Positions 1-40,359 of a stretch of 40,359 nucleotides of DNA are shown here, one piece after another. The notes below the pieces were generated by a model, which saw nothing but the letters and a program-made list of their open reading frames with translations, had not been told where the DNA came from and searched no databases. The stretch's first letter is position 1. The number at the start of each line of letters is the position of its first letter. Source of the stretch: Pirellulales bacterium (GTDB taxonomy: Bacteria; Planctomycetota; Planctomycetia; Pirellulales; UBA1268). Both the position numbers and the translations under genes were made by a program. The stretch lies in assembly GCA_044355515.1 (NCBI GenBank), contig JBIKXY010000003.1, positions 1-40,359 on the forward strand, in the 5' to 3' direction.

Positions 1-226
1 CGCCGGTCGGTCCGCCGTCGCCATACGGTCCGGGCAGGTACGGGTCGTCGAGAACCACCGGGCCGCCGGGAAAAACCGGGCCGCCGGGCTCGATCGGTGG
101 CAAGCGTTGGGGATCCGCCACGGCCGCCGGCGCCGGGAGATCGCCGAATCCGACATCCTGGGCCGCGGCTGTGGCCGCCACGAGGCAGGCCAGGGTCACC
201 AGCGCGCGGAGGACAGGAACGGGCAT
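1..226 (-). CDS. Secreted protein, N-terminal part only (runs off the left edge)
   Basis: Absent from the ORF track because there is no stop in the window. Manual translation from ATG 226 (alternative 241): MPVPVLRALVTLACLVAATAAA-QDVGFGDLPAPAAVADPQRLPPIEPGGPVFPGG. This is a Sec signal peptide with an AxA site followed by a Pro-rich segment. Confidence 0.65.
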   Translation of the reverse strand, partial: MPVPVLRALVTLACLVAATAAAQDVGFGDLPAPAAVADPQRLPPIEPGGPVFPGGPVVLDDPYLPGPYGDGGPTG

Positions 227-499
227 GGCGAACGACGGCATCTGGGGTGGCCGGGGCGACGCAGCGGCAGCCCGGTTCGGATCCTGATCCTTGCAGGTTG
301 CAGTCAGCGGCCGGTTGCGGCCAGACTCTATCGGGCCGGCGGTTGCCGGCTACAGACTGATCGGCTCGCCGAAGCTCCGACTCGCGACCCCTTCCCGGTG
401 TCGCGACTTTCTCCGCCGCGTCGCGGCAGGCTGGGAGAGATCGGAAATCCGCCGCCACGCCAGATTCCGTCGCCGCCCCCGACCCCGAGGTTCACCACG

Positions 500-1009
500 A
501 TGCCCCTTTCCTCCCAGCCCCCGGCGGTCGCCCCTGCTGACGGCGTGGCCGCGGCGCTCGGCCGGATCCCGAGCGGCTTGTTCATCGTCACCTGGCAGTC
601 ACAGGGCTGCGATCGCGGGATGCTGGCCAGTTGGGTGATGCAGGCCGGGTTCGCGCCGCCGCTGTTGTCGGTGGCCGTGGGCACGTCCCGCGATCTGCTC
701 GAGGGGATCAGGGCCGGCGGCCTGTTCGCGGTCAACGTGCTGGCGGAGTCGCAACGCAGCCTGCTGGCCCGGTTCGGCAAGCCTCCGGCCGAAGGCGAGG
801 ATCTGTTTGCGGGGTTGGCCCTCGACCGGACGCCGGCCGGCCTCGCCGTGCTCGCCGAGGCGGCCGGCTGGATGGAGTGCCGGCCGGTGGGCGAGACGGC
901 CGCGGCCGGCGCTGATCATGCGCTCGTGCTCGGCCGGGTCGAGGCGGCCGGCGGGCGGCCCGACACCTCGCCCTTGGTGCACCTCCGCCGCAGCGGCCTG
1001 CGGTACTGA
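500..1009 (+). CDS. Flavin reductase-like domain protein
   Basis: ALGRIPSGLFIVT, GMLASWVMQAGFAPP, FAVNVL, WMEC and DHALVLGRV motifs. Start trimmed to ATG 500 within ORF 107..1009. Confidence 0.88.
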   Translation: MPLSSQPPAVAPADGVAAALGRIPSGLFIVTWQSQGCDRGMLASWVMQAGFAPPLLSVAVGTSRDLLEGIRAGGLFAVNVLAESQRSLLARFGKPPAEGEDLFAGLALDRTPAGLAVLAEAAGWMECRPVGETAAAGADHALVLGRVEAAGGRPDTSPLVHLRRSGLRY

Positions 1010-1017
1010 ATCTCCGC

Positions 1018-2049
1018 TCACAGGTAGCGGGCCACGATCGCCCGGCCGCGGGCCTCGTCGCGGGTGCCGTCCACGATGGCCCGGCCGTCCGCGAACACCG
1101 AGAGCCGGATGCCCGGCTCGACCTCGGCCCGCATCAGCCATGCGTTCAGCGTCACGTCGGCCACGCCGGCGAGCTTGGCGGCCAGCACGGGCAGGTCGAC
1201 GAGACCGCCGGCCGACGCCGGCACCTGCACGGCCTCGCGGCCGCAGACCGGCACCGCCACACCGCCCAGTCGCCCCTCGAGCCAGGGATAGTCGCCGCGG
1301 CGGCAGGTCGGGCAGCCGGCCGCGGCCAAGGGGGCGAGATCGACGACCCGCCACTGAAACGTCCACAGGTCGCAGGCCAGCATCCGCCCGGCCGACTCTC
1401 CAGCCGCGCCCACCAGCAGCTTGATCGCCTCGGCCGCCTGCACCGCGGCCACCACCAGCGCGGCCGGGCCGATGATGCCGGCCGTGTCGCAGGTGGGGAG
1501 CGTGCCGGGCGGCGGCGGCTCGGGCACGAGACACCTGAGGCAGGCCGTCTGGCCCGGGATCACCGTGAGCACGCGGCCCTCGGCACCGACCGCGCCGCCA
1601 TGCACCCAGGGCACTCCTGAGCGGCAGGCAATCTCGTTCACAAGATAGCGGGCCTCGAGGTTGTCGGTGCCGTCCACGATCGCGTCCACGCCGGCGAGCA
1701 GCTCGGCCGCGGTGGCCGCCGTGAGATCGGCCACGACCGGCTCGAGCGTGACCGCGGAGTTGATCCGGGAGAGCTGCCGCGCCGCCGCCGCCGCCTTCGG
1801 CAGTGCCGCGGCCACATCGGCTTCGTCGAAGAGCACCTGCCGGGGCAGGTTCGAGAGCTCGGGCAGATCGCGGTCGATCAGCCGGAGGTGGCCGACGCCC
1901 GCCCGGGCCAGGGCCATGGCCGCGGCGCTCCCGAGCGCCCCGCAGCCGACGATGGCGACCCGGGCCGCGGCGAGCCTGGCCTGCCCCTCGGGCCCGAGCG
2001 GCGCGAAGCGGATCTGGCGGGAGTAGCGGTCGGCATCGACAGCGGCCAT
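1018..2049 (-). CDS. ThiF/MoeB-family adenylyltransferase (E1-like)
   Basis: RYSRQ, GCGALG, SNLPRQ, CLRC and CPTC zinc pairs, PTCDTAG, and a C-terminal CGREAVQ...VFADGRAIV extension. Start 2049 (alternative 2058). Confidence 0.92.
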   Translation of the reverse strand: MAAVDADRYSRQIRFAPLGPEGQARLAAARVAIVGCGALGSAAAMALARAGVGHLRLIDRDLPELSNLPRQVLFDEADVAAALPKAAAAARQLSRINSAVTLEPVVADLTAATAAELLAGVDAIVDGTDNLEARYLVNEIACRSGVPWVHGGAVGAEGRVLTVIPGQTACLRCLVPEPPPPGTLPTCDTAGIIGPAALVVAAVQAAEAIKLLVGAAGESAGRMLACDLWTFQWRVVDLAPLAAAGCPTCRRGDYPWLEGRLGGVAVPVCGREAVQVPASAGGLVDLPVLAAKLAGVADVTLNAWLMRAEVEPGIRLSVFADGRAIVDGTRDEARGRAIVARYL

Positions 2050-2153
2050 GCTCGCCATGCTACCCGTTGCCGTGGCCGATCGCCCGCAGGTCAGGCACCG
2101 CGGCCCGGCCCCTTCGGCCTGCCTCGCCCCGGGACCGCGACACGCTGCCGGTT

Positions 2154-3155
2154 TCAGCCCGCGAGATAGCCCGCCCAGTCCCACCGCGGGCCGGGCCGGC
2201 CGTCGCCCCAGGCCGCCAGCGCCGTCTGCAGGGCGTCGCAGCCGCGGCGCGTCGGCTCGGAGCCCGCGGCCGGGGGGCCGGTTCGCCGGGCGATGAGCGG
2301 CACCGGCGGCTCGGTCCGCCAGGCCTCGTGCGGCAGGCCGTCGGGTGGCAGGGCGACCACGAGCAGATCGATGCCGGCGGGAACGGCCGGCGGCGGGAGC
2401 ATGCCGTCGGCCTCCCAGACGACGAGCAGTGTGCCCCTGCGGCCGCGGGTCGCACTCGCGATCTCACTGGCCTGCTCGGCCGCCACGCCCCGCGGCACCA
2501 CGGCCCCGATCACCGCCGGATGCCAGGCCCAGCGAACGACCGCGGCGACCGCGGCTTCAGCATCGAGCGGCCGGCCGGTGTCGGCGGCAAGCAGGCCGAT
2601 CACAGCCAGGCCCTCGGCGTCAGCGCGAGTGAGAAAGTCGTCGGACGGGTCCGGCACGACTGCGGCGAGGGATGCGGCCCGAAACGCCGTCAGATCGACC
2701 CGCTCTGCGGGAGCCGCGAGCCCGCGGGGAACGTAGCGGCGACCGTCGAGCCAGAGCGATCGCCCGCGGACGCCCAGTCGCCGCAGGCCCACCCGGCGTC
2801 GCCACACGGCCCGCTCGCTTCCCGCCGCGTCCAGCCGGGCCTCGAGCCGGTAGAGGTTCGGCAGTTCCGGCGTCCAGAAGGATGGCTCGGTGAGAATGGC
2901 CCGGGCCACGACCGAGTCGGCGGCCTCCGGGGCCAAACCGGCCGGCGAGCCGGGCACGGTCGCCAGCTTCGCCGTCACCGGGAGCGTGATCGCATGCCGG
3001 CACTCCGGTCCGGTGAGTGTGCCCGTGAGCATGGCCGCGGCCGGCTCCACACCCGACGGGAGCACGGCCCGAAAAAAAACCTCCGCCCGCAGCGAGTCGC
3101 TCCGGCCGAGCAGGCAATCGAGTTCGACAGCCGCGTCGTCGCGGGCCGCGGTCAC
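2154..3155 (-). CDS. Hypothetical protein, degenerate glycoside hydrolase family 2-like
   Basis: FWTPELPNLYRL, VGLRRLGVRGRSLWLDGRRYVPRG, ADAEGLAV and RWAWHPAVI resemble successive GH2 blocks. The GTG start overlaps the upstream stop (GTGA). Confidence 0.6.
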   Translation of the reverse strand: MTAARDDAAVELDCLLGRSDSLRAEVFFRAVLPSGVEPAAAMLTGTLTGPECRHAITLPVTAKLATVPGSPAGLAPEAADSVVARAILTEPSFWTPELPNLYRLEARLDAAGSERAVWRRRVGLRRLGVRGRSLWLDGRRYVPRGLAAPAERVDLTAFRAASLAAVVPDPSDDFLTRADAEGLAVIGLLAADTGRPLDAEAAVAAVVRWAWHPAVIGAVVPRGVAAEQASEIASATRGRRGTLLVVWEADGMLPPPAVPAGIDLLVVALPPDGLPHEAWRTEPPVPLIARRTGPPAAGSEPTRRGCDALQTALAAWGDGRPGPRWDWAGYLAG

Positions 3156-4792
3156 GTCGCCGCCTCGCCGAACCGCTCGCGGGCCAGTTCGCCGAGCCGG
3201 CGGAGGTCGAGCTTGCCCGAGCCGAGCACCGGCATCTCCTCGATCACGCCGAAGGCGTCGGCCCCGGGGATCCAGAGGTTGGGCAGGCCTCGCTCCCGCA
3301 GCGCCGCCACCACGCCGCCGATCTCCCGCTCGGTCGGCAGGTGGAACACGACCAGCCGCTCCCCCTTGGCCCGGTCGGGCACGGCCGTCACCACGGCCAG
3401 CAGCTCCCCGTCGGAGGCGCCGAGCGCCTCGTTGACCGCCTCCTCGACCGAGAGGTGGGGCACCATCTCGCCGCCGATCTTGGAGAACCGGCTCTCCCGG
3501 CCGGTGATCGTGATGAAGCCCTCCCAGTCGAGCCGGGCGATGTCGCCCGTGCAGTACCAGCCGTCGTGCACCACCTGCGCGGTGAGATCGGGCCGGTCGA
3601 GATAGCCCTGCATCACGTTGGGCCCCGCGATCCAGAGCAGCCCCTCCTCGCCGATGGGCAACTCCCGCGTGCCCTCGCGGTCGGTGATCCGGGCCCGGCA
3701 GCCGGCGATCGGCTGGCCCACGGTGCCCTCGCGGGCGTCGACGGGCCGGCCCGGCACGTGACGGGCGGGAGGCACGTTGGCCGCCACGAGCGGCGCGAGT
3801 TCCGTCGCCCCATAGGCCTCCACCGGCCGCACGCCGAACTTCTGCTCGAAGGCGTCGCTCACCTCCTTGGGCAGCTTCTCGGCCGCCCCGAACACCGCCT
3901 CCAGGCTGGAAAAATCCTCGGCGGGCGTGCGGCGGACGTAGATCCGCAGGAACGTGGGCGTGGCCATCAGGAGCGTGGCGTGATGCTCCCGGGCCAGCCG
4001 GCCCACCACCTGGGCGTCACGCGGGTCGGCGTGGTAGACGACCGCGGGGTCGAGCACGAGCGGCGTCCAGAGCGTGGTCGTGTAGCCGTAGGAGTGGAAG
4101 AACGGCAGCACGCCGAGCGCGACGTCGGCCGGCGAGAGGTGCAGGAGCTGGTCGATCGCCCGGACGTTCGAGCAGACGTTCTCCTCGCTGAGCACCACGC
4201 CCTTGGGGTCGCCCGTCGAGCCCGAGGTGAAGATCACCGTCAGCACGTCGTCGGGTCGCATCCGGTGGAGGCCCAAGAGCCGCTCCAACAGCGGCAGCGG
4301 AACGGCCGTGGCCTGGAGGAAGCCGACGAGCTTGTCGGATGTGGTCGCGAGCTTCTTGAGATCTCCCGCGTCGAGCAGCCGTTCACCCACCTGGAGCTTG
4401 ACGCGTGAGAGAAACAGCGGGCTCGAGATGACGTGGGCGAGCCCGGCCCGCTCGATGCAGATGTCGAGGATCGGCTGGGCCGAGGTGTAGTTGAGGTTCA
4501 CGGCCACGCGGCCGGAGAGCGCGAGCGCCGCGTTGACGATCGCCGCCCCGGCCGTGGGGGGCAGGAGCACGCCCACCCGCTTCTCATTCGGCCCGAGTGC
4601 CCGGTCGAGCACCCGCTTGGCGACGAGGATCCGCGTCAGCAGTTCCCGGCCGGTGAGCTTGGTGCCGAGCGAGTCGGCCATCTTGAGCCGGCCGGCGGCC
4701 GCCCGGCAGGCCCGCAGCATCCGGCGTTGCAGCACATAGGCCGCGGCCGGATCGCTCGCGGCGGCAGGCTGGAGAGCGGGCTCGTTCGGCAT
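3152..4792 (-). CDS. AMP-binding enzyme, Aas-type acyl-ACP synthetase domain only
   Basis: IFTSGSTGDPKG, LPFFHSYG, EAYGATE, WYCTGD, RFSKIGGEMV and GSGKLD. No N-terminal acyltransferase domain. Confidence 0.88.
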   Translation of the reverse strand: MPNEPALQPAAASDPAAAYVLQRRMLRACRAAAGRLKMADSLGTKLTGRELLTRILVAKRVLDRALGPNEKRVGVLLPPTAGAAIVNAALALSGRVAVNLNYTSAQPILDICIERAGLAHVISSPLFLSRVKLQVGERLLDAGDLKKLATTSDKLVGFLQATAVPLPLLERLLGLHRMRPDDVLTVIFTSGSTGDPKGVVLSEENVCSNVRAIDQLLHLSPADVALGVLPFFHSYGYTTTLWTPLVLDPAVVYHADPRDAQVVGRLAREHHATLLMATPTFLRIYVRRTPAEDFSSLEAVFGAAEKLPKEVSDAFEQKFGVRPVEAYGATELAPLVAANVPPARHVPGRPVDAREGTVGQPIAGCRARITDREGTRELPIGEEGLLWIAGPNVMQGYLDRPDLTAQVVHDGWYCTGDIARLDWEGFITITGRESRFSKIGGEMVPHLSVEEAVNEALGASDGELLAVVTAVPDRAKGERLVVFHLPTEREIGGVVAALRERGLPNLWIPGADAFGVIEEMPVLGSGKLDLRRLGELARERFGEAAT

Positions 4793-4832
4793 CGGGCAAG
4801 GACTCTCCGGGGGCCGCAAGACGGGGCTTCCG

Positions 4833-4860
4833 TTGCCCGGTTTTGCCCGAATATTAGAAT
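4833..4860 (+). promoter_or_regulatory. Putative sigma70 promoter of leuS
   Basis: TTGCCC (4833-38), N16, TAGAAT (4855-60) in an AT-rich patch of the divergent intergenic region. Confidence 0.5.
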
Positions 4861-4944
4861 CCCGGGCTCGCGGACTGAACAGGCGAGCCTGCGGGCCGCC
4901 CGGCTCGGCCCCCTTCCCCGCCCGCACTGCCCCGGACCCTTCGG

Positions 4945-7758
4945 ATGCCCCGCTACCAGCCCGCGCGGATCGAACCGAAGTGGCAGGCCTGGTGGGAGGC
5001 ACACGACACCTTCGCCACGCCCCGGCTGCCCCCGCCCGGCGGCCGCAAGGCCTACGTGCTCGACATGTTTCCCTATCCGAGCGGCGACGGGCTCCACGTC
5101 GGCCACCCGGAGGGCTACACCGCCACCGACATCGTGAGCCGGTTCGAGCGGATGCGGGGCACCTGCGTGATGCACCCGATGGGCTTCGACGCCTTCGGCC
5201 TGCCGGCCGAGGAGCACGCGATCCGCACCGGCACGCCCCCCCGGGAGAGCACGGAGCGAAACATCGCCACCTTCACGCGGCAGCTGAAGATGCTCGGCTT
5301 CAGCTACGACTGGAACCGCGTCCTGGCGACGACCGATCCCGGCTACGTCCGCTGGACGCAGTGGATCTTCCTCGTGCTCCACGACACCTGGTTCGACCGT
5401 GAGCAGGGGCGGGGCCGGCCGATCGCCGAGTTGCCGATTCCTCCGGCCGTGACGGCCACCGGCGCGGCGGCCGTGGCGAAGTATCGCGACGCTCATCGCC
5501 TCGCCTACCAGTCGGAGGCGCCGGTCAACTGGTGCCCGGCGCTCGGCACGGTGCTCGCCAACGAGGAGGTGATCGGCGGCGTCAGCGAGCGGGGCGGCCA
5601 TCCGGTCGTGCGGCTCCCGCTGCGGCAGTGGATGCTGCGGATCACGGCCTACGCCGACCGGCTGGAGCGGGAACTCGACGACCTGGCCTGGCCCGAGAGC
5701 ATCAAGAAGCTCCAGCGGGACTGGATCGGCAGGAGCACGGGCGCCGAGGTGGATTTCTTCGTGCCGCCGGCCGGCGACCAGGCGGCGGCCTTCACGGCCT
5801 GGAAGGCGGCGCGGGCAGCCGCCGGCTTCCCCGAGGCCGCGGGCGACGACGTGCTCCGGATCTACACCACGCGGGCCGACACGCTCTACGGCGTCAGCTG
5901 CATGGTGGTGGCCCCCGAGCACCCGCTCGTGGACCGGCTCGCCGCCCCCGGGCAGCGGGCCGCGATCGACGCCTACCGCGAGGCGGCGGCTCGCAAGAGC
6001 GACCTCGACCGCACCGACCTGGCCCGCGAGAAGACCGGCGTGTTCACCGGCTCGCACGTCATCCACCCGCTCACGGGGAAGCCCGTCCCGGTCTGGATCG
6101 CCGACTACGTGCTGGCCAGTTACGGCACCGGGGCGATCATGTCGGTGCCGGCCCACGACGACCGCGACTTCGAGTTCGCGAAGGCCTTCGGCCTGGAGAT
6201 CCTGACGGTGATCGAGCCGGCTGAAGGCTCGACCGCCGCCGGGGGCTCGGCCGGCGCCGGGGGCCTGTTCACGGGCCGCGGCCGGGCGGTCGCCTCGGGC
6301 CCCTACACGGGCCTCACCAGCGACGAGTTTCTCGCGCGGGTGGCCGCCGATCTGGCCGCCGCGGGCCTCGGCCGCCCGGCCGTCAACTACAAGCTCCGCG
6401 ACTGGCTCTTCAGCCGGCAGCGGTTCTGGGGCGAGCCCTTTCCGATCCTCCACGAGCTCGACGCCGAGGGGCGGCCCACGGGCGTGGTCCGCGCGGTGGA
6501 CGAGGCGGAGCTGCCGGTGCCCCTGCCGGCGCTCGCCGACTTCAAGCCGGGCGACACCCCCGACCCGCCGCTCTCACGGGCGGGCCACGACTGGCTGTTC
6601 GTCGAGCGGGACGGCCGGCGGTATCGCCGCGAAACCAACACCATGCCGCAGTGGGCCGGCTCCTGCTGGTACTACCTGCGGTTTCTCGACTCCCACAACG
6701 CCGAGCGGTTCATCGACCCCGAGGTCGAGAAGGCCTGGATGCCGGTCGATCTCTACGTCGGCGGCGCGGAGCACGCCGTGCTCCACCTCCTCTACTCGCG
6801 GTTCTGGCACAAGGTGCTCTACGACCGCGGCCACGTCTCCTGCCCCGAGCCCTTCGGCCGGCTCGTCAACCAGGGAATGATCCTCGGCGAGATGGAGTTC
6901 ACCGGCTACCGGGCAGCCGGCGGCGGCTGGGTCTCGGCGGAGAAGCGGGGCGAGGCCGACACGCCCGTCCGCCTCCCGGCCGAGCAGGTGGAGAAGCAGG
7001 GGGAGCATTTCGTGCTCCGCGACCTGCCCAAGATCCGCGTCGAGAGCCGGGCCTACAAGATGTCCAAGAGCCGCGGCAACGTGGTCAACCCCGACCAGGT
7101 CGTGAAAGACTTCGGGGCCGACGCGCTGCGGCTCTACGAGATGTTCATGGGGCCCTTGGAGGCGACCAAGCCCTGGAGCACGACCGGCGTGGGGGGCGTC
7201 CGCGGGTTTCTCGACCGCTGCTGGCGGCTGGTGGTGGACGAGCGGGCCGACGAGCTGGCCCTCGCCCCCCAGGTCTGCGACGACCCGCCCACCGACGAAG
7301 AGCTCCGCGAGCTGCACCGGATGATCGACAAGGTCACGAAAGACATCCCGGCGCTCTCCTTCAACACCGCGATCGCCCGGATGATGGAGTTCGTGAACTT
7401 CTGCACGCCGCTCGAGCGAAGGCCGCGGGCGATCCTCGAGCCGTTCGTGACGGTGCTCGCCCCCTTCGCCCCGCACCTGGCCGAGGAGCTGTGGGAGCTG
7501 CTGGGCCGGCCCGCCCCGGTGTCGATCGCCGCCTGGCCGGCGGTCGAGCCGAAGTGGCTGGTGGATGACACCGTCGAGATCCCGGTCCAGATCCAGGGCA
7601 AGCTCCGCGGCCGCGTGGTGGTGCCCGCCGGGGCCGACGCCAAGGCGCTCGAGGCCGCGGCGGCCGCCGATCCGAAGATCGCGGAGCTCCTCGCCGGCAA
7701 GCGGATCGTGAAGGTGGTCGCCGTCCCCGGCCGGCTCGTGAACTTCGTGCTCGGCTGA
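4945..7758 (+). CDS. leuS: Leucine--tRNA ligase
   Basis: MFPYPSG..LHVGH (HIGH motif), [12 protein letters not shown] editing domain, GGAEHA, KMSKS; 937 aa. Confidence 0.98.
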
Positions 7759-7891
7759 CCGGCGGCCGCGTCGTCGGGAGATGCCCAGCCGCAGCACTCC
7801 AGCGGCCGGCTCGTGGGCTGTCCTGATCGTTGCCGGCGGGGTTACCATGTGGGCCCCCCCATCCGATCGGCCCCGAGTGCAGGTTCGCGTC

Positions 7892-9211
7892 ATGTCCGTG
7901 CGGCACGTGTTGGCTCTCGTCCTCGGCGGCGGCCGGGGCACCCGTCTGTTTCCGCTCACCCGCGACCGCTCCAAGCCGGCCGTGCCCCTGGCGGGGAAAT
8001 ACCGGATCATCGATGTGCCCCTCTCCAACTGCATCAACTCGGGGGTGCAGCGGATCTACGTGCTCACGCAGTTCAACTCCGTCAGCCTCCACCGCCACAT
8101 CCGCCGCACCTACACCTTCGACGCCTTCAGCGGCGGCTTCGTCGAGATCCTCGCGGCCCAGCAGACCCTCGACGCCGACGTGGGCTGGTATCAGGGCACG
8201 GCCGACGCCGTGCGGCAGAATCTCCGCTACCTCCAGCAGCCCGACATCAAGCATGTCTTGATCCTCTCCGGCGACCAGCTCTACCGGATGAACTACGCCG
8301 ACATGCTCGCCACCCATATGGACACCGGCGCCGACGTCACGATCGCCGGGATCCCCGTGCACGACGAGGCGGCCTCGGCCCTGGGCATCATGCGGATGGA
8401 CGACGCCGGCCGCGTGCACGGGTTTCTCGAGAAGCCGCAGACCTCCGCCGAACTGGCCGACTTCCGCACCGCCCCGGCCTGGATCGAGGCCCGCGGGATC
8501 CCCGCCGGCGGCCGCAGCCTGATGGCCAGCATGGGGATCTATCTCTTCAACCGCGACTGCCTGCTCGACCTGCTGACGAAGACCGACTACCGCGACTTCG
8601 GCCGGGAGGTGTTCCCGGCGGCGATCCGGGCCAAAGAGGTGCAGCTGCACGCCTTCGACGGCTACTGGGAGGACATCGGCACGATCCGCTCCTACTACCA
8701 GTGCAACCTGGACCTGGCCCGGGCGGCGGTGCCCTTCGAGCTGGCCACGGCCGAGGCGCCGATCTACTCCCGGGCCCGATTCCTGCCCCCCTCGCGGATC
8801 GAGGGGGCGAGCGTGCGGCACAGCCTCGTCTCCGACGGCTGCCTGATCGAGGAGGGGGCCGTGATCGAGAACAGCGTGATCGGGCTGCGGTGTCGGATCG
8901 GGAAGAACGTGGTGATCCGCAACTCGGTGATCCTGGGCAGCGACTTCTACGAGACGCCCGCCGACCTGGCCACCGACGCCGCCCGCGGCGATCCCCCCCT
9001 GGGCATCGGCGAGGGCACGATCATCGAGGGGGCGATCGTGGACAAGAACGTCCACATCGGCCGGCGGGCGCGGATCGTCAACGAGCACCACTGGACCGAC
9101 ACGGCCGACTGCCCGCGGTTCATGGTCCGGGACGGCGTGGCCGTGGTGCCCCGCGGGGCGATCGTGCCCGACGGCTGGATCCCCGAGCCGGGGCTCGTGA
9201 AGCAGGCCTAG
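7892..9211 (+). CDS. glgC: Glucose-1-phosphate adenylyltransferase
   Basis: LGGGRGTRLFPLT, KPAVP, WYQGTADAV, FLEKP, ASMGIY, GYWEDIGT and a C-terminal beta-helix. Start trimmed to 7892. Confidence 0.97.
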   Translation: MSVRHVLALVLGGGRGTRLFPLTRDRSKPAVPLAGKYRIIDVPLSNCINSGVQRIYVLTQFNSVSLHRHIRRTYTFDAFSGGFVEILAAQQTLDADVGWYQGTADAVRQNLRYLQQPDIKHVLILSGDQLYRMNYADMLATHMDTGADVTIAGIPVHDEAASALGIMRMDDAGRVHGFLEKPQTSAELADFRTAPAWIEARGIPAGGRSLMASMGIYLFNRDCLLDLLTKTDYRDFGREVFPAAIRAKEVQLHAFDGYWEDIGTIRSYYQCNLDLARAAVPFELATAEAPIYSRARFLPPSRIEGASVRHSLVSDGCLIEEGAVIENSVIGLRCRIGKNVVIRNSVILGSDFYETPADLATDAARGDPPLGIGEGTIIEGAIVDKNVHIGRRARIVNEHHWTDTADCPRFMVRDGVAVVPRGAIVPDGWIPEPGLVKQA

Positions 9212-9531
9212 CGGGGGGCGGGAGGCGGTCCTTCGGTGTCGCCTCCGGCCGGCTCGGCAGCCAGGCGAACGGGGGCGGCCTGCGACCCCTCGGCGGCGGG
9301 CTTGGACTCCCGCCGCACGATCGGCGGCCAGGGACGGGGTGCCGCATCGATCGGGGCGATGCCGTTGCTGCGGGCCCGAAAATCGTTTTGCGTCACCGAC
9401 CCGTTGGGCACCGGGCCGGAGTAGTCGTAGGGGTCGGGGCACATCGTGCAGCCGGCCAGCATCACCAGGGCGGCCCCCGCGGCGAGCAGGCCGGTTCGAC
9501 TTGGCAGCCCGGGGACCCCCGTCATCGACAT
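9208..9531 (-). CDS. Small lipoprotein of unknown function
   Basis: Hydrophobic stretch and lipobox LAGC, then TMCPDPYDYSGP and an Ala/Pro-rich tail. Its stop overlaps the glgC stop by 4 bp (CTAG). Confidence 0.7.
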   Translation of the reverse strand: MSMTGVPGLPSRTGLLAAGAALVMLAGCTMCPDPYDYSGPVPNGSVTQNDFRARSNGIAPIDAAPRPWPPIVRRESKPAAEGSQAAPVRLAAEPAGGDTEGPPPAPR

Positions 9532-9550
9532 TCCCTCCCGGCAGGCGGGC

Positions 9551-9586
9551 TGCCGCGGGGCCGGCCCCCCGACCGGTCCCGCGGCA
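9551..9586. other. GC-rich stem-loop between the UDG and lipoprotein genes
   Basis: TGCCGCGGGGCCGG, 8-nt loop, CCGGTCCCGCGGCA (14-bp stem with one G:T pair). A second small dyad CCGGTTT...AAACCGG lies at 9648-9669. Confidence 0.5.
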
Positions 9587-9676
9587 ACTTCGCACCGAAA
9601 TCAGCGGCTGTTCCCCAACCCCGTCCTTGATGATCGGATCGGCAGGACCGGTTTCTTCAGCAAAACCGGCCCCGGG

Positions 9677-10417
9677 CTACAACTCGACCCCCAGGGCGGC
9701 CATCAGGATCTTCATGTCGTCCCAGACGTGCCGCTTGGCGGCCGGGTTCCGCAGCAGGTACGAGGGATGGTAGGTGCAGATCACCCGGGCCGGGCCGTAC
9801 TCGAACCAGCGGCCGCGGAGCTGGCCGATCGGCTCCTCCGTCCGGAGCAGCGCCCGGGCCGCCGAGGCCCCCAGGCAACAGATGAACTCGGGCCGGATGA
9901 TCTCCAGTTGCCGCTCGAAGAAGGGGCGGCAGTTGGCCACCTCATCGGGCTGCGGCGGCCGGTTGCCCGGCGGCCGGCACTTGAGCACGTTCATGATGTA
10001 GACGTCGTCGCGGGTGAGCGTGCAGGCCTCGATGATCTTCGTCAGCAGCTGCCCGGCCCGGCCCACGAAGGGCAGGCCGCTCGAGTCCTCGTCGGCGCCG
10101 GGTGCTTCGCCGAAGAACACCAGCCGGGCATCGGTCCGCCCCGCGCCGAAGACCGTCTGCGTGCGGCCCGCGGCGAGTTCCCCGCACCGCGTGCAGGCCG
10201 CCACCTCGCCCCGCAAGACGGCCAGGGGATCCTGCGGCGCAGCGGCGGGAGACGGCTGGCTCACGGCCGCGGCAACCTGCTTCGGACTGCGGCTCAGCGG
10301 CGGGGACGACGTGGCAGGCACAGCCGGACGGGCGCCGGCCCGCGGCAGCGAGTTCACGCCCGCACGCGCCAGGCTCTCGAGCCGCTGCCGCACCGCCCGG
10401 GCCTCGGATCCTTCCAT
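9677..10417 (-). CDS. Uracil-DNA glycosylase family 4 (Fe-S)
   Basis: CTRC, GEAPG, PFVGRAG, KCRPPGNR, YHPSYLLR. Confidence 0.95.
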   Translation of the reverse strand: MEGSEARAVRQRLESLARAGVNSLPRAGARPAVPATSSPPLSRSPKQVAAAVSQPSPAAAPQDPLAVLRGEVAACTRCGELAAGRTQTVFGAGRTDARLVFFGEAPGADEDSSGLPFVGRAGQLLTKIIEACTLTRDDVYIMNVLKCRPPGNRPPQPDEVANCRPFFERQLEIIRPEFICCLGASAARALLRTEEPIGQLRGRWFEYGPARVICTYHPSYLLRNPAAKRHVWDDMKILMAALGVEL

Positions 10418-10461
10418 GGCTGTCGCTCGCAAGGCGTCGGGGACGCGGGGCGTTCAAACCG

Positions 10462-11892
10462 TCACAGCGCCCGGCGATGCCGTTTGGGGCCGCGGCCCTT
10501 GCCGAGGAGCGTCTTGGCCGGGGCCTTGGGCGGCTCGGCGGCGACCGGCTCGGCAGCCGCCTTGGCCGCGGCCGCCCGGTCGAAGCCGCCCGTGGGCACC
10601 TGCTCGACCGGTGCCGGGGCCGCCCGCTGGTCGAAGGCCTCGAAGCCGGCGATCTCGTCCCGCTGGAGCAGCCGCTCGATCCGGATCTCGATCCGCGTCA
10701 GCTGCGGCCCCTCCTCGGGGCTCACGAACGTGAAGGCGATCCCCTCGCGGCCCATCCGGCCCGTCCGGCCCACGCGATGCACGTAGTCGTCGCAGAACTC
10801 GGGGATGTCGTAGTTGACGATGTGGGACACGCTCGAAACGTCGATCCCGCGGCCCACCACGTCGGTGGCCACGAGGATCTTGACCGTGCCGTCGCGAAAC
10901 TGCCGCATCACCCGGTCGCGGACATTCTGGGCCAGGTCGCCGTGGATGCAGGCCACCTCCTCCGCCGCCCCGCGGCGTGAGCGGCGGCGGGCCAGTTTCT
11001 CGAACACCTTGTCGGTGCCCCGCTTGGTGCGGCAGAAGACGATCGCCTGCCGGGGCTGCTCCCGCTCCAGGAGCTTCTCCAAAAGCTCAAACTTCCGGGT
11101 CGGATCGACCGTGAAATACCGCTGCTCGATCGTCTCCACCGCCAACTCGTTGGTGGAGAAATCCATGATCTCCGGATCCCGCATGTAGCGGGTGGCGAGC
11201 TTCTGCACCGGTGGCGGCACTGTGGCCGAGAGCAGGAGGGTCTGCCGGCTGTCGGGGCAGCGGCGGAGGATCTTCTCGATGTCGGGGCGGAAGCCGATGT
11301 CGAGCATCCGGTCGGCCTCGTCGAGCGTGACGATCTCGAGCGCGTCGAGCCGGAGCGTGCCGCGGCTCATGTGGTCGAGCACGCGGCCCGGCGTGCCGAC
11401 CACCACCGCAGGATGCTTGGCGAGCTTGTCGATCTGCCCCTTGAGCGGCTTGCCGCCATAGACGGCCACGCAGTGCACGCCGGAACCATGGGCCAGCTTC
11501 TCGAACTCGTCCTTGACCTGCACGGCCAGTTCGCGGGTGGGCACCATGATCAGCGCCCGCGGCCCGCCCCCGCGGCCCGGCTTGGAGACGGCCTCCAGGA
11601 TCGGCAGCACGAACGACGCGGTCTTGCCGGTGCCCGTGCGGGCCTGGCCGAGCACGTCCACGCCGGCGAGCGCCCGCGGGATCAGCCCCGCCTGCACAGG
11701 CGTGGGCACCTCGTAGCCGGCCCGATCGACGGCCGCCATCGTGGCGGGCGAGAGCCCGAGCGAGCGAAAATCGGTCGCCGCCATGTCGGCGGCCCGCCGC
11801 GGGGCGGTACGGCCACCGGTTCCGTCGTGGGCCTGGTGGTGGCCGGAGGCGGCCCGGCCCGACTCCTCCGGGCGGCCGCGCAAGTCATCCAT
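10462..11892 (-). CDS. DEAD-box RNA helicase
   Basis: Q motif (PTPVQ), ARTGTGKT, PTRELA, GTPGR, DEAD, SAT, HRVGRTGR. Start uncertain: 11898/11892 after GAGGA, or 11784. Confidence 0.95.
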   Translation of the reverse strand: MDDLRGRPEESGRAASGHHQAHDGTGGRTAPRRAADMAATDFRSLGLSPATMAAVDRAGYEVPTPVQAGLIPRALAGVDVLGQARTGTGKTASFVLPILEAVSKPGRGGGPRALIMVPTRELAVQVKDEFEKLAHGSGVHCVAVYGGKPLKGQIDKLAKHPAVVVGTPGRVLDHMSRGTLRLDALEIVTLDEADRMLDIGFRPDIEKILRRCPDSRQTLLLSATVPPPVQKLATRYMRDPEIMDFSTNELAVETIEQRYFTVDPTRKFELLEKLLEREQPRQAIVFCRTKRGTDKVFEKLARRRSRRGAAEEVACIHGDLAQNVRDRVMRQFRDGTVKILVATDVVGRGIDVSSVSHIVNYDIPEFCDDYVHRVGRTGRMGREGIAFTFVSPEEGPQLTRIEIRIERLLQRDEIAGFEAFDQRAAPAPVEQVPTGGFDRAAAAKAAAEPVAAEPPKAPAKTLLGKGRGPKRHRRAL

Positions 11893-12071
11893 CAACACTC
11901 GTAGTCCTCGCGTCTGGTGCGGTCGTCGGCTCGCGAAAGCCCCGGAGCGTCCTGCCGCCCGTCGGGCCCGCGAAGCCTGCTGGACGACCCGCTGAAGGAC
12001 CGCCCTGAACACCCGAACCTTACCACCGCGGGCCCGGGACAGGCAAATCCGGCCTTACCATACACCGCCGG

Positions 12072-12956
12072 TCAGCGATCGAAGAGTCGCTTGATCGCCC
12101 AGACCGTGGCGGCCCGACCGGCCCGGGCGATCGACCGGGTCAGCGGAATCCGCTTCGGGCAGACCGCCACGCAGTTTTGGGCATTGCCGCACATCTGGAT
12201 GCCGCCGGGGCCCGTCAAGGCCTCGAGCCGCTCGTCGGCGATCATCTTCCCGGTGGGGTGGGCGTTAAAAAGCATGGCCTGACTGATCGCGTGGGCCCCG
12301 ACGAAGGCGGCGTCGAAAGCCTCCCGCCGCCGGGCCTCGAACTCGGCCTCGGACTCCCCCTCCTGCCGGGCCGGCTCGATCTTGGTGAATTGCGGGCAGG
12401 CCTCCAGGCAGCAGCCGCAGGAGATGCACTCGGCGAGCGGATAGGCGTCTTGCTGCTGCTCCGGCGAGATCCGCGGGCCGGGGCCGTGGTCGTAGGAGTC
12501 GTCCACCGGCACCCAGGCCTGCACCCGCTCGAGCGAGCGGAACAGCCGCCGCCGATCCACCACCAGGTCGCGGACCACGGGAAACTTCGACATCGGCTTG
12601 AGTTCGAGCTCGCCGCCATCCTCCGCGAGCAGCGTGTCCACGAGCGCCGAGCAGGCCATCCGGGTCCGCCCGTTGATCAGCATCGTGCATGACCCGCACA
12701 CCTCCTCGAGGCAGGAGCAGTCCCAGGCGACCGGAGCCACCCGGCGGCCGTCGGGCGTGCGGGCCTGGGCCGCGATTTTCTGGAGCACGCTGATCACGTT
12801 CAGGTTCGGCTCGTAGGGCACCTCGAACCGCTCCCAGTAGCTCTCGCCACCGGCCTGATCCTGCCGCAGGATCCGCACCCGAACCTTTCCGGCCACCGCC
12901 TGCCCGCCGTGCCCGTTGCCGGCAACATGCCCATTGCTCTCGACAGCCTTGATCAT
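12072..12956 (-). CDS. sdhB: Succinate dehydrogenase iron-sulfur subunit
   Basis: CSCLEEVCGSC, CISCGCCLEACP and CGNAQNCVAVCP. GAGGAG SD upstream of ATG 12956. Confidence 0.96.
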   Translation of the reverse strand: MIKAVESNGHVAGNGHGGQAVAGKVRVRILRQDQAGGESYWERFEVPYEPNLNVISVLQKIAAQARTPDGRRVAPVAWDCSCLEEVCGSCTMLINGRTRMACSALVDTLLAEDGGELELKPMSKFPVVRDLVVDRRRLFRSLERVQAWVPVDDSYDHGPGPRISPEQQQDAYPLAECISCGCCLEACPQFTKIEPARQEGESEAEFEARRREAFDAAFVGAHAISQAMLFNAHPTGKMIADERLEALTGPGGIQMCGNAQNCVAVCPKRIPLTRSIARAGRAATVWAIKRLFDR

Positions 12957-13015
12957 CGCCCGCGTCTCCTCTCGTGTTGCTCGTGCCTGAACGATCCGCG
13001 CCGGCGGCCTCGACC

Positions 13016-15010
13016 TCAGGTGGCGGCGGCCGCGGCCGCGAGCGTCGACTCGTGCCGGCCGTTGCTCGCCGCTCGGGCCGCCTGCCGCTCCTTCCAGACC
13101 TCCTCGATCGTCTCCCCACCGACCAGGCCGTAGAGCCGGGGCCGGGGGGGAATCAGCGAGGTGTCGATGTCCTGGTAGCTGATCTCGGGATTGCCGTCGG
13201 CGTCGCAGGCCGCGATCGTGGACTTGAGCCACCGGCTCGTGCTCTCCTCGAACCGGTCGCACCACCGCTCGGCCTCGGCCCGCTTGGCCGCCGGCTCGGT
13301 GGCCTCGATGCCCGGCATCGCGAACTGCGGCTTGAAGTGGGCGCCGCGGCACTCGTCCCGGAGGAGCGCTCCCTTGAGGATCAGCTTGGCCACCGGAAAC
13401 ATGTCGCCGAGCGACTTGGTGAAGACGACATTCTGGTTCGTCCAGTTGCCCGTGTCCGACACGGCACACCTCCGCCACCGCTCCTCCATCCGGCAGACCT
13501 CGTCGTAAGCGTCGGCCAGCTGCTCGTTCCGCCGCACCACCGTGGCCACGCGGGTCATCAGCCCGCCAAGTTCCTGATGGAGCGCGTAGGGATTCTCTTC
13601 CCCCGCCGTCCGGCCGAGCAGCTCGCGATGCCGCTCCTGCTGGCGGCGGACCTCGGCCTCGAAGAGTTTGCCCGAGTCGCCGCCCCCGGCCCGCTCCTTG
13701 GCCGAGACCAGGCTCGGGGCCACGAACAGCCCGCTGAAGATGCAGGAGAGCAGCGAGTTGGCCCCCAGCCGGTTGGCCCCGTGATACTGGTAGTCGCACT
13801 CGCCGATCGCGTACAGCCCCGGGATATTCGTCTGCTGGTTGCGGGGCGAGCCCTCCACCATCCCGCCGTCGGCGCTCCGCTCGTAGTCCACCCACAGGCC
13901 GCCCATGGAATAGTGGACGGCGGGGAAGATCTTCATCGGCATCGCCCGGGGATCGACGCCCTGGAACTTCTCGTAGATCTCCAGGATCCCGCCGAGCTTG
14001 CGGTTGAGCGTCTCCCGCGGGATGTGGGTGAGGTCCAGGTAGACGCAGAGCTTGTCCTGCTCGACCGACAGGCCGTCGGTCGTGCAGATGTCGAAGATCT
14101 CCCGCGTGGCGATGTCGCGGGGCACGAGGTTGCCATACTTCGGATACCGCTCCTCGAGGAAGTAGTAGCGCTCGGCCTCGGGGATGTCCCGCGGGTCGCG
14201 GGGATCCTGTGGCTTCCGCGGCACCCAGACGCGGCCCCCTTCGCCCCGGGCGCTCTCGCTCATCAGCCGCAGCTTGTCGGCGCCGGGAATCGCCGTGGGG
14301 TGCACCTGGATGAACTCGCCATTGCCATACCAGGCCCCGGCCCGGTAGGCCCGGCTGACGGCGCTGCCGGTGCAGACCATCGACATCGTGCTCCGGCCGT
14401 AGATCAGCCCGTTGCCGCCGGTCGCGAGCACCACCGCGTCGGCCGGGAAGGCCCGGAACTCCATCGTCACGAGATCCTGGCAGACCGCCCCGCGGCAGCG
14501 GCCGCTGTCGTCGAGCACCGGCGCCAGGAAGTCCCAAAACTCCCACTTCTTGACCTTGCCCTCGACCTCGCGGCGGCGGACCTGCTCGTCGAGGGCGTAG
14601 AGCAGCTGCTGGCCGGTGGTGGCCCCGGCGAAGGCGGTCCGCTTGAAGAGCGTGCCGCCGAACCGCCGCTGGTCGCGAAAGCCTTCGGTGGTGCGGTTAA
14701 AGGGCACGCCCAGGCGGTCCATCAGGTCCACCACCCGCGGCCCCCACTCCGCCATCTCCTTGACGGGCGGCTGGTGCTGGAGGAAGTCGCCGCCGTACAC
14801 CGTGTCGTCGAAATGCTTCCACTCGTCGTCGCCCTGCTGCCGGGTCAGGGCGTTGACGCTGTTGATTCCCCCCTGGGCGCAGACGCTATGGGATCGCTTG
14901 ACGGGCACCAGGCTCACGAGGTCAACGTGCACCCCCAGTTCGGCCAGCCGCATCGTGCAGGCCAGGCCGGCCAGCCCCCCCCCGACCACGAGAATCCTCG
15001 GCTCGGCCAT
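13016..15010 (-). CDS. sdhA: Succinate dehydrogenase flavoprotein subunit
   Basis: GGGLAG, RSHSVCAQGG (covalent-FAD His), QVHPT, HYSMGG, HGANRLGANSL. Confidence 0.97.
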   Translation of the reverse strand: MAEPRILVVGGGLAGLACTMRLAELGVHVDLVSLVPVKRSHSVCAQGGINSVNALTRQQGDDEWKHFDDTVYGGDFLQHQPPVKEMAEWGPRVVDLMDRLGVPFNRTTEGFRDQRRFGGTLFKRTAFAGATTGQQLLYALDEQVRRREVEGKVKKWEFWDFLAPVLDDSGRCRGAVCQDLVTMEFRAFPADAVVLATGGNGLIYGRSTMSMVCTGSAVSRAYRAGAWYGNGEFIQVHPTAIPGADKLRLMSESARGEGGRVWVPRKPQDPRDPRDIPEAERYYFLEERYPKYGNLVPRDIATREIFDICTTDGLSVEQDKLCVYLDLTHIPRETLNRKLGGILEIYEKFQGVDPRAMPMKIFPAVHYSMGGLWVDYERSADGGMVEGSPRNQQTNIPGLYAIGECDYQYHGANRLGANSLLSCIFSGLFVAPSLVSAKERAGGGDSGKLFEAEVRRQQERHRELLGRTAGEENPYALHQELGGLMTRVATVVRRNEQLADAYDEVCRMEERWRRCAVSDTGNWTNQNVVFTKSLGDMFPVAKLILKGALLRDECRGAHFKPQFAMPGIEATEPAAKRAEAERWCDRFEESTSRWLKSTIAACDADGNPEISYQDIDTSLIPPRPRLYGLVGGETIEEVWKERQAARAASNGRHESTLAAAAAAT

Positions 15011-15014
15011 CGGC

Positions 15015-15779
15015 TCACCCTCCTGTGTGCGACTCGCTGACCGGGTGCATCGTGCCCGCCCCCGGCGGCTCGAGCCGCTCGCGTTGCTGTTCCATCCAGT
15101 CCTCGGTCGCCCGGGCCTGGTCCACGTCCACGGCCCGGAGCCCGCCCAAGGCCCCGAGGCCCGCGGCTGCGAGCACCAGGCCCACCGCCACGCTCACCGC
15201 GTTGGCCCGCCGCATGGCAGCCGGGCTCGTCCAGATGCCCCAGGTGATGCCCAGGGTCCAGAGGCCGTTGGCGAAGTGAAACACCGTCGACAGCACGCCG
15301 ATCGCGTAGACAGCCGTCACCCAGGCCGGCCGCAGGGCCGTGGCCGCCGTGCTCGTGGCATGGTGCGGGTCGAACTTCCCGCCCCCGAGCGGCGCCCCCA
15401 GCCAGTGGAGCTGGTAGATGTGCCAGATGATGAACACGAAGGCGATCATCCCCGTCGCCCGCTGGAGCGTGTAGCGGACGTTGCCCACGTAAGGGTAGGA
15501 GCCCACGTTCGGCAGCCCGTTGGCGATGATCACGAAGCCGACGGCGGCGTGAAACAGCATCGGCAGGAAGATGAAGGCCACCTCCACGGGCACCAGCAGC
15601 GGCCCGAGCGAATGGATCAGGTCCACCCGCGACTGGAACGAGGCGGCCCCGGCGAGGACCGACGAGTTGGTCAGCAGGTGGACGACCAGAAAGGCCCCGA
15701 CCGGCATCAGCCCGGCCAGGGAAAACAGCCGGTAAATCAGGAACTGATGGCGTTCGAGAAACGAGGGGGAGTCGCTCAC
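15015..15779 (-). CDS. sdhC: Succinate dehydrogenase cytochrome b subunit (single anchor, Bacillus-like)
   Basis: About five hydrophobic helices with His ligands (VHL, FHA, WHI, FHFANGLW). First gene of sdhCAB. Confidence 0.93.
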   Translation of the reverse strand: MSDSPSFLERHQFLIYRLFSLAGLMPVGAFLVVHLLTNSSVLAGAASFQSRVDLIHSLGPLLVPVEVAFIFLPMLFHAAVGFVIIANGLPNVGSYPYVGNVRYTLQRATGMIAFVFIIWHIYQLHWLGAPLGGGKFDPHHATSTAATALRPAWVTAVYAIGVLSTVFHFANGLWTLGITWGIWTSPAAMRRANAVSVAVGLVLAAAGLGALGGLRAVDVDQARATEDWMEQQRERLEPPGAGTMHPVSESHTGG

Positions 15780-15860
15780 GATCTGGGCTTCTCGGGGGCG
15801 GGGCGAAATCCGTGTCGGGCGACCGCGGCCCGCGGCTGCCGCGGCCCGGCACCCGAGGGG

Positions 15861-15931
15861 AGTATAGGGGGGGCCGGCGGGCCGACAACGGCCGCCACGG
15901 TTTGTCGGGCTGGACGGAGGGATTTTATACT
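15861..15931. promoter_or_regulatory. Back-to-back divergent sigma70-like promoters
   Basis: Minus strand: TTGTCG (15888-83), N16, TATACT (15866-61) toward sdhC. Plus strand: TTGTCG (15902-07), N18, TATACT (15926-31) toward the receiver gene. Confidence 0.6.
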
Positions 15932-15993
15932 CTAGCCAGGTCGCGGCCCGGGCGCGAGACCCGGAACGGAAGACGAACGACGGAGAGCGGCTG

Positions 15994-17544
15994 GTGGCGG
16001 CGCCCCCGGAAGGATCGAACGAACCGTCGGCCCGAGATCGCGAGATCGTCGCCCATCTTCCCGACGGGTTGGCCGTGCTCGATCCAGGCGGAGGGATTCA
16101 CTGGGCCAACGACCGGTTCGCCGCCTGGTGCGGCGCCAGCCCTCTGGGCTGCGACTTTTTTGCGGCCCTCGACCTGCCTCCCGCCGAGAGGGGCTCGTTT
16201 CGGGCGGCGCTTGCGGCGGGCCTCCCGGCGACCGCCACGCTGCGCACGGCCGGCAACCGCTTCTTCGACGTCCGCGCCTCGGCGGCGTTTCCGGTCGCTG
16301 CCGAGGCGGGGCCACAGACCCGGACGGTGGTCGCCGTTCGCGACGTGACCGATGCCATCCTCGAACAGCAGAAGCGGGCCGCGATCCATGCCGCCGGCCA
16401 GAAACTGGCCGACCTCTCTCCCAAGGAGCTCGCCGACATGACCGTCGACGAGCGGATCGAGTTGCTCAAAAGCAACATCCTCCACTACTCCAAGGATCTG
16501 CTGAAGTTCGACGTCCTCGAGATCCGGCTGCTCGACCGGCAGACGGGCCGGCTGGAGAAGTTGCTCGCGGAGGGGATGGAGCCCGAGGCCGAAGCCCGGG
16601 TGCTCTATGCCCGGCCGGAGGGCAACGGAGTAACCGGCTACGTCGCGGCCACGGGCTGCAGTTACACCTGCGGCGACACGACCCGCGACGGACTTTACCT
16701 GGAGGGCTGCAAGGGGGCGAAGAGCTCGATGACCGTGCCGCTTTTGCTGCACGACGAGGTGATCGGGACCTTCAACGTCGAGAGCCCGATGCCCGGCGGG
16801 TTCACGCCGACCGACCTGCAGTTTCTCGAGATCTTCTCCAACGACGTCGCCGCCGCCCTCAACACCCTCGAACTGCTCGTGGCGGAGAAGGCCTCGACGG
16901 CCGCCGAGAGCATCGAGGCGATCCACGGGGCGGTGGCCCTGCCGGTCGACGACATCCTCAACGATGCCGTCGGGGTGATGGAGAAATACATCGGCCACGA
17001 CGCCGACGTGGTGGCCCGGCTGCAGCGGATCTTGAAGAACGCCCGTGACATCAAGCAGGTGATCCAGCGGGTGGGCGAGCAGATGGCCCCCAGCGCCGCC
17101 CAGGCCCACCGCCGGCAGTCGGACCGCCGCCCGGCCCTCGTCGGCCGCCGGATCCTGGTGGTCGATTCCGACGAGCAGGTTCGGGCCGCCGCCCACGCGC
17201 TCCTTGAACGATCCGGCTGCACGGTCGAGACCGCCCGCGACGGCGCGGAGGCGGTGTCCATGGTGCGGGCCGTCGGCGCCGACGCGTACGACGTGATTCT
17301 CTCCGACATCCGCCTGCCCGACATGAGCGGCCATCAGCTGCTGCTGCGGCTCCAGGAACTGCTCGACCCGGTGCCGCTGGTGCTGATGACCGGCTTCGGC
17401 TACGACCCGGGCCATTCGATCGTCAAGGCCCGCCAGGCCGGGATCGATCTGGTGCTCTTCAAGCCCTTTCGCGTGGATCAGCTCCTCGACACGGTCGAGA
17501 AGTCGATCGCCCGCCGCGCCGCGACGGCCCTGGATCACGGCTAG
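15994..17544 (+). CDS. PAS-GAF-receiver signalling protein
   Basis: PAS (LPDGLAVLD..IHWANDRF), GAF (GNGVTGYVAATG, SSMTVPL, IGTFNVES), a helical linker, then REC (ILVVDSD, DVILSD, LMTG, KPF). Confidence 0.88.
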   Translation: MAAPPEGSNEPSARDREIVAHLPDGLAVLDPGGGIHWANDRFAAWCGASPLGCDFFAALDLPPAERGSFRAALAAGLPATATLRTAGNRFFDVRASAAFPVAAEAGPQTRTVVAVRDVTDAILEQQKRAAIHAAGQKLADLSPKELADMTVDERIELLKSNILHYSKDLLKFDVLEIRLLDRQTGRLEKLLAEGMEPEAEARVLYARPEGNGVTGYVAATGCSYTCGDTTRDGLYLEGCKGAKSSMTVPLLLHDEVIGTFNVESPMPGGFTPTDLQFLEIFSNDVAAALNTLELLVAEKASTAAESIEAIHGAVALPVDDILNDAVGVMEKYIGHDADVVARLQRILKNARDIKQVIQRVGEQMAPSAAQAHRRQSDRRPALVGRRILVVDSDEQVRAAAHALLERSGCTVETARDGAEAVSMVRAVGADAYDVILSDIRLPDMSGHQLLLRLQELLDPVPLVLMTGFGYDPGHSIVKARQAGIDLVLFKPFRVDQLLDTVEKSIARRAATALDHG

Positions 17545-17646
17545 GCCGTCCCTGCCCCGACGTCCCAGTTTGCCGGGCTTGCGGCCCCTTCGGCCGGCCG
17601 ACATGGCCTTGACCCGCGCCGCGGCCGGGCCGTATTCCTCCCGCCC

Positions 17647-20543
<2,897 letters not shown>

Positions 20544-20547
<4 letters not shown>

Positions 20548-20945
20548 CACCGGCCGCCGTGCGGTTCTGCCTGGTGGCCGGCAGCCTGCTCGGTGGCCTC
20601 GCCGTCGCCGCAGGCGCGTTCGGCGCCCATGGCCTCGCGGCCCGTCTGGCCGCCGGCGGTCAGACGGCCAACTGGCAGACGGCCTGCTCCTACTGCATGG
20701 TTCACGCCCTGGGGCTCCTGGCCGCCGGGCTCGTCGCCGCCCGCCGCCAGCCCCACTGCCGGCTGGCGATCGCGGCCGGCTGGTGCTTCTTGGCGGGCAC
20801 GCTGATCTTCAGCGGCTGCCTCGCGGCCCTCGCCCTGTCGGGCCTCAAGATCCTGGGCGCGATCGTGCCGATCGGCGGCGTGCTCCTGATCGCCGGCTGG
20901 ATCCTGCTGGCGTCGGCCGCCGCCCGGCTGCCCGCCGCGGACTGA
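20544..20945 (+). CDS. DUF423 (YgdD/TMEM256-like) membrane protein
   Basis: GAFGAHGL, WQTA..Y..VHAL, FSG, GAIVPIGG. ATGA overlap with the secretin stop. Confidence 0.9.
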
Positions 20946-20960
20946 GCCGCCGGAGGGCCC

Positions 20961-21713
20961 TCACTCGAACACGTCGGCGTCCGGGGCCTCGGCCGCCGGC
21001 GGCGGGACGGGCTCTTCGACCCTTTCCGCGGGGAGTTGCTCCCGCTCCGCGGGCAGTTCCAGCGGTTCGGCGGCGGCAGCCGGCTCCGAGTCCAGAGCAG
21101 GCGGAGCCGGCATCTCCTCGGCCGGCGCGAGCGGCCGGGCGGGATCAGACGGCAGCTCCTCGCCCCCGAACGCCGGCAGCGGATCCCGCGAAATGCCCTC
21201 GGGCCGCCGCTGGCGGAGCACCTCCGATTGCCGCGAGTCGATCTGCGAATACCGCCGCTCGACCGCCTGCCGCCGCTGCTCGAGCCCGGCCACCCGGGCC
21301 CGCACGCGGTGCCGCTCGAGCATGAGCCGGTCGTGGCCCTGCACCCGCTCGAGCGCCCGCGGCACGCCCCAGTCGCCGACCGCCTCGGTCTCCTTCATGG
21401 CGCCGGTGGCGAAATCGGCCTCCGACTCGTCGAGCCGCCCGAGCTTGAGGGCCGCGAGACCCCGGAAGTACCAGGCCCGCGGATCGCGGGTGCCCGCCTC
21501 GATCGCCTGGGTCAGATCGTCGTAGGACCGCTGGGCATCGCCGCCGTAGTAGGCATGCACGCCCGCGCCGTAGGCTCGGGCCAGCGGCGTGACCTCCGTC
21601 AGCGCCGGCTCCGCCCGAACGCCCGCCAGCAGGCCGCCCGCAGCAGCAACCCACACAGCCAGACCGACCGGGCGGCCAACCGAGCGACACGACCCCGACG
21701 CCATCGCGGCCAT
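20961..21713 (-). CDS. Secreted TPR-like protein
   Basis: Signal-like N-terminus, helical repeats YGAGVHAYY...AWYFRGLAALKLGR...ADF, and an acidic Pro/Ala tail. Confidence 0.75.
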   Translation of the reverse strand: MAAMASGSCRSVGRPVGLAVWVAAAGGLLAGVRAEPALTEVTPLARAYGAGVHAYYGGDAQRSYDDLTQAIEAGTRDPRAWYFRGLAALKLGRLDESEADFATGAMKETEAVGDWGVPRALERVQGHDRLMLERHRVRARVAGLEQRRQAVERRYSQIDSRQSEVLRQRRPEGISRDPLPAFGGEELPSDPARPLAPAEEMPAPPALDSEPAAAAEPLELPAEREQLPAERVEEPVPPPAAEAPDADVFE

Positions 21714-21838
21714 TACACGAATCTCCACGGGCGGACCGGCCGACGGGTGGCCTGCTCCTCGAGACAGGATATCGACGGATGGTAGCCCGCCGCCCCGCCC
21801 GCCACGGGCGGCGGCGACACGACCGCTACGACCGGCCT

Positions 21839-22336
21839 TCAGTCGGGCCGCAGGGTTTGCCCGTCCCCGGCAGCCCCCCGGGCCGCGGCGTGGCGGCGAA
21901 AGGTCGGTTCATCGAGGAACACGGCCGCCCGGACGAGGCCGAGCATCACCGGCTCATCGGGCCAGCCGAAGCCCTCGAGCAGCCGGTCGAACTCGGCCGG
22001 CGGGCACGAGCCCTTGAGATCCACAAGCAGGACCCGGCCTTGTCGCTCGAACAGGTTGCCATCGACCTGCCAGGGCCGGTCGCCGGCCGGGCTCGTCCAG
22101 ACGAACGACCCGTCTGGCTCGACGAACATCCGTGGCAGCCGCGCGAGCCGCTCGAGCGCCTCGTCGAAGCTGATCGCGAGCGGTTGCGTAAGCGATTCTC
22201 GGGAGACCGCCAGGATCGGCCACGAGCCGCGGTCGTCGGCATGGTGGCCGGCGGCGGTCGCGGCGGCGGGCTGGCGGTGGAGGACGGCCTCGAAGGCGTA
22301 GAGTTCACCGGCCGGCGGCCTGCCCGTGGCTGTCAT
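21839..22336 (-). CDS. Hypothetical protein
   Basis: Globular-looking 165-aa protein (FVEPDGSFVW, WQVDGNLFE, VDLKGSCP, GWP). The ATG overlaps the cutA stop (ATGA). Confidence 0.75.
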   Translation of the reverse strand: MTATGRPPAGELYAFEAVLHRQPAAATAAGHHADDRGSWPILAVSRESLTQPLAISFDEALERLARLPRMFVEPDGSFVWTSPAGDRPWQVDGNLFERQGRVLLVDLKGSCPPAEFDRLLEGFGWPDEPVMLGLVRAAVFLDEPTFRRHAAARGAAGDGQTLRPD

Positions 22337-22680
22337 CCCGCCTCCACGCTCTCCCGCACCCAGGCGGCGTAGCCGGCGGTCGCCTCGACGGGCACGACCG
22401 TCACCTGCGGCGTCTGGTAGGGATGCCCGTCCAGGATGGCCTTCAGGCAGGCGTCGCGCAGCCCGAGCGTGGTCTTGCAGGTGCACCGCCACTCCTCCGC
22501 CGTCTCGATCGCCGACCGCCAGCGGTAGGTGCTTGTCACCGGGCCGTCGATCTGTACGCAGGCGACGAGCCGCACGGCCACGAGCCGCTCGGCGCAAGCG
22601 GCGGCTTCCGCCCGCGCGCTGAACGTGGTGCGGATCTCGACGAGCCCGGCCTCGAGCACGGCGTTGCTGGATGCTGGCAT
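22333..22680 (-). CDS. cutA: CutA divalent-cation tolerance / PII-like protein
   Basis: LVACVQI, STYRW, EEW..CKT, HPYQTPQV, YAAWV. GAGGAG SD upstream. Confidence 0.93.
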   Translation of the reverse strand: MPASSNAVLEAGLVEIRTTFSARAEAAACAERLVAVRLVACVQIDGPVTSTYRWRSAIETAEEWRCTCKTTLGLRDACLKAILDGHPYQTPQVTVVPVEATAGYAAWVRESVEAG

Positions 22681-22702
22681 CGGGACTCCTCAAGAGGTTG
22701 CA

Positions 22703-23815
22703 TCATGCCGCATCGATGAACCCGCTGCCAGCGTGGCCGGCGCCGATCGCCACCACGGGCGGCGTCGCTGGCCGCTCGCCGAGCGACTCCACCCACTCCG
22801 CCCCGTCGCCCCTGCGGCAGCAGAGCGAGGGAGGATCGACTCCGGCCCGCTCGGCCACGACCGCCCCGCCGCCGGGGTGGCGGTCTGCGACGGCGCCCAG
22901 CCGCCGGATCGCCTCGGGAACGGCATCGTCGCCGGGAACCCGGCCGAGCCAGGCCGCCAGCACGGCCAAGGCGTCGAACTCGGTCTCGCAGGTCGGGAGT
23001 TCGCGGCTCGCGGCCTGATGCCAGGCGGCGACGGCCCGCCGCCACAACCACCAGACGCGGTCGCCGTCTCGGCCCGCTCCAGCCATGCCGCCAACGATCG
23101 CCGGCCAGCCCGCCGGCCGCGCCACCGACAGCCCGGCCAGCCGCGGTCGCACCTGCGGCCAGAGATCCGCGTCGGCCCGTACCGCCGTCGCGAAGCGGAC
23201 CACGAGGTCGGTCGCCAAGCTCTCGGCGAGCGTTGGCTGCCGACCGCTCGGCCCCATCACGGGAGCCTCACGATGGGCGAGCGGATCGAGATCGTGGCCA
23301 TGCCGCACCTGCTGCCGGCTGTCCGCCCACTGTTCTCCGGTGGCGATCCCGAATCGGGCGGCGAAGGGGGCATGATCGGGAAGCCAGACGTCACGATCGC
23401 CCGCCAGCAGCACGAGCCGGATCTGCGCCGCCTGCTCCGCCCGCTCCGACGGCCGACCTCGCGGCGTGGGGGCCGGCACCGGCATCCCCTGGCCCGCCCA
23501 GCGGGCCAGCGTGCGGAGCACCGGGCGGGCAGCGCGAAGCGATTTGAGCGCGACGCGGCCCCTGGCCGCTTCCCCCCGGGCACCGCCGTGCCAGGGACGA
23601 TCCCGGCCTGACCAGGTGTCGGAGAGGAGCCAGTCGAAGGTGTCGCCGGCGAACAGGAGCGCGACCTCCTCGACGGGTCGATAGCGGCCGTCCCGGGTCC
23701 AGCCGGCCCGCACGACCGCCCGGCGGATCGCATCCAGCCAGCGAATTGCCGCCGACGCCCGCGCATCCGCGAGCGAGCCGTCGCCGATCCCCCAGTTGGC
23801 CGTGATCGCGAGCAT
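22703..23815 (-). CDS. Calcineurin-like metallophosphoesterase-fold protein with degenerate metal ligands
   Basis: The order MLAITANWG / LFAGDTFD / LLAGDRD / VRHGHDLDP parallels SDxH / GDxxD / GNHD / HGH. Confidence 0.6.
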   Translation of the reverse strand: MLAITANWGIGDGSLADARASAAIRWLDAIRRAVVRAGWTRDGRYRPVEEVALLFAGDTFDWLLSDTWSGRDRPWHGGARGEAARGRVALKSLRAARPVLRTLARWAGQGMPVPAPTPRGRPSERAEQAAQIRLVLLAGDRDVWLPDHAPFAARFGIATGEQWADSRQQVRHGHDLDPLAHREAPVMGPSGRQPTLAESLATDLVVRFATAVRADADLWPQVRPRLAGLSVARPAGWPAIVGGMAGAGRDGDRVWWLWRRAVAAWHQAASRELPTCETEFDALAVLAAWLGRVPGDDAVPEAIRRLGAVADRHPGGGAVVAERAGVDPPSLCCRRGDGAEWVESLGERPATPPVVAIGAGHAGSGFIDAA

Positions 23816-23912
23816 GGTCGCCTCGCCCCCCGCTCGGTGTTTTCGGCGGCCGGGACGGCCCGGCTTGCGACCGGCTGGGGAAAACGCCGTGCAGGCTTTG
23901 GGCAAACGCCGG

Positions 23913-24818
23913 TCAGGCGGGTCCGGCCAGACTCGCCCGGGCGGCCCGGGTGATGGCCACCACGGCCGGGTGGGCCAGCCGCTTCTCCATGGAGATGGCG
24001 TAGACCCGCTCCCGGAGCCGTTCCTCCCGGCCCACCACCTCGACCCCGTACATCCGCCGCACCTCCTCCTCGACGGCCGTCGGGGCCAGAAACAGGCCTT
24101 CGCCGCGGCCCCCGAAGGCCTTCAAGAGCCCGCTGTCGGAAAACTCGCCGCGGATCTGCGGCCGGATGCCCAGCTCGTCGAACCACTGATCCATGGCCCG
24201 CCGCAGGGCGGCGTTGCCGGCGGGCACGAGCAGCGGGGCTCCCGCGAGCGAGCCGGGGAAACCTGGCCGATACTTCTCGGCCAAGGCGGCCGTGCCGAAG
24301 ACCGCGATCCCACAGTCGCCGAGCGGATGGTTGAACACCCGCAGTCCCAGCCGGGGATTGGCCGGATAGTCGCTGATCACGAGATCGAGGTCGTGGAGCG
24401 TGAGCTGGGCCAGCAGCCGGTCAGGATCCCCGTCGATGCACGAAACCTGCACGGCCTCGGGAAGATGGAGAGCCGGCTCGAGCAGCCGGTGCACGATCAG
24501 TTTGGGGAGCGTGTCGGCCACGCCAACGGTAAACTTGAGCACACCCCCCGTCACCCGGCCGGCCACGGCTCCCTCGAGTTCCCGACCGAGGGAAAAAATC
24601 TCGTCGGCGTAGCGGTACACGAGCCGGCCGGTCTCCGTGAGCGCGATCGACCGGCCCCGCCGCTCGAGGAGTTTGGCCTTGAGCGACCTCTCCAAGGCCT
24701 TGATCTGCCCGCTCACGGTGGGCTGGGCCAGGTGGAGCCGCTGACAGGCCCCGGCAATGCTGCCCTCCCGGGCAGCCGTCCAGAAATACAGCAAATGGTG
24801 GTAGTTGAGCCAGTTCAC
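23913..24818 (-). CDS. nhaR: LysR-family regulator, NhaR-like
   Basis: NWLNYHHLLYFW, QPTVSGQIKALE, YADEIFSLG, EFSDSGLLKAFG, HPAVVAI. Start GTG 24818 or ATG 24830. The symbol reflects the subfamily, not a proven regulon. Confidence 0.88.
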   Translation of the reverse strand: MNWLNYHHLLYFWTAAREGSIAGACQRLHLAQPTVSGQIKALERSLKAKLLERRGRSIALTETGRLVYRYADEIFSLGRELEGAVAGRVTGGVLKFTVGVADTLPKLIVHRLLEPALHLPEAVQVSCIDGDPDRLLAQLTLHDLDLVISDYPANPRLGLRVFNHPLGDCGIAVFGTAALAEKYRPGFPGSLAGAPLLVPAGNAALRRAMDQWFDELGIRPQIRGEFSDSGLLKAFGGRGEGLFLAPTAVEEEVRRMYGVEVVGREERLRERVYAISMEKRLAHPAVVAITRAARASLAGPA

Positions 24819-24827
24819 GATCCAGCC

Positions 24828-24844
24828 CATCGGTTTTTGCGATG
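24828..24844. promoter_or_regulatory. LysR-type binding site (T-N11-A dyad)
   Basis: CATCG-GTTTTTG-CGATG, with T24830-N11-A24842. Confidence 0.7.
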
Positions 24845-24845
24845 A

Positions 24846-24874
24846 ATTGTATCGAAACATTCTCGTTTGTCGAA
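24846..24874 (-). promoter_or_regulatory. Putative sigma70 promoter of the NhaR-like gene
   Basis: TTCGAC (24874-69), N17, TACAAT (24851-46). Confidence 0.6.
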
Positions 24875-24965
24875 GTCACGCCGGGATCCTTTAGATTCCG
24901 ATAATTCCTCGGATAGCGGTTGCGCGGACCTTGCCGCCTCCGCCACGCCCGCCCGGAACATCCGC

Positions 24966-26633
24966 ATGGTGACCGCGGTCGCCTACCCGCCGCACGACGA
25001 GGCTCCGGCCGCCGGGCACGGACCGCTGCACGCCCACGGCAAGAGCCCGGCCCAGCGGCTGCTCGATCTCGCCCGGTTGGAATGGGGCGACGTATTCACG
25101 CTCCTGGCCTTCGCGCTCGGTGTCGGCCTGTTGTCGCTCGTCGCCCCGGCCGCGATCGAGGCGCTCGTCAACACGGTGGCCTTCGGGATCCTGCTCTGGC
25201 CGGTGCTCGTGCTGTCGCTGGTGATGTTCGCGCTGTTGTTCGTGTCGGCGGTGCTGCGGGCGCTGCAGACCTACGTGGCCGAATGCCTGCAACGGCGCCT
25301 GTTCGTCCGCACGGCCCTCGGCTTCGCCGACCGACTGGCCCGCACCGGAATCGCTTCCTTCGACGGGGCCAACCGGGCCGACATCGTCAATCGCTTCTTC
25401 GAGGTCTCGTCGGGCCAGAAGTCGATCGCCACCCTGCTCGTCGAGGGGGTCGGGATCATCATGATGACCCTCGTGGGCCTGATCGTGCTGGCCTTCTACC
25501 ATCCCTACCTGCTGACCTTCGCGCTGGTGATGGCGGGAGCGGTCGTGTTCCTGCTGGTCGTGCTCGGGATCGGCGGCGTGCGGACGAGCATCGCCGAGAG
25601 CTACGCGAAGTTCGACGTGGCGGCCTGGCTCGAGGAGGTGGCCCGCTGCCCGCACACCTTCCGCAGCGGCGAGGGGGCGATGCTGGCGCTGGAGCGTGCC
25701 GATCAGCTCTCGGACCACTACATCGCGACCCGGAAGCGGCACTTCGCCGTGATCTGGCGGCAGACGCTGTTCGCCCTGCTGCTCGAAGCGGTGGGCTGCA
25801 CCGTGCTCCTGGGCCTCGGGGGCTGGCTCGTGATCAACCGCCAGCTCACGCTCGGCCAGCTCGTGGCCAGCGAGCTGATCGTGACGCTCGTGCTCACCGC
25901 GCTCTCGAAGATCGGCAAGTATGTCGAAATCTTCTACGATCTCCAGGCCACGCTCGACAAGCTGGGTGTGCTCGACCGGCTGCCGCCCGAGCCAACGGAT
26001 GGCGAGACGCTGCCCGCCGACGGCGGCCCGCTGAGCGTGGTGGTCGAGCTGCCCGGGCCCGGAGCGATGCGGCGGCTGGAGCTCGCGGCCGGCGAGCGGG
26101 TGGCGATCGTCGGCCCGACAGGCAAGACGCCGCTGCTCGAGACGCTGGCGCTCCTGCGACTGCCGCGCCCCGGCCTCCTGGAGCTTGACGGGATCGACGC
26201 CCGCCAGCTCGACCGGCCGGCCACACGGCAGCAGATCGCGTTCGTCGGCCGGGCGGAGGTGTTCGCCGGCACGCTGGCCGAAAACGTGCGGCTCGGCCGC
26301 GGGAGCGTCACTGCCGCCGACATCCGCCGGGCGCTCGAAGCGGTCGGGCTTGCCGATCGCATCGCCCGCCTGCCCGACTCGCTCCAGACCGCGATCCCGC
26401 CGGATGGTCGGCCGCTCTCCACCAGCGAGCTCGCCCGGCTGGCGATCGCCCGGGCGATCGTGAGCCGGCCCCGGCTCTTGCTGCTCGATGGGATCCTCGA
26501 CGGTCTCGACCTCGACTCCTGCCCCGGGCTGCTCGACACGCTCTTCGATCCGGCTGCCCCCTGGACGCTCGTGCTGGTCAGCGTGCGGGACGAGATCCGC
26601 AGCCGCTGCGGGAGGGTGGTGGCATGGTCGTGA
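24966..26633 (+). CDS. T1SS-type ABC exporter (TMD+NBD) with degenerate ATPase motifs
   Basis: Six-TM exporter domain (GGWLVINRQLTLGQLVASE) followed by an NBD fold (ENVRLG, ARAIVSRPRLLLLD). No C39 domain. Start trimmed to ATG 24966. Confidence 0.85.
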   Translation: MVTAVAYPPHDEAPAAGHGPLHAHGKSPAQRLLDLARLEWGDVFTLLAFALGVGLLSLVAPAAIEALVNTVAFGILLWPVLVLSLVMFALLFVSAVLRALQTYVAECLQRRLFVRTALGFADRLARTGIASFDGANRADIVNRFFEVSSGQKSIATLLVEGVGIIMMTLVGLIVLAFYHPYLLTFALVMAGAVVFLLVVLGIGGVRTSIAESYAKFDVAAWLEEVARCPHTFRSGEGAMLALERADQLSDHYIATRKRHFAVIWRQTLFALLLEAVGCTVLLGLGGWLVINRQLTLGQLVASELIVTLVLTALSKIGKYVEIFYDLQATLDKLGVLDRLPPEPTDGETLPADGGPLSVVVELPGPGAMRRLELAAGERVAIVGPTGKTPLLETLALLRLPRPGLLELDGIDARQLDRPATRQQIAFVGRAEVFAGTLAENVRLGRGSVTAADIRRALEAVGLADRIARLPDSLQTAIPPDGRPLSTSELARLAIARAIVSRPRLLLLDGILDGLDLDSCPGLLDTLFDPAAPWTLVLVSVRDEIRSRCGRVVAWS

Positions 26634-28018
26634 CCCGCCAGCCGCCGCTGCCGGAGCGGGACGCGGTGAATCGCGTCTCGCTGGCACACTCGCTCACGCC
26701 CCGGACCGTCCGCTGGCTGGCCCGGCTCGTGTTCGCCGTCTTCCTCGCGATCCCCTTCGCCCTGGCGCTCGTGCCCTGGCAGCAGACGGTGATGTGCCGG
26801 GGCACGATCGTGGCCTACGCCCCGGTCGAGCGGATGCAGGTGCTCACGGCCCGCGTCTCCGGGCAGGTGCGGACCTGGCACGTCGTCGAGGGCAGCCGCG
26901 TCAAGGCGCATGACCCGCTGGTGGACATCGAAGACAACGACCCGGAGCTCGCGGCGCGGCTCGAGGCGCAGCGGGCCTTTCTCGCCGACCGGCTGGTGGC
27001 GGCCCGGCAGGAGATGGCCGAACTGGCCGCGGCGGCCAAGGCGCAGGAGGCGGCCCGCGACGCGGCGGTGAGGGCGGCGGAGGCCAACCGCGAGGCGGCC
27101 GTCCGGTCGATCCAGGTCGCCGAGCAGTCGAAGGCCAACGCCGCCTTCAACCAGGACTTCGAGCAGCTTCGCTACGAGATGTTCGACGACCTGTTCTCCA
27201 ACCCGAAGTTCGGCGGCCTGGAGAGCAAGCTCTCCCGCGACGAGGCCCGGATGCGGGCCGATCGGGCCGTCACCGACACCGACAAGGCCGATGCCGAGAT
27301 CGCCAAGGCCCAAGCCGCCCTGCTCACGCAGGAAGCCCTGCTCGTCCAGGCCGACGCCACCGGCCTTTCGGCCATCGCCGTCGCCAAGAGCAACCTCCGC
27401 AAGGCCGAGCAGAACCTGTTCTCGATCGAGCGGGAGATCCAGCAGATCGACAACCAGATCGAGCGGTTCAAGGCCCGCCGTGTGGTCGCACCCTGCGACG
27501 GGGTGGTGTTTCGCGTCGCGGCCAACGTGAACCAGGGCGGCCTGTACGTCAAGGAGGGCGACGAGCTGTGCACGATCGTGCCCGACACGGCCGACCGCGT
27601 GGCGGAGTTGTTTCTCGACGGCGTCGATGCGCCGATCGTGCTGGCCTACGCCGACCGCGAACAAGAGATGCCCCACGTGCGGCTGCAGTTCGAGGGCTGG
27701 CCGGCGGTGCAGTTCTCGGGCTGGCCCGAGATGGCGATCGGCACCTTCGGCGGCAAGGTCCGGCAGGTGGACGCGGCCAGCGGGCTGGCGGGCCAGTGCC
27801 GGATCCTGGTCGAGCCCGAGCTGGTGATGCCGGGCGACCAGTGGCCCGACCCGGAGTTTCTCCGGCAGGGCAACCAGGTGATCGGCTGGGTGTTCCTGAA
27901 CCGCGTCTCGCTCGGCTTCGAGATCTGGCGGCGGCTCAACGGCTTCCCGCCGGTGCTCGCGCCGGCCCCGAAGACGAAGGACAGCGCGCCCAAGCCTCCC
28001 AAGATCAAGGTGGGGTGA
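26624..28018 (+). CDS. HlyD-family membrane fusion protein
   Basis: N-terminal TM, lipoyl half-motifs (VVEGSRVKAHDPL; VVAPCDGVV), long coiled coil, VRLQFEGWPAVQFSGWP. Overlaps the ABC stop. Confidence 0.92.
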   Translation: MVVTRQPPLPERDAVNRVSLAHSLTPRTVRWLARLVFAVFLAIPFALALVPWQQTVMCRGTIVAYAPVERMQVLTARVSGQVRTWHVVEGSRVKAHDPLVDIEDNDPELAARLEAQRAFLADRLVAARQEMAELAAAAKAQEAARDAAVRAAEANREAAVRSIQVAEQSKANAAFNQDFEQLRYEMFDDLFSNPKFGGLESKLSRDEARMRADRAVTDTDKADAEIAKAQAALLTQEALLVQADATGLSAIAVAKSNLRKAEQNLFSIEREIQQIDNQIERFKARRVVAPCDGVVFRVAANVNQGGLYVKEGDELCTIVPDTADRVAELFLDGVDAPIVLAYADREQEMPHVRLQFEGWPAVQFSGWPEMAIGTFGGKVRQVDAASGLAGQCRILVEPELVMPGDQWPDPEFLRQGNQVIGWVFLNRVSLGFEIWRRLNGFPPVLAPAPKTKDSAPKPPKIKVG

Positions 28019-28025
28019 GCCGCTC

Positions 28026-29663
28026 ATGACTCCGCTCCGCCTGCCTTCCGCATTCGCGGCGCTGCTCGCCGCCGTGGCGGCCGTGGCCGCCGAACCGCTG
28101 CCGCCGCCTGCCGGGCTTCCCCAGGCCGGCCCGGTGGCGGCCGACGGACCGATCCCGCCGTCGGCGCCCGGCGCCCCCGCCCTCGTGCCCCCGGCCGCCG
28201 CGCGACTACCCGGCAACCTGGCGATCGACGACCGGCCCGAGCCGCTGACGCTCGCCGAAGTGCTCGAGAGTGTCCGCCGCCACTACCCGCTGCTGCAGGC
28301 GATCGAGCGGGAACGGGGCGTCGCCGCCGGCCGGATGACCGCCGCGATGGGCGCCTTCGATACCAATGTCAACATGGCGGGCAACGCGCTCGCGCCGGGC
28401 ACCTACGAAAACTACCGCTCCGACTTCGGGCTCTCCCAACTGCTCCAGAGCGGCGGCGTGCAGGTGTTCGGCGGCTATCGCACGGGCTTCGGCACGTTCC
28501 CCACCTACAACCTCGGCCAGAAGACGGCCGACGTCGGCGAGTTTCGCGGCGGGCTGACGCTGCCCTTCGCCCGCGAACGCGATATCGATTCCGCCCGGGC
28601 CGGCCGTGACAAGGCCCGGCTCGATCAGGCGATCGCCGAGCCGACGATCGTGCGGAGCCGGCTCGACTACACGCGTGCCGCGGCGCTGGCCTACTGGACC
28701 TGGATGGGCAGCGGCGAGCGGGAGGGTGCGGCCAAGCGGCTCGAGGCCCTCGCCGTCCGCCGCGACGGCGAGATCGCCGCCAAGGTGGACCGGGGCGTGA
28801 TGGCCAACATCGAGCGGGTGGACAACCAGAAAAACATCGCCCTGCGGCGGGGCTTGCTCGTGCAGGCCGACCGCGAGGTGCAAATGTCCACGATCGACCT
28901 CTCGCTCTTCCTCCGGGACTCCGGCGGCCAGCCCCTCCTGCCCGCCCGGCGACGGATGCAGCCGCTCCCCGAACCGGTGGAGCCCGGGGTGAGCGTCTAC
29001 GAGGCGGCGCTGTCACGGGCGATCGCGGCTCGGCCGGAGTTTCAGCGGCTGTCGCTCGAGCGGGAGAAGCTGTTCGTCGAGCGGCGGTTGGCGGCCAACG
29101 ACACGCTCCCGAACATCGACGGGCAGGTCTACGGCAACCAGGACGCCGGCTTCGGCAAGAGCGCCCTCTCCGGCATCGACGGGCTCGACCGGCAGGTGCT
29201 GCAGGCGGCGGTCGTGTTTCAGATGCCCGCCCAGCGGCGGAACGCCCGCGGCCGCCTCCAGGCGGTGGATTCGCAGCTCGTGCAGCTCGACCGGCGGCTG
29301 GAGTTCACTTTCGACTCGGTGCGGGCCGAGGTGCAAGACGCCTACTCGAAGCTCGAGCGGGCCTACGAGTTTCACAAGCAGGCCGTCCAGCAGGAGGAGT
29401 TGGCGGCGCTCGTGGCCGAGGCCGAGCGGGAACAGTTCCGGCTCGGCCGCAGCGACATCCTCCGGGTCACGCTCCGCGAGCAGGCCAAGTTCGACGCGGA
29501 TCTCCTGGAAATCGCGGCCCGGCAGGAATACTGGCGGGCCGACGCCAATCTCCGGGCGGCCGACACCTCGCTCGACGTGCTTGGCACCGGCTTGGAGCAG
29601 GCACGACTGCTGGCCCCTGTGCCGGAAGTGGTGCCCCTGCCCGCGGTCGCTCCGGGGCCATGA
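28026..29663 (+). CDS. TolC-family outer-membrane factor
   Basis: Signal peptide, Pro-rich linker, LTLAEVLESVRRHYPLL, two OEP-like helical repeats, EREQFRLGRSDIL. Confidence 0.9.
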   Translation: MTPLRLPSAFAALLAAVAAVAAEPLPPPAGLPQAGPVAADGPIPPSAPGAPALVPPAAARLPGNLAIDDRPEPLTLAEVLESVRRHYPLLQAIERERGVAAGRMTAAMGAFDTNVNMAGNALAPGTYENYRSDFGLSQLLQSGGVQVFGGYRTGFGTFPTYNLGQKTADVGEFRGGLTLPFARERDIDSARAGRDKARLDQAIAEPTIVRSRLDYTRAAALAYWTWMGSGEREGAAKRLEALAVRRDGEIAAKVDRGVMANIERVDNQKNIALRRGLLVQADREVQMSTIDLSLFLRDSGGQPLLPARRRMQPLPEPVEPGVSVYEAALSRAIAARPEFQRLSLEREKLFVERRLAANDTLPNIDGQVYGNQDAGFGKSALSGIDGLDRQVLQAAVVFQMPAQRRNARGRLQAVDSQLVQLDRRLEFTFDSVRAEVQDAYSKLERAYEFHKQAVQQEELAALVAEAEREQFRLGRSDILRVTLREQAKFDADLLEIAARQEYWRADANLRAADTSLDVLGTGLEQARLLAPVPEVVPLPAVAPGP

Positions 29664-29682
29664 CGGCCGCCGGCCGCCGGCC

Positions 29683-31023
29683 TCAGGGCTCGAGGAACGT
29701 GGTCTGGCAGATCCGCTCCAGCGAGCCTTCGAGTTCAGTGCCGGTGACGAGCGCCGACGCCTTGCCGGTGCCGGAACCCGGGAGCCGATACGAGACCTCG
29801 AAGGCCTGCCGGCCGCCGGGAGGAATCGAGGCCACGGAGCCGAAGTTCACCCGCGAGCTTTCGACCCGGACCCGCGACGGGATCGGGTCGCCCACCATCC
29901 GGGCGCCCTCGGGCAGGAGCACCACCACGTCGAGCGGTCCGGTCGGAAGCGTGCCCCCGTTGCTGATGGTGCACACCAGCGTCGTGGCGTCACCGGAGCG
30001 AACGGGATCGTCCAGATCGGCGAGCGTCAGCCGCAAGCCCGCCTCGGACGGCGACCGGACCCGCGGCCGGCTCACGGTGGAGGCGATTCCCACGCAGGAG
30101 TCGTCGGCGAGCAGGGAGCCGCCGGCGAGCCCCGAGAGCACCGCCCGCACGCAGGCCCGCGTGGGGGGCGAGTCACGAAACATGCCCGGCGTCGCTTCGG
30201 CCCGGAGGTTGATCTGCCGTTCCTGGGCACCTTTCGGCTCGATCGCCGGAATCGCCCACGAGACCTTGGCACCGGCGAGCTGATAGCCGTCGGAGGCCTC
30301 GAGCGGGCTGAGCTGCTGATCCCAGGAAAACTCGAGCGTGGCCGGCTGCGACGCGGCGGTTCCGTTGTTCTTGATGATCGCGACGTATTTCACGACGTCG
30401 CCGGCCGACACCTGTGCCGGCCCGGTCAGGTCGAGTTCGACCGCCGGAACACCGGACGCGAGCGGCACCGTCGCGAGCGGGGCCGCGGCGAGCGGCGGCG
30501 ACAGCGGGCTGGGCGGCGGCGCAACGAGCGGCGGCGGCGCGGTGACAGCGGGCGGACCGAACCGCGGCTCCGGCACGTTCACCGTGGACGGCGGCGCGGC
30601 AGGGGGCGGCACGAACGCCGGATTCGGCGCCACCTCGACACAGTGTTGAGCGCCGCCCAAGTTCCGCTGCGACTGGTCGAGGATCGCGACCCGATGGCAC
30701 TGCCTGCCCGGCTCGTCGAGCAGGAAATCGAGCGTCAGCCGCCGGGCAGTCCCCGGCGCGAGGTCGATCGTTCCCTTCTGCTCGATCGGGCTCGCCGAGG
30801 CTTCATGATGGAAGCCGGCGTCGAAGTAGTCGATCACCCGGAGTCTCTGCAGCGGCTGGCCGGAACGGTTGACCAACTCCACCTCGAACGACACCCGATC
30901 CCCCACGCGGCCCACGAGCGGCCCGGTGATCGAAACCAGCACCGGATCCTCAGCCTGGGCGGCGGAGGCAGCCAGCCAGGCCACCAGGAAAACGACAAGC
31001 GGACGCAACGACGGAGACGACAT
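29683..31023 (-). CDS. Secreted DUF11/Ig-like repeat protein (OmcB-like)
   Basis: Signal peptide AQA-ED. Three repeats of the type GP...VGD.V.F/Y.I.(V)N.G with Cys pairs, and a Pro-rich linker. Confidence 0.75.
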   Translation of the reverse strand: MSSPSLRPLVVFLVAWLAASAAQAEDPVLVSITGPLVGRVGDRVSFEVELVNRSGQPLQRLRVIDYFDAGFHHEASASPIEQKGTIDLAPGTARRLTLDFLLDEPGRQCHRVAILDQSQRNLGGAQHCVEVAPNPAFVPPPAAPPSTVNVPEPRFGPPAVTAPPPLVAPPPSPLSPPLAAAPLATVPLASGVPAVELDLTGPAQVSAGDVVKYVAIIKNNGTAASQPATLEFSWDQQLSPLEASDGYQLAGAKVSWAIPAIEPKGAQERQINLRAEATPGMFRDSPPTRACVRAVLSGLAGGSLLADDSCVGIASTVSRPRVRSPSEAGLRLTLADLDDPVRSGDATTLVCTISNGGTLPTGPLDVVVLLPEGARMVGDPIPSRVRVESSRVNFGSVASIPPGGRQAFEVSYRLPGSGTGKASALVTGTELEGSLERICQTTFLEP

Positions 31024-31076
31024 GCAAATGGCTCCCAAGGCTTGCCAGACGGCCTGGAGAGGCTACCACGGAGCCG

Positions 31077-31097
31077 GGCCGGACGTGAACTCCGGCC
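31077..31097 (-). terminator. Possible hairpin directly after the phoU stop
   Basis: GGCCGGA-N7-TCCGGCC, with no U-tract. Confidence 0.3.
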
Positions 31098-31760
31098 TCA
31101 GGTCGTCTCGGTGCGGTGGCGGACGATCTCCCCCTCCACCATGTAGACCACGTCCTCGGCGATGTTCGTGGCCATGTCGGCGATCCGCTCGATGTGCTTG
31201 GAGACCGAGTTGATCCGCAGCAGGCTCTCGGCGTTTTCCGGGTCGTCCCTGATGCCCTGCATCACCCGCCGCTGGATCCGCTGCCGGCCCTCGTCCACGG
31301 CGTCGTCCTCCTCGCGGATTTGCCGGGCCAGGCCCGGGTCGCCCCGGACCACGGCGTCGAGGCACTGCTTCACCATCTCCTGGGCCTGCATCGCCATCGA
31401 GCGGAGCTCCGGCGGCAGCGGCACCTCCTGGCAGCCGGCCAGCTGAGCCACCCGCTTGGCGATGTTCTTGGCCAGGTCCCCCATCCGCTCGAGGTCGTTG
31501 TTGATCTTGAGCACGGCCACCACGAACCGCAGGTCGGCGGCCACCGGCTGGTAGAGGGCCAGGATCTTGAGGCACTCCTCCTCGACTTCGACCTCCATCC
31601 GATCGATGGCCTCGTCGTTGGCCATCACCCGCTGGGCCAGCGGCACGTCGCGGTTGATCAGGGCCGTGATCGACTTGGAGATCGCCTCCTCGACCAGCGT
31701 GCCGACGCGGAGGATCCGCTCTTTCAGGTTCTCGATCTGTCGCTCGATGTGACGCGTCAT
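31098..31760 (-). CDS. phoU: Phosphate signalling protein PhoU
   Basis: QPVAADLR, DLERMGD, IERIADMATNIAE. Last gene of the pst operon. Confidence 0.97.
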   Translation of the reverse strand: MTRHIERQIENLKERILRVGTLVEEAISKSITALINRDVPLAQRVMANDEAIDRMEVEVEEECLKILALYQPVAADLRFVVAVLKINNDLERMGDLAKNIAKRVAQLAGCQEVPLPPELRSMAMQAQEMVKQCLDAVVRGDPGLARQIREEDDAVDEGRQRIQRRVMQGIRDDPENAESLLRINSVSKHIERIADMATNIAEDVVYMVEGEIVRHRTETT

Positions 31761-31774
31761 GATTCGCCGCCAGG

Positions 31775-32650
31775 TCAGCCAAACCGGCCGGTGACGTAGG
31801 CCTCCGTCTCGCGGAGGACGGGCTTGGTGAAAATCTCGGGCGTGGCCCCGTATTCGATCAGCCGGCCCAGGTACATGAAGGCCGTATAGTCGCTCGTGCG
31901 GCTGGCCTGCTGCATGTTGTGGGTCACCATCAGGACGGAGTAGCGGCCGCGGAGCTCCTGGATCAGGTCCTCGATCTTGCCGGTGGCGATCGGGTCGAGG
32001 GCGGAGCAGGGCTCGTCGAGCAGGAGCACCTCGGGCTCGGCCGCGATCGCCCGGGCGATGCAGAGCCGCTGCTGCTGGCCGCCGGAGAGCCCCAGCGCGC
32101 TATCCTGAAGCCGGTCCTTGACCTCGTCCCAGAGCGCCGCCCCGCGGAGGCTGAGCTCGCAGACCTCGTCGAGCACGCCCCGGTTGTTCTCGCCGTCGAT
32201 CCGCAGGGCGTAGACCACGTTCTCGTAGATGCTCATCGGAAAGGGATTGGGCTTCTGGAACACCATCCCCATCCGCTTGCGGAGCTCGATCACGTCCATC
32301 CGCGGGTCGTAGATCGAGTCGCCGTTGAGCCGCATGTCGCCGGTGATCCGGACGTTCCGCACCAGGTCGTTGAGCCGGTTGACGCTCCGCAGGAGGGTGG
32401 ACTTGCCGCAGCCGCTGGGGCCCACGAGCGCCGTCACCTTGGCGTTGGGGATCGGCATCGTGATCCGGTGGAGGGCCTGCTTCGAGCCATACCAGAGGTT
32501 GAAGCGATCGACCTCGAGCACCGGCCGCTCGGCCAGCACGCCGGCATGCACCTCCGACTCCACCTCGAAGCCCCGGGCGACCGCCAGCAGCCGGTCGGCC
32601 GGCGGGGCCTCGCCGGCCGGCTGCGGTTCGGGCTTGATGGCCGCCTGCAT
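31775..32650 (-). CDS. pstB: Phosphate ABC transporter ATPase
   Basis: [50 protein letters not shown]. Confidence 0.97.
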
Positions 32651-32693
32651 GGGGAGGTCTCCGGGGAAGGCCGCGGGATTGTACACCGCGGAT

Positions 32694-34370
32694 TCAGAAT
32701 GTTTGCGCCGCGTATCGCCGCCGCAGCCGGGACCGCAGCCAAATGGCCGCGATATTCAAGACCGCGATGATCGCCACCAGCAGGAAGGTGATCGTGAACA
32801 CCATCGGCTGGGCGGCCTGGCTGTCGGCGCTCTGGAAGCCGACGTCGTAGATCAGGTAGGCCAGATGCATGAACTCCCGCTCCGGGTGGACGAAGGGGAA
32901 GCTGCCGTCCACCGGCAGATCGAGGGCCAGCTTCTTGACCCCCACCAGCATCAGGGGCGCCACCTCGCCGGCCCCCCGGGCCATCGCCAGGATCAGGCCC
33001 GTCATGATGCCCGGCAGCGCTCGGGGCAGCACGATCCGCCGGATCGTCTGCCACTTGCCCGCGCCGCAGGCGTAGGAGCCCTCCCGCATCGAGTTGGGCA
33101 CGGCCGAGAGCGCCTCCTCCGTGGCCACGATCACCACCGGCAGCGTGAGCAGCGCGAGCGTGAGCGAGGCCCAGAGCAGTCCCCCCGTGCCGAACACGGG
33201 CTGGCCATCGGCCACGGTGCTGGCCCGGAAGAACAGCTCGTCGATCCCGGCCCCCAGGCCGTAGCAGAAGAAGCCCAGTCCGAATGCGCCGTAGACGATG
33301 CTCGGCACGCCCGCGAGGTTGTTGATCGCGATCCGCACGGCCGCGACGATCGGCCCGCTCGTGGCATATTCGCGGAGGTAGAGCGCCGCGAGCACGCCGA
33401 AGGGCGCCACCAGGAGCGCCATGATCAGCGTCATGGTGACGGTGCCCCAGATCGCTGGAAAGACGCCGCCGGCGCTATTGGCCTCGCGGGGGTCGTCGGC
33501 CAAAAACTCGCCCCAGCGGGAGGCGTACACGCCCAGCCGCCCGGCCAGCCCCAGCCGGTTGGGCTGCCAGGCCCGCACGATCCCGTCGAGCGGCACGCTC
33601 GTGATTCCGCCCGAGGCGGTCTCGAACTCCACCGCCCAGCCGGCGTTCTGCTCCCGGAGCGCGGCCGTCTCGCCGTCGAGCCGCCGGGTCACCTGGGCCA
33701 CCGCCTCCTGCTCCCGTGCCTCGGCCTCCACTGCCCGCCGCTCGGCCTCGCTCTCCGCGGCCGAGTCGAGCCTGGCCTGCACCACGGCCAGCCGGGCGGC
33801 CCGCAGCCGCCGCTGAAGCTTGCCCCGCTCGACCCGGTCGATCCGCAGCGCCTGCCGCCACCGCCGGCGGGCCGCCGGATGCTCTTCGGCATACGCTTTC
33901 CAGACGTCGGCCGACCCCTCGGCCACGGCCTGGTCACCGTGCACGAGCCGCCGCGGGATCCCATGCAGCCGTCCTCCCTCGACCCGCTCGACCACCGTGG
34001 CCCATTCGGGGCGGCTCGTGGCGGCGATGGCCGCTTCGTCCACCCATTCGAAGCTGCTCCCCGACTCGGCCTGGGCCGCCGTGCGCAGGAGCAGCCGGGC
34101 CGGCTGCCCTTCGCTGCCGGCTCCCGGCGGCACCGCCGCTTCCCGCTCGGTCACCTCGCCGAGCAGTCGCCGACCGTCGGTGAGTTCGACCCGTTCCAGC
34201 GGCACCGGCCAAAACGTGGCCGCCCCGCGGACGGCGATCAGGGCCAAGAGGCCGACGATCATCACGATTGCCGTGGCCAGGGACCCGGCGGTCAGCCAGA
34301 CCCAGGGCTCGCCGTGGGCCGCGAGCCCGGCGTGGGCGCTTCGCAGCCGGCGGGGCCGATCAGAGCTCAT
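32694..34370 (-). CDS. pstA: Phosphate ABC transporter permease PstA (long form)
   Basis: [40 protein letters not shown], with a large periplasmic helical insert. Confidence 0.95.
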
Positions 34371-36954
34371 GGGCCCGCCTCCGGAACCGCTGCCGCACGA
34401 TCTCGGCGGCCGTGTTGACGACGAATGTGATCGCGAACAGCGCGAGCGCCGCCAGGAACAGCACCCGATAGTGGGTGCTGCCCCGCGCCGCCTCCGGCAG
34501 TTCGGTGGCGATCGCGGCGGACAGCGTCTGGAAGCCGTTGAACAGGTTCCAGCTCACAAGCGGGGTGTTGCCCGCCGCCATCAGCACGATCATCGTCTCG
34601 CCCACGGCCCGCCCCAGGCCGATCATCACCGCGGAAAACAGCCCGCTGGCCGCCGCGGGCACGATCACGCGGATCGCCGTCTGCCAGGGGGTGGCCCCCG
34701 CCCCGAGCGACGCGCTGCGGAGGTGCTCCGGCACGCTCGTGAGGGCGTCGTCGGCGATCGTGAACACCAGCGGGATGATCGCGAAGCTCATCCCCACCGC
34801 CACCACCAGCGCATTCCGCTGCACGTAGGTGCCGAACAGCCCCCCCCGCGTATCGAGGCGAATGGCGTCGAAGAAGAAGGCGGCACCGACCGCGAGCACC
34901 AGCACGCCGACCGCCCCGGCGGCGAACACGGCGAGCGAGACGGCCGCGGCCCGGCCGCGGCTCCAGGCCGCGCCCCGCCGTCGGAGCAGCGGACTGACCA
35001 CGTTGCCGGTGAACCAGGCCATCGCCACCGCCGCCAGCGGCAGCATCGCCACCACCCAGCCGCCGAAGCCGCTGCCATCGCGGCCGTCGAGCCAGCTGCG
35101 GACATCCCCCCGGAACAAGAGCCGCTCCGCCGCCGGGGCGAGCATCCCCGCGGCGATCAGGCCGGCGGGCATCGCCACCAGGGCCACGACCAGGAACCGC
35201 CAGCCGGCCAGGCTCGTGCGGAGGCCCGAGGGCAGCAGCAGCCAGAGGTGGGCCCCGAGCAGGATCGCCAGCGGCACCGTCACGAAGCCCGTCAGCACCG
35301 CCATCAGCCACTGCTCGATCAGCGGCGCGAAGATCAGGCCGGCCACGAAGCCGAGCACCACGCTCGGCAGGCTCGCCATCATCTCGATCGTGGGCTTGAT
35401 CCGGGCCTTCCATTTCGGCTGCATGAACTGGCTGGCGTAGATCGCCGCCAGGATCGCGATCGGCGTGGCGAACAGCATCGAATAGAGCGTGGCCTTGACC
35501 GTGCCGAACACGAGCGGCAACAGGCCGAACTTGGACTCGAAAGCCTCGTGGCCCGTCGTCTCCCAGGCATGCACGGGGCCGGGATAGCCCTCGTACCAAA
35601 CCGGCCCGAGGAGCGTCTGGAGCGAGACCTCGGGATAGCCCGCGTCGATCGACCAGGCGGCCAGCCGGCGGCCGCCGGCGGCGAGCAGCCGGTTCTCCCG
35701 GGCCGGGATTGCCAGGGCCGTGGCGGCGGCCTTGGCCGGCGCCGCCGGGCCGACCTCGGTCACCTCGCGGCTGGCCGTGGAATGAAGCAGCCGCACCCGG
35801 CCGGCCGCGTCGGCCGTGGCGAACAGCCGCGACCGGGGCGAGGCGGCGATCGCGGTGACGGCCGGAGCCCCAGGGCCCGCGGGAAACTCGCGGGCCGTCA
35901 CGACGGCCAGGCCGTCGTCCGTCGGCTTGGCGCCGGCGGCCGGCGTGGCCCGGGCCGCGAACATGATCCGCACGCCGCCGTCGTCGCCCCCGACGGCCAG
36001 GCCCGTGCCGCCGAACAGCCGCTCGACCGCCGCGACCGGGCCGCCGGCCGCAAACGACTCCATCAGCTTCGGCGCGGTCACGTCGCGAATCAGATACCGC
36101 CGCCCGCTGCCGTCGGCCGCGAGCAGAAACAGCTGATCGCCCAGTTCCGAGACCCGGACGAACCGCGGCCGGAAGCCCGGGACGGCGGCAATCGTGGCCC
36201 CCGCGGCGACGGTCGTCCGCTTGCCGGTCCGCATGTTTCGCTTCGAGGTGGCCGACTCGACCCGGACGCGGCCCTCCTCGTCGAGCGCCGCCACCAGCGG
36301 CCCGCCGGCCAGCGGCGTGATGTCGATGTCGATGATCCGCGCGGGCAGCGACTCGCCGCCGGGCGTGGCGAGGTCGGCGACGAGCCCGACCCGGGCGAGT
36401 TGCCCCCCCTGCCCGCGGACGACGACGCCGCCGTCGGGCAACGAGCCCGCTTCACCCTCGGCCGGAGCCGTGGTGCCGGCGGGCAGGTCGGCGGCGGCGA
36501 GGAATGACGACTCGAGCCCGAGGCGGCCCGTGCGAAACGTGCCGTCGGCGAATCCGGCAGCCGCGAGCAGGCTACCGGGCACGACCCGCACGGCCGAGCA
36601 GCCGGCCAGGCCGATCTCCGCGGCCGGCTTGTGGAACAACGTCTTGCCGTTGGCCAGCCCGAGGCCGCGGAGGCCGTCGGCGGAGAGCACCCAGCCGAGG
36701 TCGCCCGACTCGTCGCCGCCGACGGCCAGCGGCGGGGCGTCGGCCAGCGCCGCCGAGCCGGCGGCCGCGGTCCGGGCCGGCCGAAACAGCGGGGCCGCCA
36801 CCACCAGGAGAAACACTCCCACGCCCAGCACCGCCAGGATCGTGCCGATGCCGCCCAGCGTGATCAGGCCGCGGGCCAGCGCGTCGCTGAACCGCACCCA
36901 CGGATGGCTCGTGCGGCGACGGCTGCGGCCGGTGAAGGTGCCGTGGGCATGCAT
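34360..36954 (-). CDS. pstC: Phosphate ABC transporter permease PstC (long form with beta-propeller-like domain)
   Basis: VWYEGY, KPTIEMMASLPSVVLG, SLGAGATPWQT, GRAVGETMIVLM; 864 aa. Confidence 0.93.
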   Translation of the reverse strand: MHAHGTFTGRSRRRTSHPWVRFSDALARGLITLGGIGTILAVLGVGVFLLVVAAPLFRPARTAAAGSAALADAPPLAVGGDESGDLGWVLSADGLRGLGLANGKTLFHKPAAEIGLAGCSAVRVVPGSLLAAAGFADGTFRTGRLGLESSFLAAADLPAGTTAPAEGEAGSLPDGGVVVRGQGGQLARVGLVADLATPGGESLPARIIDIDITPLAGGPLVAALDEEGRVRVESATSKRNMRTGKRTTVAAGATIAAVPGFRPRFVRVSELGDQLFLLAADGSGRRYLIRDVTAPKLMESFAAGGPVAAVERLFGGTGLAVGGDDGGVRIMFAARATPAAGAKPTDDGLAVVTAREFPAGPGAPAVTAIAASPRSRLFATADAAGRVRLLHSTASREVTEVGPAAPAKAAATALAIPARENRLLAAGGRRLAAWSIDAGYPEVSLQTLLGPVWYEGYPGPVHAWETTGHEAFESKFGLLPLVFGTVKATLYSMLFATPIAILAAIYASQFMQPKWKARIKPTIEMMASLPSVVLGFVAGLIFAPLIEQWLMAVLTGFVTVPLAILLGAHLWLLLPSGLRTSLAGWRFLVVALVAMPAGLIAAGMLAPAAERLLFRGDVRSWLDGRDGSGFGGWVVAMLPLAAVAMAWFTGNVVSPLLRRRGAAWSRGRAAAVSLAVFAAGAVGVLVLAVGAAFFFDAIRLDTRGGLFGTYVQRNALVVAVGMSFAIIPLVFTIADDALTSVPEHLRSASLGAGATPWQTAIRVIVPAAASGLFSAVMIGLGRAVGETMIVLMAAGNTPLVSWNLFNGFQTLSAAIATELPEAARGSTHYRVLFLAALALFAITFVVNTAAEIVRQRFRRRAHEL

Positions 36955-36971
36955 GCCGCGGGGTTCGTTTC

Positions 36972-37976
36972 CTACGGCGTTTCGATTCCGACCTCGGCCA
37001 GGGCCTCGGCGGCCACGGCCGGGGTGACCGGCAGGTAGCCGTCCTTGGTCACGTCGGCCTGACCCTCGCGGCTGAGCACGTAGCGGAGAAACTCCCGCCG
37101 CAGCGGGTCGAGCTCACTGCCCGGGCGATGATTGACGCTCAGATACAGAAACCGCGACAGCGGATAGTCGCCCGAATAGGCCGCCTCCGGCACGGGCGCC
37201 ACGGCCTCGGCGTCGGGCTCGGCGGCGAGGGGCAAGGCCCGGACGTTGGCGGTCATGTAGCCGATCCCGCTGTAGCCGATGCCGAACTTGTCGCTCGCCA
37301 CGGCCGTGACCACCGAGGAACTGCCCGGCTGCTCCTTGACCGTGGGCTTGAAGTCGCCCTTGAAGAGGGCGAACTCCTTGAAATAGCCGTAGGTGCCGCT
37401 GGTGGCGTTGCGGCCGTAGAGGCTGATCGGCCGGTCCTTCCACTCCCCCTCCAGGCCGAGGTCGCCCCAGGTGCGGATGTCGGCCTTGGCTCCACCGGTG
37501 CGATTCTTGGAGAAGATCGCATCGACCTGCTGGAGCGAGAGCGATTTCAGGGGATTGTCCTTGTGGACGAAGACCACGAGCATGTCGAGGGCCGTGGGCA
37601 CGACGGTGGGGGCGTAGCCGTGCTTGGCCTTGAAGGCGTCGATCTCGGAGGGCTTCCAGTCGCGGCTCATCGGGCCGAACGAGCAGGTGCCCTCGGCCAA
37701 GGCCGGCGGCGCCGAGGCCGAGCCCTTGCCTTCGACTCCCTCGCGGACGCTGGGGTAGAACTTCTTGAAGCCCTCGGCCCAGAGGGCGACGAGGTTGTTC
37801 ATCGTGTCGGAGCCGACGCACTTGAGCGACCCGGCCACCTCGCCGGAAGCCTTGGTGTAGGCGGGCAGTTCGGCCACGGCGGTGTCGGCGGCGGGCGCCA
37901 AGGGCGCGAGCCCCATGATCAGGCTTGCGGCGGCGAGCAGGGAGCGGACCATGGGCCGGAAGCGGTCACGATTCAC
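36972..37976 (-). CDS. pstS: Phosphate-binding protein
   Basis: Signal peptide, VGSDTM, GKGSASAP, MSR, GRNATSGTY, YPLSRFLY. AGGAG SD before the GTG start. Confidence 0.96.
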   Translation of the reverse strand: MNRDRFRPMVRSLLAAASLIMGLAPLAPAADTAVAELPAYTKASGEVAGSLKCVGSDTMNNLVALWAEGFKKFYPSVREGVEGKGSASAPPALAEGTCSFGPMSRDWKPSEIDAFKAKHGYAPTVVPTALDMLVVFVHKDNPLKSLSLQQVDAIFSKNRTGGAKADIRTWGDLGLEGEWKDRPISLYGRNATSGTYGYFKEFALFKGDFKPTVKEQPGSSSVVTAVASDKFGIGYSGIGYMTANVRALPLAAEPDAEAVAPVPEAAYSGDYPLSRFLYLSVNHRPGSELDPLRREFLRYVLSREGQADVTKDGYLPVTPAVAAEALAEVGIETP

Positions 37977-38107
37977 GGGAAAGATCTCCTGACGGGGCGA
38001 GAAGGCGGGAGAGAGGGGGGCTTGGACTACGGCATTCCCGCGGGCTGTCTGGAATACGAGCCCGCCTCAACCGTTGCCCGGAAGGCCCGAGAGGCTAGTC
38101 AATCATC

Positions 38108-38136
38108 GTGAGCATTTGATGAGCCACCCATGCAGC
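38108..38136 (-). promoter_or_regulatory. Pho-box-like direct repeats upstream of pstS
   Basis: Minus strand GCTGCAT-gggt-GGCTCAT-caaa-TGCTCAC: 7-mers at exactly 11-bp pitch. Confidence 0.45.
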
Positions 38137-38205
38137 CAGACTCCGGGAACGAAACTATTTGGAATCTGCCCCGCGTCGCTGGACGTGCCATTCGGCGGAA
38201 ACGAG

Positions 38206-38238
38206 AACCGGGAGGCTTGCAGCAGCAGCCTCCCGGTT
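38206..38238 (-). terminator. Intrinsic terminator-like hairpin after the PEP-CTERM gene
   Basis: Perfect 12-bp stem AACCGGGAGGCT / AGCCTCCCGGTT with a 9-nt loop and T-rich tails. Confidence 0.7.
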
Positions 38239-38299
38239 TCATTCCGTCTCGAAGTGGATTTGACTCGGCGGGGGTCAGGCTCTCCCGACCAGTCCGTTG

Positions 38300-38992
38300 T
38301 CAGCGCAACGCCATCCTTCGCCGCGCGAGCGAGATCCCGCAGCACCCGAGGCCGGCGACCGCAAGGCCGAGGGCCGAGGGCTCCGGGACGGCGCTGACCG
38401 AGACACTGTACGCCGAAGGACCTGCAGCCCAGTTGCCCGGATTGCTGTTCTGGATCCGGGACGAACCCAGATACGAATAGCCTGACCCGTTTTGCTGCGA
38501 AGGCGGCGTGAAATCAGTCTCTTCGTACACCCAGGTCCAAGGCACGGAAAAATCAGGTACGACCCAGTAGCTCGTATTCGCGGCGAGGGTGGCGCCCGTG
38601 AACGTGAACGTGTACTTGGCGTTATTGCCCACCTCGGTCGAGGAAGACGTGAACTGCGGAGTTCCTGGGAGATTCGAACTGCTGGAATAAATGGAGACCG
38701 TTCGCGGAAGCGTTCCCGTCGAGGTGGCGAAGGCACCGATCGTCACAGACTGCAACTCCAGGGCGGTCGAAGCGGCTCCCGTGGTAAAGCCCTGAGCGAT
38801 CGCGGCAGTCGTCGCCGATCCGGGCCCGAAGTCCGTTTGGGTACTGCTCAGTCCACCTGCCCCGGTCGGGCCCAGATTGCCGAACACGACCTCGGCTTGA
38901 ACCGACGAGGCGACCATACCGAAGGACACGGCGACAAAAAGTGCGGCGGCGACCGGCCCCGAGTTTTTCGACATCATGATGACGCTTGCCAA
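38300..38992 (-). CDS. PEP-CTERM surface protein (choice-of-anchor R-like domain)
   Basis: Signal peptide VQA-EV, a Ser/Thr-rich beta domain (AQGFTTG, LQSVTI, LAANTSYWVV), and C-terminal VPEPS-TM-RRR. Start TTG 38992 after GGAGG, or ATG 38977. Confidence 0.9.
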   Translation of the reverse strand: MASVIMMSKNSGPVAAALFVAVSFGMVASSVQAEVVFGNLGPTGAGGLSSTQTDFGPGSATTAAIAQGFTTGAASTALELQSVTIGAFATSTGTLPRTVSIYSSSSNLPGTPQFTSSSTEVGNNAKYTFTFTGATLAANTSYWVVPDFSVPWTWVYEETDFTPPSQQNGSGYSYLGSSRIQNSNPGNWAAGPSAYSVSVSAVPEPSALGLAVAGLGCCGISLARRRMALR

Positions 38993-39062
38993 GCTCCACC
39001 TCCAAGACCGCGAGACATAGCTTTTCAGACCGGGAGACGCCCTCGGGCGCAGACCCCGGCGA

Positions 39063-39091
39063 AGAATAGTGGATCACAAACCGGACGTCCA
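39063..39091 (-). promoter_or_regulatory. Putative sigma70 promoter of the PEP-CTERM gene
   Basis: TGGACG (39091-86), N17, TATTCT (39068-63). Confidence 0.4.
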
Positions 39092-39268
39092 CCAGATTGC
39101 TCCGGTCGTCGAAAACGCTGGATAATGATTGGTCCGCCCGAGATTTCCGCTGATCGCGGGGGGGGGCCGTGTCACCCGAGCGGGATCGAAAACCGAGCCC
39201 GTGCCTCGCGATACCGCCGCGTCCCAGCGTGATCCGGTCACAGAGCGACCCGACTCGAGGACAGCGGT

Positions 39269-40359
39269 TCAGCCGTCGGCCGGGCCTGACTCCGGGGCGA
39301 AGCCGCGGCGGAGCGTGTTCTCCGTGACCGTCCGCGGCACCGTGAACTGCAGCAGATACTCGGGGCCGCCCGCCTTGCTGCCGATCCCGCTCAGCCGATA
39401 GCCGCCGAACGGCTGCCGGTTGACCAGCGCCCCGGTGATCCCGCGATTGAAGTACACGTTGCCGGCGGCCAGCCGCTCGGCCGCCTGCCGCAGCCGGGCC
39501 GGGCTGCGGGAGTAGACGCCGGCCGTGAGCGCGGAGGCCGTGCCATTGGCCAACTCGATCGCGTGCCCGAAGTCGCGGGCCCGAAACACCGCCAGCACCG
39601 GGCCGAAGATCTCCTCCTGGCCGAGCGGCCCGGCGGGATCCACGTCGGCGAACACGTGCGGCCCCACGAAGGTGCCCCGCTCGGCCAGCGGCCCCACCTC
39701 CACGCCCGCGACGAGCCGGGCCTCCCGGCGGCCGATCTCCAGGAACGACCGCACGCGGTCGCGGGCCTCCTCGTCCACGACCGGCCCGACCCGCGTGCCG
39801 GGATCCTCCGCCGGGCCGACCCCCAGGCTCTTCACGGCCTCGGCCAGCCGGGCCAGGAAGGCGTCGTGCACCTGGTCGAGCACGATCGCCCGCGAGCAGG
39901 CCGAGCACTTCTGCCCCTGGAAGCCGAAGGCACTGGCCACCACCCCGACCACCGCCTCATCGAGGTCGGCATCGTCATCGACGATGATCGCGTTCTTCCC
40001 GCCGAGCTCGGCGATCACCTTCTTGATCACGCGGCTCTGCGGGGCGGCCGAGGCCTCGGCCGCGAGCCGGTTGATCGCCAGGCCCACGGCCCGCGAGCCG
40101 GTGAAGGCGACGAGCGCCGTATCGGGATGCGACACGAGCACCGGCCCCAACTCCTCGCCGCGGCCCGGCAGGAAGGCGACCGCTCCGGCCGGAACACCCG
40201 CCTCGCGGAGGATCTCGAACAGCCGCAGCCCCGTCAGCGACGACTGCTCCGCCGGTTTCATCACGACGGCGTTGCCCGTCACCAGGGCCGCGGCGGTCAT
40301 CCCGCAGAGGATCGCCAGGGGAAAGTTCCAGGGGGCGATCACCACGGCCACGCCCCGGG
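39269..40359 (-). CDS. putA: L-glutamate gamma-semialdehyde (P5C) dehydrogenase domain, probably the C-terminus of PutA (partial)
   Basis: PWNFP, FTGS, ELGGKN, FQGQKCSA, EEIFGP, QPFGG, KAGGPEYL, ENTLRRGFAP. The frame is open to the right edge. Confidence 0.88.
   Translation of the reverse strand, partial: RGVAVVIAPWNFPLAILCGMTAAALVTGNAVVMKPAEQSSLTGLRLFEILREAGVPAGAVAFLPGRGEELGPVLVSHPDTALVAFTGSRAVGLAINRLAAEASAAPQSRVIKKVIAELGGKNAIIVDDDADLDEAVVGVVASAFGFQGQKCSACSRAIVLDQVHDAFLARLAEAVKSLGVGPAEDPGTRVGPVVDEEARDRVRSFLEIGRREARLVAGVEVGPLAERGTFVGPHVFADVDPAGPLGQEEIFGPVLAVFRARDFGHAIELANGTASALTAGVYSRSPARLRQAAERLAAGNVYFNRGITGALVNRQPFGGYRLSGIGSKAGGPEYLLQFTVPRTVTENTLRRGFAPESGPADG

Follow-up and report, generated by a model that had tools for sequence, protein, structure and literature searches.

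Transport driven by ATP is the defining property of ABC exporters. MacAB-TolC is an ABC-type tripartite small-molecule pump under local regulators, with an FtsX-type membrane fold and an active ATPase; a carboxylate in TM6 is critical in LmrA, and transport by MsbA is reportedly proton-coupled. In the part of the LmrA work cited here, both the exporter and its membrane domain are described as carrying out H+-coupled transport, including an apparent H+-Na+-Cl- symport (PMC2704374). The exporters TM287/288, TmrAB, CFTR and ABCC1 have one degenerate site while the second, canonical site powers transport, as set out in the sections cited here of a review (PMC7756269).

The 40,359-nt Pirellulales window analysed here, the whole stretch of DNA from a lake planctomycete, carries an ABC-HlyD-TolC operon with a LysR gene divergent from the ABC gene. 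The open reading frames extend over 23913-24860 on the minus strand and over 24867-26633, 26624-28018 and 28026-29663 on the plus strand; the ABC and HlyD genes share 10 bp (26624-26633) and a gap of 7 bp (28019-28025) separates the HlyD from the TolC-like gene, so that the tight coupling described in the earlier note is borne out in positions, overlap and gap alike. The ABC protein probably starts at ATG 24966, because its database homologs have 555 aa and the stop of the upstream gene overlaps this ATG in relatives, and the regulator probably starts at ATG 24830, because the 10-codon extension upstream of it is interrupted by a stop in one related locus (L065, compared by eye). These starts would leave a LysR/ABC intergenic region of 135 bp. 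The features are as follows.

23913..24830, minus strand: LysR-type regulator of the NhaR family, 305 aa from ATG 24830; HTH_1 and LysR_substrate domains, NF008284.
24840..24873, no strand assigned: putative operator-like element, CGATGAATTGTATCG (24840-24854) overlapping ATCGAAACATTCTCGTTTGTCGA (24851-24873), an interrupted dyad.
24966..26633, plus strand: ABC half-transporter, 555 aa; type IV exporter-like membrane domain (TMD), degenerate NBD.
26112..26129, plus strand: shortened Walker A, GPTGKT, residues 383-388; GPSGSGKT in relatives.
26415..26429, plus strand: degenerate ABC signature, LSTSE instead of LSGGQ, from NBD motif comparison.
26475..26492, plus strand: Walker B, LLLLDG, with Gly at the catalytic Glu position in a profile alignment to P-glycoprotein.
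26574..26588, plus strand: H-loop region, LVSVR, with Val at the His position; His in 0/120 close homologs.
26624..28018, plus strand: HlyD-family periplasmic adaptor, 464 aa; HlyD_3 match.
28026..29663, plus strand: TolC-like outer-membrane factor, 545 aa; OEP match.
29683-31038, convergent to the operon: DUF11 protein with a Sec signal peptide; found with the operon in 1/80 loci.

The half-transporter has the ABC superfamily fold, with six predicted long helices in the membrane domain and an ABC_tran match of 53.5 bits (Pfam cut-off 25); ABC_membrane scores 22.7 bits, under its 28-bit cut-off, and PF00664 is recorded for many homologs. The N-terminus is His-rich (residues 10-25), the elbow helix is reached only 25 residues from the start, and no C39-like N-terminal domain was found in the subfamily to which the window protein belongs. 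The NBD had been called degenerate from the window alone, and this proves to be a conserved family trait: the catalytic Glu, the H-loop His, the Q-loop Gln and LSGGQ are all absent. The P-loop departs from GxxGxGK[ST] in being two residues short, with its Lys-Thr kept; LLLLDG lacks the Walker B catalytic Glu; and LSTSE, Arg and Val occupy the places of LSGGQ, the Q-loop Gln and the H-loop His. In each of the 120 closest homologs the Walker B Asp is followed by Gly and the signature is of the LSxN[E/D] type, the Q-loop position is mostly Arg in close homologs, and the Walker A Lys is retained in 119/120; the two-residue P-loop deletion is found in about 56 of these homologs and a full-length P-loop in about 64. 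Because its P-loop is two residues short, the NBD of the window's clade probably no longer binds nucleotide in the normal manner.

Despite this loss of motifs the family is conserved in hundreds of relatives, and identical sequence is present in lake metagenomes from several studies. Both domains are under purifying selection, with dN/dS, over 11 pairs of the window and a relative, of 0.18-0.37 in the NBD against 0.08-0.17 in the membrane domain, which together with the conserved motif loss argues against decay. Across the wider family 39 of the 44 invariant columns fall in the membrane domain (residues 1-334) and five in the NBD, a distribution that is the reverse of that in ordinary ABC exporters. 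AlphaFold modelled the membrane domain poorly (pLDDT below 50), so that its conserved polar residues were placed by hydropathy alone; on this placement conservation of motifs peaks in three predicted periplasmic loops, at E65/N69, YHPY 178-181 and NRQ 291-293, and a nearly invariant carboxylate, E303, lies in TM6. Fourteen of 150 wider-family representatives, distant relatives at ~45% identity, keep all four canonical hallmark residues, so ATP probably drove the ancestral system, and clades may vary in mechanism. By language-model features the wider family has an N-terminal domain similar to peptidase C39 (score 0.93), which is no more than a lead. Of the outcome that the earlier note named as counting against its reading, homologs with canonical NBDs and a consistently linked cargo protein, the first part holds for these 14 distant relatives; no consistently linked cargo was found.

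The adaptor (HlyD_3, 36.9 bits, Pfam cut-off 22.2) combines a membrane anchor at its N-terminus with a lipoyl domain and a coiled coil, and its C-terminal domain bears the motifs FEGWPAVQFSGWP and EIWRRLNGFPP. The signatures already remarked on in this protein are real and conserved, FEGWPA[VI]QFSGWP in 63/80 loci and ExWRxxNGFPP in 71/80, contig-truncated loci being counted in both. The TolC-like protein (OEP, 48.6 bits, Pfam cut-off 22) has a single detectable OEP repeat, a signal peptide and a Pro/Ala-rich linker. An HlyD-family adaptor and a TolC-family outer-membrane factor in one operon are a hallmark of T1SS and tripartite pumps, and here the order is conserved: the HlyD gene follows the ABC gene in 76/80 close loci and the TolC gene follows HlyD in 63/80, the 17 misses being contigs that end within ~400 bp past HlyD. 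Each operon compared has one ABC gene. The other ABC proteins of the genome have intact motifs, and a search among them for an intact-NBD paralog gave no close one, the nearest being only 27% identical to the window protein. The statement that the window contains no second ABC subunit was not strictly true, as a canonical PstB ATPase is encoded at 31775-32686 within a pstSCAB operon; it is unrelated to the ABC-HlyD-TolC operon.

That no cargo is linked, as reported for the window, holds more widely: a search of 80 close loci and 16 distant ones found no conserved cargo gene (RTX, bacteriocin or adhesin), and the window's subfamily has no C39 or C39-like docking domain. The neighbouring DUF11 protein was considered as type I cargo and ruled out because of its Sec signal peptide and its linkage in a single locus of 80. 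NCBIfam models for T1SS membership all scored far under their cut-offs, both for the ABC protein (TIGR01846, 110.7 vs 725.55; TIGR01842, 83.3 vs 510.15; TIGR03375, 112.1 vs 693.1) and for the adaptor (TIGR01843, 44.9 vs 208.65).

The regulator matches the NCBIfam NhaR model NF008284 at 233.8 bits (cut-off 219) in addition to its two LysR-type domains, and is the sole match above cut-off in its genome; among 14 control genomes the cut-off was reached by E. coli alone. As the earlier note had it, nhaA is absent from the window, and the 86%-complete genome likewise gave no match to PF06965. The proposed linkage of an NhaR-like gene to the operon stands for 25 of the 65 loci with enough upstream DNA, mostly in the window's clade (19/25 loci at ABC identities of at least 67%, 6/40 below), but does not extend to the remainder, where the local regulator is MarR (6/65 informative loci), TetR (L109) or, in some, none. 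The regulator classes (LysR, MarR, TetR) vary in the way seen at small-molecule efflux pumps. In relatives a small HPF/RaiA-like gene lies between LysR and ABC, and it has been lost from the window. Among 30 LysR-side intergenic sequences the 23-bp element ATCGAAACATTCTCGTTTGTCGA recurs in 13 and the 15-bp dyad CGATGAATTGTATCG in 9, and the putative operator is kept as DNA in L065 although the overlapping reading frame is broken there.

A link of such operons to DUF2309 (DabA), SulP and carbonic anhydrase genes, already mentioned in the earlier note, is real but confined to a minority of loci. DabBA or SulP genes occur within ~5 kb of the operon in 8/80 close loci, and together with two distant genomes these neighbourhoods fall into four architectures, among them marR divergent from dabB-dabA-ABC-HlyD-TolC (L100/G344) and DabA directly upstream of the ABC gene (G223). 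In a sample of 401 genomes of the phylum, inorganic-carbon (DIC) genes adjoin the operon in 2/35 ABC-positive genomes (G000 included), and DabA is present in 24/35 genomes with the family vs 38/366 without it, a comparison confounded by kinship. No DIC gene was found near the operon within the 40 kb of the window. The minority pattern of adjacency, the confounding by kinship and the lack of a DIC gene in the window count against the preferred reading given below.

The residues that split ATP have been lost and yet the family persists in hundreds of relatives, so the system probably works without ATP hydrolysis. On our preferred reading, to which we assign a probability of roughly 0.45, the operon encodes a conserved planctomycete tripartite exporter that spans the envelope: an ABC-fold protein in the inner membrane, a homodimeric pseudo-ATPase, works with an HlyD adaptor and a TolC-like duct to export a small solute or ion without hydrolysing ATP. 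The membrane domain would be the selected functional core and the NBD would persist in a structural or regulatory role without catalysis, the ABC protein presumably acting as a homodimer. The substrate would be a small solute or ion and not a protein, and the drive an ion-motive force or a gated conduit, as experiments have demonstrated for the NBD-less membrane domain of LmrA; a TolC duct is not obviously needed for ions, which counts against ion export. Local small-molecule regulators would switch the system on, the NhaR-family LysR being predicted to act here on the conserved dyad beside its own start codon and the MarR that accompanies dabBA possibly taking this part in other genomes, and the physiology may be that of ion, pH and inorganic-carbon homeostasis. 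A bolder version, which we consider distinctly unlikely, would make this the first natural ABC exporter family without any ATP hydrolysis, an ion-coupled or gated duct serving as a DIC/ion accessory that is co-regulated with DabBA and SulP-carbonic-anhydrase through NhaR-like and MarR regulators.

Since the Walker A Lys-Thr is kept and about half of the close family has a full P-loop, there is room for nucleotide binding or a slow non-canonical ATPase, and the operon might encode an ordinary nucleotide-driven efflux pump whose divergent NBD still takes up ATP, with conformational switching driven by binding alone or by slow hydrolysis through non-canonical residues. Purifying selection on the NBD and the almost universal Walker A Lys fit such a pump, as does the tight ATP binding still seen at degenerate sites of known exporters in the review sections cited (PMC7756269). 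The same sections pair each degenerate site with a canonical one in the cases reviewed (PMC7756269), whereas here the catalytic Glu, H-loop His, Q-loop Gln and LSGGQ are gone together, a homodimer would have both sites hit, and the P-loop is short in the window's clade; we regard this explanation as unlikely, though deserving of weight. Type I secretion of a protein or peptide whose gene lies elsewhere, perhaps with a heteromeric canonical ABC partner or another ATPase supplying the power in trans, is improbable to our minds. The best solved half-transporter matches are indeed T1SS and PCAT proteins (5l22, 4ry2 and ComA; E 3e-34 to 1e-29), the C39-like lead in the wider family points the same way, and cargo genes may be unlinked; against this stand the lack of a C39-like domain in the window's subfamily, the absence of a conserved cargo-like gene across the close and distant loci, the single ABC gene per operon with its remote nearest paralog, the low NCBIfam scores, and the Sec signal peptide of the adjacent DUF11 protein.

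A catalytically dead NBD, as its motifs suggest, and top conserved motifs in three predicted periplasmic loops, which would fit a docking surface, could also describe an envelope-spanning scaffold or sensor that does not transport, for instance a tether or signalling complex retaining the ABC fold. Such a complex would hardly call for the complete TolC duct and adaptor that are always kept, for the nearly invariant TM6 carboxylate E303, or for regulators of the types typical of efflux pumps, and we hold it to be very improbable. That the operon is a decaying relic of type I secretion is barely credible: ATPase motifs, a C39-like domain and the HPF-like gene upstream have been lost from the window, but 80 loci have intact reading frames, identical sequence recurs in the lake metagenomes, and dN/dS values well below 1 effectively refute decay.

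The preferred reading, an exporter that works without ATP hydrolysis, places the family beside several known systems. With the T1SS/PCAT group (HlyB-HlyD-TolC, Aquifex PrtD-like 5l22, PCAT1 4ry2, ComA) it shares the three-gene architecture, the membrane-anchored HlyD-type adaptor, the TolC-family duct and the six-helix exporter membrane domain; it differs in that the window's subfamily has no C39 or C39-like domain, no linked cargo and no catalytic NBD motif, and in that conservation is centred on the membrane domain and not on the NBD. MacAB-TolC is likewise tripartite and locally regulated, but the MacB fold and its active ATPase set it apart. The window regulator passes the same NF008284 equivalog model as E. 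coli NhaR without an adjacent nhaA; in relatives the gene conserved in divergent orientation to it is the HPF/RaiA-like gene, followed by the ABC operon. The degenerate-site exporters, as covered in the review sections cited, share a missing catalytic Glu and altered H-loop and signature residues in a conserved, selected NBD (PMC7756269), whereas a homodimer of the window protein would carry two dead sites. The LmrA membrane domain, in the part of that work cited here, offers the likeness of an ABC exporter membrane domain that can be secondary-active and ion-coupled without an NBD (PMC2704374). The LmrA membrane domain and MsbA are engineered truncations or dual-energy systems; in the window's family the ATPase loss appears to be natural and family-wide, and the protein would belong to a tripartite Gram-negative assembly. 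Recurrent DabBA/SulP adjacency and sensor-type regulators point to CO2, pH and Na+ as the conditions under which a phenotype may be sought. Some relatives in the sample have complete, single-contig genomes and are probably cultured strains. With two dead sites per homodimer and a complete HlyD-TolC conduit, this widespread, selected family would offer a naturally occurring case in which to see whether ion gradients can drive an ABC membrane domain or whether it can serve as a channel, a question so far approached only with engineered LmrA truncations.

The stretch derives from a lake-water planctomycete MAG of 3.37 Mb that is 86% complete, and the contig has a G+C content of 72%. It contains a conserved and translationally coupled tripartite operon with a single ABC gene, arranged with its divergent regulator as follows:

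23913-24860, minus strand, LysR-type regulator
24867-26633, ABC half-transporter
26624-28018, HlyD-family adaptor
28026-29663, TolC-like outer-membrane factor

The 10-bp ABC/HlyD overlap and the 7-bp HlyD-TolC gap are as given in the earlier note. The true start of the ABC gene is likely the ATG at 24966, because the database homologs are 555 aa long and the upstream gene of relatives ends on this ATG, while the regulator likely starts at ATG 24830, because a stop interrupts the 10-codon extension in the related locus L065. These predicted starts would leave a divergent intergenic region of 135 bp. The LysR-ABC junction is bridged by zero-mismatch contigs from the lake metagenomes of other studies (runs X2 and X4), as is the ABC-HlyD junction (X4), so that the gene order cannot be put down to faulty assembly. 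Run X20, probably DNA, holds pieces from relatives that are only 90-99% alike (five at 95-99% and five at 90-95%), and there was no RNA record among the listed holders of the stretch.

The motif positions of the nucleotide-binding domain (NBD) were set by profile alignment to P-glycoprotein, which gives the following for the window ABC:

Walker A, GPTGKT (GPSGSGKT in relatives)
Q-loop, Arg at the Gln position
signature, LSTSE instead of LSGGQ
Walker B, LLLLDG, with Gly at the position of the catalytic Glu
H-loop, Val at the His position

The degeneracy of the NBD, suspected from the sequence at first reading, is confirmed: every catalytic residue is absent, and this is family-wide in the 120 closest homologs (65-100% identity). 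In all 120 a Gly follows the Walker B Asp, none has the H-loop His (Ala in 85, Val in 27, Thr in 4, Ser and Cys in 2 each), and the signatures follow the pattern LSxN[E/D], the listed variants including no LSGGQ. A two-residue P-loop deletion is common to about 56 of the 120. Textbook motifs are present in the other ABC proteins encoded by this genome, whose identities are at most 27-40%, so that the degeneracy is specific to the window ABC, and the search for an intact-NBD paralog proposed in the earlier note found no close one in the 86% of the genome that is assembled.

An NBD lacking every catalytic residue is maintained by selection. Across 11 pairs of the window and a relative (the window-L027 pair was left out, its coordinates being out of frame), dN/dS is 0.08-0.17 for the membrane domain and 0.18-0.37 for the NBD, values which contradict the view of the operon as a decaying relic. 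In an alignment of the wider family 39 of the 44 invariant columns fall in the membrane domain and five in the NBD, the opposite of the pattern in ordinary ABC exporters. Hydropathy and a low-confidence model place the strongest motifs at the end of TM1 and in the first periplasmic loop (PAAIEALVNTVAFG), in the putative TM3-TM4 loop (YHPYLLTF) and in the putative TM5-TM6 loop (NRQ), and assign a nearly invariant carboxylate, E303, to TM6. The AlphaFold2 model, built on an 11-sequence alignment, is poor, with a mean pLDDT of 55, values below 50 for the membrane domain and of 70-90 for the NBD. Before the first membrane helix lies a His-rich stretch of HGH type (24993-25040, ABC residues 10-25); the 30 residues that lead up to the elbow helix include at least three His in 75 of 120 close homologs and in 76 of 150 distant ones, against an overall His content of 2%, which hints at metal binding. 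The idea of metal efflux rests on these N-termini, on a CutA1 gene in the window (22333-22680) and on a CDF zinc-type transporter gene adjoining the operon in the distant locus L100.

Relatives are encoded in 250 stretches from a scan of species-representative genomes, and the best 80 of these were retained. The label is mostly Planctomycetota, chiefly from freshwater, and the few other labels may be mislabels. Among the 80, the ABC gene is followed by HlyD in 76 and HlyD by TolC in 63, the misses being contig ends within ~400 bp; the two HlyD signatures singled out in the earlier note recur in 63 and 71. More distant relatives (~45% identity) are mostly 700-790 aa long and have an extra N-terminal domain, which has no Pfam match and, as a lead only, resembles peptidase C39 (language-model score 0.93). 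Among 150 representatives of the wider family the catalytic Glu is kept in 41, the H-loop His in 28 and all four hallmark residues in 14. Decay is patchy among the relatives with the C39-like domain (P0125-P0274), since all but these 14 have lost one to four hallmarks in many combinations, a pattern that suggests repeated and independent loss of ATPase function. Canonical NBDs, which together with a consistently linked cargo protein would by the earlier note speak against its proposal, thus exist in the wider family but in none of the 120 closest homologs. Many family members show a decayed NBD, and the decay is complete in the window subfamily, which has lost the N-terminal domain as well. 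As the wider family keeps partial hallmarks and the C39-like domain, the ancestor was probably an ATP-driven exporter of the HlyB/PCAT kind bearing such a domain.

The regulator combines HTH_1 and LysR_substrate domains and scores 233.8 bits against the NCBI NhaR equivalog model (cut-off 219), which upholds its first assignment as NhaR-type; no second gene of this kind was found in the genome, and E. coli is the only one of 14 control genomes with a score at the cut-off or above. Of the 65 loci whose upstream DNA extends for 1.5 kb or more, 25 have a divergent NhaR-like regulator upstream, and the linkage stressed at first reading holds among close relatives (19 of 25 loci at ABC identity of at least 67%) but in only 6 of 40 below. 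Between regulator and ABC gene, 15 of the best 80 of 250 loci have a small HPF/RaiA-family gene (~120 aa), found in 13 loci besides

L065, 7282-7650, HPF/RaiA-like gene
L020, 7308-7676, HPF/RaiA-like gene

Four of nine members tested pass the PF02482 gathering score, and the stop of the gene overlaps the ABC start (ATGGTGA). In the window a clean deletion of ~360 bp (at 24831-24965) removes the gene, and a search of the rest of the 86%-complete genome revealed no copy. The LysR-HPF pair stands apart from the ABC operon in L043 and L109, and the primary divergent partner of the regulator is therefore the HPF-like gene. Beside the regulator start lies a conserved dyad-containing element (24840-24873) that recurs in 13 of 30 intergenic sequences of this kind and would fit a LysR-type operator. 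The local regulators are of sensor type; in the wider family TetR lies directly upstream of the ABC gene in L109, and in L099 and L108 this place is taken by the MarR also seen in L100. In the distant relative L097 (11488-13803) the operon is preceded by genes for a globin, a histidine kinase with a PAS domain and a response regulator of LuxR type, which could together supply an input that senses gas or redox state. Directly downstream of LysR the window has an Arg/Ala-rich ORF of 400 aa (22703-23905, minus strand) with no Pfam or NCBIfam match, which accompanies LysR in 4 of the best 80 of 250 loci.

Inorganic-carbon genes are recurrent neighbours. The link raised in the earlier note is borne out in four architectures, albeit in a minority of loci. 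In one, dabB-dabA (PF00361, PF10070) is divergent from a small MarR gene directly preceding the ABC gene (L039, L044, L063, L072 and L089, with a fragment in L043); in another a SulP-dabB-dabA cluster lies ~3 kb upstream of the regulator (L011), and in a third TolC has a SulP/carbonic-anhydrase fusion on its downstream side (L012). The fourth belongs to the wider family, where marR is divergent from dabB-dabA-ABC-HlyD-TolC (L100, genome G344) and, in genome G223, DabA ends ~700 bp before the ABC match. No such gene was found within the 40-kb window. The genome itself encodes DabA-DabB-DabB'-SulP followed by a SulP/beta-carbonic-anhydrase fusion (contig C221, L093) and DabA-DabB divergent from MarR (C14, L094), two clusters in a presumably heterotrophic planctomycete. 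In a 401-genome sample of the phylum, DabA occurs in 24 of 35 genomes with the ABC family versus 38 of 366 without, a difference inflated by kinship because two families give most of the positives.

The best explanation, to which we assign a probability of about 0.45 and which is accordingly tentative, is a tripartite exporter with a pseudo-ATPase ABC. The ABC would form a homodimer with two dead sites, could not power transport by ATP hydrolysis and may move a small solute or ion by means of ion-motive force or as a gated conduit. A rival to this exporter is residual or binding-only nucleotide use, favoured by the Walker A Lys, retained in 119 of the 120 closest homologs, and by the full P-loop in half of the close family. 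A type I secretion system with a remote cargo or a heteromeric partner is a further rival, as is a non-transporting scaffold. The absence of a cargo gene reported at first reading extends to the relatives, as neither the 80 close loci (best 80 of 250) nor 16 distant loci from different planctomycete families share a conserved cargo-like gene. The convergent DUF11 neighbour was rejected as cargo, since it bears a Sec signal peptide and is found with the operon in 1 of those 80. Export of a glycan is a weak alternative: our gene calls place a GT4 glycosyltransferase gene immediately upstream in 14 loci, and recurrent downstream neighbours are FucT, Ysc84, a gene of the DAHP_synth_1 family and CTP synthase, but the gaps are loose and the pattern tracks clade synteny.

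Elsewhere in the window, a 966-aa secretin-domain protein with a short downstream ORF and a TPR protein (17647-20547, plus strand, and 20961-21728, minus strand) accompany the operon in its closest relatives (L020, L022, L027 and L065). The phosphate-uptake operon pstSCAB (31775-37976, minus strand) encodes unusually long permeases of 558 and 864 aa, of which BPD_transp_1 matches the C-terminal parts only.

No paper describing a dead-ATPase ABC/HlyD/TolC system was found in open-access full text or bioRxiv. The HlyD/peptidase M50/SecA_DEAD module of Planctomycetes is a different module without an ABC gene (PMC4452313). A review of degenerate sites treats a dead site paired with a live one and nowhere uses the words ‘two degenerate’ (PMC7756269). 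DabAB is described in a preprint as a cation-gradient-coupled CO2 hydration system present also in heterotrophs (10.1101/476713), which makes an accessory role of the operon in ion or pH balance plausible, although this analogy would leave the need for a TolC duct unexplained. LmrA, whose membrane domain is reported to work as a proton-coupled transporter without its NBD, apparent symport of H+, Na+ and Cl- included (PMC2704374), is the closest experimental precedent for the proposed ion-driven transport.
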